Shown here: positions 1 to 64,000 of the stretch, piece after piece
How positions within the stretch are numbered: the first letter of the stretch is position 1
How the letters are laid out: every line of letters begins with the position of its first letter
Source: Candidatus Binatia bacterium
GTDB taxonomy: Bacteria > Desulfobacterota > Binatia > UBA12015
Assembly: GCA_046327915.1 (NCBI GenBank)
Contig: JAXLXO010000004.1
Coordinates: 311,064 to 375,063 of the forward strand
DNA: 64,000 nt
Direction: 5' to 3'
Notes under the pieces: generated by a model
Databases searched by the model: none
What the model was told of the DNA's origin: nothing
The model's input: the letters and a program-made list of their open reading frames with translations, nothing else
Position numbers and translations under genes: made by a program

Positions 1-123
1 GCCGTCGGCAACCGACTTCCGCGCGATCGTGGTCGCCGATCGCGCGCACGCCGCGCCTGCTGCAGCCTCTGCGCAGACGGAAGCCCTGGCGCGATCCTGG
101 CGCGCGTGCAGGAATGCCGGGAG

Positions 124-840
124 ATGTCCGCGCTTCGCCTCGTCTGCTTCGACCTCGACGACACGCTCTGGCACGTCGAGCCGGTGCTGCTCCGTGCCGA
201 GCACGAGACGTGGGCCTGGCTCGTCGAGCGGCACCCGGACCTCTCGATCTGCTTCGACGCCGCATGGGTGCGCGAGAAGCGCACCGCGCTGCTGCGCCAG
301 CGCCCCGACTACCTGCACGACCTGACCTCGCTGCGCCGGGACGCGATGCGCGACATGCTGCTCGCCGCCGGACGCGACGACGCGACCGCGACGCGCGCCG
401 CGGCCGAGGCGATGGACGTCTTCCTGCACCTGCGCAACCAGGTCGAGTTCTTCCCCGGCGTCCTCGACGCCCTCGAGCGCGTCCGCCGGCGCTGCAAGCT
501 GGCGGCGCTCTCGAACGGCAACGCGAACCTGCAGCGCACGGGGGCGGGACACCTGTTCGACGTCGTGCTCTCGGCCGAGACGGTCGGGCGCGCGAAGCCG
601 CACCCGGCGATGTTCGAGCGCGCGCTCGACGACGCCGGCGTCACCGCGGACGAGGCCGTGCACGTCGGCGACCACCCCGAGCACGACGTGCTCGCCGCGC
701 GCGGCGCGGGGCTGCACGCGGTGTGGGCGAATCCGCTCGCACGGCCGCGCCCCGACGCGCTGCCGGACGACGTGCCCGCGCTCGAGCGCTTCGACGACCT
801 CGACGACGTCCTCGAGCGGCTCGCCGACCGCAGGTGCTAA
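124..840 (+). CDS. HAD-superfamily hydrolase
   Basis: N-terminal motif I 'CFDLDDTLW'. Downstream 'SNGN' and 'GDHPEHD' HAD motifs. An alternative start at 106 (MQECRE...) is possible. Confidence 0.75.
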   Translation: MSALRLVCFDLDDTLWHVEPVLLRAEHETWAWLVERHPDLSICFDAAWVREKRTALLRQRPDYLHDLTSLRRDAMRDMLLAAGRDDATATRAAAEAMDVFLHLRNQVEFFPGVLDALERVRRRCKLAALSNGNANLQRTGAGHLFDVVLSAETVGRAKPHPAMFERALDDAGVTADEAVHVGDHPEHDVLAARGAGLHAVWANPLARPRPDALPDDVPALERFDDLDDVLERLADRRC

Positions 841-867
841 GGGGCTCGTCGTCGAGGAGGAGCGATC

Positions 868-1332
868 ATGGCGGAGAGGGAATACGTGCTGCGACCGATC
901 GGCGAGGTGAAGTCGCCGGTCAAGGATCCCGTGGACGAGGGCTGGGGCACGATCGAGTCGCTCATCCTCGTCGAGGAGGAGCTGCGCGAGGGCCTGCGCG
1001 GCCTCGCGGACTTCTCGCACGTGCTCGTGGTATCGCTGCTGCACGGCGCGCGCTTCGAGCCCGAGCGCCATCTCGTCCGCCGTCCGCGCGGCCTCGCCGA
1101 CATGCCCGAGATCGGCATCTTCGCGCAGCGCGCGAAGGACCGGCCGAATCCGATCGGCGTGACGGTCTGTCCGATCGTGCAGGTGAACGCCGACGGCGTC
1201 GTCGTCACCGGGCTCGACGCGATCGACGGCACGCCGATCCTCGACCTGAAGCCGTACTTCCCGGTGTTCGACACGGCGCCGAACGCGCGCGTGCCGGAGT
1301 GGGTGGACCGGCTGATGGCCGGCTACTTCTGA
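868..1332 (+). CDS. TsaA/TrmO-family tRNA (m6t6A37) methyltransferase (YaeB-like)
   Basis: 154 aa with the characteristic 'RPNPIG' and 'DGTPILDLKPY' motifs. A strong GGAGGAGG RBS sits 6 nt upstream. Confidence 0.75.
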   Translation: MAEREYVLRPIGEVKSPVKDPVDEGWGTIESLILVEEELREGLRGLADFSHVLVVSLLHGARFEPERHLVRRPRGLADMPEIGIFAQRAKDRPNPIGVTVCPIVQVNADGVVVTGLDAIDGTPILDLKPYFPVFDTAPNARVPEWVDRLMAGYF

Positions 1333-1341
1333 GCGCAGGCG

Positions 1342-2109
1342 TCAAGCGACGCGGCGCACCTTCCAGACCTCCTCGCCGGGCCAGCGCCGCGCCCACTCCA
1401 GCGTGACGAACGGATAGCGCGTCGCCGCGTCCGCCGGCGGGCGCAGCTCGACGAGGTCCTCCACCACGAAGCCGTTCGCGTGCAGGAGGCGGATCCAGTC
1501 GCCGTGGCCGAGGTGGAACTCGACGCCGGGATCGCCGGGCCACTCCACGCGGTGCATGCCGAACGCCGGACGCAGCAGACGGTCGCTCGCCGCGACGCCG
1601 TCCTGCTCCTCCATGCACAGCATGAGCAGCGCCGAGTGCACGAGGAAGTGCAGCCGCCCGCCCGGGCGCAGCACGCGCGCCACTTCGGGAACCCACAGGT
1701 ACGGGTCGGCCCACAGGCACGCGCCGTACTCCGAGATCGCGAAGTCGACGCTCGCGTCGCGGCACGGAAGATTCTCGGCGTTGCCGTGCACCAGCGGGAA
1801 CGAGACCGCGTGCTCGCGCTGCAGACGGCGCGCGGTCGCGAGCTGGCGCGCCGAGTTGTCGATGCCGGTGACGCGTGCCCCGCGCCGTGCGAGCCACGAC
1901 GCCACGTAGCCGGTGCCGCAGCCGAGCTCGATCGCGTCGCGTCCGGCGAGGTCCGGCGGCAGCATGCCGACGTCGTTCTCCGGAACACCCCAGATGCCCC
2001 AGTCGGGCGCGTTCGACGCCCACGCCCGCTCGCCGGCCGTGACGTAGCGCGTGGCCCACTCGTCCCACATCGCGCGGTTGCGCCGCACGTGGCCGGTGTC
2101 GTCGCTCAT
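1342..2109 (-). CDS. class I SAM-dependent methyltransferase
   Basis: Glycine-rich SAM motif 'ELGCGTGY'. Start chosen at the internal M (MSDDTG); the table ORF extends to 2181. There is a 4-nt overlap with the upstream gene. Confidence 0.7.
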   Translation of the reverse strand: MSDDTGHVRRNRAMWDEWATRYVTAGERAWASNAPDWGIWGVPENDVGMLPPDLAGRDAIELGCGTGYVASWLARRGARVTGIDNSARQLATARRLQREHAVSFPLVHGNAENLPCRDASVDFAISEYGACLWADPYLWVPEVARVLRPGGRLHFLVHSALLMLCMEEQDGVAASDRLLRPAFGMHRVEWPGDPGVEFHLGHGDWIRLLHANGFVVEDLVELRPPADAATRYPFVTLEWARRWPGEEVWKVRRVA

Positions 2110-2954
2110 TGGGGCTCGTCTCCTTCCCGGCAGAGCGGATCCGCCGGACAGCGCAGGGCGCGCGTGGTCGCGTCCTGCCACCAGAGGATTGGTGCCGTGC
2201 GTTCATTGTCGAGCGCGTCGCCGCGCTCGGCCGCGAAGCGGTAGAGGTAGCGGCGCGCGATCGTCGGACGCTGCGGATCCGTCTGCAGCGCGCCGTCGCG
2301 GTACGTGAGCCACCGTCCGACCAGGTAGAGCCCGTCGCCGCGGTGCGGCTCGCTTCCCCAGCGCCAGCGCGCGTCGAGCAGCCGGCAGACCTTCTTCGCG
2401 CCGCGCGGCGGACCAGCCGGCATCGACAGGAACGGCACGTCGTTCGCCGGCACGCAGGCGCGCGCACGCGACGGATCGCGGGCGTCGAGCACGCACGTCG
2501 TCCACGACTGCACGGCCATGCCGTTCGACACCGCGTCGAGGACGGAGATCACGAGCTCGTCGTGCGCATCGCCGTCGAGATCGGCGAGCGCGACGCGGAA
2601 CGCCGTCACCTCGCCGAGCATCGGCTCGATCGGCCAGGGGGCTTCCGCTCCGCCGCGCACGACCGAGATCCGGAGATCGCCGTCCGTCGCGCCCTTGCAA
2701 GTACAAACTTCCCCGCCGTCCGGCAGGGCGACGCAGGCGGCCGCCGCGCAAGCCTGCTTCGACGCGGCGTGCGGCGCGTCGAGCACGCGTCCGCACGGAA
2801 GGTCCGCGCGCCACGCGTCACCGGCGGCGAACGCGGGTCCGCCGGCGAGGAGGCACCCGAGCGCGGCGGCCACGCACGCGCGGCGCCTGCTGCGTCCCTG
2901 GTCGCGTCCGGGCATCGGGCGGACGAGTAGCATCGGCGCGCGGGCGGCGGCCAT
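2106..2954 (-). CDS. hypothetical secreted Cys-rich protein
   Basis: The C-terminal 280 aa of ORF 2106..3401 has normal composition, a signal-like N-terminus (RRRACVAAALGCLLAGGPAFAAG) and many Cys. The upstream part of the ORF is low-complexity and was rejected. Start is uncertain. Confidence 0.45.
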   Translation of the reverse strand: MAAARAPMLLVRPMPGRDQGRSRRRACVAAALGCLLAGGPAFAAGDAWRADLPCGRVLDAPHAASKQACAAAACVALPDGGEVCTCKGATDGDLRISVVRGGAEAPWPIEPMLGEVTAFRVALADLDGDAHDELVISVLDAVSNGMAVQSWTTCVLDARDPSRARACVPANDVPFLSMPAGPPRGAKKVCRLLDARWRWGSEPHRGDGLYLVGRWLTYRDGALQTDPQRPTIARRYLYRFAAERGDALDNERTAPILWWQDATTRALRCPADPLCREGDEPQ

Positions 2955-3003
2955 GCGGCCGCCTCTTGCCCACGGACGCGCCACTCGCATAGAGCGGCTC
3001 TCC

Positions 3004-3690
3004 ATGACGCGACGCCCGCTCCGTTGGCTGCTGCTCGGGGGTGCGATCGTCGCGGCGCTGCTGCTCGGCGTCGCGCTCCGCGTGCGCCGCACGACGCCGG
3101 TGGAGACGGTCCCCGGCCCGGCGATGCGCGCCGACGCCGGCCTCGAAGGCGGGCCCGCGGCCGACGCGGCGCCCGGGCTTCCGCCCGCGGACGGAACCGG
3201 GCTCGACCCGGGCGCGGCGGAGAGTCCGTTCGACGAGCCGAACGCCTGGGCCTCGGTCGATCTCGACGCCGTGCGCCGCGCGATGCCGGACAACCTGTAC
3301 TGGACGATGTCGTCGCCGACGAAGGACGAGGACGTGCTGCGCGCGCGCGCCGAGGAGCGCGCGCGGTGGAACGAGGAGTACGGGAAGGTGCTGTCGAACA
3401 CGGCGACCGAGCAGGAGATCGACGCGTACTACGCGCACCGCGACCGCCTCGCGTCGGACTACATCCAGTTCGCGACGTACGTCCTCGAGAACTACGGCAC
3501 GCAGCTGCCGATCCGCGACCTCGGCCTGCTCAAGGTCGCGGTCGAGCTGAACCTCGCCGAGCTCGAGGAGATCCCGCGGCGCATCGAGGAGGCGCAACGC
3601 CGCCGGGTCGCGCACCAGCAGGCGCGCGAGGCGTGGCTGCGCGACCAGGCGGAGTTCGGCGGCAAGGACAGCGGTGCGCCGGCGAAGTGA
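3004..3690 (+). CDS. hypothetical membrane-anchored protein
   Basis: MTRRPLRWLLLGGAIVAALLLGVAL is an N-terminal TM anchor, followed by a soluble domain of normal composition. It is divergent from the 2106..2954 gene. Confidence 0.5.
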   Translation: MTRRPLRWLLLGGAIVAALLLGVALRVRRTTPVETVPGPAMRADAGLEGGPAADAAPGLPPADGTGLDPGAAESPFDEPNAWASVDLDAVRRAMPDNLYWTMSSPTKDEDVLRARAEERARWNEEYGKVLSNTATEQEIDAYYAHRDRLASDYIQFATYVLENYGTQLPIRDLGLLKVAVELNLAELEEIPRRIEEAQRRRVAHQQAREAWLRDQAEFGGKDSGAPAK

Positions 3691-3849
3691 AGGCAAACGC
3701 AGAATTTCGCCGGGCGCGCGCTTGAGACGCGTTCCGCGCCCGTGATAGCGCCGCCACACCGCTTCGCCGCAGGCGACGGTTTCCACGTTCCGGAGGGAGT
3801 CGGGAGGAGTCGAACCAGCAACGCACGCCAGAAGAACAGGGGGAAGCCA

Positions 3850-5175
3850 ATGGGAAGCCGCAGTGCGCTCGGAGCGCTTCGCGCGGGGATCGTCTCCGCG
3901 CTGCTCGTCGCAACCGCGTTCGCCGGACGGGCCTCGGCGATCGGCATCGAGGACATCGTCGACGGAGGCAACACCTACGCATGGCAGCGCGTCGAGCTGC
4001 CCAACACGTACTGCAGCGACGGCTCGCAGTACCGCTTCTGGTATTACGACTCGCCGACATCCAACAATCTGCTGATCTCGTTCGAGGGCGGTGGCGCGTG
4101 CTGGGACTACCCGAGCTGCAGCGGCCAGACCGGCATCCTCGGTGCGGCGAATCCGAACGGCATCCCGGTCGACTACATCACGCAGATGAAGGCGACCTAC
4201 GTGTCGCCGCTGGTGAACGGCGCCGATCCCGGCATCCCCGGTCGCGGCAAGACCAACATCGCGACCAACGGCTTCGACGTGGTCTACATGCCGTACTGCA
4301 CCGGTGACGTGCACGTCGGCAACCGCGTCGTCACCTACACCGACCCGACCGGCACCAATCCGCCGATCACCTTCCGCCACGTCGGCTATCAGAACACGAT
4401 CGCCGCGCTGAACTTCCTGCACGGCCGCTTCCCGAGCATCAACAAGCTGCTCGTGACCGGCTTCAGCGCGGGCGGCGTCGCGTCGAGCGCGGTGTTCTAC
4501 CAGGCGCGCCGCACGCTGGTCCCGACGCGCGCGTATCTGCTCAACGACTCGGGCCCGATCTTCCCGGCGCCGAGCTCGACCTACAACTCGCGCCCGCTGC
4601 ACCAGCTGATCACCGCGCAGTGGAACCTCGCCTCGCTGTACTCGCAGCTGCCGGCGTCCTTCAACCCGAACGACTTCGGCAGCATGAACGCGATGGTCGC
4701 GACGCAGTTCCCGAACGACCGCATGGCGTACACGGGCTACTCGAGCGACTACAACTTCTCGCGCTTCTCGTACGAGCGCTTCTATCCCGGCATCACGCAG
4801 AGCGGCATCCTGACCAAGTGGCGCCAGGACCAGACCAACCTCATCAACCAGATCAAGAACTACTCGAACTACAGCTACCACGTGCCGTGGCACCGCCCGA
4901 TCAACGACAGCCACTGCTCGACGATCATCACCTTCATCGGCAGCCACGCCTGCCCGAGCATCCGCAAGAAGTACTGGTACGAGTCGCTCGAGTGGCCGTG
5001 GACGCAGAGCTGGAAGTGCCCGAGCGGCTTCATGCCGATGGAGACCTTCCTCACCAACTGGCTGACCAACAGCCAGCAGGGCCGCATCGTCGAGAAGGAG
5101 AATTACTACAACAACGAGGATCCGGGGATGCAGATCGTCGCCCCGCTGATCAACGACGCTCTCGCCGGAGCCTGA
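3850..5175 (+). CDS. pectin-acetylesterase (PAE/Notum)-family secreted esterase
   Basis: Signal peptide MGSRSALGALRAGIVSALLVATAFAGRASA. Motifs 'FEGGGACWD', 'YCTGDVH' and nucleophile 'GFSAGG'. An AGGGGGAA RBS lies upstream. The C-terminal part is Asn/Tyr/Ser-rich. Confidence 0.7.
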   Translation: MGSRSALGALRAGIVSALLVATAFAGRASAIGIEDIVDGGNTYAWQRVELPNTYCSDGSQYRFWYYDSPTSNNLLISFEGGGACWDYPSCSGQTGILGAANPNGIPVDYITQMKATYVSPLVNGADPGIPGRGKTNIATNGFDVVYMPYCTGDVHVGNRVVTYTDPTGTNPPITFRHVGYQNTIAALNFLHGRFPSINKLLVTGFSAGGVASSAVFYQARRTLVPTRAYLLNDSGPIFPAPSSTYNSRPLHQLITAQWNLASLYSQLPASFNPNDFGSMNAMVATQFPNDRMAYTGYSSDYNFSRFSYERFYPGITQSGILTKWRQDQTNLINQIKNYSNYSYHVPWHRPINDSHCSTIITFIGSHACPSIRKKYWYESLEWPWTQSWKCPSGFMPMETFLTNWLTNSQQGRIVEKENYYNNEDPGMQIVAPLINDALAGA

Positions 5176-5258
5176 GTCCGGCACGACGAAGCGCCGTGTC
5201 CCGGCTGCCCCGCGCGGGCAGCCGGGGCCGCGCCACCCTTCGCGCCGCGGTCCGCCCC

Positions 5259-6026
5259 ATGCGCCTCTCCCGATCCGCCGCGGCGATGCTCCTGTCGCTG
5301 CTCCTCACCGTCACGGCGTGCGAGGAGAAGCAGCAGTCGCCAACCCCGCCGAATGCGGCGGAGCGCGCCGCTGCCGCGCGTGCAGCGAAGCCCGCCGCCG
5401 CCCCCGCGCAGCAGAACCGCGCGATGGGCACCGGCGAAGCGCGCGACCCGCAGCCGTTCACGCGCGAGCAGCGCCTGCTCGACGCCGTGCAGCGCAACGA
5501 CCGCCCGACCATCGAGCGCGCGCTCGAGCTCGGCGTCCCGGTCACGACGAAGGACGATCTCGGACGCGACGCGCTGCTGCTCGCGGCCAGCGACGCCGCC
5601 GACCTGGAGCTCGTCCGCTTCCTGCACGAGAAGGGCGCGCCGGTGGATCAGCCCGACGTGCAGCAGCGCGCCGCGATCAGCTTCGCGGCGGCGAACGGAC
5701 AGCTCGAGATCGTGCGCTGGCTCGCCGACAACGGCGCGCTCGCCGATCGTCCCGACTGGCTGCAGCGCACGCCGCTCTTCCACGCGTCGCTCGGCGATCA
5801 CGCCGAGGTGGTCGCCCTGCTGCTCGACCGCGGCGCGAACGCGAACGCGCGCGACCAGTTCGGCGACACGCCGCTGATCGTCGCCTGCGCGAAGGGCAAC
5901 GCCGCGACGGCGCAGCTGCTGATCGCGCGCGGCGCGGACGCGACGGCACGCGATCAGGAAGGACGCACCGCGCGCGAGCGCAGCGCACCGGGGATCGAGC
6001 CGTGCCTCGCGCTGCCGCAGGGCTGA
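5259..6026 (+). CDS. ankyrin-repeat lipoprotein
   Basis: Lipobox 'LTVTAC'. At least four ankyrin-like repeats (…TPLFHASLGDHAEVVALLLDRGANANARD…, …TPLIVACAKGNAATAQLLIARGADATARD…). Confidence 0.7.
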   Translation: MRLSRSAAAMLLSLLLTVTACEEKQQSPTPPNAAERAAAARAAKPAAAPAQQNRAMGTGEARDPQPFTREQRLLDAVQRNDRPTIERALELGVPVTTKDDLGRDALLLAASDAADLELVRFLHEKGAPVDQPDVQQRAAISFAAANGQLEIVRWLADNGALADRPDWLQRTPLFHASLGDHAEVVALLLDRGANANARDQFGDTPLIVACAKGNAATAQLLIARGADATARDQEGRTARERSAPGIEPCLALPQG

Positions 6027-6037
6027 GATCCAGCGCA

Positions 6038-7654
6038 GTGTCGCCGGCCACCGGCGAGACATCCGGCGGGACGCCCGACCCGACCGCCGCGACGAGCGTC
6101 GCGGACGCAGCACGCTGTCGCGCAGCACGCCCGCGGACGCGGGTCCTCGCGTCCGCGGCGGCAGGCGGCGCGCTCTACGCGCTCGGCTACGTCGGCTTCG
6201 GCCTGTGGCCGCTGCTGTTCGTCTTTCTCGTGCCGCTCTGGCGCGCACTGGAGGCGTCGCGCACGGCGCGCAGCCGCATCGGCGTGCCGCTCGCCGGTGC
6301 AGCCTTTGGCTTGACGGCATTCGTGCTCGGCTTCGAGTGGCTGTGGCAGCTGTTCCCGATCTTCCTCGGCCGCAACGCGACCTTCGCGGCGGTGCTGTGG
6401 CTCGGCTACGGCGCATGGTTCGCGGTCGGCTGGGTCGCATACGCGGCGCTGTTCGCCGCGCTGCGCGAGCGCGGCGCTCCGCTCGCACTCGCCGGGATCG
6501 CGCCGCTGCTGGTGGTCGAGTGGCTGCAGCCGCAGATCTTCACCGTCAACGCGGGCGCGGGCCTGATCGGCGCGCCGTTGCTCGCGCAGGGTGCCGACCT
6601 CGGCGGGCCGCTGCTGCTGAGCGCGCTCGTCGCGGCGGTGAACGTCGCCGCGAGCGCGGCATGGGGATGGTGGCGCGGCGAGCGCGCGGCACCGCGCGCG
6701 GAAGGAGCGGCCGCGCTGCTGCTCCTCGCGGCCGCCGTCGCGTACGGCACGTGGCGCACGGCCGGCGTCACCGCACGCTCGGACGCGGCACCGGCGCTCA
6801 GCGTCGGCGTCGTGCAGGCGAACCTCGGCGTGCTCGAGAAGCGCACGCAGGGGATCGTGAGCCACGAGCGCCATCTCGCGCAGAGCCGCGAGCTGCTCGC
6901 GCAGGGCCCGGTGGACCTTCTGGTCTGGCCCGAGACCGCGTACGTGCGCGGCATCCGCCGTCCGCTGCCGGTGTCGGGACGGCTCGTCGTGGACGACCTC
7001 GCCGTACCGCTGCTGTTCGGCGGGACGTCGGTCGGCGAGGAGAACGGCCGGCGCGTCAAGTCGAACTCCGCGTTCCTCGTCGGCGCGGACGGCACGATCG
7101 CCGACGCCTACGACAAGAACCTGCTCATCCCGCTCGCCGAGTACGTCCCGCTCGGCAGGCTGCTGCCGGCGCTCGGCGAGCTGCTGCCGCAGGTGCAGGA
7201 CTTCACCCCGTCGCAGGAGACCCCCGCGCTGCGCCTCGGCGCGCACCGCATCGCGACGCCGATCTGCTACGAGGCGATCCGTCCGGACTTCGTGCGCCGC
7301 ATGATGCGCGCGAGCGGCGCCGACCTGATCGTCACGCTCGCGAACGACGCGTGGTTCGGCGACTCGCAGGAGCCGTCGATCCACCTCGCGCTCGCGCGGC
7401 TGCGGGCGATCGAGCACCGGCGCTGGCTGGTGCGCGCGACCAACAGCGGCATCAGCGCGTTCGTCGATCCGACCGGTGCGGTCGTCGCGCGCACCGGCGC
7501 GCTCGAGCGCGCGAGCCTGCGCGGCACGGTGCACGCGATCGACGGCACGACGATCTACGGCGCGCTCGGCGACTGGCCCGGCTGGCTCGCGCTGCTCGCC
7601 GTCGCCGGCACGCTCCTCGTCAGGGCGCCGGCAGCGCGCACGCGAACGGATTGA
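6038..7654 (+). CDS. lnt: apolipoprotein N-acyltransferase
   Basis: N-terminal polytopic membrane part plus a CN-hydrolase domain with the E/K/C triad context (WPETAYV, YDKNLLIPLAEYVP, ATPICYEAIRPD). GTG start inferred just after the ankyrin gene stop; the start is uncertain. Confidence 0.7.
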   Translation: MSPATGETSGGTPDPTAATSVADAARCRAARPRTRVLASAAAGGALYALGYVGFGLWPLLFVFLVPLWRALEASRTARSRIGVPLAGAAFGLTAFVLGFEWLWQLFPIFLGRNATFAAVLWLGYGAWFAVGWVAYAALFAALRERGAPLALAGIAPLLVVEWLQPQIFTVNAGAGLIGAPLLAQGADLGGPLLLSALVAAVNVAASAAWGWWRGERAAPRAEGAAALLLLAAAVAYGTWRTAGVTARSDAAPALSVGVVQANLGVLEKRTQGIVSHERHLAQSRELLAQGPVDLLVWPETAYVRGIRRPLPVSGRLVVDDLAVPLLFGGTSVGEENGRRVKSNSAFLVGADGTIADAYDKNLLIPLAEYVPLGRLLPALGELLPQVQDFTPSQETPALRLGAHRIATPICYEAIRPDFVRRMMRASGADLIVTLANDAWFGDSQEPSIHLALARLRAIEHRRWLVRATNSGISAFVDPTGAVVARTGALERASLRGTVHAIDGTTIYGALGDWPGWLALLAVAGTLLVRAPAARTRTD

Positions 7655-9428
7655 CGCCCGGCCGGTCGGTGACCAGCGTGCCCTCGTCGACGCGATCGCG
7701 CGCCGTCGCGGGATTCGCCATCACTCCCGACACGTAGTCGCGCACCGTCACGCCCTGCGCGGCGAGCCCCGAGAACAGCGAGTCCGAGCGCAGCATGGTG
7801 TGGATCGAGCCGGTGTTCGCGGGCAGGAAGAAGTGGATGCCGGCCTGCCCGCGCTCGTCGCAGTAATCCGTCCGCAGCGCGTTGATCCACGCGTTCAGGT
7901 TCGGGAACAGCGTGGTGCTGCTCTGCGTCGAGTCGACCTGGTTCGAGAGGTTGAGGATGCGCTGCGCCGGCGTTCCCTCGAGACGCGCCGACGTGGCGGC
8001 CTCGATCACCGGACCGGAGCCGCAGTCGCCCGCGGTGCAGTACGGCGGCAGCGTCTGGAACATGTTCCATCCGGTCGGCGCACCGTAAAGGGCCGCGAGC
8101 GCCGCGAGTCCCGGTCCGAGCGCGAGCCCCGAGTCGGGAACCGCGGTCGTGTTCACCCAGCGCAGCTCGTCGAGGACGTCGTGGTAGTTGTACATCACGC
8201 CGTAGCCGCCGGCGCTCTCGCCGGCGAACATCACCCGCAGCCGGTCGGGGTGCCAGCCGTCCGGATCGGACGCCTCGGTCGCGGACCACAGCACGTCGCG
8301 CACGTAGCGCAGCGCCGCGCGCGTGTTGACCGCGCCGTAGCGGTGCACCGTGATCGACGGGAACGCCTGCGTGACGCCGCCGCCGATGTGCAGGTCCTGC
8401 GTGCAGTACGGCATGAACACCATCGTCCAGTCGTTGAACGGATTGACGCTCGGGTTGGTCGACAGGTAGCCGCCGCCGGGCTGGCCTTCGTCGGCCCTGA
8501 ACAGGCCGGGGCTGGTGGTGCTGCAGTCGCTCTCGAAGAGGCAGACGCCGCCGCCCTGCATGTCGGTCACGACGCGCGTCAGCGGCGAGCCGGACGGCGC
8601 GAGGCGCAGCCAGAACGCGTACGGGCTGCCGTCGCCGCAGCGCGTGCCCCACGTCGCCTCGTCGAGCGTGACCTTCACCCACTGGCCGCGCGCCGGCACG
8701 GGCGCGTCGGCGCGCGGGCCGCAGCGCAGGTCGAGCGGACCCGCGTCGCCGTGCGCGGTGGCCGTCAAGCACTTCGACTGGGCGGTCGCGCGCGCCGCGT
8801 GCTGCTGCGGCGAGACGTGCAGCAGCGCGTCGAGCGACGTGCACTTGGCCGCGATCTTCGCCGCCGCCTTCTGCTCGAGCGACGCGACCTTGTTCGCGAC
8901 CGTGACTGCGTTGCACACGCCGCCCGTGTGCGTCTTCCGGATGCAGGAGCCCTGCGTCCGGTACGCCGACACCAGCAGCTTGCCGCTCTCGGCGAAGGCC
9001 GCGTCGAGGCACGACGCGTCGGCGGGCGCGGCGCCGTCGAGCAGTGCTGCCTGCGGACCGCCGAAGGTGCGCGCCGCGATCGTCGCGGCCTCGCCGAGGC
9101 AGGCTTCGCGCGCGCGGTCGAGCAGCGCCGCGGCGGTCACGACCGTCCCGTAGCCCGCGGCCTGCGCGACCGCGTCGGTCGCGCAGCGCGCGCCGATCGT
9201 GCGCTGGAGACCGTCGAGGGCGCGCGTGACGCCGGGATCGTTCGGCGCGCATGCCGCGCCGGTGCCGGAGTAGCAGCGCCGCGTGAGCGCGTTCACGCGC
9301 GACACGCAGCTTGCGAGCGCCGACGCGACCCCGGCCTCGCAGCGCTGGCCCGGAGTGGCCGCGAGAACCGACGACGGCAGGACGACGAGTGCGGCGAGGA
9401 AACCGATGGTGCGGGTGACGGCGTGCAT
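7620..9428 (-). CDS. PAE/Notum-family esterase with N-terminal Cys-rich domain (paralog of 3850..5175)
   Basis: Signal peptide MHAVTRTIGFLAALVVLPSSVLAA. Motifs 'MQGGGVC', 'YCTQDLHIGGG' and nucleophile 'GESAGG'. Confidence 0.7.
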   Translation of the reverse strand: MHAVTRTIGFLAALVVLPSSVLAATPGQRCEAGVASALASCVSRVNALTRRCYSGTGAACAPNDPGVTRALDGLQRTIGARCATDAVAQAAGYGTVVTAAALLDRAREACLGEAATIAARTFGGPQAALLDGAAPADASCLDAAFAESGKLLVSAYRTQGSCIRKTHTGGVCNAVTVANKVASLEQKAAAKIAAKCTSLDALLHVSPQQHAARATAQSKCLTATAHGDAGPLDLRCGPRADAPVPARGQWVKVTLDEATWGTRCGDGSPYAFWLRLAPSGSPLTRVVTDMQGGGVCLFESDCSTTSPGLFRADEGQPGGGYLSTNPSVNPFNDWTMVFMPYCTQDLHIGGGVTQAFPSITVHRYGAVNTRAALRYVRDVLWSATEASDPDGWHPDRLRVMFAGESAGGYGVMYNYHDVLDELRWVNTTAVPDSGLALGPGLAALAALYGAPTGWNMFQTLPPYCTAGDCGSGPVIEAATSARLEGTPAQRILNLSNQVDSTQSSTTLFPNLNAWINALRTDYCDERGQAGIHFFLPANTGSIHTMLRSDSLFSGLAAQGVTVRDYVSGVMANPATARDRVDEGTLVTDRPGVNPFACALPAP

Positions 9429-9500
9429 CGCGCCGGGTTATGCGGGGCGCGCGGGAGTGGTCAAGCCGGGATCGTGCGAACGGTCGCCGTCACCTCGCGA

Positions 9501-11633
9501 TCAGGACGACGGGGCCCCGGCGACCGGCGCGCGAACATCGACCTCCAGCTCCGCGGTCAGCGGTACGACGGGATCGGATCCCTGTCCGGCGCGGAGCGCC
9601 AGCACGCGTCGTCCGACGCTCCCGGGCGGGGCGATCCACGCCGCGAGCGACACCGTGGCGCCGCGCGGAACGTCGTCCGGCAGCGAGATCCGGCGCCACG
9701 CGGCCGGGGGTGTGCCGTCGGTCGGCCGCCACGCGTACCAGACCGCGAACCGTCGATCCGGATCGACCGCCGTCCCGGGCCACGTGACTTCGCCGTCGTT
9801 GCGCAGCTCGAGGACGACGCGCCCCTCGCGATGCGGTGACAGCGCTCCCTGCACCGAGGCCTTCAGCACACCCCGCGGCGTGTCGATCGTGGCAACCGGC
9901 GCCCCGGTGACGGTTCGCGCGCGGTCCTGCAGGCCGGGACAGGCGCCGCTTCGCGGCAGCGTGACCCGGTAGAGATCGTCGCCCCGATCGCCGTCCGCAC
10001 CGGGAAAGGTCTTCTCCAGCTGCACGCCGGGAGCATCGCGCCACGCGTTGCGACGTGCGGCCGGCGCGTCGTGCACGAGGATCCATCCGGGGTCGGCGCA
10101 GTCGACGAGAATCCGGAGCGACTCGGGCGACGGCAGCTGCCGCGCGTGCTCGAGCAGGAACGCGCTGCCCGGCGGCATGTATCCGGTGTAGCCGTTCACC
10201 AACGGCAACCAGTGATGGGTGCTTGCGACCATCGCGCGCGCATCGGCGAGGCGGAAGACGCGATCCGTCGGCAGCTCGAGCAGCGGACGCCCGCCACCGT
10301 TCTCCGCGAGCCAGCGATGCGCGGGCGACAGCTGCGCGCGCGTCGCGACCGGGTAGGCCGCGAGATGCCACGGCGACGCGACAACCCAGCTGGCGCAGAC
10401 GAGGACCCCGACGGCGCCCGCGACGACGCGCGCCGCTCCCGGACGCCACGCGGCGAGCCTGCGCTCCGCATCCGCGACGCCGTACGCCGCGAGCGCGCTG
10501 AGCGCGAAGCTCGTCACGATCGCGAAGCGCACGGGCACGCGCAGGCTGCGAAAGCCCGGCACCAGCGCGTACAGCCACGCGTACGGTGCTAACCAGCCGC
10601 CGAGGAATCCTTCCGGTCCCGCAGCGAGCAGCACCCCGGCCGCGGCGGCGAGCACGAGAAACGCGATGCGCAGCCGGTCGCGCTCGCACCGGGAGCCGCG
10701 CGGCACGAGCCGCGACGACAGGAAGGCGATCGCGAGCAGCGCCGTGCCCCAGCCGACGAAGCCGCCGAGGACGTTCATCGGCCTGCCGACCTCTTCCCAC
10801 GGCGTCGCGAGCGACCGCGTGAGCTCGGTGGTGAGTCCGCCGGACGCGCGCGCGAGCACGTACGGGACCGACACGGGCACGACCACCAGCAGCGGACCCG
10901 CGACCGCGATCGCGAGCGCGCGCCACGCGCCCGCTGCGCGAGGCCGCGTCCACTCGACCACGATCCACGTGACGACGAACGACCCGACGACGACATACGC
11001 GGCGTAGCCGAGGTAGTACGAGCACAGCACCTGCACCGCGAGCAGCGCCGCGGTCGCGATCGCCGTGCCCGTGCTTCCGGTCGCAACGGCACGATCCAGC
11101 CCCCACGCGATCATCGGCAGATACTGCACCTGCATCAGATGCGCGCGGCCCAGATCGCCGCGCCACGGCGCGAAGCCGAACGCGAATCCGGCCGCCCACG
11201 CCGCCGCGGTGCTGCCGGTCCAGCGTCGCGCGAGAAAGTGCATCGCGAGCGCCGACAGCACGAAGCTCGCCAGCGTCAGGACGTTCAGGGCGAGAATCGC
11301 GTCGTCGGTCGCGAGCCAGACCGGCAGGAAGATCGGCATGTCTCCGAGCAGATGCTCGGACCTCGCCACCACGTGGGGCGATGGATGCAGGACGTTGCCG
11401 TCGAACAGCGTCAGCGGCGCGGACGTGAGCGCCCGCCCCACCCACGACAGAATCCAGATCACCAGGTGGAGATCGTTCAGCAGACTCGGCGACGACGTGA
11501 CGACGTGGTCGGCGGCGACCGACGCGAGCGGCCAGGTGAACCAGACCGCCGCCGCCGTGTAGACCAGCAGCGGGAGCCCCGCATCGCGCAGCAGGGTGCG
11601 AGTCGTGCGCGCAGTGCCCGGCGGCCGGCTCAC
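9501..11633 (-). CDS. large polytopic membrane protein, possible YfhO/PMT-like glycosyltransferase
   Basis: 710 aa. About 12 predicted TM helices in the N-terminal 430 aa, then a soluble C-terminal domain. No catalytic motif recognised, so the function is a guess. Confidence 0.45.
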   Translation of the reverse strand: MSRPPGTARTTRTLLRDAGLPLLVYTAAAVWFTWPLASVAADHVVTSSPSLLNDLHLVIWILSWVGRALTSAPLTLFDGNVLHPSPHVVARSEHLLGDMPIFLPVWLATDDAILALNVLTLASFVLSALAMHFLARRWTGSTAAAWAAGFAFGFAPWRGDLGRAHLMQVQYLPMIAWGLDRAVATGSTGTAIATAALLAVQVLCSYYLGYAAYVVVGSFVVTWIVVEWTRPRAAGAWRALAIAVAGPLLVVVPVSVPYVLARASGGLTTELTRSLATPWEEVGRPMNVLGGFVGWGTALLAIAFLSSRLVPRGSRCERDRLRIAFLVLAAAAGVLLAAGPEGFLGGWLAPYAWLYALVPGFRSLRVPVRFAIVTSFALSALAAYGVADAERRLAAWRPGAARVVAGAVGVLVCASWVVASPWHLAAYPVATRAQLSPAHRWLAENGGGRPLLELPTDRVFRLADARAMVASTHHWLPLVNGYTGYMPPGSAFLLEHARQLPSPESLRILVDCADPGWILVHDAPAARRNAWRDAPGVQLEKTFPGADGDRGDDLYRVTLPRSGACPGLQDRARTVTGAPVATIDTPRGVLKASVQGALSPHREGRVVLELRNDGEVTWPGTAVDPDRRFAVWYAWRPTDGTPPAAWRRISLPDDVPRGATVSLAAWIAPPGSVGRRVLALRAGQGSDPVVPLTAELEVDVRAPVAGAPSS

Positions 11634-12238
11634 GCGAGCGCGGGGAAGAGCGACACGAGCCCGCTGCGGACCATCTCGACCGCGATCGCGCAGACGATCA
11701 GCCCCGAGACGCGCGTCGACACGTTGATCCCGGTGTCGCCGAGCATGCGGCGCAGCGGGTCGGCCGCACGCAGCGCGAGCCAGGTCGCGACCCCGACGGC
11801 GACGATGATCCCCGACAGGATCGCGTCGTCGGTGGGCGTGCAGCCGTTCCCGGTCGGGCCCTTGCTCGCGTAGACGATGACGCCGCTGATCACGCCGGGA
11901 CCGGCGAGCAGCGGGATCGCGAGCGGCACGATCGCGAAGCTGTCGCCCGGCGCGCCGAAGACCATCTTGACGCCGATCAGGAAGATCAGCAGCCCGCCCG
12001 CGATCATGAAGTCACCGATGCGGATGCCGAGCCCCGCGAGCAGTACGCGCCCGACGAAGAACGACACCAGCATGACGATCGTCACGGCGATGGCCGCCGT
12101 ACGTGCCGTGCCGGCACGTGCCGCGGCGTCGAGGTGCTGGCTGCGCGCCATGAACACGGGCACGCCCTCGAGCGGGTTGACGAGCACGAAGAGCGCGACG
12201 GCGATCTTCGCGAAGGGGGCGATCTCGGCTGCGGACAT
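11630..12238 (-). CDS. marC: MarC-family (UPF0056) integral membrane protein
   Basis: 203 aa, with 'VLVNPLEGVPVF' and 'IAGGLLIFLIGVKM' typical of MarC. ATGA overlap with the downstream gene. Confidence 0.65.
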   Translation of the reverse strand: MSAAEIAPFAKIAVALFVLVNPLEGVPVFMARSQHLDAAARAGTARTAAIAVTIVMLVSFFVGRVLLAGLGIRIGDFMIAGGLLIFLIGVKMVFGAPGDSFAIVPLAIPLLAGPGVISGVIVYASKGPTGNGCTPTDDAILSGIIVAVGVATWLALRAADPLRRMLGDTGINVSTRVSGLIVCAIAVEMVRSGLVSLFPALA

Positions 12239-12381
12239 CGGATGTCTCTCGCGTCGGGAACCTTTCGCCGATCGCCGGGCGCGGTGCAATCGGAAGAGAT
12301 TCGCGCGACGCACACCGCCGACATGCGCGTCGCGGCTTTGTTTCTTGAAATGATCCGGAACCGGGGTAGCCTCGGGGGCCG

Positions 12382-13323
12382 ATGCAGGCGCACAGGATCA
12401 CCGCGTCGTGGGAGCAAGTTCCAGCGGAGACGGCGACGGCCGTGTCGCTCGCCCTGCCCGACTTCGCGGGTGCGGTCAACGCCGAGCTGGTCCGCTTTGC
12501 CGGACCGCAGGTCTCGTCGGTGGTCGCGTCACCGGCGGCACACAGCATCAGCTTCGTGCAGGGCGGCCGCGGACGGATCGCATGGCACGTCGGCGGCCGG
12601 ACGCGCGAGGCCGCGATCGCGAAGGGCGGCTACTCGATCGTGCCGAGCTCCGCGGACGACAACCTCTTCGTCGTCGACGGCGCGCTGGAGTCGCTCCACC
12701 TCGGCATCGATCCGGGATTTCTCGCGAGCGTCGTCGAGCGCGAGCTCGACCGCTCCACATCGGGGCTGGAGCTCCGTCCCGACGTACGGCGGCGCGAGCC
12801 CGCGGTGCTCGCCTTCGGAACGGCACTCGCGAACGAGCTGCGAAATCCCGGCATCGGCTCGCCGCTCTACGTCGACGCGCTGGTGATCGGGCTCGCGGTG
12901 CAGCTCGCACGCGAGCACTCGAACCTCACGGTCGGCGAAGCGCCTCGCGTCCGCCCGCTGTCCGCGCACGACCTGCAGACCGCGACGGATTACATCCGCG
13001 ACAACCTCGCGACCGACGTGCGGCTCGGCGCGATCGCGAGCGTCGTCGGGCTGTCGCCGCACCACTTCGCGAAGAGCTTCAAGGCGGCGACGGGCCAGGC
13101 ACCGCACGCGTACGTGATCGAGCAGCGGGTCGCGTCGGCGCGCCGCATGCTCGCCGACGACGAGGCGAGCATCGCCGACATCGCCTACCGCGTCGGCTTC
13201 TCGAGCCAGAGCCACCTGACGACGACCTTCCGCCGGCTCTGCGGCGTCACGCCCCAGGAGTACCGCCGCCGCAGCGGCGCCTGCGCGAAGTCGCAGCACG
13301 GCGCGCGCGACCGGGTCGCCTGA
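12382..13323 (+). CDS. AraC-family transcriptional regulator
   Basis: C-terminal HTH 'IASVVGLSPHHFAKSFKAATGQAPHAYVIEQRVASARRML…IAYRVGFSSQSHLTTTFRRLCGVTPQEYRR'. Confidence 0.8.
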   Translation: MQAHRITASWEQVPAETATAVSLALPDFAGAVNAELVRFAGPQVSSVVASPAAHSISFVQGGRGRIAWHVGGRTREAAIAKGGYSIVPSSADDNLFVVDGALESLHLGIDPGFLASVVERELDRSTSGLELRPDVRRREPAVLAFGTALANELRNPGIGSPLYVDALVIGLAVQLAREHSNLTVGEAPRVRPLSAHDLQTATDYIRDNLATDVRLGAIASVVGLSPHHFAKSFKAATGQAPHAYVIEQRVASARRMLADDEASIADIAYRVGFSSQSHLTTTFRRLCGVTPQEYRRRSGACAKSQHGARDRVA

Positions 13324-13369
13324 AGCGCGCATCGCGCGTCCGGCGTCCGACCTGCGCGGTGAGCCCGCG

Positions 13370-13846
13370 CTAGAACCAGCTCGTGTCCGTCATCGCGCCC
13401 GGCACCAGTCGCGCGGTGACGTCGTGCGCCTCGTCGCGCACCATGATGTCCTTGCCGTCGGTCCAGACGCGCACGCGCTGCTTCGGGTAGCCGTCGATGT
13501 CGAGCTTCAGGTAGCCCTCGCCGTCGACCGCGTACGTGCCGGTCTTGCGCGTCCTCTGGTCGTCGATGAAGCGCACGGTCGCGGTGAAGCTGCCGTCGCT
13601 GCCGAAGCGGACGCCGACGCCGCTGATCACGAAGAAGAGCGCGCCGCCGGCGTCGAGCGTGTGCCACGCCGTGCCGGGAAGCGCGGGCAGCACGTTCGAC
13701 TCCTGTGCGACGGCGGTGGCGTCCATCGCCGGCGCGCGCAGCACCGCCGCGCACACGAGCGCGAAAAGCACGATCCGTGCAGCCGTCCTCGCGGCGGCGC
13801 GCGCCGGTCGATCGACGGCAGGGAAGGAAGTCCGGTGGTCGGTCAT
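13370..13846 (-). CDS. hypothetical small secreted protein (last gene of nar supercluster)
   Basis: 158 aa. N-terminal hydrophobic signal ([19 protein letters not shown]) and normal composition. ATGA overlap with the TehA-like gene. The Arg-rich 5' extension of ORF 13370..14725 was rejected. Confidence 0.5.
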
Positions 13847-14907
13847 TGCGCGCTCCTCGCGTGCTGTCGAAGGATGGTGTTCAGCATTCCCGCGAACGTC
13901 ACCAGCCACGCCGCGAGCGCCACGAAGACGAACACGCGCGGGATCGCGAGCAGGAACGGCTCGTCGATCGCGTGCGCGAGCTTGAACGTGCACGTGGTGT
14001 ACATGCCGAGCGGGAAGACCATGCCCCAGTAGCCGGGCTCGTACGCGAGCGGGTAACGCCGCACGACGTGGCGCCAGACGCCCATCACGAACAGCATCGG
14101 GATCCACCACGTCGCCGTCGCCCAGAACAGCAGCGTGAGTCCCTTCAGGAAGGGCAGCAGCGACGCGAGCAGCGGATCGGACGCCGCGTTGCCGATCACG
14201 ATCGCGCCGGCCAGCGTCGAGATCGCCATCGCGCCGGTGTCGATCCAGTACGCGGGGCCGGCGTCGGCCGGCTCGAAGCGCAGGAACATGTAGCGGAAGA
14301 AGATCAGCCCGATGATCCAGACGTAGAGCATGCCGCCCGCGAGCCACAGGGCCAGCGTCAGGAACAGCACCTGGTGCTCGTATCCGGGGAAACGGTCGTA
14401 CACCTGGCCGCCGAGCAGGGACACTCCCTGCGTCGCGACGACCGCGACCAGCCATCCGCCGTTGAGCCCGCGCTCGATCGGCGGCTTCTGCTCGTCCACG
14501 GTGAGCAGGGCCAGCACGCCGTAGAGCAGCAGCACCCAGAGCACCAGCGCGAGCAGCCAGAGCGCGGTCGCGATCTCCGGCACGTGCACCACGATCAGCA
14601 GCTGCGCACCGAGCACGCACGTCCCGGCGACGATCGTGAAGTAGCCGACGCCGCGCGCGTGATTGCCGAGGTCCGCGCGCACCGCCGCCGGATACCGCAC
14701 GAGGCGCGCGAGGTAGAGCACCCACAGCACGACGTAGGCGATCACGTTGACGGCGAGCAGCGCGACCGCGACCGGCACGAAGCCGAGCAGCTTGCTCGCG
14801 ATCGAGACGATCCCGGTCGCCATGACCAGCGCGAAGTACGCGGGGTTGAGCGTCTCGAGCCCGCTCGCGGCGGCCTGTGCCTTGCCGCGATCGGCGGCGG
14901 CAGCCAT
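13843..14907 (-). CDS. TehA/TDT-family (SLAC1-like) anion channel/transporter
   Basis: 354 aa, about 10 TM helices, very hydrophobic, with a typical TDT-family helix pattern (…[13 protein letters not shown]…, …[11 protein letters not shown]…, …[13 protein letters not shown]…). The start codon is 5 nt after the cytochrome c stop. Confidence 0.65.
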
Positions 14908-14912
14908 CGCGC

Positions 14913-15281
14913 TCACGGCGTCGCTCCTGCCGTCCTGCGGAATGCTTCGAGGTACGACAGCAGCGCGTCGAGCTGCTCGCCGGACAGCGTGCCGCCGTAC
15001 GCCATCATCGCCGAGCCCGGGACGCCGTTCAGGATCGCGCCGCGCAGCCGCGCGGCATCCGCGTCGCGCCAGAATCCGGCCGATGCGAAGTCGGGCGGCC
15101 TCGGGATCATGGTCACGCCGGCCGGACCGTCGCCTCGTCCACCGTCGCCGTGGCAGAACGCGCACCGGCTGCGGAACAGATCGCCGCCGAGCGCGAGCTG
15201 CGCCGGATCGGCGGTCTGCGCGTCTGCGGTGTGCGCGACGGCCGACACGACCAGCAGCGCCAGTGCGACGCGGCGGATCAC
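14913..15281 (-). CDS. class I mono-haem cytochrome c
   Basis: 'CAFCHG' haem-binding motif, distal Met region 'GSAMMAYGG', signal peptide. GTG start with a GTGA overlap on the ppiC-like stop. Confidence 0.7.
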
Positions 15282-16093
15282 GAACACCCCTGCGTGCCGC
15301 ACTGGCACGACGACTCGCCGTGCGCGGCGTCGACCGTGCGTGCTTCGGCGTCCAGACCCTCGACGTCCGCGGCGGCCACCAGATCGCGCACGAATTCCGC
15401 GGCCGCGGCGCGCCAGCGGCGGTCGAGCAGCCGCTCGCGCGCGAGACCGCGCGCCTCGCGCCACTCGAGCGGACGTCCCGGCGCACGCTCGTCGAGGCGC
15501 ACCACGTGGTAGCCGAAGCGCGTCCGCACCGGCGCGGGACAGACGTCGCCAGGCGCGAGGTGCTGCAGCACCGCCGCGAACTCCGGAACCGTGTCGCGCG
15601 CCGTCACCTGCCCGAGGCTGCCGCCGCTCTGCGCCGACGAGCAGCCGGAACGCTCGCGCGCGAGGTCGGCGAAGCGCGACGGATCGCGCGCCAGCTCCGC
15701 GATGCACTCGGCCGCGGCGCTGCACGCGCGCTCGAGCGCCGCGGAATCCGACGGCGGCGCGAGGAAGAGGATGTGCGACGCCTCGAACAGGTCGGGCGTG
15801 CGGTCGAGCTCGGGATGGCTGTCGTGCTCGGCGCGGCAGTCCGACTCGCTCGGCTCGTCGACCGCGACGTGGCGCACGACCAGCTCGTCGATCGCGCGCT
15901 GGCAGGCGCTCTCGTCGCGCTCGTCCGCGGCGACCAGCCCTTCGCGCGCGGCCGTCTGGCGCAGCACCTCGCGCACCACCAGAGCGCGCGCCGCGCGCAG
16001 CTCCGCGTCCTCGCGGCTCGCCGCGCGATGGTACTGCATCTCGCGCAGCACCTCGTCGTCGCCGATCGCGACCGCGTTCACGCGGAGCGCCAT
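15278..16093 (-). CDS. PpiC/parvulin-type peptidyl-prolyl isomerase (NifM-like)
   Basis: C-terminal rotamase domain '…[55 protein letters not shown]'. Overlaps the narI 3' end by 16 nt. Confidence 0.65.
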
Positions 16094-16812
16094 CCCGGTC
16101 CCTTCCGCGTCCGCGCACGATACGGCTCGCGCACGATCTGGTAGCGGCGGCCGAGGTACCACACCGGCGCGCTCCAGATGTGGATCAGCCGCGTGAACGG
16201 CACCAGCAGCACCACCGTCAAGCCGAGGACGATGTGCAGCTTGTAGACCAGCGGGATCGGCAGCAGCAGCTCCCACGCGTCGGCGCGGAACGTCACCAGG
16301 CGCTGCGCCCAGAACGCGGCGTGAAGCAGCGTCTGTCCCGACACGTGGTCCGCCCACGAGGCCGGCAGCGTCGCGAGCCCGATCGCCAGCTGCACCCAGA
16401 TGATCACGAGGATCAGCACGTCGGACCAGCTGCTCGAGCGCAGCACGCGCGCGTCGAAGAGCCTTCGGTGCAGCAGGATCGTCGTGCCGATGAAGCAGAT
16501 GGTGCCCGAGATGCCGCCGGCGAAGACCTCGAGGACGGCGTGCTCCTGCACGGTGAAGCCGACGCGCGTGTAGAGCGACACCGGCGTCAGCATGCCGGCG
16601 ACGTGGCCGAGCACCAGCGCGATCGCGGCGACGTGGAAGATGTTGCTGCCCCACACCAGCTGCCGCTTGCGCAGCATCTCGCTCGACCCGCTGCGCCACG
16701 TGTACTGCTCGCGCTCGAAGCGCAGCCAGCTGCCGACGAGGAACACCGTCACGCAGACGTACGGGTAGATGCCGAACAGGAAGCGCTGCAGCAGCTCGCT
16801 CGCGACGCTCAC
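16078..16812 (-). CDS. narI: respiratory nitrate reductase gamma subunit
   Basis: 244 aa, 5 TM helices, conserved 'FLFGIYPYV' N-terminus and His ligands. GTG start overlapping the narJ stop (GTGA). Confidence 0.85.
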   Translation of the reverse strand: MSVASELLQRFLFGIYPYVCVTVFLVGSWLRFEREQYTWRSGSSEMLRKRQLVWGSNIFHVAAIALVLGHVAGMLTPVSLYTRVGFTVQEHAVLEVFAGGISGTICFIGTTILLHRRLFDARVLRSSSWSDVLILVIIWVQLAIGLATLPASWADHVSGQTLLHAAFWAQRLVTFRADAWELLLPIPLVYKLHIVLGLTVVLLVPFTRLIHIWSAPVWYLGRRYQIVREPYRARTRKGPGWRSA

Positions 16813-17480
16813 GAGCACCTCCCCGCGCGCGTCGCGGCCGCAGCGTCGGCCGCTCCCGCGCTGGTGAAGTCGACCACCGGCTCCTCCCACTCGCGGTCGA
16901 GGCGCTCGAGCTCGCTTTCCTCGGTCGCGTCGACGGCCTGCTCGACGTCGCGCAGCGCCGCGCGATCGACGGCGTCCCCCGCGAGATCGATCAGCGCCTC
17001 GAGAACCGCCGCGTACGGCGACAGGCGCAGCTCGAGCTTGCGCCGCAGCGCCGCGAGGATCGGCGCCGCGTCGTCGAGCAGCGGGCGCGCGACGCTCTCC
17101 GGCGCGAGCGACAGGAACTCGCACAGCAGCGGCAGGTAGTCGGGCAGCTCGGTGGTCGACGGCTCGAGGCCGTTCTCGACGTACAGGCGGCGCAGGTCGA
17201 CCATCGCCTGGCCGCGCTCGCGCGCCTCGCCGTGCACGTGCTCGAAGAGGTGCAGCGAGCACGCGCGGCCGTGATCGAAGGTCGCGACCCACGCCTCCTC
17301 GAGGTCGAGCAGGGAGCCTTCGCGGAATCCCGCGAGGAGTCGCGCGACGCCGTCGCGCGCGTGCGCGGAGAGCCGCGGCTCCGCGGCGACGCGACGCTCG
17401 ATCTCGTCGACCGCGGCGAGCAGGTCGCTGCTCGGGTAGAGCAGCAGCGCGCCCAGCACCTTGCAGCTCGCGAGGCTCAC
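16809..17480 (-). CDS. narJ: nitrate reductase molybdenum cofactor assembly chaperone
   Basis: 'MSLASCKVLGALLLYPSSDLL…' is a NarJ/TorD-family N-terminus. GTG start overlapping the narH stop (GTGA). Confidence 0.8.
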   Translation of the reverse strand: MSLASCKVLGALLLYPSSDLLAAVDEIERRVAAEPRLSAHARDGVARLLAGFREGSLLDLEEAWVATFDHGRACSLHLFEHVHGEARERGQAMVDLRRLYVENGLEPSTTELPDYLPLLCEFLSLAPESVARPLLDDAAPILAALRRKLELRLSPYAAVLEALIDLAGDAVDRAALRDVEQAVDATEESELERLDREWEEPVVDFTSAGAADAAAATRAGRCS

Positions 17481-19000
17481 ATGACCTCGCTCGGCGTCCG
17501 GCGCCCGGCGCCGCCGCCGAAGAAGACGCTGCCGCGCGAGTCGGGCGCGTCGCAGCCGTTGCCGAAGGTGAAGCCGCACGCGCCGCGCAGCTCGTAGGCG
17601 TCCTCCGCGAGCTCGCGATGGCTGGTCGGGATCACGAAGCGGTCCTCGTAGTTCGCGATCGCGAGCAGGCGGTACATCTCCTCGATCTGCTGCCGCGACA
17701 GCCCGACGCGCGCGAGTACCTCGTCGTTGTCGCGTCCCTCGACGTGGCGGTCGCGCATGAACACCCGCATCGCGAACATGCGCTCGAGGGCGCGCACGAT
17801 CGCGGGCTCGTCGCCGGCCGAGAGCAGGTTCGCGAGATAGCGCACCGGGATGCGCAGCTTGCGGACGTCGGGCAGCGCGCCGTCGAAGCCGATCGCGCCC
17901 GACTCCGCGGACGCCTGGATCGGGCTCAGCGGCGGGCAGTACCAGACCATCGGCAGCGTCCGGTACTCGGGGTGCAGCGGGAACGCGATGCCCCACTCGA
18001 CGGCGAGCTTCCACACCGGCGAGCGCTGCGCCGACTCGATCCACGCCTCGGGAACGCCCGCGTCGCGCGCCGCCTGCTGCACGTCGGGATCGTTCGGGTC
18101 GAGGAACATCTCGAGCTGGGCCGCGTGCAGGTCGCGCTCGTCCGGGGTCGCCGCCGCCTGCTCGATGCGGTCGGCGTCGTAGAGCATGACGCCGAGATAG
18201 CGGATGCGTCCGACGCAGGTCTCCGAGCACACCGTGGGCAGCCCGGACTCGATGCGCGGGTAGCAGAAGATGCACTTCTCGGCCTTGCCCGAGCGCCAGT
18301 TGTAGTAGATTTTCTTGTATGGACAGCCCGACAGGCACATGCGCCAGCCGCGGCACTTGTCCTGGTCGATGAGGACGATGCCGTCCTCCTCGCGCTTGTA
18401 GATCGAGCCCGACGGACACGACGCGACGCAGGTCGGGTTCAGGCAGTGCTCGCACAGGCGCGGCAGGTACATCATGAACGTGTTCTCGAACTGCGCGACC
18501 ATGTCCTTCTCGACGCCTTCGAGGTTGGCGTCGCGACTGCGGTCGGCGAACGCGCCGCCGAGGTCGTCCTCCCAGTTCGCGCTCCACGTCACGCGCTCCA
18601 TGTGCTTGCCGGTCAGCAGCGAGATCGGGCGCGCGACCGGCACGTCCTCCGACTCCGGCGCGGACTGCAGCGTGCCGTAGTCGAAGGTGTACGGCTCGTA
18701 GTAGTCGTCCACTTCGGGCATGTGCGGGTTCGCGAAGATCTGCGCGAGCACGCGGAAGCGTCCGCCGAGACGCGGCACGAGCTTGCCGTCGGCGCGCCGC
18801 ACCCAGCCGCCGCGCCAGCGGCCCTGGTTCTCCCACTCCTTCGGGTAGCCGACGCCGGGCTTGGTCTCGACGTTGTTGAACCACGCGTACTGCACGCCGT
18901 CGCGGTTGGTCCACACGTTCTTGCAGGTCACCGAGCAGGTGTGGCAGCCGATGCACTTGTCGAGGTTCAGCACCATCATGATCTGGGCACGAACCTTCAT
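17477..19000 (-). CDS. narH: respiratory nitrate reductase beta subunit
   Basis: 508 aa, with four FeS cysteine clusters (CIGCHTCSVTC, CEHCLNPTCVASC, CRGWRMCLSGC, CIFCYPR). ATGA overlap with narG. Confidence 0.9.
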   Translation of the reverse strand: MKVRAQIMMVLNLDKCIGCHTCSVTCKNVWTNRDGVQYAWFNNVETKPGVGYPKEWENQGRWRGGWVRRADGKLVPRLGGRFRVLAQIFANPHMPEVDDYYEPYTFDYGTLQSAPESEDVPVARPISLLTGKHMERVTWSANWEDDLGGAFADRSRDANLEGVEKDMVAQFENTFMMYLPRLCEHCLNPTCVASCPSGSIYKREEDGIVLIDQDKCRGWRMCLSGCPYKKIYYNWRSGKAEKCIFCYPRIESGLPTVCSETCVGRIRYLGVMLYDADRIEQAAATPDERDLHAAQLEMFLDPNDPDVQQAARDAGVPEAWIESAQRSPVWKLAVEWGIAFPLHPEYRTLPMVWYCPPLSPIQASAESGAIGFDGALPDVRKLRIPVRYLANLLSAGDEPAIVRALERMFAMRVFMRDRHVEGRDNDEVLARVGLSRQQIEEMYRLLAIANYEDRFVIPTSHRELAEDAYELRGACGFTFGNGCDAPDSRGSVFFGGGAGRRTPSEVM

Positions 19001-22000
19001 CTTGCTGCTCCCTGCGCCTCGTCGCGCGCCGGTCCGCTGCCCCAGCGCGGCTCGCCGAGCTTGCGGATGACGACGGTCTCGTCGCGGTTCGCGCCGATCG
19101 TTCCGTAGTAGTTCCAGCCGTAGCTCAGGTGCGCGTAGCCGCCGATCATGTGCGTCGGCTTCGGGATCACGCGCGTCACCGAGTTGTGGATGCCGCGCGT
19201 TCCGGTCGCCTGCGTCTGCGGCGTGGCCACCAGCTTCTCCTGCGCGTGGTACATCATGCAGGTGCCGCGCATGACGCGCTGGCTGACGATCGCGCGCGCC
19301 GCGACCGCGCCGTTCACGTTCACCGCCTCGATCCAGTCGTTGTCGGCGATTCCCGCCTCGCGCGCCTCGTCCTCGTTGAGCCAGATCACGGGGCCGCCGC
19401 GCGCCAGCGTGAGCATCAGCAGGTTCTCGGTGAACGAGCTGTGGATCGACCACTTCTGGTGCGGCGTCAGGAAGTTCAGCACCAGCGTGCCGGGACCGCG
19501 CAGCTTCGGATCGCGCAGGTCGTCGAGAGCCAGCGTGTCGAGCGGCGGACGATAGGTCGCGAGCGCCTCGCCGAAGGCGCGCATCCACAGGTGGTCCTGG
19601 TAGAGCTCCTGCCGTCCGGACAGCGTGCGCCACGGGATCAGCTCGTGCACGTTGGTGTAGAACGCGGTGTAGCTGACGGTCTCGGAGTCGACGCCGCTCC
19701 AGATCGGCGACGTGATCACTTTTCTCGGCTGGGCCACGAGGTCGGCGAAGCGGATCACCTCCTCGCTGCGCGACGCCGCGAGGTGCCGGTGCTGCCGTCC
19801 CGTCTGGCGCTCGACCGACGCCCACGCGCGCACCGCGACCTGGCCGTTGGTCTCGGGCGACAGCGTCAGCACGGTCTCGCAGGCCTCGACGTCGCTGACG
19901 ATGCGCGGACGGTCGCGCGCGATCTCGTCGCCGCTGTCGCCGTTGAGCGCGCGCAGCATCGCGACCTCGTCGGTCGCCGGCCACGCGAAGCCCTTGGCGC
20001 CGATGCCGGGCTTGTCGACCAGCGGGCCGAGCGCCGTGAAGCGCGCGTACGTGTCCGGGTAGTGGCGCTCGACCACCGCGACGCCGGGCATGGTCCTGCC
20101 GGGCACGGGGTCGCACTCGCCCTTCTTCCAGTCCTTGACGTCGTACGGCTGCGCGAGCTCGCCGGGCGCGTCGTGCTGCACCGGTACGAGCACCGCGTCG
20201 TGCTCGACGCCGAGATGACCCGCGGTGCACTCGGAGAAGCGCCGCGCGATCCCCTTGAAGATCTCCCAGTCGGTGCGCGCCTCCCACACCGGATCGACCG
20301 CGGCGCCGAGCGGGTGCACGAACGGATGCAGGTCCGTCGAGCTGAGGTCGTTCTTCTCGTACCAGGTCGCCGCCGGCAGGACGACGTCGGAGTACATGCA
20401 CGTGCTCGACATGCGGAAGTCGAGCGTGACGAGAAGGTCGAGCTTGCCCTCGGGCGCGTCGCTCTCCCACTCGATCTCGCGCGGCGGCTCGAGGCCGCGC
20501 TCGACGACGTCGCGCGCCTGCACCGCGTTCTTCGCGCCGAGCAGGTGCTTCAGGAAGTACTCGTGACCCTTCGCGCTCGAGCCGAGCAGGTTCGCGCGCC
20601 ACACGAAGAGCATGCGCGGGAAGCTGGTCGGATGGTCGGGGCGCTCGCTCGCGAGGCGCAGCGCGCCCGACTTCAGCGCGTCCGCGACGTGCGCGCCCGG
20701 CGTCGCGCCCGAAGCCGCGATGTCACGCCCCACCTGCAGCGGATTCTGCGCGAGCTGCGGCGACGTCGGCAGCCAGCCCATGCGCTCCGCGCGCACGTTG
20801 AAGTCGATCAGGCTGCCGCCCCAGTCGCCGTCGGGTGCGGTCGGCGACAGCATCTCCGCCGGCGTCACCGTCTCGTAGCGGAACTGGTCGGTGTGCGCGT
20901 AGAAGTACGAGGTCGTGTTCATCTGGCGCGGCGGACGCGTCCAGTCGAGCGCGAACGCGAGCGTCGACCAGCCGACCAGCGGACGGATCTTCTCCTGCCC
21001 GACGTAGTGCGCCCAGCCGCCGCCGGGCTTGCCGACACAGCCGCACAGCACGAGCAGGTTGATGATCGCCCGATACGTCGTGTCGGTGTGGTACGCCTGA
21101 TTGACGCCGCAGCCGATGATGACCTTGGCGCGGCCATCGGTCTTCTCGGCGCTGTGCGCGAACTCGCGTGCGAGGTTGATCGCGATGCGGCGGTCGACGC
21201 CGGTGATCGCCTCCTGCCACGCCGGCGTGAACGGACGATCGGCGTCGTCGTACGTCGCCTCGTCGCCGGGCTCGAGTCCGCGCGGGACGCCGTAGCTCGC
21301 CAGCATCAGGTCGAGCACCGTCGCGACCGGAACCTCGCCGTCGCGCAGCTTCAGGCGACGCACCGGAACGCTGCGCTCGACCACGTGATCGGGCGCCGAC
21401 GCCTCGAAGCGCGGGAACGCAACGTTGGCGAAGCCGTCGCGGCGCTCCGCGACGCTCAGCGCGAGCTCGACCTCGTGGCCGTCGCGCGCGTCGCGCTGCT
21501 CGAGGTTCCATTTCTCCCCCGGGCTCCAGCGGAAGCCGATCGAGCCGTTCGGCACCACGACGTCGCCGCTCTTCGCGTCGAGGCCGACCGTCTTCCAGTC
21601 CGGGTGCTCGTCCTGCGCGAGCGCGCCGTCGAAGTCGGCCGCGCGCAGCATTCGGCCGGGAACCCAGCGATCCCCTTGCCGGTCGAGACGCACCAGCATC
21701 GGCAGGTCGGAGAAGCGGCGCGCGTAGTCGACGAAGTACGGCACCTGCCGGTCGACCCAGAACTCCTTCAGCACGACGTGCCCGACCGCGAGCGCGAGCG
21801 CCGCGTCGGTGCGCTGCCGCGGCCGCACCCACAGGTCGGCGAACTTCGCCGCCTCGTTGAAGTCCGGTGAGACGACGACGGTCTTGGTGCCCTTGTAACG
21901 AGCCTCGACGTAGAAGTGCGCGTCGGGCGTGCGCGTCTGCGGCACGTTCGAGCCCCACAGCACGAGGAACGCGGCGTCGTACCAGGCGGCGCTCTCGGGC

Positions 22001-22710
22001 ACGTCGGTCTGCTCGCCCCAGGTCATCGGCGAGCTCGGCGGCAGGTCGCAGTACCAGTCGTAGAAGCTGAGGCAGGTGCCGCCGATCAGCGACAGGAAGC
22101 GCGTCCCGGCTGCGAACGACACCATCGAGAACGCGGGGATCGGCGTGAAGCCCGCGACGCGGTCCGGACCCCACTTCTCGATCGTGTGCACGGCGGCGGC
22201 GGCGATCATCTCGTTCGCCTCCTGCCACGACACGCGCACGAAGCCGCCGCGTCCGCGCACGCGCTTGTAGGACGCCGCGCGCTCCGGATCGTCGGCGATG
22301 CTGCGCCACGCCTCGACCGGATCCATCGCCGCGCGCGCCGCGCGCCACAGCTCGACCAGACGGCGGCGCACCAGCGGATACTTGACGCGGTTTCCGCTGT
22401 ACAGGTACCAGGACGCGCTCGCTCCGCGCGGACAGCCGCGCGGCTCGTGGTTCGGCAGGTCCGCCCGCGTGCGCGGGTAGTCGGTCGCCTGCATCTCCCA
22501 GGTGACGAGCCCGTTCTTGACGAACACCCGCCAGCTGCACGAGCCGGTGCAGTTCACGCCGTGCGTCGAGCGCACGATCTTGTCGTGGTCCCAGCGGTTC
22601 CGGTAGCCGTCCTCCCAGCTGCGGTCCTCGCGCGTGACGACGCCGAGATCGCCGGCGAACGTGCCGACGTTCTTGCGGAAGAACAGCAGACGGTCGAGCA
22701 GCAGGCTCAC
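18997..22710 (-). CDS. narG: respiratory nitrate reductase alpha subunit
   Basis: 1237 aa. N-terminus 'MSLLLDRLLFFRKNVGTFAGD…WEDGYRNRWDHDKIVRSTHGVNCTGSCSW' matches the NarG FeS0 H-x3-C-x3-C motif. Collinear with NarG throughout. Confidence 0.9.
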   Translation of the reverse strand: MSLLLDRLLFFRKNVGTFAGDLGVVTREDRSWEDGYRNRWDHDKIVRSTHGVNCTGSCSWRVFVKNGLVTWEMQATDYPRTRADLPNHEPRGCPRGASASWYLYSGNRVKYPLVRRRLVELWRAARAAMDPVEAWRSIADDPERAASYKRVRGRGGFVRVSWQEANEMIAAAAVHTIEKWGPDRVAGFTPIPAFSMVSFAAGTRFLSLIGGTCLSFYDWYCDLPPSSPMTWGEQTDVPESAAWYDAAFLVLWGSNVPQTRTPDAHFYVEARYKGTKTVVVSPDFNEAAKFADLWVRPRQRTDAALALAVGHVVLKEFWVDRQVPYFVDYARRFSDLPMLVRLDRQGDRWVPGRMLRAADFDGALAQDEHPDWKTVGLDAKSGDVVVPNGSIGFRWSPGEKWNLEQRDARDGHEVELALSVAERRDGFANVAFPRFEASAPDHVVERSVPVRRLKLRDGEVPVATVLDLMLASYGVPRGLEPGDEATYDDADRPFTPAWQEAITGVDRRIAINLAREFAHSAEKTDGRAKVIIGCGVNQAYHTDTTYRAIINLLVLCGCVGKPGGGWAHYVGQEKIRPLVGWSTLAFALDWTRPPRQMNTTSYFYAHTDQFRYETVTPAEMLSPTAPDGDWGGSLIDFNVRAERMGWLPTSPQLAQNPLQVGRDIAASGATPGAHVADALKSGALRLASERPDHPTSFPRMLFVWRANLLGSSAKGHEYFLKHLLGAKNAVQARDVVERGLEPPREIEWESDAPEGKLDLLVTLDFRMSSTCMYSDVVLPAATWYEKNDLSSTDLHPFVHPLGAAVDPVWEARTDWEIFKGIARRFSECTAGHLGVEHDAVLVPVQHDAPGELAQPYDVKDWKKGECDPVPGRTMPGVAVVERHYPDTYARFTALGPLVDKPGIGAKGFAWPATDEVAMLRALNGDSGDEIARDRPRIVSDVEACETVLTLSPETNGQVAVRAWASVERQTGRQHRHLAASRSEEVIRFADLVAQPRKVITSPIWSGVDSETVSYTAFYTNVHELIPWRTLSGRQELYQDHLWMRAFGEALATYRPPLDTLALDDLRDPKLRGPGTLVLNFLTPHQKWSIHSSFTENLLMLTLARGGPVIWLNEDEAREAGIADNDWIEAVNVNGAVAARAIVSQRVMRGTCMMYHAQEKLVATPQTQATGTRGIHNSVTRVIPKPTHMIGGYAHLSYGWNYYGTIGANRDETVVIRKLGEPRWGSGPARDEAQGAAR

Positions 22711-22817
22711 GGCGCCGGGCTCCGGTGAGCCGGACCCGTCGCGAACCGCGGAGCGCGATCGCCTGCCGAACGTTGCAGCTTCATCGCCGCCGCCAAGCTA
22801 CCACCGACCTGTCGATG

Positions 22818-22837
22818 CGCGAAGAACAGAATTCGCG
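22818..22837. promoter_or_regulatory. inverted repeat CGCGAA-N8-TTCGCG between nasA-like stop and narG start
   Basis: Seen directly: 'cgcgaagaacagaattcgcg', 2 nt after the nasA-like stop, in a 128-bp gap. Confidence 0.3.
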
Positions 22838-22838
22838 T

Positions 22839-25172
22839 TCACGCCGGAGTCTTCGTCGTGTCGCCGTACGTGCGGGACGAGAACGGCTCGTTGGTCGCTC
22901 CCGTCAGCTCCTCGAGCCGGCTGCGCAGCCAGCGCGGCGGCTCGCCGAAGCTCAGCCTCCGCAGCGCGACCGGCGACGACTTGAAGTGCGGCTGCTTGCT
23001 GACAGCATCGCGCGCGTACCACGTGTGCGTGTTGGCCGACTGGTCGGCGCCGCCGTAGTGGAACGGCGCGAACACCTCGCCACGGCGCACCGTGTCGACC
23101 ACCATCGCGATCGCCTCCGAGCGTCCGTGCGGCGAACGGATCTCGACCGCGTCGCCGAGCTCGATGCCGAGACCCGCCGCGTCCTCGGGGTGGATCTCCA
23201 CGTACACGGCCGGGGCGTGCGCGTTCAGCACGTCGGAGCGCGCCGTCTTGGTGCGGGTGTGGAAGTGGTAGACGAGCCGGCCGGTGTTGAGCAGCAGCGG
23301 ATACTCGTCGGAGACCGGATTCGGGTGCGCGTGCCAGTGCACCGGGCGAAGGATCGCCTTGCCGGCCGGATCGGCGCGCCGGTACTCCGCCGGCGACGTG
23401 CCGCGCCCGGTGTAGAAGTCGACGCCGAAGCTCTCGCAGGCGTCCGCGTCGGTCCAGAAGTGCAGATCCTCGTAGAGCCTCTCCGCCCCGCGCGGGTACT
23501 TCTCGTTGCAGGGCCAGCGCACCGCGCCCATCTCGAGGATCAGCTCGTACGTCATGCCGGAGTAGTCGCAGCCGCGGCCCTTCGAGACCTTGCGCCACTC
23601 GTCGAACGCCGCGCGCGGCTCCTGGTACGGCAGCAGCGACTTGCCGTCGCGGTCCTTGAAGCCGAGGCGGTTCGCGATCTCGACGAAGACGTCGAAGTCG
23701 CTGCGCGCCTCCCCCGGCGGGTCCACCGCCTTGAGCAGCAGATTGACGCTGCGATCCGCGTTGGTGACGCAGCCGCTCTTCTCGCCCCACATCGCCGCGG
23801 GGAAGTAGATGTCGGCGAAGTCGACCGTCTCGGCGTCGACGAACGGATCCTGCACGACGAGGAAGAGCTTGTTCAGGATCGCCGCCGTCCGGTTGCGGTC
23901 GGGCACGCTGACGATCGGATTGGTTCCGATCACCCACATGAACTCGATCTCGCCGCGCTCGGCCATCTCGAGCATGGTGAGGATGTCCTTCGGGTCCTCC
24001 GGCCGGAAGCGGTCGAAGTCGATGTTCCAGATCTCGCACAGCTCGCGCATCTGCGGCTCGCTGTGCGGATTCCGGTACGCGGGATACGAGCCGCCGGCTC
24101 CGGTCTCGCGGTTGTTCATCGCGGACGGCTGGCCCGCCATGAGCAGCGGACCGGTGCCCGGCTTGCCGATGGCGCCGGTCAGCAGGTGGACGACGTTGAT
24201 CAGCGACGACGCCGCGGTCGCGCCGATGCTCTGGTAGAAGCCCATCAGCGCGGTCGACACCATCTTCGGCGTCGTTCCGATCCACTCCGCCGCGGTCTCC
24301 AGCTGCGCCTGCGGGATGCCGCAGATCGCGGCGACGCGGTCGGGCGGATACTCGCGCGCCACGGCCGCGACGTCGTCGAACCCGATCGTGTGCTGCGCGA
24401 CGAAGTCACGGTCGACCTGGCCGCGCGCGATCAGCAGGTGGATGATCCCGTTCATCAGCGCGACGTTGGTTCCCACCTTCACCTGCAGATGAAGGTCGGC
24501 GCCCTGCCGAACCGTCGGGGTGGTGCGCGGATCGACCACGATGATCCGTCCGCCGTTCTTCTGCCGCGCCGACAGCATGCGCTCCCAGAGCACCGTCTGC
24601 GTCTCGGCGACGTTGTGTCCGTAGAGGCAGAGCAGGTCGGCCTGGTCGACGTCGGCATAGGATGCGACCGGCCCGTCCGAGCCGAAGGTCGCCGTCAGCG
24701 CCGTCGCCGCGCTCGACGTGCAGAGCCTGGTGTTGCCGTCGATGTTCGACGACTGCAGCCCGCCGCGCCACATCTTCGCCAGCGCGTAGAACTCCTCGAG
24801 CATCAGCTGGCCGGAGCTGTAGCAGGCGAGATTCTGGTGCCCGGACGCCCACGCCGCGCGAAACTTCTCCACGAAGAAGTCCATCGCCTCGGACCAGCCG
24901 ACCGGCTGCAGCGGGTCGGACTTCCGGCGGCGGATCATCGGGGTCGTGCCGCGCCGCTTCGCACCGTTGGCGATCCAGCAGTGCTCGCCCTTCGGGCCGA
25001 GATGTCCGGCGTTGACGGGATGGCTAGTCGTGCCGCGAACGCCGACGATCGCGCGGTCCTTCACCGCGATCTCCAGGCCGCAGCCGTTCGAGCACAGCAG
25101 ACAGGCGGAGTGAACCCAGGCGTCGGGCTCTCCCTGGATGCCGACGTTCACGTCTCTTCGAGGCTGCATCAC
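22839..25172 (-). CDS. cytoplasmic MopB-family nitrate reductase catalytic subunit (assimilatory NasA/NarB-type)
   Basis: 777 aa, no Tat signal. N-terminal 4Fe-4S 'CLLCSNGCG'. NasA/NarB-like segments 'FMWVIGTNP', 'NTGRLVYHFHTRTKT' and 'FAPFHYGG'. Confidence 0.7.
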   Translation of the reverse strand: MMQPRRDVNVGIQGEPDAWVHSACLLCSNGCGLEIAVKDRAIVGVRGTTSHPVNAGHLGPKGEHCWIANGAKRRGTTPMIRRRKSDPLQPVGWSEAMDFFVEKFRAAWASGHQNLACYSSGQLMLEEFYALAKMWRGGLQSSNIDGNTRLCTSSAATALTATFGSDGPVASYADVDQADLLCLYGHNVAETQTVLWERMLSARQKNGGRIIVVDPRTTPTVRQGADLHLQVKVGTNVALMNGIIHLLIARGQVDRDFVAQHTIGFDDVAAVAREYPPDRVAAICGIPQAQLETAAEWIGTTPKMVSTALMGFYQSIGATAASSLINVVHLLTGAIGKPGTGPLLMAGQPSAMNNRETGAGGSYPAYRNPHSEPQMRELCEIWNIDFDRFRPEDPKDILTMLEMAERGEIEFMWVIGTNPIVSVPDRNRTAAILNKLFLVVQDPFVDAETVDFADIYFPAAMWGEKSGCVTNADRSVNLLLKAVDPPGEARSDFDVFVEIANRLGFKDRDGKSLLPYQEPRAAFDEWRKVSKGRGCDYSGMTYELILEMGAVRWPCNEKYPRGAERLYEDLHFWTDADACESFGVDFYTGRGTSPAEYRRADPAGKAILRPVHWHAHPNPVSDEYPLLLNTGRLVYHFHTRTKTARSDVLNAHAPAVYVEIHPEDAAGLGIELGDAVEIRSPHGRSEAIAMVVDTVRRGEVFAPFHYGGADQSANTHTWYARDAVSKQPHFKSSPVALRRLSFGEPPRWLRSRLEELTGATNEPFSSRTYGDTTKTPA

Positions 25173-25413
25173 CTTCTCCGTGTTCGTCCTGCGGGACGAC
25201 GCTTCTCGACGACGCCGGGGACGGCGTCGAGAGGTCTTGCAACGCGGGCCCCGGATCTCTCCGCCGACCTTCGGCCGAGTCTTCGCCCGGCGTGAGCGCC
25301 TTGTATTGCGGAATCGCGCGGCGATCTTTCAGAATCCTGCGCGACGTCGAGGCGGCCGCGAGAGATGCGAAGCTGGAACCGGCTCCACGCGGCGTGCTAC
25401 AGCGGCGTCCCCG

Positions 25414-26766
25414 ATGGCCAGCGCATCCGAGGCGTCAAGCAGTGCTGCGGCGGCCCGCGAGGAAGAGCGGACCGAGCTGGCGGCGGATCGCCGGGATCTC
25501 GTCCGGCTCGCTCTCGTCGCGATTCCCGCCGGAGCGCTGACCGGCCTCCTGGGTGCCGCCTTCCGCATGGTGCTCGACGCCGCCGGGACGTGGCGTCTCG
25601 ATCTCGTGCGGTGGTCGAGCACCCTCGGTGCGTGGGGCGTGGCCGTGCCGATCGTCGTCGTCGCGGCATGCGCGGCGATCGCACGCGCGCTCGTGCGGAT
25701 CGCGCCGGTGGCCGGCGGCAGCGGCGTGCAGCACGTCGAGGCCGTCGCGCGCGGACAGGCCGAGCCGGCACCACCCGTGGTGCTGCCCGTCAAGTTCATC
25801 GGAGGATCGCTCGCGCTGGGCTCGGGCCTCGCGCTCGGACGCGAAGGACCGACGGTGCAGATGGGCGCGGTCGTCGGCGAGGCGCTCGCGCAGTGGGCCC
25901 GGCTGCCGATCGAGGACGTGCGCCGCATGTCCACCGCGGTCGCGGGCGCCGGCCTCGGCGTGGCGTTCTCGGCGCCGCTCGGCGGCGCGACGTTCGCGTT
26001 CGAGGAGGTCGCGCGGCGCTTCGATCTGCGGCTCGTCGTCGCGACCCTGCTGTCCGGCGCCACGGCGGCCGCGGTCGCGTGGTCGCTGATCGGCAATGCG
26101 CCCGACTTCGCGGTCCGTCCGCCGCCGCCGCCCGCGTGGCACGTCGCCGTCCCCGTACTCGTGTTCGGCCTGCTGCTCGGCCTCGCGGGCGTGGCCTACA
26201 ACAGGCTCGTGGTCGCGCTGCTCGATGCGGCCGACCGCTGGCCGCGCGTGCCGGCCGAGGCGCGTGCCGCGCTCGTCGGCGCGCTCTTCGGCCTGCTCCT
26301 CTGGGTCGAGCCGTCGCTGGTGGGCGGCGGCGACGCCGTCAATCAACGGATCCTCGACGGCGCGGTGCCGATCGCCACGATCGGCACGATCGCCGTGGCG
26401 CGCTGGCTGCTCGGCCCCGTCAGCTACGCTCCTGGCGTTCCGGGCGGCCTGTTCGCGCCGCTGCTGCTGGTCGGGTCGGCCGCCGGAGCGCTGTTCGCGT
26501 CGGCGGGGAACCACCTCGTGCCGGCGCTCGGGCTCGACCCGACGGCCTTCGCCATCGTCGGGATGGCGACGTTCTTCGCGGCCGTCGTGCGGGCGCCGCT
26601 CACCGGCATCGTGCTCATCGTCGAGATGACCGCGACGACGACCCAGGTGGTGCCGATGCTCGCGGCATCGACGGCCGCGGTGATCGCGGCGACGCTCCTG
26701 CGTGGCGAGCCGGTCTACGACACGCTGCGCCTGCGCATGCTGAGCCGCACGACCGACCGCCGCTGA
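25414..26766 (+). CDS. ClC-family anion channel/H+ antiporter
   Basis: 'GSGVQ', 'GREGP', 'GGLFAP' selectivity-filter-like motifs and about 10-12 TM helices. Start chosen at MASASE (ORF 25138.. has an Arg-rich junk 5' part). Divergent from the nasA-like gene. Confidence 0.75.
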   Translation: MASASEASSSAAAAREEERTELAADRRDLVRLALVAIPAGALTGLLGAAFRMVLDAAGTWRLDLVRWSSTLGAWGVAVPIVVVAACAAIARALVRIAPVAGGSGVQHVEAVARGQAEPAPPVVLPVKFIGGSLALGSGLALGREGPTVQMGAVVGEALAQWARLPIEDVRRMSTAVAGAGLGVAFSAPLGGATFAFEEVARRFDLRLVVATLLSGATAAAVAWSLIGNAPDFAVRPPPPPAWHVAVPVLVFGLLLGLAGVAYNRLVVALLDAADRWPRVPAEARAALVGALFGLLLWVEPSLVGGGDAVNQRILDGAVPIATIGTIAVARWLLGPVSYAPGVPGGLFAPLLLVGSAAGALFASAGNHLVPALGLDPTAFAIVGMATFFAAVVRAPLTGIVLIVEMTATTTQVVPMLAASTAAVIAATLLRGEPVYDTLRLRMLSRTTDRR

Positions 26767-26800
26767 CCCGACCCTCCGGCTCGCGGGCCGGATCGGCGGC

Positions 26801-27571
26801 TCAGTCGAGCTCCTGACTCCCGCCGCCGCTCACCGTGAGCACCTGGCCGCTGATCCACGCCGCAGCGGGCGAGCACAGGAAGCGGGCTGCGCGCGCGATG
26901 TCCGCCGCCTCACCCAGCCTTCCGAGCGGCGTGTGCGCGAGCATCCGTTTCTCGATCTCCGGTGTGAGCACGCTGGCGAGTGCCGCGGTGCGAATCGCGC
27001 CCGGCGCGATCGCGTTCACGCGGATGCCGCGCGGCCCGAGGTCGAACGCGAGATTCCGCGTGAGGTGATTCACCGCCGCCTTCGACGACGCGTACGAGCT
27101 CATGTCGACGTTCGCGTTCTCGCCCGCCATCGAGCTGACGTTGACGATCGCACCGCGCCCGGCGCGCTCCATGTGCGGTGCGACGAGCTGACACAGGCGA
27201 AAGACGGGGAAGACGTTCAGCTGGTAGGCCCGGAGGAAGTCGTCGAACGGCATGTCGAACGGCTTCGGTCCGCCGCCACCGGCGTTGTTCACGAGGATCG
27301 TCGGCGCGCCGAGGGCACGCTCCGCTTCCGCGACCAGACGAATCAGGTCGTGCTCGACGGTGACGTCCGCCGGGATCGCGATCGCCGTGCAGCCGCTGCG
27401 CTCGATCTCCCCAACCAGTGCGTTCGCCGCGGCGGAATCGCGATCGCTCACCGCGATGCGTGCTCCCGCCGCCGCGAACGCCAGCGCGATGGCGCGTCCG
27501 ATCCCGGCGCCCGCGCCTGTGACGATGGCGACCTCGCCGTCGAGGCGAAACAGCTGATCTTCCGACTTCAC
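26801..27571 (-). CDS. SDR-family oxidoreductase (FabG/7alpha-HSDH-like)
   Basis: 'TGAGAGIGRA' Rossmann motif, 'NNAG', catalytic 'YASSKAA'. Confidence 0.8.
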   Translation of the reverse strand: MKSEDQLFRLDGEVAIVTGAGAGIGRAIALAFAAAGARIAVSDRDSAAANALVGEIERSGCTAIAIPADVTVEHDLIRLVAEAERALGAPTILVNNAGGGGPKPFDMPFDDFLRAYQLNVFPVFRLCQLVAPHMERAGRGAIVNVSSMAGENANVDMSSYASSKAAVNHLTRNLAFDLGPRGIRVNAIAPGAIRTAALASVLTPEIEKRMLAHTPLGRLGEAADIARAARFLCSPAAAWISGQVLTVSGGGSQELD

Positions 27572-27706
27572 CCGCTTCCTCCGATGAATGCACTCGTCGT
27601 CGAAGGATCGAGCATCATCCGTCCGCAGACTGCGAGTCTTCCATCAGGGCGACACCGCATTTCAGGAACGTGCGCCGACATCGGAATCGGCAGCACGACG
27701 AAGCGC

Positions 27707-29085
<1,379 letters not shown>

Positions 29086-29089
<4 letters not shown>

Positions 29090-30567
29090 GCGGAGTCCGC
29101 CTGCGCCACCTGCGTCCCCTGCGCCGGAGGCAGGTGGATCGCCATTTCGGTGCCCCGGCCGCGCTCGCTGCGAACCTCGATCCATCCGCCGGCATCCTGC
29201 ACGATGCCTTCGGCGATCGCGAGCCCGAGGCCGGTCCCCTCGCCGGGGCCCTTGGTCGTGAAGAAGGGCTCGAACACGTGCGGCAGATCCTCGGCCGCGA
29301 TGCCCTCGCCCTCGTCGGCGATCACGATGCGCACGTAGCGGCCCTCGGGTCCGCCGCGCACCGTCGGCGGCGTCGCACGCCGCTCCTCGACGCTCACGCG
29401 CACGCGGCCGCCCTCGTGGCTCGCCTGCACGGCGTTGAGGACGACGTTGGTCAGCACCTGCTGCGCCTCGCCGGCGTCGAGGCGCACGACCACCGGGGAC
29501 ACGGGCGCGTCCACCTCGATGGCGACGTCGCGCGAAGACGCGATCGGGTTCAGCATCTCGGCCGCGGTGCGCACGCACTGCGCGACGTTCACCGCGCCCA
29601 TGCGCGTGCTGCGCCGGCGCGAGAGATCGAGCAGCTGGCGGATCATGTCGGTCATGCGCGACGCCTGCTCGCCGATGACGCGCGCGTGCGCCCGCGTCTG
29701 CGCGTTCAGCTGCAGGTCGGAGCCGATCATCTTGGCGCGCGCCGACACGACGTTGAGCGGCGTGCCGAGCTCGTGTGCGATGCCCGACGCGAAGCGTCCG
29801 ACGCTCGCCAGGCGCTCCGAGTGCCGCATGCGCTCGAGCGCCGCGAGCTTCGCCTCGGTCTCCGCGGCGAGGCGCGCGTTGGTCTCGGCGATCTTCTGGC
29901 ACATGTCGTCGATCTCGGCGCCGAGCTCGCCCATCTCGTCGCGCTGCTTCAGCGACAGGCAGCCCGCGAAGTCGCCTTTGCCCGCGCGCCGCGCGCGGTC
30001 GCGCAGCAGCTCCACGGGACGTCCGACGAACCAGTAGCCCAGAAACAGAGCGGTGAACGCGGACGCGAGCACCACGCACAGCGTGGTGACGAAGATCGCC
30101 GTCTGCGACGTGCGCACGAACGAGACCTCGCGGTAGAGCCGCCGCGTGATCTCCAGCGCCTCCGTGCTGCCGTTGCCCATCGGCACGAAGTTCACGCGCC
30201 GCGGGTCGTCGCCGTGCTCGTCGACCAGCAGCATCAGCACCGCGCCCGCCTCGAGTGCTTGACGGTCCTGCGGCAGCAGTTCGGCGTATCCCTGCTGCCC
30301 GGGCTTCGCCGCGAGGTCGATCCAGCGGACGTCGACGTTCTCGAGCATGTCGGCGACCTTCTCGACGATCTCCTGCGTCTTGACGGCGCCGTCGCGCTTC
30401 CACATCTCCTGGATCAGGAGCCGCACGGCCGCGCCGCGCGTGGCGCTGCCCTGCAGGTCGCCCTCGAAGAGGATGACCTGCTTGCGGCTCAGGTAGAACG
30501 CATAGGCCGCCATCACGACGAAGATCGTCGCGGTCAGCGCGAAGGTGATCTTGCGGGCGAGCTTCAT
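29086..30567 (-). CDS. sensor histidine kinase (two TM, periplasmic sensor, HAMP, HisKA, HATPase)
   Basis: H-box 'ASGIAHELGTPLN', G-boxes 'DEGEGI' and 'GTGLGLAIAEG'. Two TM segments flank a roughly 140-aa periplasmic domain. The low-complexity 5' part of ORF 29086..31614 was rejected. Confidence 0.8.
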
Positions 30568-30695
30568 GCCTGGGATTCGGGGCAGCCGCGGTCCGGCGGC
30601 GATCTCCGGCGCGGCGGCCGGATCATTGCACGTCGGATCGGATGAGCTCCACTCCCGGGCGAAGGTGTCTGCCGGGACGGGCCACACGGCGAACC

Positions 30696-31178
30696 TCAGG
30701 CCACGTTCACGTTCAGTTGAAGGCTCGCGGCGCCTCTTCGCTCCTTCGTGCCCGACGAGGCCGGAGCCGACGTCAGAAAGAAGCTCTCCACGGCGCGATC
30801 CTGCTGTTGAGCGCTTTTGGAAGACCTCGGAGCGAGAAGCATCCAGCGCAGCTTCTCGCCGTCGAGCTCGAGCGCGTCGCAGATCGTGTCGAAGGCGAAC
30901 AACGAGTCGCGGCCGCGGCGCGAGATCCAGGCGCGCGCCTGCATGGCGACGCGCGCACGATGGCTCGGCTTGATCCCCCGTCCCGACAGGCAGGTGATCG
31001 CGTCGACGAGCACCGCGCGCATCAGCGCGAGCTCGCCGACGCTCTCGGTGGTCGGAGCGGAGGTCGAGAGAGGAGGCGTCTCCCCGTCCACCAGATCGGC
31101 CGGGGAGACGCCCAGGGAGGAAGCGTCGACACCGTTGGGGAGCGGTGCGGACGTGGGCGAGGCCGTCGCCGCGTCCAT
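30696..31178 (-). CDS. hypothetical protein (possibly first gene of the two-component operon)
   Basis: The C-terminal 110 aa has normal composition (…LMRAVLVDAITCLSGRGIKPSHRARVAMQARAWISRRGRDSLFAFDTICDALELDGEKLRWMLL…). The N-terminal part is Ser/Thr/Pro-rich. Start is uncertain. Confidence 0.3.
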   Translation of the reverse strand: MDAATASPTSAPLPNGVDASSLGVSPADLVDGETPPLSTSAPTTESVGELALMRAVLVDAITCLSGRGIKPSHRARVAMQARAWISRRGRDSLFAFDTICDALELDGEKLRWMLLAPRSSKSAQQQDRAVESFFLTSAPASSGTKERRGAASLQLNVNVA

Positions 31179-31337
31179 GAAAGACCGGCTTCGACTCCGC
31201 CGAGGGAGGGAAGTGACGACGCGGCCGAGCGGCCTCGACGTGGTTGAAGTTGCCGAGTCGGCCACCTGGGCGGTGGCCGCGTGGGGGGCTTGCCGTCTTT
31301 CGCGTCGCACGGCGGGCGGATAGAGCAGCCGCTGTGC

Positions 31338-31373
31338 CACGAAAAAACCTGCGCGGTTGCTGGGTTTTTCCGG
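31338..31373 (-). terminator. A/T-rich imperfect hairpin followed by a T-run on the minus strand (candidate intrinsic terminator)
   Basis: Plus strand reads 'cacgaaaaaacc tgcgcggttgct gggtttttccgg'. On the minus-strand transcript, a GGAAAAACC…GGTTTTTTC stem precedes T6, downstream of the 31538..31759 gene. It is conspicuous in a 70% GC context. Confidence 0.35.
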
Positions 31374-31537
31374 AGCGCCGAGCGGGCCCTTCCGACACAC
31401 CCCGTGCGCCGCCGCGCGGCGCGGGAGAATTTCCGCTGCAGCGGTGCGGCTTTACCGCCGGGGTGTGTCGCGCGGACACAGCGGAGCGGAACGACCCGGC
31501 GGCCGTGGGCCGCCTTGCGGAGGCGGGTGCCCGGGCG

Positions 31538-31759
31538 TCAGCGGTGCGCCGCGCGGGTGTCGGGCACCGCCCGGAGCCGCGACCCGAGGAGCCACCATGA
31601 GACCGGGAACGCAAGCAGCCCGATCGAGCCCGCGACGATCAGCGCGTCCCACACGGCGTCGTCGCCACCCACGACGAGGACGGCGAACAGCAGCGAGAAG
31701 ATCGCCCCGACGAGGCCGGAGACCGCAGCGATGCCGAGCGCGCCGATGAATCGCGACAT
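31538..31759 (-). CDS. small two-TM membrane protein (hypothetical)
   Basis: 73 aa, 'MSRFIGALGIAAVSGLVGAIFSLLFAVLVVGG…IVAGSIGLLAFPVSWWLL'. Lies 36 nt downstream of the YfhO-like gene. The Arg-rich remainder of ORF 31538..33697 was rejected. The start coordinate may be off by one. Confidence 0.35.
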   Translation of the reverse strand: MSRFIGALGIAAVSGLVGAIFSLLFAVLVVGGDDAVWDALIVAGSIGLLAFPVSWWLLGSRLRAVPDTRAAHR

Positions 31760-31794
31760 GGCGGCGCGATAGCGCAGGTCCTCCGGCGCCGCCA

Positions 31795-34032
31795 CTACGG
31801 AGCCGCCGCCCGCTCCTGCGACGGGGGCGCCCCGCCCCAGCCCGGCGTCTTCCACTCGAAGGACGTACCGAGGTGGCGTCCCGCGTACAGGCTGCGCTCC
31901 CACGCGAGCAGCCCACCCGCGGCGAGCAGCGTCACCGCGACGGCCGCGATCACGCGGACGCCGCGACCCGAGCCGCGGCGTCCGATCCGCGCCGCGAGCA
32001 CGAGCGCGATCGCCCACGCGGTCACGACGCCGAGCCGCATCCCGGCACGCGCGGCGCGCGAGGCGTAGCGCAGCTCGACGACGGTCTCGCCTGCGGGCAC
32101 CGGGACGCCGACGAAGGCGCCGTTCGCGACCCCGACCGGACGCTCCGCACCGTCGACGATCGCGCGCCAGTTGCGCGCGTAGGGCTGGCCGAGCGCCAGC
32201 AGCGCGGGCGCGGGGGTGCGCACGCCGAACACGAAGCGGTTGAACGACGCGTGCAGCAGACGCACGTATCCCTGCGGCGGCGCGCCCCTGCCGCCCGGCG
32301 GCGCCTCCATCGCAGTCCCCTCCAGCGTCGCGACGTTCGGCTCGCGCCCGCGCAGGATCGCGAACGCCTCGTCGCGCGACGCGACCGGGCGCACGTCGCG
32401 GAACAGGCGCGCGAGCGGCGTCGGCTGATTCGCCGGGCCGAGCGCCTTGCGCCGCTCGAGCAGGATCGCCGGCGTCATCCCCGCGCCCGGGTCGCCCTTG
32501 GAGAAGCCGACGCGCAGGCGGTGCCGGCGCACCTGCTCGCTCCACGTCGTGCTGGGCCGCGCGTCGGTGAGCCAGGTTCCGAACCGCAGCACGAGCGTCG
32601 TCTGCGCGAGCACGAGCACGACGAGCAGCGCCGCCGCCGCGCGGCCGGGACGCTGCGCGTACGCCGCGAGCGCGGCGAGGCTCGCGATGCCGAGCAGCCA
32701 CACCGCGCGCACGACGATCGGCGGGATCTCCGCGATGCGCGCCGGCGGTGCGAGCTCGAGCGCGTCGAGCTGCGGCGTCGAGACCAGCGCGTACGCCGCG
32801 TAGACCACCGCCGCGACGAGCGCGACGAGCGCGAGCGGTGCGACGTCGAACGTCCGTCCGCCCAGGCACAGCGGCACCCGCGCGGCGCGGCACAGCCACG
32901 CGAGCACGAGCAGCAGCAGGAACGGCGCCATCATCGTCACGCGCCCGGGCGCGCGGAACGCGGCGAACATCGGCACCAGCTTCCAGGCGAGGAAGTAGAG
33001 CGGCAGCGTCTCCGCGAGCGCGAGCGCCAGCACGAGCAGAGCCGCCGTCCACGTCGCGAGCACCGCCAGCGGCGGACGCCGCACCGCCACGAGCACCGGC
33101 AGCAGCAGCGGCACGGCGAGCGGCGCCGGCCCCGCGAACGAGCCCTGCACGTCGCTCGAGAACGGACGAAAGACGGAGTGCAGCAGGCTCGTCGCCGAGC
33201 GCGTGCCGAACGGCGTGTACACCCACGAGAAGTCCTGCCCCATGCGCTGCGCCGCCCCGGGCAGGAAGTCGAGCACGAACGGCAGCAGGTACGCGGACGA
33301 CAGCAGGATCCCCGCGACGAGCGACGCCGTGCATGCCGCGAGCGCCGGTCCGCGCGGCGGACACGCACCGTCGGGCACCAGCACCGGCAGCAGCAGCGTC
33401 ATGCAGCCGAGCGCGAGCACCGCGCCGCCGAACCCGAGGTACGCCATCTGCGGGTGCCCGCTGCACAGCAGCAGGTACGTCGCGAGCGCCACGCACGCGC
33501 AGCGCACGACGTCCGGCCCGTGCAGCACGACGCGCGCGAGCGCGACGCAGAGCAGGATCGCCGCGGTCCACGCCTGCAGCGACGCGCCGTAGTCGAACAG
33601 CGACAGCATGCGCAGGTTGAAGACCGTGACGAACGACACGACGAACGCGAGCACCGCGTCGACCGCCAGCTCGCGCAGCAGCCGCCAGCACGCCCACTGC
33701 GCGAAGCCGAGCGACAGCAGGTTGAGCACCGTGAACAGGTCGAAGGCGTGACCGTCCCAGTATCCCGGCAGCAGCGCCGCGAGGTGCGAGATGGGGTGGA
33801 ACAGCTGTCCCTGGGTCGCCGCGACCGCCGGCAGCCCGCCCGCGAATCCCGGCAGATAGAGCGGGAAGCTGCCGTTCGCGAGCGAGAACTGCAGGAGCAG
33901 CTGCTGCGGGACGGAGTAGATCATGTAGTCCGAGCCGAGCGTGCGGCCCGACACGAACGGTGCGACGTGCGCGAAGACCGCGAACGGCAGCAGGAGAAAG
34001 CCCGCGAGGACGAGGCCCGCGCGGCCCGCCAT
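31795..34032 (-). CDS. large polytopic membrane protein, YfhO-like family
   Basis: About 745 aa, 12 or more TM helices, with YfhO-like architecture (N-terminal 'LPFAVFAHVAPFVSGRTLGSDYMIYSVP…', soluble C-terminal domain). One-nt TGATG overlap with the upstream ABC-2 permease. Confidence 0.5.
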   Translation of the reverse strand: MAGRAGLVLAGFLLLPFAVFAHVAPFVSGRTLGSDYMIYSVPQQLLLQFSLANGSFPLYLPGFAGGLPAVAATQGQLFHPISHLAALLPGYWDGHAFDLFTVLNLLSLGFAQWACWRLLRELAVDAVLAFVVSFVTVFNLRMLSLFDYGASLQAWTAAILLCVALARVVLHGPDVVRCACVALATYLLLCSGHPQMAYLGFGGAVLALGCMTLLLPVLVPDGACPPRGPALAACTASLVAGILLSSAYLLPFVLDFLPGAAQRMGQDFSWVYTPFGTRSATSLLHSVFRPFSSDVQGSFAGPAPLAVPLLLPVLVAVRRPPLAVLATWTAALLVLALALAETLPLYFLAWKLVPMFAAFRAPGRVTMMAPFLLLLVLAWLCRAARVPLCLGGRTFDVAPLALVALVAAVVYAAYALVSTPQLDALELAPPARIAEIPPIVVRAVWLLGIASLAALAAYAQRPGRAAAALLVVLVLAQTTLVLRFGTWLTDARPSTTWSEQVRRHRLRVGFSKGDPGAGMTPAILLERRKALGPANQPTPLARLFRDVRPVASRDEAFAILRGREPNVATLEGTAMEAPPGGRGAPPQGYVRLLHASFNRFVFGVRTPAPALLALGQPYARNWRAIVDGAERPVGVANGAFVGVPVPAGETVVELRYASRAARAGMRLGVVTAWAIALVLAARIGRRGSGRGVRVIAAVAVTLLAAGGLLAWERSLYAGRHLGTSFEWKTPGWGGAPPSQERAAAP

Positions 34033-35720
34033 CAGCGGCGCCAGCGGAACAGCACGAGCCCGGCGACCAGAAAGACGAGCCCGAACACGAACAGGATCGC
34101 GGTCGGCTCGAGCGCCGCGACGACCGTCTGGCGGCGCATCATCAGGTCCTTGAAGCCGGTCATCGCCCACGTGGTCGGGAACCACTGCGCGACGTCGCGC
34201 ATCCAGCGCGGCTCGAGGTCGATCGGCCACCAGCAGCCGCCGACCGCGCACATGGTGACGATCGCGATCGCGCCGAGCGGCATGACGGCGTCGCGCGTCG
34301 GCGACAGACCGGCCACCAGCACGCCGAATGCGGTGCCGACGAACACGATCCCGGCGCTCGGCAGCAGCAGCGCCGCAGGCTGCGGCCCGACCGACACGCC
34401 GAACGCGTAGTGTCCCACCGCGAGCAGCAGAACCATCTGCATCAGGCCGATCGAGAAGCGCACCAGCAGCTTGCCGACGATCAGCGTCCACATGGGTGCG
34501 GGAGTCGCGCGGATGCGCTCCAGCGTGCCGAGCTCGAGCTCGTCGATCAGCGTCATCGCGACGCCGATCAGCATGCCGAGCATCAGGAAGGTGATGCTGA
34601 AGCCGGGAACGTACTGGTCGAAGCTGTTGAGCCGCTTGGGGGCGCCGGTGACGCTCGCCTCCTCGATGCCCGGCAGCCGCGGCAGGCGCAGCTCCGGCAG
34701 CGGGCGCAGGGGCGGCACCGCGATCTCCGGCAGCGCCGGCAGCGGCGGGACGCTCAGCTCGATCTTCGGCAGCTCGATCTTCGGCGGCGCGCCGCCCTCG
34801 ATCACGCGCGCGGCGATGGCGCTGGTGTCGGCGTTGGCGAGCGTCTGCAGCTCGGGCGGCAGCGCCGGCGGCTCCGGCGGCGCCGGGATGCGGTCGGCGT
34901 AGCTGCCGGCGGCCTCCCGTGCCTGCGCGATCCAGGCCTCGAAGCGCGTGCGGTAGGACGTCAGCTGGTCGAGGAAGGTCCGCACCGGCGCCAGCTCTCG
35001 GCCGAGCTCGCGCTCGGCGCGCGTGCGTGCGGCCGCTGCTTCCTCGACGGTCGCTGCGTCCACGGCGCGACGCAGCTCCGTCGCGACGCGCTTGCGCGTC
35101 GCGTCCACGTCGCGCTCGAGATGCGCGATCACGTCGCGCGCACGACCCTCCGCACCCTCGAGCTGCTTCTTCAGGCGCGTCACGCGGCGCTCGATGCGGG
35201 ACTGCGCCGCCGTGACCTTCGCGCGCACGCGGTCGACGCGCCGTTGCGCCACCGCGAGCGCCTCCTGTCCGAGCCGGTTGCGCAGCTCCTGCACCGCGAA
35301 GCGGACGTTCGCGACCTCGACGAACTTGACCGGGTCGGTGTACAGCTCGAGCGTCGCGTCGCGGCCGTGCTCGAGCGCCGCCATGGTGCCGGCGGGAATC
35401 ACGAGGGCCGCGCCGGCACGGCGGTCGCGCACCAGGACGATCGCGTCCTCGCGGGTCGTCGCGTCGCGCAGCTCGATGCCGGCGTCCGCGTCGAGCCCCT
35501 CGCGGAACGCGCGCGCGACGCGGCCGCCGTCCTCGTCCGCGACCGGCAGGACGTAGCGCGCGTCGCCCTGCGGCGCGCCGCCGAACAGCGTCGAGAGCGA
35601 GAAGCCCGCGACCGACATCACGATCAGCGGCGCGATGGTGAGGAAGACGAGACCGACCTTGTCGCGCAGCAGCAGCCGCGCGTCCTTGACGATCGCCGCC
35701 CGGAGCGCGCGCACGATCAC
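34032..35720 (-). CDS. ABC-2-type exporter permease with large coiled-coil insert
   Basis: N-terminal TM helix, then a roughly 300-aa coiled-coil/Pro-rich insert, then 5 C-terminal TM helices (…FLMLGMLIGVAMTLIDE…). 4-nt overlap with the ATPase gene. Confidence 0.7.
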   Translation of the reverse strand: MIVRALRAAIVKDARLLLRDKVGLVFLTIAPLIVMSVAGFSLSTLFGGAPQGDARYVLPVADEDGGRVARAFREGLDADAGIELRDATTREDAIVLVRDRRAGAALVIPAGTMAALEHGRDATLELYTDPVKFVEVANVRFAVQELRNRLGQEALAVAQRRVDRVRAKVTAAQSRIERRVTRLKKQLEGAEGRARDVIAHLERDVDATRKRVATELRRAVDAATVEEAAAARTRAERELGRELAPVRTFLDQLTSYRTRFEAWIAQAREAAGSYADRIPAPPEPPALPPELQTLANADTSAIAARVIEGGAPPKIELPKIELSVPPLPALPEIAVPPLRPLPELRLPRLPGIEEASVTGAPKRLNSFDQYVPGFSITFLMLGMLIGVAMTLIDELELGTLERIRATPAPMWTLIVGKLLVRFSIGLMQMVLLLAVGHYAFGVSVGPQPAALLLPSAGIVFVGTAFGVLVAGLSPTRDAVMPLGAIAIVTMCAVGGCWWPIDLEPRWMRDVAQWFPTTWAMTGFKDLMMRRQTVVAALEPTAILFVFGLVFLVAGLVLFRWRR

Positions 35721-36679
35721 GCTTCGCCCTCCGCGACCTGCTCGCCCTCGCGCAGCGCGTGACCCGTCAGGCGGAAGAAGACGTCGGCGAGATCCGGGTG
35801 GCGGAGCGCAACGTCGAGGATCTCGCCGCCGTCGGCGCGCGCGCGGTCGAGAAGAGCGGGCACGACGGCCGCGTCGTCGAGCTCGAGCACCGTCCGCGGA
35901 CCCTCTTCCGGCACCACGCGCACGCGCGCGGTCCCGGCGCCCGGCCAGCCCGCCGGCAGCGGACGCGTCGTGCGCAGCGTGAGGCGTGGCCCGAGCCCCA
36001 GCTTCGCCACCAGCTCGGACGGCGTTCCGCTCGCGATCACCCGTCCGGCGTCGACCAGGACGACGCGGTCGCAGAGACGCTCCGCCTCCTCCATCAGGTG
36101 CGTGCTGTGCAGGATCGCCGCACCGCCGGCCGCGAGCTGGCGCTCGAGCGCGTAGATGCGCTCGCGCGCCTGCGGGTCGACCGCGACCGTCGGCTCGTCG
36201 AGCAGGACGACGCGCGGCTCGTGCAGGATGCCGCAGGCGAGGTTCAGGCGGCGCGACATGCCGCCCGAGAACTGCAGCGTCGGCTCGTCGGCGCGTCCGT
36301 CGAGGCCGACCATCGCGAGCACGCGCTCGATCGCCTGCGGGGCCTGCGTGCGGTCGAGCCCCTGCAACGCCGCGAAGTACTCGAGGTTCTCGCGCGCGGT
36401 GAGTGTCGGATAGATGGCGATGCGCTGCGGCACGAGCCCGAGGACGCTCCGCACGCGGGCGGCCTCGCCGGGAAACCGGTGGCCGGCGACCTCGACGTGG
36501 CCGGAGGTCGGCTCGAGCAGCGTCGCCAGGATCGACAGCGTCGTGGACTTGCCGGCGCCGTTCGGCCCCAGCAGCGCCACGATCTCGCCCGGGTGCACCT
36601 CGAAGCTGATGCCGTCGAGGGCCCGTCGCGAGCGGTAGAGCTTCACGACGTCACGGCAGAGGATCGCGGGGGTCAACGG
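35717..36679 (-). CDS. ABC transporter ATP-binding protein
   Basis: Walker A 'GPNGAGKST', signature 'FSGGMSRRL', Walker B 'VLLDEP'. TTG start (MTPAILCRDVVKLY) inferred; there is no in-frame ATG. Confidence 0.75.
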   Translation of the reverse strand, partial: PLTPAILCRDVVKLYRSRRALDGISFEVHPGEIVALLGPNGAGKSTTLSILATLLEPTSGHVEVAGHRFPGEAARVRSVLGLVPQRIAIYPTLTARENLEYFAALQGLDRTQAPQAIERVLAMVGLDGRADEPTLQFSGGMSRRLNLACGILHEPRVVLLDEPTVAVDPQARERIYALERQLAAGGAAILHSTHLMEEAERLCDRVVLVDAGRVIASGTPSELVAKLGLGPRLTLRTTRPLPAGWPGAGTARVRVVPEEGPRTVLELDDAAVVPALLDRARADGGEILDVALRHPDLADVFFRLTGHALREGEQVAEGEA

Positions 36680-36694
36680 TTCCAGTCTCGCAAA

Positions 36695-36745
36695 GGGGGT
36701 CCGGGGCGCAACGCCGGTCGGCGCCCGGGGGTCCGGGGCGCAACG
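36695..36745. promoter_or_regulatory. 19-bp perfect direct repeat GGGGGTCCGGGGCGCAACG x2 (centres 32 bp apart) in divergent promoter region
   Basis: Copies at 36695-36713 and 36727-36745, seen directly. They lie between the ABC ATPase start (36679, minus) and the pilT-like start (36809, plus). Confidence 0.5.
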
Positions 36746-36808
36746 GCACGTCCTAGCACACGGAAACGCGCGGTTGGCAGAGGCGCGCGTCCTGGTCGAG
36801 AATGCGCC

Positions 36809-38308
36809 ATGGCCGCGATCGACGGACTGCTGGGCATCCTCATCGGACAGGGCGCGGACGCGCTGACGCTGACGGAGGGGCAGGCGCCACGGCTGACCCG
36901 GGCCGGCGAGCCCAGGCCGCTGTCGATGCCGCCGTTGCTGCCCGAGCTGCTCGGACGCTTCATCGAGGAGGTGCGCGCCGCCGGCGACGGGACGTCGTAC
37001 CAGCACGAGGCGAAGGGCGTCCGCACCACGTTCGCCGTCGAGATCGAGGGCACGCGCGAGATCCGCTTCCGCCGCGCCGATGCACCGGCCGCGGCTCCGG
37101 CGGACGCCGCGCCCGCCGCTGCCGCACCGGCCGGCGGCGAGCCGGCTGCCGCGCTGCCGCCGACGTCGGCCGCGCCGACCGCGGTCGGCGATTCCGCGCC
37201 CGCCGCGTCACCGCGGCGCCTCTACGCGCAGCCCCGTCCCGGCATCGCCCCGACCAACGGTGCGATCGCGGACCTGATCCGCCGCGCGCTCGACGCCGAC
37301 GCGACCGACCTCTTCGTCTCCACCTCGGCCGACGCCCGCATGCGCGTCGGCATGGAGCTGCGCGAGATCCCCGGCTCCCGGCTCGACGAGGGCACGCTGC
37401 TCGAGCTGGTGGCGCTCGACGACGCGCACCACGCGCGCCTCGAGAAGCACGGCAGCGTGGATCTCGGGCTGCACTTCGGCGACGTCAAGCTGCGCGTCAA
37501 TCTGTTCCGGCACCTCGGCGGTCTCGCCGCGGCGGTGCGTCCGCTGCGCCGCGTGCGCACGCTCGCGGAGCTGGGCCTGCCGCCGGACCTCGAGAAGCTG
37601 ACCGAGCCAATCGACGGGCTGGTGCTGCTGGTCGGACCGACCGGCTCGGGCAAGTCGTCGACCATCGCGGCACTCCTCGACCACGTGAACCGCACGCGCG
37701 CGAAGCACATCCTCACCATCGAGGATCCGGTCGAGTACGAGTACGCGAGCGGCTCGTGCCTGGTGCACCAGCGCGAGGTCGGGCGCGACGTCGAGAGCTT
37801 CGCCGCGGGACTGCGCGCGGCGCTGCGCGAGAGCCCCGACGTGATCCTGGTCGGCGAGATGCGCGACCGCGAGACCTTCGCAGCTGCAATGACCGCCGCC
37901 GAGACCGGACACCTCGTGTTCTCGACGCTGCACTCGGGCAACGCCGCGATGGCGATCGACCGCATCGTCGACTCGTTCCCGCCGCACCAGCAGACGCAGG
38001 TGCGCGCGCAGCTCGCCAACGTCCTGCGCGCGATCGTGACGCAGCTGCTGCTGCCCGCGGCGCAGCCGGGACGGCTCGTGCCGGCGACCGAGCGCATGTT
38101 CGTCACGCACGCGATCGCGCACAAGATCCGCGAGGGACGCGGACACCAGATCAGCGACCTGATCCTGACGGGGCGCGCGGAGGGAATGGTGTCGCTCGAG
38201 GCCTCGCTCGCGGAGCTGGTGCGGCAGAACCGCATCACGCTCGCGACCGCGCGCGCGGCGGCGCGCAACCCCGACGTGATGCGCGAGATGCTCGGCGCGC
38301 GCGCCTAG
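36809..38308 (+). CDS. pilT: PilT/PilU-family type IV pilus retraction ATPase paralog with extended N-terminus
   Basis: Walker A 'GPTGSGKSST', 'HILTIEDPVEYEY', Asp box 'ILVGEMRD', His box 'GHLVFSTLHS'. About 230 aa N-terminal to the ATPase core, including an Ala/Pro-rich linker. Confidence 0.75.
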   Translation: MAAIDGLLGILIGQGADALTLTEGQAPRLTRAGEPRPLSMPPLLPELLGRFIEEVRAAGDGTSYQHEAKGVRTTFAVEIEGTREIRFRRADAPAAAPADAAPAAAAPAGGEPAAALPPTSAAPTAVGDSAPAASPRRLYAQPRPGIAPTNGAIADLIRRALDADATDLFVSTSADARMRVGMELREIPGSRLDEGTLLELVALDDAHHARLEKHGSVDLGLHFGDVKLRVNLFRHLGGLAAAVRPLRRVRTLAELGLPPDLEKLTEPIDGLVLLVGPTGSGKSSTIAALLDHVNRTRAKHILTIEDPVEYEYASGSCLVHQREVGRDVESFAAGLRAALRESPDVILVGEMRDRETFAAAMTAAETGHLVFSTLHSGNAAMAIDRIVDSFPPHQQTQVRAQLANVLRAIVTQLLLPAAQPGRLVPATERMFVTHAIAHKIREGRGHQISDLILTGRAEGMVSLEASLAELVRQNRITLATARAAARNPDVMREMLGARA

Positions 38309-39720
38309 GGATTCGCCGCGTCCCAGCGTCCCGGCGGCCGCACGCCGCTGCCGACGCGACCCGTGAGCCCGTCGCCGAGATCCGCGCGCGCGTCCTCGGC
38401 GATCGCGAGCATCTCGGCGACGACGTCGGGATGCTCGGCCGCGACGTCGTGCGTCTCGCCGAGGTCGCTCTCGAGGTCGAAGAGCGACAGGCCGATCTGC
38501 AGCGTCTGCTCGCGACCGGGCGCGCCGTCGACGCCGGGCTCGACGATCGACTGGTACGGGTGCGGCAGGTGCAGCTTCCACCGTCCGCGGCGCACGGCTT
38601 CCAGCCCGCCGACGCGGTGCACGAGCCACATGCGCTCGTCGAACGACGCCTCGTCGGCGCCGGACAGGACGGGCCAGGCGTCGTGCCCGTCGAGCTTGCG
38701 ATCGTCGGGCAACGTCGCACCCGTCAAGCGCGCGACCGTCGGCAGCACGTCCGCGAGTCCGAGCACCGCGGAGGTCGCAGCGCCCGCGGGAACGTGTCCC
38801 GGCCAGCGCGCGATCGCCGGCACGCGCACGCCTCCCTCGAAGCTCGTGCTCTTGCCCTCGCGCAGCGCACCGGCCGATCCCGCGTGGTTGCCGAAGATCA
38901 GCCACGGTCCGTTGTCGGACACGAAGAGCACCAGCGTGCGCTCGTCGAGGCCGTGCTCGTGCAGCGCGTCGAGGATCCGGCCCATCGACCAGTCGAGCTC
39001 CGCGATCACGTCGCCGTAGAGCCCGCGCGGCGACACGCCGCGGAAGCGGTCGGACGCGGCGATCGGCCAGTGCGGCATCGAGTGCGCGATCTCGAGGAAG
39101 AACGGCGCGTCGGCGTGGCGCGCGATGAAGTCCGTCGCGCGCTCGGTGTAGCGCCGCACCAGCTGGGACTGGTCGGGCTCGGTCTCGATGACGGTCTCGC
39201 CGTCCATCAGCGGCAGGTCGGGGTAGATCGACAGGTCGAGCGGATTCTTCCGCCCCATGTCGTTGGAGTACGGAATGCCGAAGTACTCGTCGAAGCCCTG
39301 CCGCGTCGGCAGGAACGGCGGACGGTGCCCCAGGTGCCACTTGCCGACCAGCCCGGTCGCGTAGCCGCGCTCGCGCAGCACCTCCGCCATCGTGATCTCG
39401 TCGGGCGAGAGTCCGGTGTCGTCCCACGGGTAGTACGCCGGCGGCGCGCTCACGCGCTGTCCGTACGATCCGGTCATCAGCATCGCGCGCGACGGCGTGC
39501 AGGTCGGCGCGCTGTAGAAGCTCGTCAAGCGCAGGCCATCGGCGGCGAGCCGGTCGAAGTTGGGCGTCGGGATGTCGGTCGCGCCGAAGGCGCCGACGTC
39601 GCCGTAGCCCTGATCGTCGGTGAGGAACACGACGACGTTCGGCGGCTGCGTCGTACCCGCGTCGGAGCAGCCGAGCGCGAGCGCGAGCAGGACGAGCGCG
39701 TACGCGCGAATGCCGCTCAT
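38305..39720 (-). CDS. sulfatase (arylsulfatase-family) lipoprotein
   Basis: Lipobox 'LALGCSD'. Formylglycine motif 'CTPSRAMLMTG'. 'GKWHLG'. Confidence 0.85.
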   Translation of the reverse strand: MSGIRAYALVLLALALGCSDAGTTQPPNVVVFLTDDQGYGDVGAFGATDIPTPNFDRLAADGLRLTSFYSAPTCTPSRAMLMTGSYGQRVSAPPAYYPWDDTGLSPDEITMAEVLRERGYATGLVGKWHLGHRPPFLPTRQGFDEYFGIPYSNDMGRKNPLDLSIYPDLPLMDGETVIETEPDQSQLVRRYTERATDFIARHADAPFFLEIAHSMPHWPIAASDRFRGVSPRGLYGDVIAELDWSMGRILDALHEHGLDERTLVLFVSDNGPWLIFGNHAGSAGALREGKSTSFEGGVRVPAIARWPGHVPAGAATSAVLGLADVLPTVARLTGATLPDDRKLDGHDAWPVLSGADEASFDERMWLVHRVGGLEAVRRGRWKLHLPHPYQSIVEPGVDGAPGREQTLQIGLSLFDLESDLGETHDVAAEHPDVVAEMLAIAEDARADLGDGLTGRVGSGVRPPGRWDAANP

Positions 39721-41111
39721 GGTGCGGTCTCCTCGGGCAGGCCGCGGTCGCCCTGCTCCGCCATCCACGCGTCCACCGTGCCGCGCAGACGCGCCAGCAC
39801 GTCCGCCGACGCGGGATCGGACGCGAGGTCGTTCAGCTCCGCGGGATCCGCGTCGAGATCGTACAGCTCCTCCGCCGGGCGGTGCTGGTAGCGCGCCACC
39901 CGAGCGGCGGCGAACGGATCGTCCGCGGCGCGTGCGACCCAGGACTGCCAGCCGCCCTGCCCGACCTCGGTGACGTTGTTGGTGAACGTGGCGTCGGGCA
40001 GCAGGTTCCGGATGTAGTGCCAGCGCTCGTCGCGAACCGAGCGGATCGGATACGGTCCGCCGTTGAAGATGCGCTCGTTGGTGTGCAGCGCGGGGACGAC
40101 GTCGCGGTGCGCGGCGCGCTCGCCGCGCAGGACGGGTGCGAAGCTGATCCCGTCGAGCCCCTCGACCGATGGCGCACCGGCGAGATCCAGCAGCGTCGGC
40201 AGCAGATCGACGAGGCTCACCATCGCGCTCGTTCGGGTGCCCGCGCGAACGTGGCCCGGCCAGCGCACGAGCAGCGGCACGTGCAGCCCCGCGTCGTAGT
40301 TCGTCCACTTCTCGAAGGCGAAGCCGGCGCCGTGGTCGGCGACGTAGACGACGATCGTGTCGCGCGTCTTTCCGGCCGCGTCGATCTCGCCGAGGATGCG
40401 GCCGACGTGGTCGTCGAGCTGCGTGATGAGGTCGTAGTAGCCCGCGCGCTCGAAGCGCGTCTCCGGCGTGTCGACGATGTACGGCGGCAGGACGACGTCC
40501 TGGGGCGCGTACAGCACCGGATCGGGCCAGCCGCCGGCCTCCGTATCGACGGCGTGCGGGCGCGAGTCCGCGACCACCAGGAAGAACGGGCCAGCCGTGT
40601 CGCGGATCACGCGGAGGATGTCGTCCATCTGGCCGTCGATGCGCACCTGCTCGGGACCGATGTGCGAGCCCGGCAGGAACTCGAACGGGAACGACGCTTC
40701 CGGGCCGACGTGCGACTTGCCGGCCAGCGCCACGCGGTAGCCCTGCGCACCGAAGTAGTGCGCGACGCTGCGCACGCCGTCCTTCACGTACTGGTGGTTG
40801 TGGTGCGCACCGTGCCGGATCGGCCAGAGCCCGGTGTACATCGACGAGCGGCTCGGCGTGCAGATCGCCTCCGGCGCGAAGGCGCGCTCGAACGCCATGC
40901 CGTCGCGTGCGAGCGTGTCGACGTTCGGGTCCATGACCACCGGGTTGCCGTACGCGCCGACGTCGCCGAGGGACTGGTCGTCGGCGATCAGCAGGACGAC
41001 GTTCGGACGCGCGGCGGTCGTCGTGCTCTGCGTCGCGTCGCCGCACGCCGCGGCGAGCATCGCCGTCGCCGCGAGCGACAGGACGAGGCAGAGAGTTCGT
41101 GAGCCGCTCAT
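39717..41111 (-). CDS. sulfatase lipoprotein
   Basis: Lipobox 'LAAACGD'. 'CTPSRSSMYTG'. ATGA overlaps on both sides. Confidence 0.85.
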   Translation of the reverse strand: MSGSRTLCLVLSLAATAMLAAACGDATQSTTTAARPNVVLLIADDQSLGDVGAYGNPVVMDPNVDTLARDGMAFERAFAPEAICTPSRSSMYTGLWPIRHGAHHNHQYVKDGVRSVAHYFGAQGYRVALAGKSHVGPEASFPFEFLPGSHIGPEQVRIDGQMDDILRVIRDTAGPFFLVVADSRPHAVDTEAGGWPDPVLYAPQDVVLPPYIVDTPETRFERAGYYDLITQLDDHVGRILGEIDAAGKTRDTIVVYVADHGAGFAFEKWTNYDAGLHVPLLVRWPGHVRAGTRTSAMVSLVDLLPTLLDLAGAPSVEGLDGISFAPVLRGERAAHRDVVPALHTNERIFNGGPYPIRSVRDERWHYIRNLLPDATFTNNVTEVGQGGWQSWVARAADDPFAAARVARYQHRPAEELYDLDADPAELNDLASDPASADVLARLRGTVDAWMAEQGDRGLPEETAP

Positions 41112-42628
41112 GAATCGCCCTCCTCCGCCGGCGCCGATTGCGCCGCCGTTCCAGTGACCGAGCGCAGCTGCACCGACAGCGCGTCGACGACCGCGCGGTC
41201 GGTGCTCTCGGCGACGTTCACCGTCTCGCCGGGATCGTCGTCGTGGTCGTAGAGCATGCGCGCGCGCAGACTGCCATCACGATCGCGCCACTCGGTGTAG
41301 AGCCAGCGTCCGGTACGGATCGACTCGCCGAACCACGGTCCGGGATCGAGCGAGATCGCCGACGTCCACTGGCTCACCGCGAAGCCCCTGCCCGCGCCGC
41401 GCGAGTCGTCGAGGAGCGGCGTCAAGCTGGCACCGCCGAGATCGGATGGCGCGGCGACCCCCGTCAATTCCAGGATCGTCGGCGCGAGGTCGAGGCTCTC
41501 GACGATCTCGTCGGTCGCGGCACCGCGCAGCGCCCCCGGCGCGCGGATCACCAGCGGCGTGCGCAGCGCGAGGTCGAAGTTGGCGTGCTTGGTCCACAGG
41601 CCGTGGTCGCCGAGCAGGTAGCCGTGGTCGCCGGTGAGGATCACGACGGTGTCGTCGGCGAGGCCGAGCTCGTCGAGCGCGTCGAGCACGCGGCCGACCA
41701 GCGCGTCGGTGTAGCTGACCGCGGCGAGATAGCCGTGCACCAGCGTGCGCGCGAGATCCTCGGGGATCGGCTCGGGCGCGGGCGGGATGCCGAGGTACTG
41801 CGCGCGCAGCTCGGGCGACGCGTGCAGCGCCGCGTCGGGTGCACCGTCCGGCCGCTGCGGATCGCGCGCCAGCGGCACGCCCGCGCGGTCGTAGAGATCC
41901 CAGTAGCGCTGCGGGGAGTTGAACGGCAGGTGCGGCTTCCAGAAGCCGGCCGCGAGGAAGAACGGCTTGCCGTCGCGCGCGAGACGGCGCAGATCGGCGA
42001 TCGACTTCTCCGCGACGCGGCCGTTCGGGTACGCGAAGTCGTCGACGTCGGCGGCCTCGTACGCGGGACCGCGGCCGTTCTCGGCGACGAGCCGCCGATT
42101 CTCCGGCAGCAGGTACGCGGTCTGGTCCGCGCCACCCGGCGACACGCGCCACGGCGGCTCGCTCCAGCCGTCGAGATCGTCGTCGTCCCAGTGCAGGACC
42201 TTTCCGTTCGCGATCGTGGTGTAGCCCGCGCCGTGCAGCAGGTCGGCGATCGTCGGGACGCCGGGCACGTCGCGATCGACGCGCGTGTCGAAGCTGACGA
42301 AGCGCCCGTGCGTCGGACGCAGTCCCGTCAGCATGCTCGCGCGCGACGCGCCGCACACGGGAGCCTGCACGTACGCCTGCCGGAACAGCACGCCGTCCGC
42401 CGCGAGCGCGTCGATGCGCGGCGAGCGCACGTGCGGCGCGCCGAGCGTGCCGAGCTCGGGGCGCAGGTCGTCGACCATGATCAGCAGGACGTTCGGACGG
42501 CAGCCGTTGCGCGCGCGGCACGCGCTGGCGTCGGGCGCCGCGCGGTCGCCGCACGCGGCCGCCAGCGCCGCGACGACGACCAGGCCGAGCGCGCGGACGC
42601 ACGCGCTGCGCGGCCGCGACGGCGTCAT
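41108..42628 (-). CDS. sulfatase lipoprotein with variant C-x-A-x-R active-site motif
   Basis: Lipobox 'LAAACGD'. Motif 'VCGASRASMLTG' (Ala in place of the canonical Pro). 'GDHG', 'GKVLHW'. Confidence 0.8.
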   Translation of the reverse strand: MTPSRPRSACVRALGLVVVAALAAACGDRAAPDASACRARNGCRPNVLLIMVDDLRPELGTLGAPHVRSPRIDALAADGVLFRQAYVQAPVCGASRASMLTGLRPTHGRFVSFDTRVDRDVPGVPTIADLLHGAGYTTIANGKVLHWDDDDLDGWSEPPWRVSPGGADQTAYLLPENRRLVAENGRGPAYEAADVDDFAYPNGRVAEKSIADLRRLARDGKPFFLAAGFWKPHLPFNSPQRYWDLYDRAGVPLARDPQRPDGAPDAALHASPELRAQYLGIPPAPEPIPEDLARTLVHGYLAAVSYTDALVGRVLDALDELGLADDTVVILTGDHGYLLGDHGLWTKHANFDLALRTPLVIRAPGALRGAATDEIVESLDLAPTILELTGVAAPSDLGGASLTPLLDDSRGAGRGFAVSQWTSAISLDPGPWFGESIRTGRWLYTEWRDRDGSLRARMLYDHDDDPGETVNVAESTDRAVVDALSVQLRSVTGTAAQSAPAEEGDS

Positions 42629-43791
42629 CGCGCCTCCCGCCGGCTGCGCAGCGCGTCCGCGACCGCGACGTACGCGGGCTTCGCCTGGTACTCCTCGTCG
42701 AAGAGCAGCGGCTCGCCCTTGCGCCGCACGAACTGCTCGATGCTGGTCGGATAGCGGTCGGTGAAGAGCCACACCGTCAGCCCCGTGCACGCCGGCACCG
42801 CGGCGCAGGCCGCGCTCACGTCGGAATAGACGGCGCGCTGCCGCTCGAGACGCGCGGCGCGATCGCCGTCGAAGCGCCAGGTGTGGACGTTCAGCTCGGT
42901 GATCTCGACGTCGATGCCGAGCGTCGCGAAGCGGCGCAGCGTCGCCTCGACCTCGTCCCGCGTCGCGACGTCGGCGTCGCCGGGCGGCGCGTAGGGCAGG
43001 AACCACATGTGGCCCTGCAGCCCGACGCCGTGCAGCGGCACGCCCGCGTCGAGCAGGTCGCGCGCGAGCTGGAAGTAGCGGTCCTGCTTGACGCCGGGCT
43101 TGAGCTCGAGGAACTCGTTCAGGAAGAGCTTCGCGTCCGGATCGGCCTCGTGTGCGACGCGGAACGCGTCCGCGACGTGGCCGGGGCCGAGCTTCTGCAG
43201 GAACGCCGAGTCGCGCAGCCCGCCGGTGCCGCCGTCCTCGCCGAACGCGGTGAGCGGCTCGTTGACGACGTCCCAGCGCGTGACGCGGCCCCGATATCGT
43301 CCCATCACGGTGCGGATGTGATCGGCGGTCGCCGCGCGCAGCGTGTCCGCGTCCATCTGCGCGACGTACGCCGGGTTCGGCGGATCCGACGCGCCGCCCC
43401 AGACCAGCGTGTGTCCGCGCACGCGCATGCCGTGCGCCTGCGCGAAGTCGACGATCGCGTCGGCCCCTGAGAAGTCCCAGCGGTCGGGCTCGGGATGGAT
43501 GCGCCCCCACTTCATCGCCGTGTACGGCGTGATCGAGTCGAACTCGCGCGCCAGCACCTCGCCGTAGCGCGCGTCGCCGGACGACGGCGTCAGGTACTCG
43601 TCGTGCGCCGCGGTGCCGATCGAGAGGCCGCTTCCGGCGGCGACGTCGCGCAGCCCTTCCCCGCCGCCGGAGCCGGCGTCACCGCAGCCCGCGCCGCCGG
43701 GCGACGCCGCGAGGAGTCCGGAAAGAGCCATGCGGCACAGCAACGCGCGTCCCGGCGCCGCGCGCAAGCCGGATGTCGATCGCTCGCGCAT
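42625..43791 (-). CDS. glycoside hydrolase family 10 endo-beta-1,4-xylanase-like
   Basis: 'HTLVWG', 'WDVVNEP' (acid/base Glu), 'ITELNV' (nucleophile Glu). Signal/lipoprotein N-terminus (…GGAGCGD). Start could be the internal M 20 codons downstream. Confidence 0.8.
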   Translation of the reverse strand: MRERSTSGLRAAPGRALLCRMALSGLLAASPGGAGCGDAGSGGGEGLRDVAAGSGLSIGTAAHDEYLTPSSGDARYGEVLAREFDSITPYTAMKWGRIHPEPDRWDFSGADAIVDFAQAHGMRVRGHTLVWGGASDPPNPAYVAQMDADTLRAATADHIRTVMGRYRGRVTRWDVVNEPLTAFGEDGGTGGLRDSAFLQKLGPGHVADAFRVAHEADPDAKLFLNEFLELKPGVKQDRYFQLARDLLDAGVPLHGVGLQGHMWFLPYAPPGDADVATRDEVEATLRRFATLGIDVEITELNVHTWRFDGDRAARLERQRAVYSDVSAACAAVPACTGLTVWLFTDRYPTSIEQFVRRKGEPLLFDEEYQAKPAYVAVADALRSRREAR

Positions 43792-43898
43792 TTCGTGTTC
43801 CCTCCGCCGGTCCGAGCCCGTCCGGCCGCGCCGTCCTAACAGCTCTGTGAAGATCCAGTCAACAGACTTGTCAGGACGCCGCCGCGGTCGCTTCCGCG

Positions 43899-44642
43899 TT
43901 GACCAGGCCGCGCGCGGCGTTCTATTCCACAGGCTTGTCAGCGAAAGCGTCCACGAAGGCGTCCGGCCGCAAGCGGAGTGCTGCGTCCGCGCCGCGGCGC
44001 GGGTCGGCACGGCGCACGCCCGCACCGTCGCGCAAGGAGCAGGGCGAGCTCACGCGGCGCAAGATCCTCGACGCCGCGATCGCGCTCTACGCCGAGGCCG
44101 GCGTGCGCGGCACGGGACTGATGGCGATCGGCAAGCGCGCCGGCGTTCACCACGCGACGGTCCTCTACCACTTCAGGAGCTCGCGCGAGCTGCTGCTCGC
44201 GGTGCTGCAGGAGCGCGACCGTCTGTACATGGAATACTCGCGCGACGTGCTCGACCGCGGCGGCCTCGAGGCACTTCGCCTGCTTCCGTTCACCGGCCGA
44301 TTCAACGTCGAGCACCCGGTTCTGGCGAAGCTCTTCGCCGTCCTGCAGGCGGAGGCCCTCGACCCGGACGCCGAGGCGCACGCCTACTTCCTGGAGCGCC
44401 GCGGCCAGGCGCGAACGCTCGTCCTCGAGCTGCTGCGCACGGCGAAGAAGCGCGGCGAGATCCGCAAGGACGTCGACGCGGAGACCACCGCGGACGTCGT
44501 CCTCGCGTTCACCGCCGGCATCAACATCGGGTCGTTTCTCGACCCGCGAAACGTCGACATCGTCGCGGCGTACCGCCGCTTCACCGACATGCTGATCGGA
44601 GACCTCACGCGCGGCGTCGAGCGCCGCGGAAGGAAGCCCTGA
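43899..44642 (+). CDS. TetR-family transcriptional regulator
   Basis: HTH 'ILDAAIALYAEAGVRGTGLMAIGKRAGVHHATVLYHF'. About 50-aa Arg/Ser-rich N-terminal extension. The start may be further downstream. Confidence 0.7.
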   Translation: MTRPRAAFYSTGLSAKASTKASGRKRSAASAPRRGSARRTPAPSRKEQGELTRRKILDAAIALYAEAGVRGTGLMAIGKRAGVHHATVLYHFRSSRELLLAVLQERDRLYMEYSRDVLDRGGLEALRLLPFTGRFNVEHPVLAKLFAVLQAEALDPDAEAHAYFLERRGQARTLVLELLRTAKKRGEIRKDVDAETTADVVLAFTAGINIGSFLDPRNVDIVAAYRRFTDMLIGDLTRGVERRGRKP

Positions 44643-46279
44643 TGCGCACGCCCGCCGGCCGCCGCACCGCGATCGTTCTCTCGCTGCTGCTCGCGACGCT
44701 CGCCTGCGCCTGCTCCGACGCACCGTCGAGCGCACCCGCCGCGCCTCCGAACGTGCTGTGGATCGTCGCCGACGACATGAGCTTCGAGCTCGGCGCCTTC
44801 GGCGACGGCGTCGCACGCACGCCGAACCTCGACCGTCTCGCGAACGAGGGCGTGCGCTACCCGAACGCGTTCGCGACCGCGGGCGTGTGCTCGCCGAGCC
44901 GCGCCGCGCTCATGACGGGCATGTACGCGACGTCGATCGGCGCGCAGCACATGCGCAGCATCAACGCCGGCTACTACCCGGTGCCGCCGCCGGACGTGAG
45001 GACCTTCACCGAGTACCTGCGCGCCGCGGGCTACTGGGCGAGCAGTCAGGGCAAGCTCGACTACCAGTTCACCGAGGTCTTCGACCACGCGCCGATCACC
45101 AACTGGGACGACGCGAACGGCGACTGGCACGGCCGCGCGCCGGGGCAGCCGTTCTTCGCGCACGTCACGATCTTCGACACGCACGAGAGCCAGCTCTTCG
45201 GCACGAAGCCGCTCACCACCGACCCGGCGAGCGTCGTCGTTCCGCCGTACTACCCCGACACCGAAGCCGTGCGGCGCGACTTCGCGCGCCACTACGACAA
45301 CGTTGCGAGCCTCGACGCGAAGGTCGGCCACCTGCTCGACATGCTCGACGCGGAGGGGCTCGCGGAGAACACCGTCGTGCTCTTCTTCCCCGACAATGGC
45401 CGAGGCCTGCCGCGCGACAAGCGCTGGACCTACGACGGCGGCATCCACCTGCCGCTCATCGTGCGCTGGCCGGGGCACCTGCAGCCCGGAACGATCGACG
45501 AGCGTCTCGTGAGCTACGTCGACTTCGCGCCGACGGCGCTGGCGCTCGCCGGCGTTCCGGTGCCGCCCAACATGCAGGGCCGCGTCTTCCTCGGTCCCGA
45601 CGCCGACCCCGAACCCGAGTTCGTGTTCGCGGCGGCCGATCGCCACGACGAGGCGCGCGACCGCATCCGCGCGGTGCGCGACAAGCGCTTCAAGTACCTG
45701 CGCAACTACCAGCCCGAAACGCCGTACGGACAGTCGATCGCGTTCCGCAACAACCTCGCGACGATGCAGGAGATCTTCCGCCTGCACGACGAAGGTCTGC
45801 TGCTGCCGCCGGCCGACTGGTACTACCGCGCGACCAAGCCGGTCGAGGAGCTCTACGACACGCAGAGCGATCCGTTCGAGCTCGACGACCTCGCCGACCG
45901 TCCGGAGCAGCAGGAGCGCCTCGCACGCATGCGCGCCGCGCACGAACGGTGGGTCGCCGACACCGGCGATCTCGGCGCGGTCCCCGAGTCCGAGCTGAAG
46001 GAGCGCTTCTGGCCCGGCGGCGTGCAGCCCGTGACGCCGCCACCGTCGATCGAGCCCGCGGGCGGCACGTTCGACGGCCCGGTCGACGTCGCGATCCGCT
46101 CCGACGTGGACGGCGCGTCGCTCGCGTACACGCTCGATCCCGGCGACGACGCGCACTGGCTGCTCTACACGCGGCCCGTCCGCCTCGCGGCCGGAAGCAC
46201 GCTGCGCGCGCGCGCCGTGCGCTACGGCTGGGCCGACAGCGCCGACGCGAGCGCGACGTTCGCGATCGGCGGACGCTGA
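44642..46279 (+). CDS. sulfatase lipoprotein
   Basis: Lipobox 'LACACSD'. 'CSPSRAALMTG'. Start overlaps the TetR stop (TGATG). Confidence 0.85.
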   Translation: MRTPAGRRTAIVLSLLLATLACACSDAPSSAPAAPPNVLWIVADDMSFELGAFGDGVARTPNLDRLANEGVRYPNAFATAGVCSPSRAALMTGMYATSIGAQHMRSINAGYYPVPPPDVRTFTEYLRAAGYWASSQGKLDYQFTEVFDHAPITNWDDANGDWHGRAPGQPFFAHVTIFDTHESQLFGTKPLTTDPASVVVPPYYPDTEAVRRDFARHYDNVASLDAKVGHLLDMLDAEGLAENTVVLFFPDNGRGLPRDKRWTYDGGIHLPLIVRWPGHLQPGTIDERLVSYVDFAPTALALAGVPVPPNMQGRVFLGPDADPEPEFVFAAADRHDEARDRIRAVRDKRFKYLRNYQPETPYGQSIAFRNNLATMQEIFRLHDEGLLLPPADWYYRATKPVEELYDTQSDPFELDDLADRPEQQERLARMRAAHERWVADTGDLGAVPESELKERFWPGGVQPVTPPPSIEPAGGTFDGPVDVAIRSDVDGASLAYTLDPGDDAHWLLYTRPVRLAAGSTLRARAVRYGWADSADASATFAIGGR

Positions 46280-46298
46280 GCGCGCGGCCGGCGCCCGC

Positions 46299-46793
46299 TC
46301 AGCGCAGCCACTCGACGACGACGCCGCGGCGCTTCGCGCCGATCTCGATCTCCAGGTCGGCGCCGACGTGCGCCCCGAGCAGCGACGCGCCGAGCGGCGA
46401 CTGCGGCGTCACCACCGTGACCGTCACGCCGCCCGCGTCGATGGTCTCGCCGCCGCCCGCGGGAGCGAGCAGGTAGACCAGCTCCCGGTCGTCCTCGTCG
46501 ACGAGCCCGACCAGCGCGCCCGCGTGCACCGGCTCGTCCTCGTCGAAGTCGCGCGCCTCCAGCGCGGCCAGCGCCGCGACCGCGTCGCGCAGCGTCTCGG
46601 CGCGCTCGGCGAGGCCGCGCGCGAGGTACTGCTGCTCGACGGCGCGCATGTCCTTCGAGTGCTCCTGCTTCGACTCGCCGTGCGTCGCGCCCATCTGCGC
46701 GGACTTCTGCGACGCGACCAGGGCCTCGTAGCGCGCGGCGAGGCGCGCGTGCAGCGCCGCGATCAGCGCCTGCTTGTCGATCTTCGGGGGCAT
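46299..46793 (-). CDS. GreA/GreB-family transcription elongation factor homolog
   Basis: 164 aa. C-terminal FKBP-like Gre domain 'VTPQSPLGASLLGAHVGADLE'. Confidence 0.65.
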   Translation of the reverse strand: MPPKIDKQALIAALHARLAARYEALVASQKSAQMGATHGESKQEHSKDMRAVEQQYLARGLAERAETLRDAVAALAALEARDFDEDEPVHAGALVGLVDEDDRELVYLLAPAGGGETIDAGGVTVTVVTPQSPLGASLLGAHVGADLEIEIGAKRRGVVVEWLR

Positions 46794-46895
46794 GCCGGTA
46801 CGCGGACGTTAGCGTCCCGCGTGCGCGCGCGCTCGCACGGGACGCCGCGGTGCGCGGTCGCGGCGCGCGGCGCGGACGGCTAGACACGCCGGTCG

Positions 46896-48932
46896 ATGCA
46901 CCGCCTGCGCTTCGAGCTCGAGGCGACCGCGCCCGGATCGTCCGCGCGCGCGGGACGCCTGCACACGCTGCACGGCGAGGTGCTCACGCCCGTGTTCATG
47001 CCGGTGGGCACGCAGGCGACCGTCAAGGGCCTGCCGGTGGAGGACCTGATCGAGTCCGGCGCGCAGGTCCTGCTCGCGAACGCGTACCACCTGCTGCTGC
47101 GGCCGGGACCCGAGGTCTTCCGGCACGTCGGCGGCATCCACCGCTTCATGAACTGGCAGCGCCCGATCCTGACGGACTCCGGCGGCTTCCAGGTGTTCTC
47201 GCTGCCCAACGAGCGCGTCATCACCGAGGACGGCGCCGTCTTCAAGAGCTACGTCGACGGGCGCACGATCGTGCTCAGCCCGGAGCACAGCATCGCCACG
47301 CAGCTCGCGATCGGCAGCGACATGCTGATGGCGATGGACGTCTGCGTGCCCTCGACGTCGGACCACGACACGGCTGCCGCGGCCATGGAGCGCACGCACC
47401 GCTGGGCGGCGCGCAGCCTCGACGCGCGCGGCGACGCGCCGCAGGCGCTGTTCGGCATCGTGCAGGGCGCGTGCTTCGACGACCTGCGCCGCGAGAGCGC
47501 CGACGTGCTCACGCGGATGACGTTCGACGGCTTCGCGGTCGGCGGGCTCGCGGTCGGCGAGACCAGGCACGAACGCGAGCGCTGCACGGCGCTGGTCACG
47601 GCGCTGCTGCCGCAGGATCGTCCGCGCTATCTGATGGGCGTCGGCACGCCGATCGACCTGCTCGAGGCGGTCGATCGCGGCATCGACATGTTCGACTGCA
47701 CGATCCCGTCGTCGCTCGCGAAGCAGGGCGTGGTCTACACGTCCACGGGACGCTTCGCGCTGTCGCGCGGCGTCTACAAGCTCGCCGACGTGCCGGTCGA
47801 CGCGCAGTGCCCCTGCTCCACCTGCGCGACCTACTCGCGGGCGTATCTGCACCACCTGATCAAGGCCGGCGAGCCGCTCGCGTGGACGCTGCTGACGCGC
47901 CACAACCTGCGCTTCTACCACGACCTGATGGCGGCGATGCGCGCGGCGATCCTCGACGGCACGTTCGCCGCGCTGCGCGACGAGCGGCGACCTCTGCTCG
48001 AGCGCATCGACGACGAGCACCCCGCGATCGTTCCCGTCGTGCGGCGGCGGCGCCGCGGCGAGGACGTGCTGGCGCGCTTCGACGTGCGCATCGCGGAGGA
48101 AGGACACGCGAGCATCGTCGACCGCGCGTCGGGCGAGATCATGCACGCGGGGCTCGACCCGCAGACCGAGGCGCGCGCTCTCTACGTCGAGCAGTCGCGT
48201 CTGGCGGAGCGCCTGCGCGAGACGGCGACGGAGCCGCTGGTGATCTGGGACGTCGGGCTCGGCGCCGCGCACAACGCGATGGCGGCGATCGAATGCATCG
48301 AGGCCGGTGACGAGACGCAGCGTCCGGTGCACCTCGTCAGCTTCGAGAACGACGTCGCGTCGCTGCGGCTCGCGCTGCGCAACGGCCCGCGCTTCCCGCA
48401 CCTGCGCGGCCCGGCGCCGGGCAAGCTGCTGCGCTTCGGCGAGTGGCGCGCGGAGGAGACGCCGCTGGTGTGGACGCTGCTGGAGGGCGACTTCCTCGAG
48501 CGCATGGGCGAGGCACCGCCACCCGACCTGATCTTCTGGGATCCGTTCTCGCCGAAGACCGACACGCCGCTCTGGACGCTCGACTGCTTCGAGCGCGTGT
48601 TCGCCGCGTGCGCCGACCGCGACGTCGAGCTGTTCACGTACTCTACGTCGACCGCGATCCGCGCGGCGCTGGTCGCGGCGGGATTCGTGATCGCGCGCGG
48701 CGCGCCGACGGGACCGAAGGCGGAGACCACGCTCGCAATGACGCCTGCCGCGTTCGCGCACGCGGCGCGGCGCGGGCGCGACCCGTTCGGCGCCGAGTGG
48801 CTCGACCGCTGGCGCCGCAGCGACGCGCGCTGGCCGTCCGACGTCACGGCCGAAACGCGCGACGCCTTCGCCGAGCGCATCCTCGGCGCGCTGCAGCTGC
48901 GCGGTACGGGGTCCCGTCAAGCCAGCGAGTGA
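46896..48932 (+). CDS. tgt: queuine tRNA-ribosyltransferase fused to C-terminal MnmC-like (DUF752) methyltransferase domain
   Basis: Residues 1-370 show Tgt motifs ('FMPVGT', 'LLANAYHL', 'TDSGGFQ', 'MGVGTP', Zn site 'CPCSTCATYSRAYLHH'). Residues about 430-678 look like a MnmC N-terminal methyltransferase domain ('IWDVGLGAAHN', 'LIFWDPFSPKTDTPLWT', 'TYSTSTAIRAALVAAGF'). Confidence 0.8.
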   Translation: MHRLRFELEATAPGSSARAGRLHTLHGEVLTPVFMPVGTQATVKGLPVEDLIESGAQVLLANAYHLLLRPGPEVFRHVGGIHRFMNWQRPILTDSGGFQVFSLPNERVITEDGAVFKSYVDGRTIVLSPEHSIATQLAIGSDMLMAMDVCVPSTSDHDTAAAAMERTHRWAARSLDARGDAPQALFGIVQGACFDDLRRESADVLTRMTFDGFAVGGLAVGETRHERERCTALVTALLPQDRPRYLMGVGTPIDLLEAVDRGIDMFDCTIPSSLAKQGVVYTSTGRFALSRGVYKLADVPVDAQCPCSTCATYSRAYLHHLIKAGEPLAWTLLTRHNLRFYHDLMAAMRAAILDGTFAALRDERRPLLERIDDEHPAIVPVVRRRRRGEDVLARFDVRIAEEGHASIVDRASGEIMHAGLDPQTEARALYVEQSRLAERLRETATEPLVIWDVGLGAAHNAMAAIECIEAGDETQRPVHLVSFENDVASLRLALRNGPRFPHLRGPAPGKLLRFGEWRAEETPLVWTLLEGDFLERMGEAPPPDLIFWDPFSPKTDTPLWTLDCFERVFAACADRDVELFTYSTSTAIRAALVAAGFVIARGAPTGPKAETTLAMTPAAFAHAARRGRDPFGAEWLDRWRRSDARWPSDVTAETRDAFAERILGALQLRGTGSRQASE

Positions 48933-49456
48933 CGCTCGACGGTGCCGGTCAGCGTCGCGTCGCCGACGGTGACGTAGAGCGTGCGGTCGGTCACGGTCAC
49001 GCCGAGCTTCATGCGACGCTCGAGTCGCGCCGCGAGCTCCGCGAGCAGCGCACGATCGACGGCATGGATCTCGAGCGCGTCGGCCTTGTGGATGCGCTCG
49101 CTCTCGAGCTGACGCACCAGCAACGCGGGATCCTTGTGCGTGTAGACCGCGACGCGCGGCGCCGCCTTGCTCGCCTTGTGCAGCCGCGTCGCGTCGGGTG
49201 AGCCGACCTCGATCCACGCCTGCAGCGCGCCCGTCAGGTCGCGCACCATCAGCGCCGGCTCGTCGGGCTCGGCGAGACCGCGCGACATCTCCAGCCCTTC
49301 CGTGTACTCGAGGCAGTACGCGAGCACGCGCGTCAGCAGATATTCCGCCGTCTCCGACGGATGGCGCGCCGCGCGCAGCGCGAGCGTCGCGTAGACGCCG
49401 CGGTCGACGTCGGAGAGCTCGACCTCGAAGCTGTAGACGGTCGCGTTCAGCGCCAC
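48917..49456 (-). CDS. yaeQ: YaeQ-family protein
   Basis: 'MALNATVYSFEVELSDVDRGVY…' is a typical YaeQ N-terminus; 179 aa. Confidence 0.75.
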   Translation of the reverse strand: MALNATVYSFEVELSDVDRGVYATLALRAARHPSETAEYLLTRVLAYCLEYTEGLEMSRGLAEPDEPALMVRDLTGALQAWIEVGSPDATRLHKASKAAPRVAVYTHKDPALLVRQLESERIHKADALEIHAVDRALLAELAARLERRMKLGVTVTDRTLYVTVGDATLTGTVERHSLA

Positions 49457-49493
49457 GGCGTCGGTGTCCTGCGGGCGTGCGGACGGACCGGCG

Positions 49494-50672
49494 TCAATTG
49501 CGCGCCGCGATCGAGACCACGTCCGCGGGCTGCGCCGTCGTCAAGTAGCTGCGCGCCGCCTCGTCGCCCTGCAGCTCGGCGAGGAAGAACGCCGTCACGT
49601 ACGCCTGTCCGATCGCGATGCCCTCGTCGATCGGCAGGTACGTGAACGCCTCGCCCGGCACGGTCTGCCGCACGCCCTCGCCGCAGCCGGGCGTGAAGTT
49701 GTCGCCGAGGTGGCAGATGTTCGAGAACGACCAGTGGCCCGCGTCGGCGACCTCGACCTTGCGGATCGGACCCGGCGCCTGGTCGAAGTTGAGACGGATG
49801 AACTGGTTGCCGATCTCGCCGATGCTGTTGTCCTCGCGCGCGACCAGATAGAGCACCGGCTGCCCGATGCCGCTCATCGACACGCCGGTGAGCAGCGGGT
49901 TCTCGAACGGTGCCGCGATGCCGAGCCCGGCGACGAAGCGCTTGTCGTCCTGCAGCACGAGCCCGGTCGTGACCGAGCCGAAGCTGTGTCCGAAGACGCC
50001 GAGGCGGCTCTCGTCGAGCGCGCCGCGCAGCGACGCGGGCAGCTGCTCCGCGCCGTTCGTGCCGGCCAGCAGCGCCGTCGTGACGAAGCGGATGTCGGCG
50101 GCGCGGACCTGCAGCACGTCGGTGGTGAGCGGCAGCGTCGGGTCGAACAGCGTGTCGCCGGCGTGGTCGGGTGCCGCGACGACGAAGCCGTGGCTCGCGA
50201 GACGCTCCGCGATCGAGAAGCTCGAGAAGCGGAAGCACTCGAAGCAGTGCGAGAACACCAGCAGCGGGTAGCCGTCCTTCGTGCTCGCCGGTGCGGCGTC
50301 GCGCGCGGCGTGCGTGCGGCGGCTCGGTCCCGGATCGGGCGACTCGGCGAGCAGCGCCGCGTAGCGTGCGCGATCGTCGGCCGACGCGAAGAAGTCCTCG
50401 ACCGGCGCGCCCTTCTCGGCCGCGGCGCGCGCGCTCGCGACCGCGGGATACCAGACCTCGACGGTCAGCGAGCGTCCCCGCGCCTGATCGGTGAGAACGA
50501 TCGTCGTGCTCGCGGGCGGGTACGGACCGGCCCCGTCGGGCGCCGCGGCGCCGCCGCCCGAGGACGTGCTGCCGCAGCCCCACGCCGTGGCGACGATCAG
50601 CGCCGCGAGCAGCAGCTTGACGGGACGTCGGTTCCGGTGCGGGAGCGGGTGGCGGCGGGTCGCGTGCGGCAT
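49494..50672 (-). CDS. alpha/beta-hydrolase lipoprotein (PAF-acetylhydrolase/lipase-like)
   Basis: Lipobox 'ATAWGCGS'. Nucleophile elbow 'GHSFG'. The Arg-rich 5' part of ORF 49494..52595 was rejected. Confidence 0.65.
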   Translation of the reverse strand: MPHATRRHPLPHRNRRPVKLLLAALIVATAWGCGSTSSGGGAAAPDGAGPYPPASTTIVLTDQARGRSLTVEVWYPAVASARAAAEKGAPVEDFFASADDRARYAALLAESPDPGPSRRTHAARDAAPASTKDGYPLLVFSHCFECFRFSSFSIAERLASHGFVVAAPDHAGDTLFDPTLPLTTDVLQVRAADIRFVTTALLAGTNGAEQLPASLRGALDESRLGVFGHSFGSVTTGLVLQDDKRFVAGLGIAAPFENPLLTGVSMSGIGQPVLYLVAREDNSIGEIGNQFIRLNFDQAPGPIRKVEVADAGHWSFSNICHLGDNFTPGCGEGVRQTVPGEAFTYLPIDEGIAIGQAYVTAFFLAELQGDEAARSYLTTAQPADVVSIAARN

Positions 50673-50765
50673 GGGCGCGGGTTCTAGCCGAACCGGCGCG
50701 CGCGGAGAAGCCGGGAACGTGCGGCGCCGCTTGGCAGGGCCGGAGACCTGGGCTAGGTCGGCGGA

Positions 50766-51632
50766 ATGGCGACGACACTCGACGTGAAGCGTCTTTCGGG
50801 CTCGCTGGGCGCGGAGATCCGCGGAATCGACGTCGCGAAGGCCGGCCCTGCCGACGCCGACGCGATCCTGAAGCTGATCGCCGAGCACCTCGTGCTCTTC
50901 TTTCCCGACCAGCACCCGACCCCCGACGAGCACATCGCCTTCGGACGCCTGTTCGGGAAGCTCGAGGGACACCCCAATCTGGCGATGGACAAGGAGCGCC
51001 CCGAGTTCTTCGAGCTGCGCGCCGAGAGCGGCGCCGGAGCCGTCGCCGACGAGTGGCACAGCGACTTGACGTGCGCCGCCGAGCCTTCGGTCTACGCGAT
51101 CCTGCACATGCGCAAGTGCCCGCCGGTCGGCGGCGACACGCTGTGGGCCAGCATGTACAAGGCGTACGAGGAGCTCTCGCAGCCGATGAAGGACCTCTGC
51201 GAAGGTCTCAGCGCGCTGCACGACGCGAGCCCGCACTACACGCCCGAGCGCAAGGCGATCCATCCCGTCGTGCGCGTGCACCCGGTGACGGGACGCAAGT
51301 CGCTGTTCGTGAACGAGCACTTCACGCGCCGCATCGTCGAGCTGAGCCACGAGGAGAGCGAGGTGCTGCTCGCGTACTTGACGCGGCACGCGACGCGCGA
51401 CCGCTTCAGCGTGCGCTACCGCTGGACCGAGGGCACGATCGCGATGTGGGACAATCGCTGCACGCAGCACCACGTGCTCAACGACTTCGACGGCGAGCGC
51501 GTGATCCAGCGCGTGACCGTGATGGGGGATCGTCCGCAGCCCGCGTCGCCGCCGCGCTACGTGCCGTACAAGGACAAGTTCACCTCCGGCAGCTGGCGCG
51601 ACCAGCCGCTGCGGCAGTTCCTGCGCGGGTAG
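50766..51632 (+). CDS. TauD/TfdA-family Fe(II)/2-oxoglutarate dioxygenase
   Basis: 'WHSDLT' (HxD), 'GGDTLWASM', distal His in 'HPVVRVHP'. 288 aa. Confidence 0.8.
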   Translation: MATTLDVKRLSGSLGAEIRGIDVAKAGPADADAILKLIAEHLVLFFPDQHPTPDEHIAFGRLFGKLEGHPNLAMDKERPEFFELRAESGAGAVADEWHSDLTCAAEPSVYAILHMRKCPPVGGDTLWASMYKAYEELSQPMKDLCEGLSALHDASPHYTPERKAIHPVVRVHPVTGRKSLFVNEHFTRRIVELSHEESEVLLAYLTRHATRDRFSVRYRWTEGTIAMWDNRCTQHHVLNDFDGERVIQRVTVMGDRPQPASPPRYVPYKDKFTSGSWRDQPLRQFLRG

Positions 51633-51638
51633 TAGCAA

Positions 51639-51660
51639 CGAGGGGTCACGCGACCCCTCG
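51639..51660 (+). terminator. GC-rich hairpin immediately after the tauD-like stop
   Basis: 'cgaggggtc acgc gacccctcg' has a perfect 9-bp stem and a 4-nt loop, 7 nt after the stop. There is no T-tract. Confidence 0.4.
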
Positions 51661-51830
51661 CCCCACGCGGCGAAGCCGCGCGGAGCCCCACTCCCCGCGC
51701 TCGCTGTCGCTCGGCCGCGCGCGGAGACCCGCGGCCGGGGACCGGCGGCGCGGCAACGGGCAACGGATCGGGAATGCCGCAGCTCGGCACCCGCGTGGTC
51801 CCGGCGCACCGGCCGTAGTATGCAGCCGGG

Positions 51831-52610
51831 ATGCTGATCCTCTTCGAGCACCCGCTGTCGCCGTACGCGCAGAAGGTCAAGATCGCGCTCTACGAGAAGG
51901 GCATCCCGTTCGAGGCGAAGACCCCGGACCTGTTCGGCCAGACCGAGCAGGCCTTCCTCGACTCGAGCCCGCGCCGCGAGGTGCCGAGCCTGGTCGACGA
52001 CGGCTTCACCGTCTTCGACTCGACGATCATCCTCGAGTACCTCGAGGATCGCTTCCCCGAGCCGCGACTGCTGCCGCCGACGCCGCAGGACCGTGCGCGC
52101 GTGCGCATGCTCGAGGAGATCTGCGACACGTACTACGAGGCGATCAACTGGGGCATGGCCGAGATCCTGGTGTTCGGCCGCGCGCAGGGCGAACTGGCGC
52201 AGCAGATGACGGCGCGCGCGGCGGAGCAGACCGCGGGCCTGCACCGCTGGCTCGAGCGCGAGCTCGGCGCGCGCGAGTGGTTCAACGGCGCCGCGTTCGG
52301 CTGGGGCGACCTGTGCGTCTACCCGTACGTCGCCGCATCGGCGAACTGGGGATTCGCGGCACCCGCGGGATCGCGGCTCGCCGCATGGCTGGAGCGCGTC
52401 GCGGCGCGCGACGGCACGAAGAAGTGCGCCGAGGCGGTGGCGACGGTGATGGCGTCCTTCCAGAATCTCGACCCGCTCGTCGAGTCGGGCGTGTTCGTCC
52501 GCGAGTACCGCGACCATCGACTGGAGTGGATGATCCGCTCCGGCGGCATCGAGGTCATTCGCGAGGGGCTCGCCCGGAAGAACATCCGCTTCCACGTCGA
52601 GATCGATTGA
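51831..52610 (+). CDS. glutathione S-transferase-family protein
   Basis: 'MLILFEHPLSPYAQKVKIALYEKGIPFE' is a thioredoxin-like GST N-domain, followed by a C-terminal helical domain. Confidence 0.75.
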   Translation: MLILFEHPLSPYAQKVKIALYEKGIPFEAKTPDLFGQTEQAFLDSSPRREVPSLVDDGFTVFDSTIILEYLEDRFPEPRLLPPTPQDRARVRMLEEICDTYYEAINWGMAEILVFGRAQGELAQQMTARAAEQTAGLHRWLERELGAREWFNGAAFGWGDLCVYPYVAASANWGFAAPAGSRLAAWLERVAARDGTKKCAEAVATVMASFQNLDPLVESGVFVREYRDHRLEWMIRSGGIEVIREGLARKNIRFHVEID

Positions 52611-52618
52611 CGCGTGCG

Positions 52619-53506
52619 ATGAGCGACTCCCTGCAGCGGCTCCTCGACGTCCTCGACCTCGAGCGCATCGAGGCCAATCTCTTCCGCGGCCAGAACCCGA
52701 AGGACCTGCGGCGCCGGCTCTTCGGCGGGCAGGTGCTCGCGCAGGGACTCGTCGCGGCGATGCGCACCGTCGAGGGGCGCCTCGCGCACTCGCTGCACGC
52801 GTACTTCCTGCGCCCCGGCGACGCGCGCGTGCCGACGATCTTCGAGGTCGACCGCGTGCGCGACGGCGGCACGTACACGACGCGTCTGGTGAAGGCGATC
52901 CAGCACGGCGAGGCGATCCTCAACATGTCGGTCTCGTTCCAGGTCGAGACCGAGGGCCTCGAACACCAGATCGCCATGCCGGACGAGCCGAAGGAGCCGG
53001 GCGGCATCCTCTACGAGGAGGAGATGAAGAGCGGCGTCGAGGCGCTCGGCTTCGCGCCGCCCGAGGGCGACATGCTGTTCGACCCGCCGGTCGAGATCCG
53101 CACGCCGGGCGGGCTGCGCATGTTCGATCCGGCGGAGCGCGCGCCGCACACCAGCAGCTGGGTGCGCGCCAAGGGCCGCCTGCCCGACGATCCCGCGATC
53201 CACCAGTGCGTGCTCGCGTACGCGTCCGACATGACGCTGCTGTCGAACGCGGTGAACGCGCACCCGATCGCGGTGACGTCGACGAGCTTCCAGTCGGCCT
53301 CCCTCGACCACGCCATGTGGTTCCACCGCCCGTTCCGCATCGACGACTGGCTGCTCTACGTGATGGACAGCCCGGTGAGCGCGCGACAGCGCGGCTTCTG
53401 CCGCGGCACGTTCTTCACCCGCGACGGGCAGCTGGTCGCGTCCTGCGCGCAGGAGGGGATGATCCGCGTCCGCCGCGGCAAGGGACAAGATCAAACGTCG
53501 CAGTGA
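52619..53506 (+). CDS. tesB: acyl-CoA thioesterase II
   Basis: 'LFRGQNPKDLRRRLFGGQVLAQ', 'HSLHAYFLRPGD', 'HAMWFHRPF' are TesB double-hotdog motifs. The start coordinate may be off by one. Confidence 0.8.
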   Translation: MSDSLQRLLDVLDLERIEANLFRGQNPKDLRRRLFGGQVLAQGLVAAMRTVEGRLAHSLHAYFLRPGDARVPTIFEVDRVRDGGTYTTRLVKAIQHGEAILNMSVSFQVETEGLEHQIAMPDEPKEPGGILYEEEMKSGVEALGFAPPEGDMLFDPPVEIRTPGGLRMFDPAERAPHTSSWVRAKGRLPDDPAIHQCVLAYASDMTLLSNAVNAHPIAVTSTSFQSASLDHAMWFHRPFRIDDWLLYVMDSPVSARQRGFCRGTFFTRDGQLVASCAQEGMIRVRRGKGQDQTSQ

Positions 53507-53648
53507 CCGCTGGACAGCCCCCCGCTCGTTTGCCATCAACGCCCGACCCACCGGCGACCAGGCGCGCATCGCTCCATCCGTGCGCGAAACCGGCGACACC
53601 ACCCGACCTGCCGGTGGGCGGACCATCGAAACACGGAGGGGGCGACAG

Positions 53649-54614
53649 ATGAGGAACCTTTTCAACACCCGGTCACGCGGAGTCCGCCACGCGGTCGCGA
53701 TGCTCGCCGTCGCACTGGCACTGCCGTGCAGCGCCGTCTTCGCGCAGGACGCCGAGGAGACGCTCGACGAGGAGTCCGCGCCGCAGGCCGGCTTCGTCGG
53801 CGAGGTCGGCTACGCGTGGCAGGGCGAGTCGGACATCGACGGCGGCGGCGGCGCGAGCATGCACGTCAATCGCTTCGACGTCGGTCTCCTCGGCCGGCTC
53901 GACTTCGCGGAGCGCTTCCGCTGGACCAACTCGCTCTTCTACGCCGCGAACGACTACAAGTTCGACGGTGCCGGATTCTCCGCCGGCAATCCGTGGGGCA
54001 CCGTCAATACCCTGCGGCTGCAGACCAAGCTGCGCTTCGCGATCGACGAGCAGTGGGGCATCTCGGCCGGCGGCGTGTTCACGTTCGCGCCCGAGAGCGG
54101 CGCCGACTGGGGCGACAGCTTCACCGGCGGCGGCCTGCTCGCGGCGGACTACCGCGCAAGCAAGGATTTCATGGTGAGCCTCGGCGCCGCCGTGGTGAGC
54201 CAGATCGAGGACGACGCGCGCGTCGTGCCGTCGGTGATCATGGTGTGGACGCCGCAGGACGAGTGGGCGGTGCGCGTCGGTGCGGTGCCGGCGAGCGGCG
54301 GTGCCGCGGCCGCGGCCGAAGTCGCCTACCGCATCGCGGAGCCGGTCGAGATCGGACTCGGCGCGCTCTACAACCAGCGCCGCTTCCGTCTCGACGACGG
54401 CGGCCCCGCGCCCGACGGCGTCGGCGAGGACAACAACCTGCCCGTGCGCCTGCGGCTCGGCTGGAACGCGCTGCCGAACCTGTCCTTCAACGCGCTCGCC
54501 GGTGTCGCGCTCGCGGGATCGCTGCAGCTCGACGACCGGTCGGGCAACACGCTCCGGGATCAGAACTACGACCCGGCCCCGTACGTCGGCATGCGCATGA
54601 TCGGCTCGCTCTGA
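53649..54614 (+). CDS. outer-membrane beta-barrel protein (hypothetical)
   Basis: Signal peptide with 'AVFAQDA' cleavage site. Alternating amphipathic beta-strand pattern. Strong GGAGGGGG RBS. No C-terminal Phe. Confidence 0.55.
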   Translation: MRNLFNTRSRGVRHAVAMLAVALALPCSAVFAQDAEETLDEESAPQAGFVGEVGYAWQGESDIDGGGGASMHVNRFDVGLLGRLDFAERFRWTNSLFYAANDYKFDGAGFSAGNPWGTVNTLRLQTKLRFAIDEQWGISAGGVFTFAPESGADWGDSFTGGGLLAADYRASKDFMVSLGAAVVSQIEDDARVVPSVIMVWTPQDEWAVRVGAVPASGGAAAAAEVAYRIAEPVEIGLGALYNQRRFRLDDGGPAPDGVGEDNNLPVRLRLGWNALPNLSFNALAGVALAGSLQLDDRSGNTLRDQNYDPAPYVGMRMIGSL

Positions 54615-54642
54615 GGCGGCGCCGTCGCCGCGCCGGAAGACC

Positions 54643-55221
54643 TCAGCGGACTTCCGGCGCGGCGCGCTGCGGACGCGCGTCGACGAGGTGCACCGACATC
54701 GCGCCCAGGCGCTCGAAGAGCGCCGCCTCGTCGCGGATCGGCCACCAGTCGTAGAGGAAGATCTCGAGCGGCCGCCACAGCGCGATCGCGCCGCCGACGA
54801 GCAGGCTCTCGCGCAGAAGCTCGCCGAACGCCCCGTGCCCGACCATCTCCATCACCAGGTCGCCGAGCAGGATCGCCGTGCCGAGGAAGGCCACGCCGAT
54901 CGCGAGGCACGTCCGGCCGAGGCGGAACAGGCGCTTCAGCCGGTGCCGCTCGCTCACCGCGCGGTGCGAGAAGAACTCGTGCACGGCCTGCCCGAGCACG
55001 GCGCGATCCTCCTCGCGCGGTGCCTCGCCGCCGAGATGGACGACGAGCGCGAGCGGGCGGCGCCGGTCGACGTCGCGGCTCCACTCGAGGATGAACGCCT
55101 CCGCGTTCGGATCGAGGTCGCGATCTCGGAACGGTGCCGCGTCCATGGCGTTGAAGAGCTGCTTGAGCTCGTTGACGCGGAGCTCGATGCGCGCGGCGTT
55201 TGCGGGGATCGGCGCGGTCAT
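54643..55221 (-). CDS. hypothetical membrane protein
   Basis: 192 aa with normal composition and two hydrophobic helices (…TCLAIGVAFLGTAILLGDLVMEMVG…, …LLVGGAIALWRPLEIFLYDWW…). The upstream part of ORF 54643..57156 was rejected as antisense to the mlaA-fusion gene. Confidence 0.45.
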   Translation of the reverse strand: MTAPIPANAARIELRVNELKQLFNAMDAAPFRDRDLDPNAEAFILEWSRDVDRRRPLALVVHLGGEAPREEDRAVLGQAVHEFFSHRAVSERHRLKRLFRLGRTCLAIGVAFLGTAILLGDLVMEMVGHGAFGELLRESLLVGGAIALWRPLEIFLYDWWPIRDEAALFERLGAMSVHLVDARPQRAAPEVR

Positions 55222-55254
55222 GAATCGGCCCTCTGATAGGAAGTGGAGCTCGAG

Positions 55255-57222
55255 ATGACAAGCAAGACCTTCGTGGCCATCGGCCTGCTCGCCGCCGTCG
55301 CGCTGGGGTGCGCGCAGCCGGTGAAGCGTCGCGACTGGTCCGGCTACGACGGTCCGGGAGCCGCGGCCTTCGCGCGCGGCACGTTCCCGCCGCCGATGGT
55401 CGAGGACCCGGTCGAGCCCGCGAATCGCGTGGTGTGGGGCGTGAACGACTTCTTCATCGAGTGGGTCGCGAGCCCGGTCGGCCGCGTCTACCGCTTCGTC
55501 ACGCCGCGCTTCCTGCGCGACCGCATCCGCGACTTCGCGCGCAACCTCGAGTTCCCGCGCAACTTCGTCGCCAACGTCCTGCAGGGCGAGCTCGGCGGCG
55601 CCGGACGCGAGACCGGCCGCTTCCTCGCCAACACCACCGTCGGCATCGCCGGCCTGTGGGATCCGGCGAGCCACTGGTTCCACATCGCGCCGGCCGAGGA
55701 GGACTTCGGACAGGTGTTCGCGCGCTGGGGCTGGCGCCGCTCGACCTACTTGACGCTGCCGATCTTCGGTCCGAGCACGGTGCGCGACGGCATCGGCCTG
55801 ATCCCCGACACTGCGCTCGATCCCGCGCAGCTCTTCTTCCCGGCCGCGCCCGCATTCAAGTTCAACGACCTGGTCGACACGCTCGACGAGTACCAGCGCT
55901 TCTCGGCGAGCTCGTTCGACATGTACGACGACGCGCGCCTGCTCGCGACCTTCGCGCGCGAGGTGGAGATCGAGGAGCCGCGCTGGAGCACGCCGAGCGA
56001 GGACACCGGCGCGGTGCAGACGCTCGGTGCGACGCTGCTCGTCCCGCAGGACGACGGCTTCGCGCGGACGCTCTCGACGGGCTTCGTGCGCGTGCCCGGC
56101 AACGGCGGCCTGCTGCCGTTCTCGTACCGCATGCAGGACGAGCGCGCGCCGCTGGTGTTCATCGTGCCCGGTCTCGGCGCGCACCGCCTGAGTGGAGCCG
56201 TCGTGGCGCTCGCGGAGCTCGCGTGGCAGCGCGGCTGCTCGGTGGCGATCGTCAGCAGCACGATGAACGCAGAGTTCCTCGCCGACGGCGGCAGCGTCCC
56301 CGTTCCGGGCCACGCGCCGACCGACGCGCGCGACGTCCACCTCGCGCTCGACCAGATGGACCACGACCTCGAGCGCCGCTTCCCGGGGCGCGTCGCGCGG
56401 AAGGTCTACCTCGGCTACTCGCTGGGCGCCTTCCACGGCTTCTACATCGCCGCCTCGGAGCGCGACCCCGGCGACGCGCTGGTGCGCTTCGACGACTACG
56501 TGCTGGTCGACCCGCCGGTGAAGCTGGTCGCCGGCATGGAGAAGCTCGACGGCTTCGCGACGGTTCCGCGCGCGCTGCCGGTGGAGCAGCGCGACGCCGA
56601 GGCGCGGCGCATCCTGCTCAAGGGCGTCGCGGTCGGACAGCGCGCGCTCGCGGCGCAGACCGGAGCGGAGATCTTCAGCCACTACACGGTCGACTCGTAC
56701 GAGGAGCTGCCGCCGGCGCTGCCGCAGCCGCTGCCGTTCACCAACGCCGAGGCCGAGTACCTGGTCGGCTTCGCGTTCCAGCGCTCGCTGAAGGCCGTGC
56801 TGTACGCGAGCCAGGAGCGCGACGACCTCGGCATCCTGCTGACCGAGCGCCGTCCGCTGCGGCGCAATCCGCCGTACACCGAGATCGGCGACTACTCGTT
56901 CGCGATGTACTTCTACGGCTTCGTGCTGCCGTACCACCGCGACCATCTCGGGAGCGTCGCGACGGCGGAGCAGATGGTCGAGGCGAACGACCTGCGCGCG
57001 ATCGCCGACGGCCTGCGCGACAATCCGAAGCTGCACGTGTTCGCCAACGAGAACGACTTCCTCACGTCCGACGAGGATCTCGCGTGGCTCTCGGCGACCG
57101 TCGGCAACGAGCGCGTGCGCATCTTCCCGAGCGGCGGACACCTCGGGAACCTGCACCGTCCCGACGTGCAGGCCGTGATCCTGGCACCGCTCACGGCGCC
57201 AGCGCCGACGCCCGCGCCGTGA
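55255..57222 (+). CDS. MlaA/VacJ-family lipoprotein fused to a C-terminal alpha/beta-hydrolase domain
   Basis: Lipobox 'VALGCAQP'. Residues about 50-200 carry MlaA motifs ('NRVVWGVNDFF', 'NFVANVLQG', 'RFLANTTVGIAGLWDPA', 'EDFGQVFARWGW', 'LPIFGPSTVRDGIG'). The C-terminal 450 aa has a 'GYSLGA' nucleophile elbow, 'VFIVPGLGAH' and a terminal 'SGGHLGNLH'. Confidence 0.7.
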   Translation: MTSKTFVAIGLLAAVALGCAQPVKRRDWSGYDGPGAAAFARGTFPPPMVEDPVEPANRVVWGVNDFFIEWVASPVGRVYRFVTPRFLRDRIRDFARNLEFPRNFVANVLQGELGGAGRETGRFLANTTVGIAGLWDPASHWFHIAPAEEDFGQVFARWGWRRSTYLTLPIFGPSTVRDGIGLIPDTALDPAQLFFPAAPAFKFNDLVDTLDEYQRFSASSFDMYDDARLLATFAREVEIEEPRWSTPSEDTGAVQTLGATLLVPQDDGFARTLSTGFVRVPGNGGLLPFSYRMQDERAPLVFIVPGLGAHRLSGAVVALAELAWQRGCSVAIVSSTMNAEFLADGGSVPVPGHAPTDARDVHLALDQMDHDLERRFPGRVARKVYLGYSLGAFHGFYIAASERDPGDALVRFDDYVLVDPPVKLVAGMEKLDGFATVPRALPVEQRDAEARRILLKGVAVGQRALAAQTGAEIFSHYTVDSYEELPPALPQPLPFTNAEAEYLVGFAFQRSLKAVLYASQERDDLGILLTERRPLRRNPPYTEIGDYSFAMYFYGFVLPYHRDHLGSVATAEQMVEANDLRAIADGLRDNPKLHVFANENDFLTSDEDLAWLSATVGNERVRIFPSGGHLGNLHRPDVQAVILAPLTAPAPTPAP

Positions 57223-57250
57223 GGCGCGGGCGCGGCGGCGCGCCCGTCGA

Positions 57251-57646
57251 TCAGACGCCCAGGGCCTTCGCCTTCAGCTTCTCGAACTCGGCCGCGGAGA
57301 TCGTGCCGGAGTCGAGCAGCGCCTTCGCCTTCTGGATCTGATCCGCCGGTCCTTCGCCGCCCGCGACCGAACGCACGTAGCTGTCGAAGCGGGTCTGGGC
57401 CTCCTGCATCGCGCGCGCCGAGCGCGCCGCCATGCCGTTGCCGCGGACCATCAGGTAGACGAACACGCCGATGAACGGCGACACGATCAGCGCGATGATC
57501 CACACCGCCTTCACGCCGCCCGACATCTCGTGATCGCGGAACAGGTCTCCCATGACGTTCATCAGCAGCCAGAACCACACGACGAACAGGAAGATCTCGA
57601 CCATCCAGATCAGAACGTCCCAGTGGCCGAAGGTCGATTGCATCAT
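57251..57646 (-). CDS. PLDc_N-domain small membrane protein with C-terminal SHOCT domain
   Basis: 'MMQSTFGHWDVLIWMVEIFLFVVWFWLLMNV…KAVWIIALIVSPFIGVFVYLM' then 'ADQIQKAKALLDSGTISAAEFEKLKAKAL'. AGGGGGGA RBS. Confidence 0.7.
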   Translation of the reverse strand: MMQSTFGHWDVLIWMVEIFLFVVWFWLLMNVMGDLFRDHEMSGGVKAVWIIALIVSPFIGVFVYLMVRGNGMAARSARAMQEAQTRFDSYVRSVAGGEGPADQIQKAKALLDSGTISAAEFEKLKAKALGV

Positions 57647-57758
57647 GACGATTCCCCCCTTTGCAGCGGTGGCGCACCGGCCGCCGGCTGCCTGATTGTC
57701 GATCGGAACTGACGGGACGCAACCGGGCATTCTCGCGCCGCGGCCACGCCCGTCCAGG

Positions 57759-58919
57759 TCACGAGCCCGGTGCAGACTCCATGCGCTTCGCGGTGAGCGC
57801 ACGCTCGCCGTCGCCGCGGTGCAGGTCGAGCATGCCGCGGTCGATCGCCCACGCGGTGACCGACTCGAGCGCCGCCACGAGCTGCTGCTCCTGCTCCATG
57901 ACGCCTTTCCCGGTGCAGGCCTTCCGCGTCGTCGCGAGAGGGCCGATCGACAGCCGGTCGCCGTCGCGGGTGTAGGCCCCGTTGAAGCCGTTGCACCCGG
58001 CGAACCCGGACACGCGGCCGTCGCGGAACGAGAGCGTGACCGTCGTGTCGCCGAGCGGGCTCACCACGGCCTGGCGTCCGTTGTTGAAGCCCGTGATCGT
58101 CCAGCTGGTGCCGTCGAGCTCGGGCGGCGGAACCTTCGTGAAGGACAACGTCTCGCCGGCGGCCGACACGAGGGTCAGCGCGTCGCCGGCGACGGTGAAG
58201 CGCTGCGTGCCGGTCAGGGCGTGCGCCACGGCGTTCTCGACGTCGCCGAGCGGCGGCGGGCACGCCATGAGCGTTCCGGCCATCGGGCCGAAGGTCACGC
58301 GATCGCCGGCGACGGTGTAGCCGCCGCGCATCCGGTTGCAGCCGGCGAAGACCTGCATCGCTCCCGCGGAGAGCTGCACCGTCACGCCGTCCGGCACCGC
58401 GGCGAGGAAGGCCGCGTCGTGTCCGGGCAGGCTCGCGAGGCGCCAGGTCGGCCCTTCGAGCGCCGATCCGGCCGGAGCGGCGCCCGGGCCCGTCGAGCCG
58501 AGCACGCGACAGCACCCGGCGAGAACGCTCCCGTCGGGCAGCGAGACGCGCACCGTCACGGGATGCTGCACGTCCGACATGCCGTCGCTGCACGGCGTCT
58601 CCCGCAGGAACGCCACCAGCTCACCCGCGCCGGCTTCCGATCGGCCGCGCCAGATCCGCTCGGCCGCGAAGGGAACCTCGGTCGAAGCGCCGCGGAGCTG
58701 CACCGGGGCCGCGTCGGGCCGGTCGAGGCGGGCCTCCCCGGGACGCTCCAGCGAGAGTCCCCAGGACGGCTCGTTGCCGAAGCACATGAGCGGACGCGGC
58801 TCGGCCGCAGCTGCCGGGGAAACGGCGACGATCAGCCCGAGCGCTGCGCCGAGGGAACCCGAGATCCGGCCGCTTCGTCCGAGCGGCCCGCGTCTGCTGC
58901 ACGAGCTGAATGGTGACAT
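57759..58919 (-). CDS. secreted META-domain (HslJ-like) repeat protein
   Basis: Signal peptide. Repeated 'AGCNRMRGGYTVAGDRVTFGPMAGTLMAC' / 'AGCNGFNGAYTRDGDRLSIGPLATTRKAC' META signatures. Confidence 0.65.
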   Translation of the reverse strand: MSPFSSCSRRGPLGRSGRISGSLGAALGLIVAVSPAAAAEPRPLMCFGNEPSWGLSLERPGEARLDRPDAAPVQLRGASTEVPFAAERIWRGRSEAGAGELVAFLRETPCSDGMSDVQHPVTVRVSLPDGSVLAGCCRVLGSTGPGAAPAGSALEGPTWRLASLPGHDAAFLAAVPDGVTVQLSAGAMQVFAGCNRMRGGYTVAGDRVTFGPMAGTLMACPPPLGDVENAVAHALTGTQRFTVAGDALTLVSAAGETLSFTKVPPPELDGTSWTITGFNNGRQAVVSPLGDTTVTLSFRDGRVSGFAGCNGFNGAYTRDGDRLSIGPLATTRKACTGKGVMEQEQQLVAALESVTAWAIDRGMLDLHRGDGERALTAKRMESAPGS

Positions 58920-59020
58920 CCGGCTTTGCGCCCTATCGTTCGGCGGCGTAGATGGTCAAGCATCGGCAACGCCGCGGTCCCGCGCCGGGCACCGCGACCG
59001 GACGCCCGCGGAGACCGGCA

Positions 59021-60364
59021 GTGATCGAGAAACGACGGGATCGGATCGAACGAGGACGCGCGCTGCGCGAGACGGTGACGCGCTCGGCGCATGCCGAGTG
59101 GCAGCCGGGACCCGAGCGCCAGGACCCGATCGCCATCCTCGAGCGCCAGGCGAAGTCGCGGGTGAAGGAGCTGATCCCGGTCCGCTACGCGCGCATGGCG
59201 GAGTCGCCGTTCGCGTTCTTCCGCGGCGCCGCGGCCGTGATGGCGATGGACCTCGCCGCGACGCCGTCGACCGGTCTCCGCGTGCAGGCGTGCGGCGACG
59301 CGCACGTCAACAACTTCGGCAAGTTCGCGACCCCGGAGCGCAACCTGCTGTTCGACATCAACGACTTCGACGAGACGCTGCCGGGTCCGTGGGAGTGGGA
59401 CGTCAAGCGCCTGTGCGCGAGCCTGGCGATCGTCGTCCGGCAGCGCGGCTTCCGCCCGGTCGATGGCGAGCGCGTGGTCGAGGCCGCGGCGCGCACCTAC
59501 CGCGAGCACATGGCCGAGTACGCGCGGATGCGCATGCTCGAGGTCTGGTACGACCGGATCGCGGTCGAGGACGTGATCGCGCACTTCCCCGCCCGCTACC
59601 GCGACGCCGTGCGCCGCGACGTCGAGCGCGCGCAGAAGCGCGACCACCGCCGCGCAGTCGCGAAGCTGACGAAGCCCGTCGACGGCGAGTCGCGCTTCGT
59701 CGAGGACCCGCCGCTCGTGGTGCACGTCGACAAGGCCGGCTACGGCAAGGACGACGTCGCCGCGATGCTCGAGGACTATCGCAGCTCGCTCGCCGTGGAG
59801 CGCCGCGTCCTGCTCGACCGCTTCGAGCTGGTCGACGTCGCGCGCCGCGTGGTCGGCGTCGGCAGCGTCGGCACGCGCTGCTGGCTCGCGCTCTTCGAGG
59901 GACCGTTCCATCCCGATGGCGACCCGCTGGTGCTGCAGATCAAGGAGGCGCAGCCGTCGGTGCTCGAGCCCTACGTCGGCACCTGCGGCTTCGAGCACGG
60001 CGGGCTGCGCGTCGTCGCCGGCCAGCGCATGATCCAGGCCGCGAGCGACCTCTTCCTCGGCTGGTGCACGGCCCCGTCCGGCCGCAAGTACTACGTGCGT
60101 CAGCTGTGGGACGTGAAGGGCCAGAGCGACCCGATGACCATGACGCCGAGCGGGCTCGGCTACTACGGCGCGCTGTGCGCGTGGACGCTGTCGCGCGCGC
60201 ACGCGCGCACCGGCGACGCCGCGGCGATCGCGGGCTGGCTCGGCAAGTCGAACCGCTTCGACCGCGCGATCGTGGAGTTCTCGACGCGCTACGCGGAGGT
60301 CAACGAGAAGGACCACGCCCAGCTGTGCGAGGCGATCCGCAGCGGACGCGTGCGCGCGGCCTGA
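59021..60364 (+). CDS. DUF2252-family protein
   Basis: 'AFFRGAAAVMAMDLA', 'CGDAHVNNFG', 'LLFDINDFDET' are typical of DUF2252. GTG start with a GGAGA RBS; the table ORF starts at 58952, only 32 nt from the divergent gene. Confidence 0.65.
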   Translation: MIEKRRDRIERGRALRETVTRSAHAEWQPGPERQDPIAILERQAKSRVKELIPVRYARMAESPFAFFRGAAAVMAMDLAATPSTGLRVQACGDAHVNNFGKFATPERNLLFDINDFDETLPGPWEWDVKRLCASLAIVVRQRGFRPVDGERVVEAAARTYREHMAEYARMRMLEVWYDRIAVEDVIAHFPARYRDAVRRDVERAQKRDHRRAVAKLTKPVDGESRFVEDPPLVVHVDKAGYGKDDVAAMLEDYRSSLAVERRVLLDRFELVDVARRVVGVGSVGTRCWLALFEGPFHPDGDPLVLQIKEAQPSVLEPYVGTCGFEHGGLRVVAGQRMIQAASDLFLGWCTAPSGRKYYVRQLWDVKGQSDPMTMTPSGLGYYGALCAWTLSRAHARTGDAAAIAGWLGKSNRFDRAIVEFSTRYAEVNEKDHAQLCEAIRSGRVRAA

Positions 60365-60386
60365 GCGCGGCGACGGCACGACGACG

Positions 60387-61157
60387 ATGACGCGCAACCG
60401 CCTGCTGGTCGGCTTCTCGGCGCTGAGCGTCGCGGCGGCACTGCTGCTGCCCGCGGTGCCGCAGCCGCTCGACTACCACGACTTCGCCGACCACCGTGAC
60501 TTCTGCGGCATCGCGAACTTCCTCGACGTCGCGTCGAACGTCGGTTTCCTGCTGGTCGGACTGCTCGGCCTGCGCGTGGTCGCGCGCAGCTCCACCGAGT
60601 TCGAGCAGCCCGTCGAGCGCATTCCCTACGCCGTGTTCTTCGTCGGCATGGTGCTGACCGCGCTCGGCTCCGCGTACTACCACCTGTCGCCCGACAACGA
60701 GCGCCTGTTCTGGGACCGGCTGCCGATGACGGTCGCGTTCATGTCGCTGATCTGCGCGCAGGTGGTGGACCGCGTGTCGGTGCGCGGGGGACTCGCGCTG
60801 CTCGTGCCTCTCCTGCTGCTCGGCGGCGCGTCGGTGGTCTACTGGCTCGCGACCGAGCGCGCGGGCGACGGCAACGTCGTCCCGTACGGCGTCCTGCAGG
60901 GATACTCGGTGGTGATGCTCGCGGTGTTCGCGGTGTCGCATCCGTCGCGCTACACGCGCGGCGCCGACATCTGGTGGGTGTTCGCGGGCTACGTCGCGGC
61001 GAAGGTCCTCGAGGCGGCGGACCGCCAGGCGTTCGAGATCGGCCACGTGCTGAGCGGACACACGCTGAAGCACCTGGTCGCGGCGGTCGCGGGAGCGGTG
61101 CTCTGCCGGATGCTGGCGCGGCGCACGCTGCGCGCGTACGTGCCGGCCGTCGCCTGA
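60387..61157 (+). CDS. ceramidase-family (alkaline ceramidase-like) membrane hydrolase
   Basis: 7-TM protein with 'SAYYHLSPDNERLFWDRLPMT' and C-terminal 'GHTLKHL' His motifs. 22 nt downstream of DUF2252. Confidence 0.6.
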   Translation: MTRNRLLVGFSALSVAAALLLPAVPQPLDYHDFADHRDFCGIANFLDVASNVGFLLVGLLGLRVVARSSTEFEQPVERIPYAVFFVGMVLTALGSAYYHLSPDNERLFWDRLPMTVAFMSLICAQVVDRVSVRGGLALLVPLLLLGGASVVYWLATERAGDGNVVPYGVLQGYSVVMLAVFAVSHPSRYTRGADIWWVFAGYVAAKVLEAADRQAFEIGHVLSGHTLKHLVAAVAGAVLCRMLARRTLRAYVPAVA

Positions 61158-61188
61158 CGCGACGGCGCCGCGCGCACCGTCGCGCAGC

Positions 61189-63267
61189 TCAGCGCACGTC
61201 GTCGGCGGGATCGTCCGCGCCCGACGAGTCGTCGGCGCCCGGCTCGGCGAGCGGCAGGGTCTCGCGCGCTCCCTCGGGCACGTCGAGCTCGACGGTCGCC
61301 GGCTCCGCGGCGAAGCGATCGCCCGGCGGGCGCGGCTCGAGGCGTCGCGGGCAGGCGACGGCGTCGTCGTCGCACACCCGATCGGCGTGCTCGACGAGGA
61401 TGCGGCGCACCTCCTCGATCGCGATCGGGTTGCGCTGCACGGAGTGTCCCGAGCGCGGCACGACCAGCTCCGACGCCACCCAGTCGAGGTGCGCGCTGTC
61501 GTAGCGCACGACGCCGTCGGTCTGGCCGTACGGCGGCAGGTCGCCGCGCACCGGGATGATCGAGTGCGCCTTCACGCCGCTCGGCGGCAGCGTGTCGACG
61601 AGCGCCTCGAGCAGCACGCTGCCGGGACGCATGCCGTACACCGAGCCGAACACCGGACGGCGCGGGTCGAAGCGCAGCGCGTCGGGGTTGCCGGTGACGA
61701 GGTCGCCGGTCGCGCCGGCGAGCGTCTGCGGCAGCTGCACGAAGCGCGCGAGCACGCTCGCGAACGAGCTGTCGGCCAGCGCCGCGCCACGGTGCGGCGT
61801 CGCGATGAACACGAGGCTCTTCACGAACGGCAGCGGCTCGAAGACGAACACCTGGCGCAGCAGCTCGCGCGTCTCCTCGCTCACGTACAGCTCGTCGATC
61901 GGCCGCGAGCTGATGCCCTTCCAGAAGCGGTCGCCGGACTCGATGGCGGTCATGTGCGTCAGCAGCCCGCCCTGGCTGTGGCCGATCACGACCATCTGCT
62001 GCAGCGCCGGATCGCGGTGCCCGGGATCGAGCCGGTCCACGGCGCCGGAAAGTGCTTGACGCAGCCGCATCGCCGAGTACGGGATCGCGTTGCCGCTGTC
62101 GTAGAAGAAGAACCAGAACTGGAAGCGTCCGCGCAGCCGCCGGTCGTTGGCGAGGACGTTGATCATGTCGGCCCAGCGTCCCGGGCTCGACCCGGTGCCG
62201 TGCACGAACACGACCGGGATGCGGCCCGGCCGGTACGGCTCGAGGAAGGTCAGCGGCTGCTCGATCTCGCTGCTGATCAGGTCGCCGCGCAGGATCCCGA
62301 AGCGCTCGAAGCGCCAGATGCGCGAGCGGCTCAGGCTGTAGGCGAGCGTCGCGCTGGGCTCCGACTCGAGCGGCACGCGCTCGCCGGCGATCTCGACGCC
62401 GTCGGTCTCGTAGCGGTTGTAGACGCGCAGCGTGGACTCGATCGTCGGCTGCGTGGCCTGCGTGCGCGGGTCGGGGATGCGCAGCAGCGCCGTGGTCGGG
62501 ACCTTCATCTCCGGCGGCAGGTAGAGCGACTCCGACGACGTCGCGTCGAGCGACTTGGTGCTCGCCGCGAGCGGCGCGCCGAGGCCCGGATCGCGGAAGC
62601 GTGCGCCGAGCCCGCGCACCTCGAGCTCCGCGACCGGCACGAACCCGTACATCCAGCGGTTCGCCCACTCGAGGCTCTGCTCGTCGAAGGTGACCGACAG
62701 CTTCTGTCCGAACGGCAGCGCGAAGTCGCCGGAGTGGAGATCGACCAGCGAGCCGTCGGGCGACGCGAAGCCCGCCGTCAGCGCGCGGTTGTAGAGGTCG
62801 GTCGCGATGCGCAGGCGGGGATCGAAGCGGTCGGGACGATCGGCCTTGTCGTCGGGAAAGAGGAACGCGTACGCGAACACGGCGGCGGCGAGGTCGTACT
62901 CGCGCCGTCCGCTGTCCTCGGCGTGCTTGAAGCACAGCTCGGCGAGCGCGAAGAGCGTGCCCGCGGGGTGGCGGACGGTGACCAGCCGCTCGTGCAGCAC
63001 GTCGAGCGCCGCGGCCGGGTTGCGCCGGAACTGCTCGGTCAGACCCCAGCGGTTGAGCACGTTCTCGCTGAAGATGCTGGGCGAGTCCGAGTTGAGCGCG
63101 CTGCGCGCGAGCTCGGCGCTCACCTGGCGCGCCGGCACGCGGCGCACCGTGATCGGCGGTCCGCACGCCGCGAGACCGAGCGTCAAGAGCAGAGTTGCGC
63201 TCACCCGCGCGACGCGCGATCGCCGCCTGCGTGCCGCCGTCGCCGCACCGCTCGTCGCGGGCATCAT
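61189..63267 (-). CDS. alpha/beta-hydrolase (lipase-like) lipoprotein
   Basis: Lipobox 'LGLAACGPP'. 'VVFVHGTGSS' and nucleophile elbow 'GHSQGG'. The 5' 240 codons of ORF 61189..63984 were rejected (Arg-rich). Confidence 0.65.
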   Translation of the reverse strand: MMPATSGAATAARRRRSRVARVSATLLLTLGLAACGPPITVRRVPARQVSAELARSALNSDSPSIFSENVLNRWGLTEQFRRNPAAALDVLHERLVTVRHPAGTLFALAELCFKHAEDSGRREYDLAAAVFAYAFLFPDDKADRPDRFDPRLRIATDLYNRALTAGFASPDGSLVDLHSGDFALPFGQKLSVTFDEQSLEWANRWMYGFVPVAELEVRGLGARFRDPGLGAPLAASTKSLDATSSESLYLPPEMKVPTTALLRIPDPRTQATQPTIESTLRVYNRYETDGVEIAGERVPLESEPSATLAYSLSRSRIWRFERFGILRGDLISSEIEQPLTFLEPYRPGRIPVVFVHGTGSSPGRWADMINVLANDRRLRGRFQFWFFFYDSGNAIPYSAMRLRQALSGAVDRLDPGHRDPALQQMVVIGHSQGGLLTHMTAIESGDRFWKGISSRPIDELYVSEETRELLRQVFVFEPLPFVKSLVFIATPHRGAALADSSFASVLARFVQLPQTLAGATGDLVTGNPDALRFDPRRPVFGSVYGMRPGSVLLEALVDTLPPSGVKAHSIIPVRGDLPPYGQTDGVVRYDSAHLDWVASELVVPRSGHSVQRNPIAIEEVRRILVEHADRVCDDDAVACPRRLEPRPPGDRFAAEPATVELDVPEGARETLPLAEPGADDSSGADDPADDVR

Positions 63268-63998
63268 GGACGCGCCACCGCCGGCTCGCGTCGCAGCTCC
63301 GGCGCCGCATCGTACACCGCTCTTCCGACGCGCTCGGGGTAGTCGTCGGGGAAGGTCCACAGGCCCTTGCCCGGTCCGTGCACGAGGCCGCGCCACGCCG
63401 GATCGAACGGGTAGACCATCGACAGCAGCACGTCGCTCGACACGCGCTGGTTCGCGAACCAGTAGCCGTGTCCGCGCATGCCGGTGGTCTCGTGGCGCCC
63501 GTAGACGCCGGCGACGTCGATGCCGACCAGACGGTCGTTGCCGACGAGCGTCTCGAGATCCTCGCGCGTCAGCTCGTCGAAGCGCGGACGTCCGAGACGC
63601 GAGGCGCGCGCGAGGAACGCCGCCGCCTTCAGCGCCACGTCGTCCTCGGAGAGATAGACCTCGGTGCGGCGCGCGATCGTCGTGAGCGCCGGCAGCTGCG
63701 CGCGCGCGAACGTCGCGAGGTCGATGTCGGCGGCGACGAAGATCGCGTTGGCGATGCGGTAGCGGCGCTGCAGCGCATCGGCGTCGTCCTCGGGATGGCG
63801 CTCGCGCAGCGCGACCAGCGCATCGGCGAGCAGCGGCGAGCCGCAGCTGAAGGCGATCACGTTGAGGCGCTTCGCCTTGCTGCGCTCCGCGACCAGCGTG
63901 ATCAGCCGCTCGATGTCGGGCACGAAGGCGCGCGCACGCGGGCAGTCGGTGAGGTAGCTCCACACGCGCGTTCCCGTCGGCCACGCGAAGGTCATCAC
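63264..63998 (-). CDS. DUF900-like alpha/beta-hydrolase, 5'-truncated by window edge
   Basis: '…NVIAFSCGSPLLADAL…' and C-terminal '…HGYWF…'. The ORF runs to the window end, so it is a partial gene. ATGA overlap with the downstream lipase gene. Confidence 0.5.
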   Translation of the reverse strand: MMTFAWPTGTRVWSYLTDCPRARAFVPDIERLITLVAERSKAKRLNVIAFSCGSPLLADALVALRERHPEDDADALQRRYRIANAIFVAADIDLATFARAQLPALTTIARRTEVYLSEDDVALKAAAFLARASRLGRPRFDELTREDLETLVGNDRLVGIDVAGVYGRHETTGMRGHGYWFANQRVSSDVLLSMVYPFDPAWRGLVHGPGKGLWTFPDDYPERVGRAVYDAAPELRREPAVARP

Positions 63999-64000
63999 CG

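Follow-up and report, generated by a model that had tools for sequence, protein, structure and literature searches.

The window analysed here, which is the whole stretch of 64,000 nucleotides, contains a gene for a MopB-type molybdoenzyme placed directly ahead of a respiratory nitrate reductase operon on the same strand, and the resulting unit is flanked by genes for two different anion channels. The features to which we refer are the following.

13843..14916, minus strand: SLAC1/TehA-type anion channel, homologous to channels that follow narI elsewhere
15278..16081, minus strand: PpiC-type peptidyl-prolyl isomerase gene (ppiC), its start overlapping the narI stop
16078..16818, minus strand: narI, after narJ
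16809..17480, minus strand: narJ, its GTG overlapping the narH stop
17477..19000, minus strand: narH, its ATG overlapping the narG stop
18997..22710, minus strand: narG, respiratory nitrate reductase alpha subunit (TIGR01580, 1909 bits, cut-off 1084)
22711..22838, minus strand: gap of 128 nt from the MopB stop to narG
22839..25172, minus strand: MopB-type molybdoenzyme open reading frame, 777 aa from GTG 25172, member of a Nas-like clade with three cluster cysteines (3-Cys clade)
22842..22958, minus strand: family-specific C-terminal tail of the MopB protein, about 40 aa, SFGxPxxWLxxRLxELxG...
24717..24722, minus strand: Cys151, the predicted Mo ligand, and Thr152 after it (RLC-T, signature of the clade)
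24975..25121, minus strand: N-terminal Fe-S domain of the MopB protein, residues 18-66, with C24, C27, C31 and K61 conserved
25429..26766, plus strand: CLC-type anion channel or antiporter, divergent from the MopB gene

The MopB open reading frame is of coding type (GC3 = 0.94), and translation probably begins at ATG 25169 instead of GTG 25172, giving a protein of 776 aa, because the N-terminus of the family reads MQPRID. Pfam detects three domains, Molybdop_Fe4S4, Molybdopterin and Molydop_binding, with scores (198, 99.5 and 49.8 bits) that exceed the cut-off in each case, and the best match among solved structures is the NapA of Desulfovibrio desulfuricans (2NAP), aligned over its full length with E=1e-111; domains and structure alignment both place the protein in the MopB/DMSO-reductase superfamily. 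The reading frame and the lack of a Tat leader given in a preliminary description of the locus are both confirmed: residues 1-23 are polar, with no twin-arginine leader among them, and residue 24 is already the first of the cluster motif. A cytoplasmic Mo-bisPGD enzyme is the assignment supported by the sequence. The C-terminal tail is missing from Nap, from Fdh and from a more distant subgroup of the 3-Cys clade. A helix is predicted within it at residues 747-756, in an AlphaFold2 model that was of poor quality (18-sequence alignment, mean pLDDT 49.7) and was left out of fold searches.

The same description took the protein for an assimilatory nitrate reductase of the NasA/NarB type on the strength of its N-terminal cysteines and of the sequence FAPFHYGG. 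Both features are present, as C24-x2-C27-x3-C31 and at residues 701-708, but PFH(Y/W/F) is shared by several MopB groups, Nas and Fdh included, and is not diagnostic, and the cysteine motif lacks its last member. The position of the canonical fourth cysteine of the 4Fe-4S motif (LCxKG) is occupied by Gly59 in the window protein and by Gly in every relative examined, so that the CxxCxxxC...C arrangement of Nas enzymes is not found here. The first three cysteines and this glycine are conserved across the loci and top matches examined, and Lys61 is kept in 23/23 clade members of the tree alignment; an additional cysteine, C65, is peculiar to the window protein among its relatives. His57 was considered as an alternative fourth ligand and rejected, the distant subgroup having Arg there. 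The cluster of the window protein would most likely be of the [3Fe-4S] type, or else a [4Fe-4S] one whose fourth ligand is not Cys. In sequence terms, with a residue other than Cys at the fourth position, the site is of the kind seen in AioA and IdrA, the catalytic subunits for which a [3Fe-4S] cluster is described as distinctive in a review of the superfamily, where it is reported in ActB too (PMC10100899).

The molybdenum site departs from the assimilatory pattern at the residue after its ligand. Cys151 aligns with Cys140 of the D. desulfuricans NapA and with the cysteine of the Nas RLC motif, and the N-x-R-L-C context is preserved. The residue that follows this ligand is Met in Nas and Nap (RLC-M), His in Fdh (C/U-H) and Thr in the 3-Cys clade; RLCT occurs in 119/120 top relatives of the window protein and C-M in all the Nas and Nap sequences compared, so that the methionine expected of a Nas enzyme is replaced by Thr152. 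The second-sphere motifs GQPSAMNNRE and FGSDGP are near, though not identical, to the Nas consensus (GQPNAMGGRE and FGxDGP). In general form the motifs read RLC-x, FGxDGP and GQPSAMxNRE where Nas enzymes have RLCM, FGxDGP and GQPNAMGGRE, while Nap (DEP, GQPNACGG) and Fdh (C/U-H, RGQNNVQG) motifs differ. As far as catalytic motifs are concerned, the window protein is thus closer to assimilatory nitrate reductases than to Nap or Fdh, as had been proposed. The change from Met to Thr beside the Mo ligand, together with the altered Fe-S site, could reflect another substrate or another catalytic direction. If the above reading of both sites holds, a [3Fe-4S]-type cluster coupled to a Cys-ligated Mo is a combination that the superfamily reviews consulted do not describe, and it would constitute a new cofactor arrangement within the Nas/Nap/Fdh branch.

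The resemblance of the three-Cys site to AioA and IdrA raises the case of an enzyme working in the oxidative direction, for instance from nitrite to nitrate or on some other oxyanion, through a high-potential [3Fe-4S] cluster as in arsenite oxidase. A Tat leader conserved in 4/4 Nitrospira orthologues, which would take the protein to the periplasm of a nitrite oxidiser, is in line with this proposal. In AioA, however, no protein residue ligates Mo, and the enzyme is periplasmic and paired with a Rieske subunit, whereas the window protein retains Cys151 and has neither a Rieske nor a cytochrome partner adjoining it. Overall similarity to AioA and IdrA is low (158 bits with the arsenite_ox_L model against a cut-off of 359), and re-oxidising the product of Nar in the cytoplasm would be futile. 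We therefore regard oxidative catalysis as very improbable.

In a neighbor-joining tree with 200 bootstraps, the window protein falls in a clade of its own (bootstrap 1.00), separate from Nas (0.98, four nirB-linked controls included), Nap (0.99) and Fdh (1.00) alike; the deep branching of this tree has bootstrap values below 0.5. The NasA/NarB identity put forward earlier is contradicted by the monophyly of Nas to the exclusion of the window protein, and of the outcomes envisaged for a phylogeny, the placement among formate dehydrogenases that would have told against a nitrate reductase did not occur, but the protein did not fall among the Nas enzymes either. The best explanation of these data is a clade of its own, widespread and as yet uncharacterised, which branches next to Nas, Nap and Fdh without falling inside any of them. 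The NCBIfam models do not discriminate as regards Nas membership. The window protein scores 404 bits with NasC (cut-off 1100) and 384 with NasA_Halo (cut-off 1000), but these are narrow models that P0134, a sequence with the canonical Nas motif, fails as well.

The top NCBIfam model, the Fdh-alpha model TIGR01591, suggests an FdhF/FdsA-type formate dehydrogenase of the cytoplasm, but its 472 bits lie below the cut-off of 666. The active site has C-T and AGQPSAM in place of the Sec/Cys-His dyad and of the Arg of RGQNNVQG, and the Fdh clade is separate; this identity was rejected and seems scarcely credible. The comparison with the D. desulfuricans NapA (2NAP/2JIM) leads to a similar outcome. 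Both are single-subunit proteins of some 720-780 aa with a Cys-ligated Mo, but NapA has a Tat leader, four cysteines, a C-M dyad, D-E-P and GQPNACGG, none of which is seen in the window protein. With the Nap clade separate and no nap genes among the window ORFs scanned, an identity with NapA was also discarded.

The likeness to NasA, NasC and NarB is more substantial, and it encompasses a cytoplasmic location, N-terminal Fe-S, Mo and dinucleotide-binding domains, the Cys ligand in N-x-R-L-C and the FGxDGP and GQP(S/N)AM..RE motifs. NarB is a ferredoxin-dependent, cytoplasmic enzyme made of a single polypeptide. A genuine NarB-type nitrate reductase, supplying nitrite for assimilation, would agree with the Nas-like second-sphere motifs of the window protein, with its cytoplasmic, single-subunit build and with the name 'ferredoxin-nitrate reductase' that JGI pipelines give to its relatives; NCBI names for members of the 3-Cys clade are limited to 'molybdopterin oxidoreductase family protein' and 'nitrate reductase'. 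The differences are nonetheless numerous: the separate clade, Gly for the fourth Cys, Thr for Met (neither a four-Cys cluster nor a C-M dyad being left), and the additional C-terminal tail. Genomic context points in the same direction. A nirB gene adjoins the MopB gene in 0/~121 clade loci, as opposed to 6/38 of the more distant Nas-like loci in the same scan, and the 25 families most frequent in 149 neighbouring ORFs include neither NIR_SIR nor any nitrate-ABC family. No linkage to nirB/nirA or to nitrate uptake was detected in the clade loci scanned. The window itself, searched through Pfam in about 40 ORFs and through tblastn over its whole length, yielded no nitrite reductase, no NirB/NasC-type partner and no NarK, which bears out the earlier remark that no electron-donor or nitrite reductase gene of this kind adjoins. 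The family context thus lends no support to the assimilatory role first suggested, and we consider a NarB-type enzyme decidedly unlikely.

The genes narG, narH, narJ, narI and ppiC are joined by 4-nt start/stop overlaps, whereas the MopB stop codon (TGA, 22839-22841) is separated from the narG start (GTG at 22710) by the 128 nt already indicated in the preliminary description, and MopB is not translationally coupled to narG as the nar genes are to one another. Nothing resembling a terminator or a sigma-70 site was found in this gap, nor does any RNA structure reach significance there (z = -0.64). A single transcription unit comprising MopB and nar is plausible. FNR-type boxes (TTGAT-N4-ATCAA) were not found in the relevant intergenic regions, and a sigma-54-like site at 25238-25253 was rejected on account of its three mismatches and of a chance-level frequency of such matches (151 found, 168 expected). 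A CRP/FNR-like palindrome located upstream of narG in the closest nar operon (locus L088) is missing from the window, and the intergenic regions of the two loci show no sequence similarity. Searches for FNR boxes, sigma-54 and sigma-70 sites and palindromes identified no promoter.

The position ahead of narG, which had been singled out as unusual, is indeed so: narG adjoins the MopB gene in 0/~121 clade loci, and the closest nar operons have no MopB gene. In L088, whose NarG is 75% identical to that of the window, the order is CLC | narGHJI-SLAC1, with the CLC gene standing directly opposite narG. Since this operon has no MopB gene, we take that of the window for an insertion ahead of narG specific to its lineage, and the adjacency, seen only in this genome, could be incidental. 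The SLAC1 channel provides a second connection. The window channel is 62-70% identical to the channels after narI in the closest nar operons and 41-51% identical to those beside other 3-Cys-clade MopB genes. A homologous SLAC1 is carried at the locus of the closest MopB relative (L111, 79% identity, order MopB-SLAC1-DyP) and at one from the distant subgroup (L129). Channels of this nar type lie beside MopB in only 2/~121 clade loci.

The commonest neighbour of the close family is a different one. In 25/81 close-family loci MopB adjoins a gene for a DyP peroxidase, accompanied or not by encapsulin, in several orientations and in several phyla, and tight same-strand sets occur in L081 (DyP-Enc-MopB(-SDR)) and L084 (with a 3-nt gap). 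Genes of a stress type are also found in the Nitrospira locus (HSP20, BON, DUF308 and Hva1), near the Archangium gene (catalase, OsmC and MarR) and on a Staphylococcus plasmid bearing a distant clade member; further distant members reside on plasmids of Deinococcus, Hymenobacter, Rhodococcus and Curtobacterium. These associations favour a stress oxidoreductase operating alongside DyP and encapsulin, with a substrate other than the nitrate of respiration or assimilation (a different oxyanion, say, or some oxidised small molecule); it would then lie beside narG through an accident of insertion. The window, however, has neither DyP nor encapsulin. A third of the close relatives adjoin a DyP with the canonical C-terminal targeting peptide and a shell gene, as in DyP-loaded family 1 encapsulins, but the window MopB has no adjoining shell gene, and by inspection its tail (...EPFSSRTYGDTTKTPA) is unlike that of DyP (...SLGIGSLKKEAGYE), which ends in the targeting peptide SLGIGSLKK. 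The MopB tail has no LxIGSLK-type motif, and the notion that it might itself direct the protein into encapsulin, having no basis in the sequence, was dismissed. The linkage may also reflect co-transfer of a mobile module and not a common chemistry, since MopB (78-91%) and DyP (62-86%) are both unusually similar across phyla, and the SLAC1 and nar links point instead to nitrate or nitrite. We see this stress-related role as somewhat unlikely. Literature searches on MopB with encapsulin or DyP, and on SLAC1 with narGHJI, returned nothing. Beside distant clade members lie genes for two small partner proteins, one helical and about 160 aa long, the other of about 330 aa with CxxC...CxxC; the window has no homologue of either.

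The reading we prefer, with about even confidence, is that the window MopB is a soluble, cytoplasmic, single-subunit Mo-bisPGD oxyanion reductase from the uncharacterised 3-Cys clade, and not part of a nitrate-assimilation cluster. In such an enzyme, a small soluble redox partner, encoded elsewhere than beside the MopB gene, would reduce the N-terminal Fe-S cluster, held by C24, C27 and C31 only, and electrons would pass from the cluster through Lys61, which is conserved, and then through the pterin to the Cys151-ligated Mo centre, where the oxyanion would be reduced. Nitrate is our best guess for the latter, because the second-sphere motifs are Nas-like and because SLAC1 channels homologous to those of nar operons accompany the clade elsewhere. 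The gene would have inserted between the CLC gene and narG, thus coming to head an ancestral CLC | narGHJI-SLAC1 unit, and its transcript would probably be read through into narG. More tentatively, we raise the possibility of an unrecognised, horizontally mobile Nas-like clade, combining a [3Fe-4S]-type cluster with a Cys-ligated Mo, tied to DyP/encapsulin and SLAC1, exported through Tat in Nitrospira and distinct in chemistry and physiology from both assimilatory and respiratory nitrate reduction, a member of which may have been recruited here to the head of nar.

Soil and wastewater metagenomes commonly contain relatives of the window protein, and pipelines call some of these 'ferredoxin-nitrate reductase' or 'nitrate reductase'. 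Surveys based on such labels would over-count the potential for nitrate assimilation if the clade is not assimilatory. The repeated linkage to DyP and encapsulin offers a lead to the physiological role of these nanocompartments, and the presence of SLAC1 and CLC around nar operons suggests an alternative to NarK for the movement of nitrate and nitrite.

The open reading frame preceding narG is a genuine gene, as indicated by its three MopB Pfam domains and by a GC3 of 0.94, similar to that of neighbouring genes in this window of ~72% G+C. Since relatives begin at MQPRID in the family alignment, ATG 25169 is the likely start of the encoded molybdoenzyme (the window MopB). Several traits listed in the preliminary description were reproduced in the sequence: the ORF itself, the CxxCxxxC motif (C24-x2-C27-x3-C31), FAPFHYGG (residues 701-708), an N-terminus without Tat leader and a gap of 128 nt before the narG start codon.

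25429-26766 (+): CLC channel gene, divergent, upstream of the MopB gene
22839-25172 (-): MopB gene, three MopB Pfam domains
Start GTG 22710 (-): narG, 1909 bits on TIGR01580
15278-16081 (-): PpiC-type peptidyl-prolyl isomerase gene, translationally coupled to narI
13843-14916 (-): SLAC1/TehA-type channel gene, ~360 nt beyond ppiC
13370-13846 (-): small ORF (~158 aa) overlapping the SLAC1 stop codon (ATGA)

The assimilatory NasA/NarB identity initially proposed for this enzyme was addressed by neighbour-joining (NJ) trees of 125-133 MopB cores (200 bootstraps), comprising representatives retrieved by searching 1.84 billion proteins, the NapA and FdhF of E. coli, Dd NapA and, as context-validated controls for assimilatory nitrate reductases (Nas), four MopBs adjoining nirB in metagenome contigs. 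The Nas clade (bootstrap 0.98) contained all four controls, and the periplasmic nitrate reductases (Nap, 0.99) and formate dehydrogenases (Fdh, 1.00) formed clades of their own. The family of the window MopB (1.00) fell instead within a wider 3-Cys clade (1.00) that unites it with a distant subgroup at 44-49% identity, found in Streptomyces, Rhodococcus, Deinococcus, Staphylococcus saprophyticus, Acidobacteriota and Gemmatimonadota; two sister sequences with four cluster cysteines and a C-M dyad join this clade at 0.94, and the tree resolves these named clades but not their deeper branching. These separately supported clades place the window MopB outside Fdh, in keeping with the assimilatory proposal, but outside both Nas and Nap as well.

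More than 120 database proteins share 68-77% identity with the window MopB, from Alpha- and Betaproteobacteria, Acidobacteriota, Nitrospira, Verrucomicrobiota, Myxococcota and Bacteroidota, and their names are all either generic or assigned by annotation pipelines (for example 'ferredoxin-nitrate reductase'). No NCBIfam equivalog cut-off was reached (472 bits against 666 for Fdh-alpha, 404 against 1100 for NasC, 384 against 1000 for NasA_Halo and 326 against 904 for NapA), but these models are narrow and a sequence with a canonical Nas motif fails them too, so the scores do not tell the groups apart. Among solved structures, the best match is D. desulfuricans NapA, a monomeric enzyme (full-length alignment, E=1e-111); the sole structure model obtained (pLDDT 49.7) was too poor for use.

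Signature motifs of the MopB groups (dyad formed with the Mo-ligand Cys; second motif; third motif)
3-Cys clade: C-T; FGxDGP; GQPSAMxNRE
Nas: C-M; FGxDGP or DxV; GQPNAMGGRE
Nap: C-M; D-E-P; GQPNACGG
Fdh: C/U-H; no matching second motif; RGQNNVQG

The predicted Mo ligand of the window MopB lies within N-T-R-L-C-T (RLCT in 119/120 top relatives), and comparison of these signatures points to a catalytic pocket that is Nas-like except for a Met-to-Thr change. The Fe-S site of the clade, on the other hand, differs from those of Nas, Nap and Fdh alike. The family sequences examined all keep C24, C27 and C31, and the tree alignment shows Lys61 to be conserved, but the fourth cysteine of a canonical cluster (LCxKG) is an invariant Gly in the family (G-H/R-L-G-P-K-G), which leaves a three-Cys site. 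At C65, a cysteine peculiar to the window protein, 119 of the top 120 relatives have G, A, S or T, the remaining one being unmatched by the pattern. FAPFHYGG, formerly taken as a NasA/NarB hallmark, is not diagnostic, as PFH(Y/W/F) occurs in Nas, Fdh and further groups. The assimilatory label finds only partial support: the pocket is Nas-like, but the enzyme fails on clade placement, four-Cys cluster, C-M dyad and linkage to assimilation genes. The window MopB is best described as a member of an uncharacterised 3-Cys Nas-like clade, a distinct lineage set apart by its lost fourth Cys and the Met-to-Thr replacement. According to a superfamily review, an N-terminal [3Fe-4S] cluster is distinctive of AioA and IdrA, both devoid of a protein Mo ligand, and has also been reported in ActB (PMC10100899); the reviews consulted do not describe a three-Cys site paired with a Cys-ligated, Nas-like Mo pocket.

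The genomic context of the clade was surveyed in 79 loci from reference genomes and 80 from metagenomes, of which ~121, not deduplicated and including many MAG contigs, belong to it. A tblastn scan located nirB beside none of these ~121 MopBs and beside 6 of 38 more distant Nas-like ones. Among 149 flanking ORFs, a Pfam census yielded DyP peroxidase (13), encapsulin (7), DUF488 (5) and every other family at most three times, with no nitrite reductase or nitrate-ABC family among the 25 listed. DyP and/or encapsulin adjoin the MopB gene, in varied orientations, in 25 of 81 close-family loci, recurring across several phyla (L081, L084, L012, L079, L007, L018 and others). Paralcaligenes displays a tight same-strand DyP-Enc-MopB-SDR order (L081 8041-13186), encapsulin and MopB genes are 3 nt apart on the same strand in L084 (8437-12337), and the adjacent DyP carries a canonical SLGIGSLKK-type targeting peptide. 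Cross-phylum identities at the DyP-linked loci compared are unusually high (78-91% for MopBs, 62-86% for DyPs), suggesting a horizontally mobile module, and this reading weakens any inference of shared function. Our literature search returned no paper joining MopB enzymes to DyP or encapsulin.

Other neighbourhoods include HSP20, BON, DUF308 and Hva1 genes in Nitrospira, and catalase, OsmC and MarR genes in Archangium. In all four Nitrospira orthologues (L012 9820-10000, L046, L059, L083), the MQPRID start used elsewhere is preceded by a ~45-aa linker and, in frame before it, a conserved Tat leader (SRRQFLKvSAGTAAAAA), which implies that the enzyme would be exported to the periplasm in nitrite oxidisers only. 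The distant subgroup has instead tightly coupled genes for small putative partners downstream, both types being absent from the window: a ~160-aa helical protein in Actinobacteria and Deinococcus (L090 9256-9777; L092 9391-9870), and a ~330-aa CxxC...CxxC protein in Acidobacteriota and Gemmatimonadota (L055 12192-13196), without Pfam match in the single, overextended ORF scanned. The two closest MopB relatives (79% identity; L111 969-3327, L122 820-3295) are split over several frames in metagenome contigs, reflecting either assembly errors or pseudogenes; the L122 and L039 genes lie among flagellar genes.

SLAC1 homologues adjoin 3-Cys-clade MopBs in two loci without nar genes: L111, with a MopB-SLAC1-DyP order, and L129, where a distant-subgroup MopB occurs in an organism of 43.5% G+C. 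Together with the Nas-like pocket, this linkage, seen in just these two loci, is the best available argument for nitrate or nitrite as substrate or product. In its mode of action the window MopB probably resembles a soluble oxyanion reductase of the Nas type, its cluster type, substrate and electron donor being inferred.

Downstream of the MopB gene, narG, narH, narJ, narI and ppiC follow on the same strand, each junction being a 4-nt start/stop overlap. As previously noted, no NasC/NirB-type donor or nitrite reductase gene is adjacent: Pfam scans of ~40 window ORFs revealed no nitrite reductase, NirB/NasC-type partner, NarK or nap genes, and tblastn searches of the entire window with the E. 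coli proteins NarK, NirB, NirD and NirC found none. The SLAC1 and CLC beside this operon, which is devoid of NarK, are possibly alternative nitrate/nitrite channels; no paper joining SLAC1 to narGHJI was found. The ORF overlapping the SLAC1 gene looks secreted from its signal-peptide-like N-terminus and matches no Pfam family.

The closest NarG relative (75% identity, L088) is encoded in a locus with a divergent CLC, then narGHJI and SLAC1, without MopB or PpiC-type isomerase genes, and the next relative examined (L089) lies in a narGHJI-SLAC1 arrangement; the window SLAC1 is 69.5% and 62% identical to their respective homologues. From these layouts and identities, the ancestral unit is CLC | narGHJI-SLAC1. 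In the window, the MopB gene sits between CLC and narG, separated by 128 nt from nar genes that are themselves translationally coupled, and is a lineage-specific insertion. No narG, narH, narJ or narI adjoins MopB in the ~121 clade loci, bearing out the claim that this arrangement is unusual.

Read-through from the MopB gene into narG seems plausible; the gap contains no terminator-like site, sigma-70-like site or significant RNA structure. Searches for FNR, sigma-54 and CRP-like sites gave none convincing, a weak -24/-12-like site (25238-25253) being no better than chance. MlaA, Lnt and a sigma-54 activator are encoded in the window and, with its ~72% G+C, mark the source as a high-GC Gram-negative bacterium rather than an actinobacterium. 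Genes for a HAMP histidine kinase and a sigma-54-dependent response regulator (27707-30723, (-)) are located 2.5 kb upstream from the MopB gene, and a 710-aa ORF with coding-type GC3 but without Pfam match spans 9501-11633 (-). The NarI of the related L089 locus carries a fused cytochrome c domain (11026-12078), and a nosZ/nosD cluster (14935-18847) follows the SLAC1 gene.

Follow-up and report, generated by a model that had tools for sequence, protein, structure and literature searches.

A ClC gene next to a nar operon

The window, i.e. the whole stretch of 64,000 nucleotides of Candidatus Binatia DNA that was analysed, contains an open reading frame (25414..26766, +) for a protein of 450 residues, which we assign from its matches to Pfam PF00654 and PDB chains as a ClcA-type CLC anion/proton exchanger without CBS domains. 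The protein scores 275.8 bits against the Voltage_CLC profile PF00654 (E 6.9e-82, cut-off 24.8 bits) and covers profile positions 3-344 of 346, and the solved structures 1KPL, 1OTS and 3ND0 are matched over the full length (HMMER, E 2e-53 to 3e-47). The Pfam score and the full-length matches to StClC and EcClC-1 confirm the ClC-family membership claimed in the original prediction; the protein is a further member of an already known family. With 324.1 bits it stays below the cut-off of 350 bits of the NCBIfam ClcA equivalog NF003640, and, judged by its sequence, it is ClcA-like and not a certified ClcA equivalog. CBS domains are absent: the chain stops 25 residues past the CLC domain, and PF00654 is the sole Pfam match. 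The reading frame of the ATG at 25414 is already open from 25138, and the additional upstream part is Arg-rich and overlaps the neighbouring gene. As homologues are 448-460 residues long, compared with 450 here, and the alignment to solved ClC structures starts at residue 15, we regard 25414 as the credible start.

Head-to-head with the ClC gene lies a gene for a cytoplasmic, Nap/Nas-like Mo-bisPGD oxidoreductase of 776 residues (22839..25169, -), assigned from its Pfam domains. An N-terminal 4Fe-4S motif and the Cys ligand of Mo are present in this protein, and a Tat signal is absent; its best PDB match is NapA of D. desulfuricans (E 1e-111, full length), and none of the NCBIfam equivalog cut-offs was reached. 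Members of this family are 68-77% identical across phyla, and in three relatives the gene adjoins a DyP peroxidase (in two of the three also an encapsulin) rather than nitrate-assimilation genes. The earlier label 'nasA-like' thus holds at the level of the fold, but not for the genomic context.

On the same strand, the Mo-enzyme gene is followed by a tight operon of narGHJI and genes for a peptidyl-prolyl isomerase (PPIase), a cytochrome c and a TehA/SLAC1-like protein. The narG gene (18997..22710, -) encodes the alpha subunit of a respiratory nitrate reductase of the cytoplasm-facing type (1237 residues; TIGR01580, 1909 bits, cut-off 1084), the N-terminus of which resembles that of E. coli NarG. 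By translation, narH (17477..19000, -) encodes a protein 77-79% identical to NarH of two comparison loci, L093 and L095; narJ (16809..17480, -) is 49-50% identical to their Nitrate_red_del genes and narI (16078..16818, -) 74-75% to their NarI. A PpiC-type PPIase follows (15278..16093, -; Pfam Rotamase), homologues of which lie 3' of narI in most of 80 sampled nar loci among the matches listed, and then a small c-type cytochrome with a CAFCH motif (14913..15287, -; Pfam Cytochrome_CBB3 and Cytochrom_C); in L095, NarI and the homologous cytochrome c domain form one fusion protein. The operon ends with a gene that overlaps the cytochrome c gene by 4 bp and encodes a TehA/SLAC1-like anion channel or transporter of the TDT family (13843..14916, -; Pfam SLAC1, 165 bits). 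It scores 97 bits against TIGR00816, below the cut-off, and no sequence-level match to solved structures was obtained. A NarK-like transporter was not found in the window. On its other side, the ClC gene is convergent with the gene of an SDR oxidoreductase resembling 7-alpha-hydroxysteroid dehydrogenase (26801..27571, -).

Filter residues and probable transport mode

The key residues of the window ClC are Ser103 (Ser_cen), Glu144 (Glu_ex), Glu198 (Glu_in), Phe347 and Tyr435 (Tyr_cen), and residues S107, E148, E202/E203, F357, Y445, E113, K131 and R147 of EcClC-1 are all kept. For the EcClC-1 reference in the underlying alignment of 122 sequences, the numbering of S107, E148 and Y445 was checked against the HMMER alignment to the PDB chain. 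The first filter motif reads GSGVQ (residues 102-106; 25717..25731, +; HMMER alignment to EcClC-1). Ser103 (codon 25720-25722) aligns with S107 of EcClC-1, the Ser/Pro selectivity position, which is occupied by Ser in all 122 aligned sequences, including all 120 best homologues, and by Pro in 0 of these 120. Gln106 takes the place of the Pro (Pro110) in the canonical GSGIP motif; Gln is found there in 119 of the 122 sequences. The gating residue Glu144 (E148 in EcClC-1) lies within a GREGP motif (residues 142-146; 25837..25851, +) common to 122/122 sequences. Both motifs had been named in the original prediction and are read in the translation. Glu198, within the sequence FAFEEV, was aligned to the E203 region IIEEM of EcClC-1, i.e. 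the internal proton-transfer glutamate, which tells CLC exchangers from channels, is kept. Tyr435 in GEPVYDT, at the N-terminus of helix R, corresponds to Y445 in GKPLYSA. A reading of the EMTATTT segment as a lost central tyrosine was rejected, as the alignments place Y445 in GKPLYSA.

Since Ser_cen, Glu_ex, Glu_in and Tyr_cen are all kept, the window ClC looks like a canonical ClcA-type 2 anion/1 H+ exchanger. In AtCLCa, Ser_cen is replaced by Pro160, the key determinant of nitrate selectivity (PMC9898749). From the alignment, the window ClC has a chloride-type filter with Ser rather than Pro, and therefore the AtCLCa mechanism of nitrate preference should not apply. The possibility of an AtCLCa-like, nitrate-selective filter, raised in the original prediction, finds no support in Ser103 at the position of EcClC-1 S107 and AtCLCa P160 or in the Ser of all 120 best homologues; the comparison at this position returned the very filter type that the prediction itself had set against nitrate selectivity.

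Among proteins of known structure, EcClC-1 and StClC (ClcA; 1OTS, 1KPL) share with the window ClC the fold, the length, the lack of CBS domains and the GxFAP motif, and align over the full length. The identity to the EcClC-1 reference of the 122-sequence alignment is about 29%. The two differ in the first filter motif (GSGIP versus GSGVQ, i.e. Ile to Val and Pro110 to Gln), at I356, which is Leu in the window ClC, and in their setting, which is enteric acid resistance for EcClC-1 and a nitrate-respiration context here. The second-best solved relative, the CLC sll0855 from Synechocystis (3ND0; E 1.4e-52, residues 31-445), carries GSGIP and GFEGP in place of GSGVQ and GREGP and has no nar context. 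AtCLCa, the plant vacuolar 2NO3-/1H+ exchanger (7XA9, 8IAB), is a weak match (E 1e-12); both proteins have the gating and proton glutamates, but AtCLCa combines Pro160 with CBS domains and ATP regulation, whereas the window ClC has Ser103 and is without CBS domains and ATP regulation. The CLC-F fluoride/proton antiporters (6D0J) are prokaryotic and CBS-less like the window ClC, but match only with E 6e-7. CLC-F proteins are not known to have Ser_cen and Tyr_cen, both of which are kept here, and an Rfam search detected no fluoride (crcB) riboswitch upstream of the gene.

The 2 anion:1 H+ stoichiometry of CLC exchangers is established, and three charges are moved per cycle. As in EcClC-1, two anions would be swapped for one proton, with Glu144 as the gate and protons passing via Glu198, and the central anion site would be formed by Ser103, Tyr435 and the backbone amides of GLFAP. 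Because three charges are moved in each 2:1 exchange cycle, a normal proton-motive force, inside negative and inside alkaline, is expected to drive the exchanger as an anion extruder, not as a nitrate importer.

The divergent intergenic region

The Mo-enzyme gene may start at GTG 25172, which leaves a gap of 241 bp to the ClC gene, or, likelier, at ATG 25169, with GGAGAAGG ahead of it and a gap of 244 bp (25170..25413). The head-to-head pairing of the ClC gene with the nitrate-reductase cluster was hence correctly recognized, with the gap as originally given or, likelier, 3 bp longer. For the shared divergent promoter region that had been proposed, no shared regulatory motif was found between the two genes; motif and riboswitch searches were negative. 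Neither an FNR/Anr box, nor a sigma-70 promoter or terminator, nor a sigma-54 promoter consensus was detected in the intergenic region, and it has no motif in common with the regions upstream of narG in L093 and L095. Riboswitches were not found anywhere in the window at Rfam gathering scores, the intergenic region giving only a chance-level match.

A segment of 77 bp (25186..25262), just upstream of the Mo-enzyme start, is missing, by alignment, from a contig of the same species (L006). It contains the palindrome CTCGACGACGCCGGGGACGGCGTCGAG. The segment and its palindrome were also considered as a repeated or specially stable element, which was rejected, as they are unique in the window and the fold z is -0.04.

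Possible association of ClC genes with nar operons

Seen from the ClC side, the neighbourhood is not conserved. Three relatives of 69-72% identity, on five contigs, lie in a ThiC / PAS-GGDEF / malic-enzyme context, and a relative of 74% identity keeps the ClC-SDR pair without nar, with Rieske and cytochrome c genes upstream. None of these four relatives adjoins nar, and NarG, NarH or NarI was encoded within 10 kb of ClC in 0 of 80 genome loci with ClCs of 41-59% identity. Among the ClC relatives compared, the adjacency is repeated only in the contig of the same species. The absence of nar beside close ClC relatives is in keeping with a nar island that inserted at a ClC-SDR block already in place. 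In this case, the ClC would be an incidental neighbour, a housekeeping Cl-/H+ exchanger in a conserved ClC-SDR block with neither a functional nor a regulatory link to the nar island beside it. The unrelated contexts of the relatives, the lack of a common promoter or operator motif in the intergenic region and the plasticity of this region, evident from the 77-bp indel, all point in this direction, and we give this explanation somewhat less than an even chance of being correct. The duties envisaged for such an exchanger are chloride, pH or acid-stress homeostasis.

What speaks against a purely incidental neighbourhood is a comparison of the nar operons. Together with L093 and L095, the window represents a separate nar lineage, with NarG 72-75% and NarI 74-75% identical, compared with at most 65% for NarG and at most 55% for NarI in 80 other NarG loci among the matches listed. 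In all three loci of this lineage, one of which, the window, was picked for its ClC-nar adjacency, NarK is absent and the nar operon has a TehA-like gene at its 3' end, in L093 and L095 after narI in the same position as in the window; for L093 the absence of NarK refers to a contig that stops 148 bp past the TehA-like gene. Among the 80 other loci from the matches listed, a TehA-like gene is present in two, and NarK was found in 53 of the 55 that have at least 3 kb of upstream sequence.

A ClC gene lies within 12 kb of nar in 3/3 loci of the lineage, and in both L093 and L095 it sits inside the denitrification cluster. In L093 it is divergent and about 105 bp away from narG, and in L095 it shares the strand of the nos cluster and follows its final gene at a distance of 30 bp. 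By comparison, no ClC was found in the 1.02 Mb of flanks of the 80 other NarG loci among the matches listed. The ClCs of L093 and L095 are 60% identical to each other and only 36-40% identical to that of the window, so that two ClC subclades are attached to the nar module. A naive Fisher test for ClC in L093 and L095 versus the 80 other loci gives p of about 3e-4, or about 1e-2 if L093 and L095 reflect one shared ancestral event. With ClC in 2/2 of the other lineage operons inspected and 0/80 of the other loci, the pairing of ClC and nar may be non-random. In the plasmid collection, identities did not exceed 60% for NarI and 41% for subclade-B ClC; the TehA-like matches there were at most 52% identical, with a nar neighbour in 0 of 3 examined. 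In the literature on ClC or TehA in nar clusters, only the TDT gene of Nitrobacter and speculation about a ClC for vacuolar nitrate in Beggiatoa were found.

Possible role in nitrate respiration

Based on the two comparison loci, a functional link of the window ClC to nitrate respiration is plausible, though we place it just short of an even chance. For ClC genes and the NarK-less nar lineage in general, we rate a functional tie as somewhat likelier than its absence. NarK and NarU, which have an unrelated MFS fold, supply the anion traffic needed by a cytoplasm-facing Nar. Their slot beside narG is held by ClC in L093 and by the Mo enzyme and ClC in the window. What the data show directly is the family, the filter residues, the gene order and the synteny counts; substrate, direction and physiology are inferred, and the most likely role of the window ClC is anion efflux or charge balancing; during nitrate respiration it would probably export chloride and possibly nitrite, or balance charge and pH. 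The full reading, a canonical chloride-type ClcA-type exchanger that is functionally tied to the NarK-less nar module for anion efflux or balancing, has in our view an even chance of being right.

The physiological roles recognized for prokaryotic CLC exchangers are chiefly enteric acid resistance and the export of fluoride. If ClC genes travel with NarK-less, TehA-bearing nar operons, this would provide a concrete physiological context for a prokaryotic CLC. It would have a bearing on nitrite or chloride efflux or charge balancing in denitrification, and would indicate an unrecognised anion handling for cytoplasm-facing Nar in uncultured high-GC bacteria, here mainly metagenomic. If the adjacency is incidental, the window gene is one more ClcA-like exchanger.

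A more specialized function is conceivable, in which ClC and the TehA/SLAC1-like protein replace the NarK-type nitrite export and ClC acts as a dedicated extruder of nitrite or other N-oxyanions, by which cytoplasmic nitrite would be kept low. The missing NarK together with the presence of TehA-like and ClC genes in 3/3 loci of the lineage is the reverse of the usual pattern, anion efflux would be the energetically favoured direction for a ClC exchanger as well as for a channel, and the nxr cluster of Nitrobacter, which ends with a TDT/TehA-like gene, is a precedent (PMC4786786). However, three loci are a tiny sample, NarK may be encoded elsewhere in the genomes of the lineage, and L093 ends 148 bp past its TehA-like gene, which makes such an extruder unlikely. 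We are similarly doubtful of the scenario in which NarK was lost, the TehA/SLAC1-like protein and ClC jointly carry nitrate and nitrite, with ClC as the extruder of N-oxyanions driven by the proton-motive force, and the two ClC subclades were recruited independently. If true, N-oxyanion extrusion would be the first physiological role of this kind for a prokaryotic CLC and would imply that Nar can be serviced independently of NarK.

Nitrate is also transported, with looser coupling, by CLC exchangers like EcClC-1, the preference of which is switched by one Ser-to-Pro substitution. A nitrate-preferring, AtCLCa-like NO3-/H+ exchanger that feeds the nitrate reductase or relieves it would agree with this background, with the position of the gene beside nar and with a window lacking a NarK-like transporter, but is highly improbable, as Ser103 is the residue of chloride-selective CLCs and the decisive Pro (PMC9898749) occurs in 0/120 homologues, nitrate import by a 2:1 exchanger would have to bring in three negative charges per cycle against the membrane potential, and the ClC clade as a whole is not associated with nar.

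A related known arrangement is the nxr cluster of Nitrobacter winogradskyi, which comprises genes for cytochrome c, nxrA, nxrX, nxrB, narJ, nxrC, a NarK-like transporter and the TDT/TehA-like nwi_0780 (PMC4786786). Unlike the window, it keeps the NarK-like gene, has no reported ClC and carries the PPIase gene between those of the alpha and beta subunits, but both clusters combine a NarG-type enzyme with cytochrome c and PPIase genes and end with a TDT/TehA-like gene.

Identity and selectivity filter of the ClC protein

The gene at 25414-26766 on the forward strand of the window (G+C 71.8%) encodes a 450-residue protein, a further member of an established family. Voltage_CLC (Pfam) matches it over the entire profile (275.8 bits, E 6.9e-82), the NCBIfam ClcA model scores 324 bits, slightly under its equivalog cut-off of 350, and the solved CLC exchangers of Salmonella, Synechocystis and E. 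coli align with it end to end (E 2e-53 to 3e-47). These matches agree with the original prediction of a ClC-family transporter gene, whose motifs GSGVQ (residues 102-106) and GREGP (residues 142-146) are found in the translation.

The same prediction raised a nitrate-selective filter of the AtCLCa type as a possibility. In this plant vacuolar exchanger, nitrate preference is set by Pro160, which substitutes for the central serine, and P160S reverses the preference (PMC9898749). To assign equivalent residues, the protein was aligned to PDB chains with HMMER and to 120 homologues from databases with MAFFT. Alignment with EcClC-1, the E. coli exchanger, places Ser103 (S107, the central serine), a chloride-type residue, at the selectivity position, and all 122 aligned sequences have serine there, leaving an AtCLCa-type filter unsupported; by the Pro160/Ser criterion the filter is predicted to be of chloride type. 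The glutamine replacing Pro110 of GSGIP occurs in 119 of the 122 sequences and is therefore a clade signature, not a peculiarity of this locus. Also kept are the gating glutamate (Glu144; E148), the proton glutamate (Glu197/198; E202/E203), Phe347 of GLFAP at the central anion site (F357), the central tyrosine (Tyr435; Y445), and the equivalents of EcClC-1 E113, K131 and R147. Membership of the CLC-F fluoride antiporters was excluded, as the match reaches merely E 6e-7, the serine and tyrosine are kept and there is no fluoride riboswitch.

The conserved residues support an EcClC-1-like exchange cycle of two anions for one proton. Such a cycle would transfer three charges, so that an inside-negative potential would keep cytoplasmic anion low; at ~150 mV, calculation from the known stoichiometry would put it about four orders of magnitude lower than outside. 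The protein thus appears built for extruding anions and not for taking up nitrate, and a chloride-type, ClcA-like exchanger is the most economical reading.

The adjacent nitrate-respiration module

Divergent to the ClC gene lies a gene for a Nap/Nas-like Mo-bisPGD enzyme (22839-25169, reverse strand; 776 residues, N-terminal 4Fe-4S motif). Of its two candidate start codons, GTG 25172 and ATG 25169, the second, behind GGAGAAGG, is the likelier, and the gap is 241-244 bp, consistent with the predicted 241 bp. Monomeric Desulfovibrio NapA aligns over the full length (E 1e-111) and the Mo-ligand cysteine is kept; no NCBIfam equivalog cut-off was reached and a Tat signal was not found. Members of its family share 68-77% identity even between very distant phyla. 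The three relatives examined (L090, L091 and L092, 10001-12337) all adjoin a DyP peroxidase gene, two of them directly following DyP and encapsulin shell genes, and none has ClC, nar or nitrate-assimilation partners next to it. The substrate of the Mo enzyme is therefore uncertain, and the family may be tied to encapsulin systems.

The proposed pairing with a nitrate reductase operon holds, since narGHJI trails the Mo enzyme after 128 bp. The order is narG (TIGR01580, 1909 bits), narH, narJ, narI, a PpiC-type PPIase, a small c-type cytochrome (14913-15287, reverse strand) and a TehA/SLAC1-like (TDT family) membrane protein, with neighbouring genes of the operon overlapping by 4-16 bp. In L095, one of two comparison loci with related nar operons, NarI is a fusion, with a homologous cytochrome domain (52% identity) at its C-terminus (8952-10004); this suggests that NarI exchanges electrons with partners in the periplasm in this NarK-less lineage. 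The TehA-like gene (13843-14916, reverse strand) is last in the operon and translationally coupled, as in L093 (10001-11041) and L095 (10001-11047). The Nitrobacter nxr cluster also ends with a TDT/TehA-like gene (PMC4786786), a precedent for this part of the module. A TehA/SLAC1-type channel is likewise fitted to anion extrusion, less strongly than the ClC protein, and the TehA-like protein is the better candidate for a nar-dedicated anion conduit. Neither a NarK-type transporter (Pfam on called genes; tblastn with verified NarK) nor tblastn matches to NosZ and NosD of L095 were found in the 64-kb window.

The ClC-Mo enzyme intergenic region contains no detectable FNR-type box, sigma-70/sigma-54 consensus, terminator or riboswitch, and no motif common to it and the regions upstream of narG in L093 and L095. 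Immediately upstream of the Mo-enzyme start, a 77-bp segment (25186-25262) with the palindrome CTCGACGACGCCGGGGACGGCGTCGAG is single-copy in the window, of unremarkable fold stability, and missing from the same-species contig L006 (~97% nucleotide identity).

Is the ClC-nar pairing functional?

Two views of synteny bear on this question. Seen from the ClC gene, adjacency to the Mo enzyme is common to the window and the same-species contig (~97% nucleotide identity). On the 3' side (26801-31614, reverse strand), the ClC gene converges on an SDR gene (7-alpha-hydroxysteroid dehydrogenase-like, over the NCBIfam cut-off), behind which come a sigma-54 response regulator and a HAMP histidine kinase. 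A relative with 74% identity retains the ClC gene next to the SDR gene, but its upstream genes are for Rieske and cytochrome c proteins. In three others (69-72% identity, on five contigs) the ClC gene is flanked by ThiC and a PAS-GGDEF/malic-enzyme block. In 80 genome loci with less closely related ClC genes (41-59% identity), NarG, NarH and NarI were absent from the surrounding 10 kb every time. By itself, this view marks the ClC clade as something other than a nitrate-respiration gene; the nar island may just have a resident ClC-SDR block as its neighbour.

Seen from nar, the loci examined are L093, L094 and L095, each encoding a relative of the TehA-like protein; L094 lacks both nar genes and a ClC gene. 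L093 carries a divergent ClC gene ~105 bp from narG, followed by narH, narJ, narI and the TehA-like gene, while L095 has narGHJ, the narI-cytochrome c fusion, the TehA-like gene and a nosZ cluster. The L095 ClC gene (19524-20852, forward strand) follows the nosZ-nosD-ABC cluster in the same orientation, 30 bp after its last gene, and seems to be part of the N2O-reductase operon. NarG is 75% (L093) and 72% (L095) identical to that of the window and NarI of both 74-75%, compared with at most 65% and 55% in 80 other NarG-centred metagenome loci among the matches listed. Of these matches, 55 extend 3 kb or more upstream, and 53 of those have a NarK-like gene; across all 80, a TehA-like gene occurs in 2 loci and a ClC gene in none (1.02 Mb of flanking sequence). 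The window, L093 and L095 have no NarK-like gene, and all have a TehA-like gene and, within 12 kb, a ClC gene. By these identities and counts, the three make up a nar lineage of their own, NarK-less and TehA-bearing, in which ClC occurs every time.

The L093 and L095 ClC proteins (GSGIQ, GREGP, MEEL, GIFAP) are 60% identical, the GSGIQ subclade of L095 being the one that divergently adjoins narG in L093. Each is merely 36-40% identical to the window ClC, so ClCs of two subclades are attached to the nar-TehA module. With the window left out, as it was picked for its ClC-nar adjacency, ClC lies near nar in 2 of 2 loci against 0 of 80 among the matches listed (naive Fisher p ~3e-4 in a very small sample, nearer 1e-2 if L093 and L095 represent one ancestral event).

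On this evidence we give a functional pairing close to an even chance. If Nar-linked, the ClC protein would serve anion efflux (chloride, conceivably nitrite) or charge/pH balance during nitrate respiration. An incidental neighbourhood without functional link, as the ClC-side synteny would have it, is a serious possibility, somewhat short of even. That the ClC and TehA-like proteins stand in for NarK in this lineage is improbable. No published ClC-nar link was found in the literature, the sole related item being speculation on vacuolar nitrate storage in Beggiatoa (PMC1951784). The ClC protein is ordinary; its genomic context is a hypothesis deserving a proper census.

Other observations

On the Mesorhizobium loti plasmid pML2037 (L177, 12711-14926), a frame-broken TehA-like gene lies ~1 kb from an annotated 93-residue 'chloride channel protein' fragment that the ClC queries did not hit at E 1e-5. 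The neighbourhood also encodes NnrS, ric (iron-sulfur repair) and a molybdopterin oxidoreductase. Elsewhere in the window, four sulfatase genes and a GH10 xylanase-like gene adjoin a TetR regulator (38305-46279), and two pectin-acetylesterase-like genes lie at 3850-9428; together these suggest a polysaccharide-degrading soil bacterium.

What the first reader, a model, noticed from the sequence alone, without database searches (positions are those of the whole stretch)
55255..57222. MlaA/VacJ lipoprotein domain fused to a GxSxG alpha/beta-hydrolase domain
MlaA normally is a roughly 250-aa OM lipoprotein that extracts outer-leaflet phospholipids. Here an MlaA-like N-terminal domain is followed by about 450 aa with a GYSLGA nucleophile elbow and conserved His/Asp. 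This suggests phospholipid removal coupled directly to hydrolysis, functionally like PldA, within one polypeptide.
Basis: partly seen in the sequence, partly recalled or inferred. Interest (0 to 1): 0.6.

Follow-up and report, generated by a model that had tools for sequence, protein, structure and literature searches.

The report
MlaA channel fused to MlaY-like lipase
This gene encodes an outer-membrane lipoprotein that joins a phospholipid-extracting MlaA domain to a lipase-type serine hydrolase; this pairing was described in 2023 as the two-protein MlaYZ system of Pseudomonas, but here it is one chain with the domains in the opposite order to the one published fusion.

Summary

I recovered P. 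aeruginosa mlaY-mlaZ. The C-terminal domain aligns with MlaY (26% identity, E=7e-28), and Ser389/Asp601/His629 fall on MlaY S187/D388/H415. The N-terminal domain aligns with MlaZ (35%, E=3e-29).

That paper already reports an MlaA-MlaY fusion, but in the order hydrolase then MlaA. This protein has the reverse order. It belongs to a separate, large lineage (Binatia, Myxococcota, Planctomycetota, Verrucomicrobiota, Lentisphaerota). In that lineage an MlaA domain lay directly upstream of the hydrolase in 83 of 85 loci; the other two contigs start too close to the hydrolase to tell. The two are usually fused and sometimes adjacent genes.

Hydrolase phylogeny separates this lineage from MlaY proper in 200/200 bootstraps. 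No activity has been tested. I rate it a new variant of a known kind, of modest interest.

The parts
55245..55248 (+). Shine-Dalgarno-like GGAG, 6 nt upstream of the ATG
   Evidence: Read directly from the sequence. It supports the ATG at 55255 rather than the GTG at 55243 as the start, which agrees with the NCBI protein.
55255..57222 (+). Whole coding sequence: a 655-aa MlaA-hydrolase fusion lipoprotein (stop codon included)
55255..55311 (+). Lipoprotein signal peptide ending in the lipobox V-A-L-G-C (Cys19)
   Evidence: The sequence is MTSKTFVAIGLLAAVALGC. Cys19 is conserved in at least 90% of 44 homologues.
55402..55938 (+). MlaA/VacJ domain (residues 50-228)
   Evidence: Pfam PF04333, E=2.6e-51. 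35% identity to P. aeruginosa MlaZ, E=3e-29. 27% identity to E. coli MlaA, E=1e-12.
55939..56076 (+). Inter-domain linker and N-terminal lead-in of the hydrolase domain (residues 229-274)
   Evidence: It lies between the Pfam MlaA envelope and the first strand of the hydrolase domain in the model.
56077..57204 (+). MlaY-like alpha/beta-hydrolase (lipase-type) domain (residues 275-650)
56167..56178 (+). PGLG loop after strand beta3 (residues 305-308), the likely oxyanion-hole loop
   Evidence: Pro305 and Gly306 are invariant in both alignments. The loop directly follows strand 298-304 in the model. The oxyanion role is inferred from canonical alpha/beta-hydrolase topology.
56413..56430 (+). Nucleophile elbow GYSLGA; the Ser389 codon is at 56419-56421
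   Evidence: Invariant G-x-S-x-G. Ser389 aligns with MlaY Ser187. It sits between strand 380-388 and helix 390-401.
56524..57015 (+). Large helical cap/lid insertion (residues ~424-587), including the variable, low-confidence stretch 470-489
   Evidence: The secondary structure of the model shows helices 424-587 between strands 414-418 and 593-598. This segment is rich in insertions and deletions in the alignments.
57055..57057 (+). Catalytic acid Asp601 (motif N-D-F-L)
   Evidence: Invariant. It aligns with MlaY Asp388 and follows strand 593-598.
57139..57141 (+). Catalytic His629 (motif G-G-H-L-G)
   Evidence: Invariant. It aligns with MlaY His415, the residue shown by H415A mutation to be required in P. 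aeruginosa.

Best explanation
The gene encodes a single-chain version of the MlaZ/MlaY outer-membrane lipid-asymmetry system. The protein is exported and lipid-anchored through Cys19. Its N-terminal MlaA-family domain sits in the inner leaflet of the outer membrane, where it forms the channel that lets mislocalised outer-leaflet glycerophospholipids leave the outer leaflet. Instead of handing them to MlaC and the MlaFEDB transporter, it delivers them to the covalently tethered periplasmic alpha/beta-hydrolase domain. There Ser389/Asp601/His629 deacylate them, in a phospholipase A or lipase-type reaction. The products are therefore released on the periplasmic side for recycling. Shown here: the domain composition, the lipobox, the fold, the invariant triad, homology of both halves to P. 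aeruginosa MlaZ and MlaY with catalytic residues aligned, and the obligatory genomic linkage of the two domains. Inferred from the Pseudomonas genetics and from MlaA structures: the substrate, the direction of lipid flow, the physical hand-over between domains and the products.
Against: No biochemical activity has been shown for this protein, and as far as the papers read here show, none for purified MlaY either. Identity to MlaY is only about 25%, and the hydrolase belongs to a separate clade (200/200 bootstraps), so substrate specificity may differ. The MlaA domain is modelled with low confidence in residues 128-192, and I could not inspect inter-domain geometry. My rough NJ tree does not place the MlaA domain with P. 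aeruginosa MlaZ rather than with canonical MlaA proteins (all hydrolase-associated versus stand-alone: 1/200 bootstraps). Whether the genome also has MlaC/MlaFEDB or PldA is unknown.
Confidence: 0.72

Rival explanations
1. The protein is an acyltransferase or lipid-remodelling enzyme rather than a degradative lipase. In this reading the MlaA domain supplies outer-leaflet phospholipid as an acyl donor, and the Ser-His-Asp domain transfers the acyl chain to another envelope acceptor, functionally like PagP or other alpha/beta-hydrolase-fold acyltransferases. Alternatively, it acts on a non-glycerophospholipid lipid.
For: The alpha/beta-hydrolase fold with this triad supports both hydrolysis and transfer. 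Structural neighbours are generic esterases, thioesterases and lipases at only 11-17% identity, so chemistry cannot be read from them. The hydrolase clade is distinct from MlaY proper (200/200). The window is rich in other lipid-hydrolase-like genes: TesB, a ceramidase-like protein, a PAF-acetylhydrolase-like protein and DUF900.
Against: The only experimentally studied relative, MlaY, behaves genetically as a degradative enzyme that E. coli PldA can replace, and MlaYZ in turn complements an E. coli pldA defect (PMC10374164). No acceptor-binding domain or conserved partner gene is seen, and the neighbourhoods differ between homologues.
Confidence: 0.12
2. The MlaA domain works in a canonical Mla retrograde-transport pathway, passing lipid to MlaC and MlaFEDB encoded elsewhere. 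In this reading the hydrolase domain is an accessory module, such as a lysophospholipase clean-up, regulatory or docking domain, and is not fed by the channel.
For: By HMM score and identity, the MlaA domain is about as similar to canonical MlaA proteins of beta- and gammaproteobacteria as to P. aeruginosa MlaZ. The rest of the genome was not available, so MlaC/MlaFEDB may well exist.
Against: The hydrolase is never found without an adjacent or fused MlaA domain in the loci where this could be judged. The two domains give congruent clades: hydrolase 200/200 and MlaA 155/200. This argues for a dedicated two-part machine. In P. aeruginosa, MlaZ works independently of MlaBCDEF and needs MlaY. No Mla ABC components lie in the window.
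Confidence: 0.1
3. The fusion is an artefact: two adjacent genes (mlaA-like and hydrolase) were merged by a sequencing or assembly frameshift in a metagenome-assembled genome.
For: The source is a MAG. Genuinely split Z-then-Y gene pairs exist in Victivallales.
Against: Over 200 homologue clusters from independent samples have the same 650-700-aa single ORF. So do 92 of the 150 best representative clusters and about 67 GTDB genomes from several phyla. The linker is conserved in alignment and shows no sign of a frame change.
Confidence: 0.01

Closest known systems
P. aeruginosa MlaZ (PA3239) + MlaY (PA3238) system (Guest, Lee, Wang, Silhavy, PNAS 2023; PMC10374164)
   Same: It has the same two modules: an MlaA-family outer-membrane protein and a lipase-type alpha/beta hydrolase. 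Both halves are homologous (E=3e-29 and 7e-28). The catalytic Ser, Asp and His align residue for residue. The two modules are tightly linked in the genome.
   Different: In Pseudomonas they are two separate proteins, with gene order mlaY then mlaZ, and the lipobox is on MlaY. Here there is one chain in the order MlaA then hydrolase, with the only lipid anchor on the MlaA end. The hydrolase is about 25% identical to MlaY and falls in a different clade (200/200 bootstraps).
Published MlaY-MlaA fusion, UniProt A0A3A4W9L3 (unclassified Desulfobacteraceae), cited in PMC10374164
   Same: It is a single polypeptide that combines an MlaY-like alpha/beta hydrolase with an MlaA domain. The authors used it as evidence that the two act together.
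   Different: In A0A3A4W9L3 the hydrolase is N-terminal (residues 107-454) and MlaA is C-terminal (529-741), and its hydrolase is 40% identical to MlaY. The window protein has the reverse order (MlaA 50-228, hydrolase 275-650), is 655 aa long and is about 25% identical to MlaY. None of the 150 best representative clusters has the hydrolase-then-MlaA order. I could not retrieve the A0A3A4W9L3 sequence to compare it directly.
Canonical MlaA (VacJ) of E. coli and Klebsiella, in complex with OmpC/OmpF (PDB 5nup, 5nuo, 8i8r)
   Same: It is a Pfam MlaA domain and a lipoprotein, presumably with the same channel function for outer-leaflet phospholipids.
   Different: The canonical protein is about 250 aa with no enzyme domain and passes lipid to MlaC and MlaFEDB. 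The window protein scores 49.9 bits against the NCBIfam MlaA equivalog cut-off of 375 and is 27% identical to E. coli MlaA. No hydrolase lies within 2.5 kb of seven canonical mlaA genes examined.
PldA / OMPLA outer-membrane phospholipase A
   Same: It is a functional analogue. It degrades glycerophospholipids that reach the outer leaflet, and it is interchangeable with MlaYZ in complementation tests.
   Different: It has an unrelated fold: a calcium-dependent dimeric beta-barrel with a Ser-His-Asn site in the outer leaflet. The window protein shows no similarity to it (no Pfam hit). It would release its products on the periplasmic side rather than in the outer leaflet.

Membership tests
MlaA/VacJ family (Pfam PF04333) | Match to the family profile above the curated threshold | tested here: met
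   174.5 bits against a cut-off of 25, E=2.6e-51, residues 50-228, covering profile positions 2-185 of 195.
MlaA/VacJ family (Pfam PF04333) | Outer-membrane lipoprotein: signal peptide with a lipobox cysteine | tested here: met
   The N-terminus ends ...AAVALGC with Cys19. The Cys is conserved in at least 90% of homologues. Membrane localisation itself was not tested.
Canonical MlaA of the MlaA-MlaC-MlaFEDB pathway (NCBIfam NF011672 equivalog) | Score above the equivalog cut-off, and Mla ABC-transport partner genes present | tested here: not met
   49.9 bits against a cut-off of 375. No MlaC, MlaD, MlaE or MlaF families were found among the 48 predicted genes of the window. The rest of the genome is not available.
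Alpha/beta-hydrolase fold serine hydrolases | The fold, with the nucleophile elbow G-x-S-x-G after beta5, the acid after beta7 and His after beta8 | tested here: met
MlaY (PA3238)-type periplasmic lipase | Sequence homology to P. aeruginosa MlaY, with S187, D388 and H415 conserved | tested here: met
   BLASTP E=7e-28, 26% identity over 355 aa. S389, D601 and H629 align with S187, D388 and H415. The MlaY sequence came from L085, is 100% identical to a P. aeruginosa protein cluster, and has the PA3234-PA3239 gene order.
MlaY (PA3238)-type periplasmic lipase | Encoded next to, or fused with, an MlaA-family protein | tested here: met
   It is fused here. The linkage is seen in 83 of 85 related loci, and the other two contigs are too short to tell. 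It is also seen in P. aeruginosa, Skermanella and Fusobacterium.
MlaY (PA3238)-type periplasmic lipase | Same orthologous group as PA3238 | tested here: not met
   In an NJ analysis of hydrolase domains, P. aeruginosa, Fusobacterium and Skermanella separate from all MlaA-then-hydrolase forms in 200/200 bootstraps. Identity to the window domain is 21-25%. I treat it as a sister subfamily, not an orthologue.
MlaY (PA3238)-type periplasmic lipase | Phospholipid-degrading activity needed for outer-membrane asymmetry | not testable with these tools
   This is known only genetically for P. aeruginosa. Nothing has been tested for this protein.
MlaZ clade of MlaA homologues (sensu Guest et al. 2023) | The MlaA domain groups phylogenetically with PA3239 rather than with canonical MlaA | tested here: inconclusive
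   It is 35% identical to MlaZ against 27% to E. coli MlaA. It is 29-40% identical to other canonical MlaA proteins. The fused and Z-then-Y MlaA domains form their own group (155/200), but a grouping of all hydrolase-associated domains gets 1/200. The NJ analysis is small and rough.
Published hydrolase-MlaA fusion architecture (A0A3A4W9L3) | Domain order: hydrolase N-terminal, MlaA C-terminal | tested here: not met
   The published order is hydrolase 107-454 then MlaA 529-741. Here it is MlaA 50-228 then hydrolase 275-650.
PldA/OMPLA | Phospholipase A1 beta-barrel domain | tested here: not met
   No Pfam family other than MlaA matches at E<=1. The model is helical plus alpha/beta, not a barrel. 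It is a functional analogue only.

The most novel reading that the evidence does not exclude
The MlaA-then-hydrolase lineage may have arisen independently of, or as an ancient permuted sister to, the Pseudomonas-type MlaY-then-MlaZ pair. It may also be the main, self-sufficient outer-membrane lipid-asymmetry device in large, little-studied diderm groups (Binatia, Myxococcota, Planctomycetota, Verrucomicrobiota including Akkermansia, Lentisphaerota). It could possibly replace both the Mla ABC pathway and PldA there. If so, coupling an MlaA channel to a lipase has been selected at least twice, in both orientations.
Probability: 0.3. Interest if true: 0.5.

Novelty: new variant of a known kind. 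Interest (0 to 1): 0.33.

Why it matters
It gives independent comparative support for the MlaYZ model of outer-membrane lipid homeostasis, in which an MlaA-type channel feeds a periplasmic lipase. The two modules are inseparable across several phyla. They have been joined in both possible orders, and both domains show congruent clades. The single-chain form is a convenient object for structural and biochemical work on how lipid passes from the channel to the active site, because no complex needs to be reconstituted. That hand-over has not been shown directly for MlaYZ. The lineage is also present in Akkermansia and other PVC bacteria whose envelope lipid homeostasis is poorly known. It does not open a new category. 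The protein is already in NCBI as a VacJ family lipoprotein, and the concept is published.

Tried and rejected
1. Foldseek against the AlphaFold database (afdb50), to hit Q9HZ02 (MlaY) directly. The library was unavailable.

2. A genome scan with the diverse hydrolase alignment A2. The narrower alignment A3 returned only PVC-type genomes and no Pseudomonas.

3. A cluster look-up of ten stand-alone hydrolases, to find named organisms. It was uninformative.

4. A profile search with A2, to reach named MlaY proteins. It returned mostly the fused family again.

5. A search with P. aeruginosa MlaY, to find fusions in the hydrolase-then-MlaA order. The top 120 were all Pseudomonas-type stand-alone orthologues, so I could not obtain A0A3A4W9L3 or its relatives for a direct comparison.

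6. A conserved partner gene, for example the upstream DUF6268 beta-barrel as an OmpC-like partner. I rejected this: the neighbourhoods of homologues differ, and the adjacent upstream gene in L003 is unrelated.

7. Bootstrapped trees with Biopython's distance calculator timed out. I redid them with a numpy Kimura-distance NJ. The trees are rough and have no maximum-likelihood support.

8. Supplementary files of the PNAS paper are not held.

9. I could not read model coordinates, so triad distances and the channel-to-active-site geometry were not measured.

Full report
**1. What is in the sequence**

Window 55255-57222 (+) is a 655-codon ORF. Its GC3 is 0.95, typical of real genes in this 72% GC window. 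A GGAG lies 6 nt upstream of the ATG. The product is 100% identical to NCBI MFN8599899.1, 'MAG: VacJ family lipoprotein [Candidatus Binatia bacterium]', from a 393-kb contig.

- **Signal peptide.** Residues 1-19 (MTSKTFVAIGLLAAVALGC) form a lipoprotein signal peptide. The lipobox Cys is conserved in at least 90% of homologues.
- **MlaA domain.** Residues 50-228 match Pfam MlaA PF04333 at E=2.6e-51. The only solved structures found by sequence are MlaA chains.
- **C-terminal part.** The remaining ~427 residues match no Pfam model. NCBIfam gives only a sub-threshold MlaA equivalog hit of 49.9 bits against a cut-off of 375.

**2. The C-terminal domain is a serine hydrolase**

An AlphaFold2 model built on 44 homologues has pTM 0.78 and pLDDT of about 90 over residues 280-650. 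It is weaker in MlaA residues 128-192. The model shows the canonical alpha/beta-hydrolase layout:

- strand 298-304, then the PGLG loop
- strand 380-388, then Ser389 in GYSLGA, then helix 390-401
- a large helical cap, residues 424-587
- strand 593-598, then Asp601
- strand 621-624, then His629

**3. It is a family, not an accident**

The first protein search found 204 full-length homologue clusters of 600-730 aa. Pfam sees only MlaA in all of them. Sources name them MlaA or VacJ lipoprotein, from Binatia, Myxococcota, 'Deltaproteobacteria' and Burkholderiales MAGs.

An exhaustive HMMER search with the C-terminal domain alone found 986 clusters at 50% identity with E<=1e-3. Of the best 150:

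- 92 have the MlaA-then-hydrolase architecture.
- 58 are hydrolase-only. Some are fragments, and about 25 are full-length with their own signal peptide.
- None has the reverse order.

**4. Link to what is known**

A literature search led to Guest, Lee, Wang and Silhavy, PNAS 2023 (PMC10374164). In P. aeruginosa, the MlaA-like protein MlaZ (PA3239) works with the lipoprotein alpha/beta-hydrolase MlaY (PA3238; proposed triad S187, D388, H415). Together they remove and degrade outer-leaflet glycerophospholipids, independently of MlaBCDEF. [quoted passage not shown] That later paper also links MlaY to cardiolipin degradation (PMC11977310). The PNAS authors also noted that some MlaA-family proteins carry an MlaY-like domain, and they cite UniProt A0A3A4W9L3.

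I obtained the P. aeruginosa genes from a PLSDB record that carries the PA3234-PA3239 region. The MlaY sequence is 100% identical to the main P. aeruginosa cluster, and its numbering reproduces S187, D388 and H415.

| Comparison (BLASTP) | Window residues | Identity | E-value |
|---|---|---|---|
| vs P. aeruginosa MlaY (residues 90-420) | 291-634 | 26% | 7e-28 |
| vs P. aeruginosa MlaZ (to its C-terminus) | 39-241 | 35% | 3e-29 |
| vs E. coli MlaA | 8-197 | 27% | 1e-12 |

In the MlaY alignment, Ser389, Asp601 and His629 fall exactly on S187, D388 and H415.

**5. How it differs from the published cases**

The paper gives A0A3A4W9L3 as hydrolase 107-454 followed by MlaA 529-741. That is the same order as the mlaY-mlaZ operon. 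P. aeruginosa, Skermanella and Fusobacterium also have hydrolase then MlaA as adjacent genes. The window protein is the other way round.

A scan of GTDB species genomes with stand-alone relatives returned 80 loci. They come from Victivallales and other Lentisphaerota, Verrucomicrobiota (including an Akkermansia muciniphila MAG), Planctomycetota, Sumerlaeia, Omnitrophota and 'Deltaproteobacteria'. In 78 of these 80 loci, and in all five further contigs examined (L001-L004), an MlaA domain lies directly upstream of the hydrolase on the same strand. The two exceptions, L023 and L030, are contigs that begin too close to the hydrolase to tell. The two domains are fused in about 67 loci. They are separate, abutting or overlapping genes in L001 and L005-L015.

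Neighbour-joining analysis with 200 bootstraps gave:

| Split tested | Support |
|---|---|
| Hydrolase domains: {P. aeruginosa MlaY, Fusobacterium, Skermanella} vs all MlaA-then-hydrolase forms | 200/200 |
| MlaA domains: MlaA-then-hydrolase forms as their own group | 155/200 |
| MlaA domains: all hydrolase-associated vs canonical MlaA | 1/200 |

So the two halves have co-evolved within a lineage that is distinct from MlaYZ proper. Whether its MlaA domain belongs to the 'MlaZ clade' of the paper is unresolved by my rough trees. Split pairs nest among fused forms, so fusion or fission has happened more than once.

**6. Context**

The 48 predicted genes of the window contain no second MlaA, no second copy of this hydrolase, and no MlaC, MlaD, MlaE or MlaF. 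The flanks of three homologues (57-82% identical) share no conserved partner. This fits a self-contained, monocistronic function. The rest of the genome could not be searched.

**7. Mechanism and confidence**

Most likely (about 0.72), the protein is anchored by Cys19 and the MlaA domain forms the outer-membrane channel for outer-leaflet glycerophospholipids. The tethered periplasmic hydrolase then deacylates them with Ser389/Asp601/His629, releasing the products on the periplasmic side.

- **Shown:** the architecture, the fold, the invariant triad, homology to MlaZ and MlaY, and the obligatory linkage of the two domains.
- **Inferred:** the substrate, the direction of flow, the hand-over between domains and the products.

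The rivals are:

- an acyl-transfer or other-lipid role (about 0.12)
- a canonical Mla role with an accessory hydrolase (about 0.10)
- an assembly artefact (about 0.01, effectively excluded)

**8. Verdict**

The finding is real and correctly interpreted. It corresponds to a system described in 2023, including the existence of fusions. What is not described in the papers I could read is the reversed domain order, the size and phyletic spread of this lineage, and its separation from MlaY proper. I rate it a new variant of a known kind, with an interest score of about 0.33.

Noticed in passing
L085:5099-5902 (P. aeruginosa mlaZ) and L085:3734-5095 (mlaY): In this P. aeruginosa record, MlaY carries a lipobox (LALGC). 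MlaZ starts MSRTAHWMFALLLSAAASAQADE, with no cysteine in the signal region. So in the two-protein system the lipid anchor seems to sit on the lipase, whereas in the window fusion it sits on the MlaA end.
   Followed up: no
Proteins P0368-P0479: Many Pseudomonas orthologues of MlaY are named 'serine/threonine protein kinase' or 'PrkA' in NCBI and UniRef. Given the alpha/beta-hydrolase fold and triad, this looks like a propagated misannotation.
   Followed up: no
window 49494-50672 (-), 52607-53506 (+), 60387-61157 (+), 61189-63267 (-), 63264-63998 (-), 3850-5175 (+), 7620-9428 (-): The window is unusually rich in lipid- or ester-hydrolase-like genes: a PAF-acetylhydrolase-like protein, acyl-CoA thioesterase II (TesB), a ceramidase-like membrane protein, a 692-aa Abhydrolase_6 protein, a DUF900 hydrolase and two pectinacetylesterase-like proteins. 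These are not conserved next to homologues of the fusion in L002-L004, although each of those loci also has some alpha/beta hydrolase within 8 kb.
   Followed up: partly
window 53646-54614 (+): A signal-peptide protein with a weak DUF6268 match (E=3.4e-5), possibly an outer-membrane beta-barrel, lies about 640 bp upstream on the same strand. I considered it as an OmpC-like partner of the MlaA domain. It is not conserved beside homologues.
   Followed up: partly
window 57251-57646 (-) and L002:11492-11683: A small membrane protein with PLDc_N and SHOCT domains lies just downstream, convergent. A SHOCT protein is also downstream in the 82%-identical homologue locus L002. This is probably shared synteny of close relatives.
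   Followed up: no
window 54643-55212 (-): A 189-aa predicted membrane protein with no Pfam match is transcribed divergently. Only about 42 bp separate its start from the start of the fusion gene.
   Followed up: no
window 16078-25172 (-): A respiratory nitrate reductase cluster, narG (1237 aa; assigned from its size and position, not scanned against Pfam), narH, narJ and narI, is followed by a second molybdopterin oxidoreductase (777 aa).
   Followed up: no
window 46896-48932 (+): A 678-aa protein combines a complete queuine tRNA-ribosyltransferase domain (TGT, E=5.5e-138) with a C-terminal Methyltransf_30 (MnmC-like) domain. This may be an unusual fusion of tRNA-modification enzymes.
   Followed up: no
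window 38305-43791 (-): Three tandem sulfatase genes are followed by a GH10 glycoside hydrolase. This looks like a sulfated-polysaccharide degradation cluster.
   Followed up: no
window 35759-38308 (+): An 849-aa protein has a type II/IV secretion ATPase (T2SSE) domain only in its C-terminal ~350 residues. Its ~490-aa N-terminal region has no Pfam match.
   Followed up: no
L038 (Akkermansia muciniphila MAG, contig CALPMD020000073.1), 3-1796: An MlaA-then-hydrolase fusion of the same lineage is present in an Akkermansia muciniphila MAG and in many Verrucomicrobiota and Planctomycetota genomes. These are groups whose outer-membrane lipid homeostasis is little studied.
   Followed up: partly
P0173, P0185, P0218, P0229, P0240, P0241, P0264: Seven representative proteins of 535-586 aa carry the hydrolase domain at the N-terminus, followed by a ~130-150-aa C-terminal extension that is not an MlaA domain. 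Its nature is unknown.
   Followed up: no
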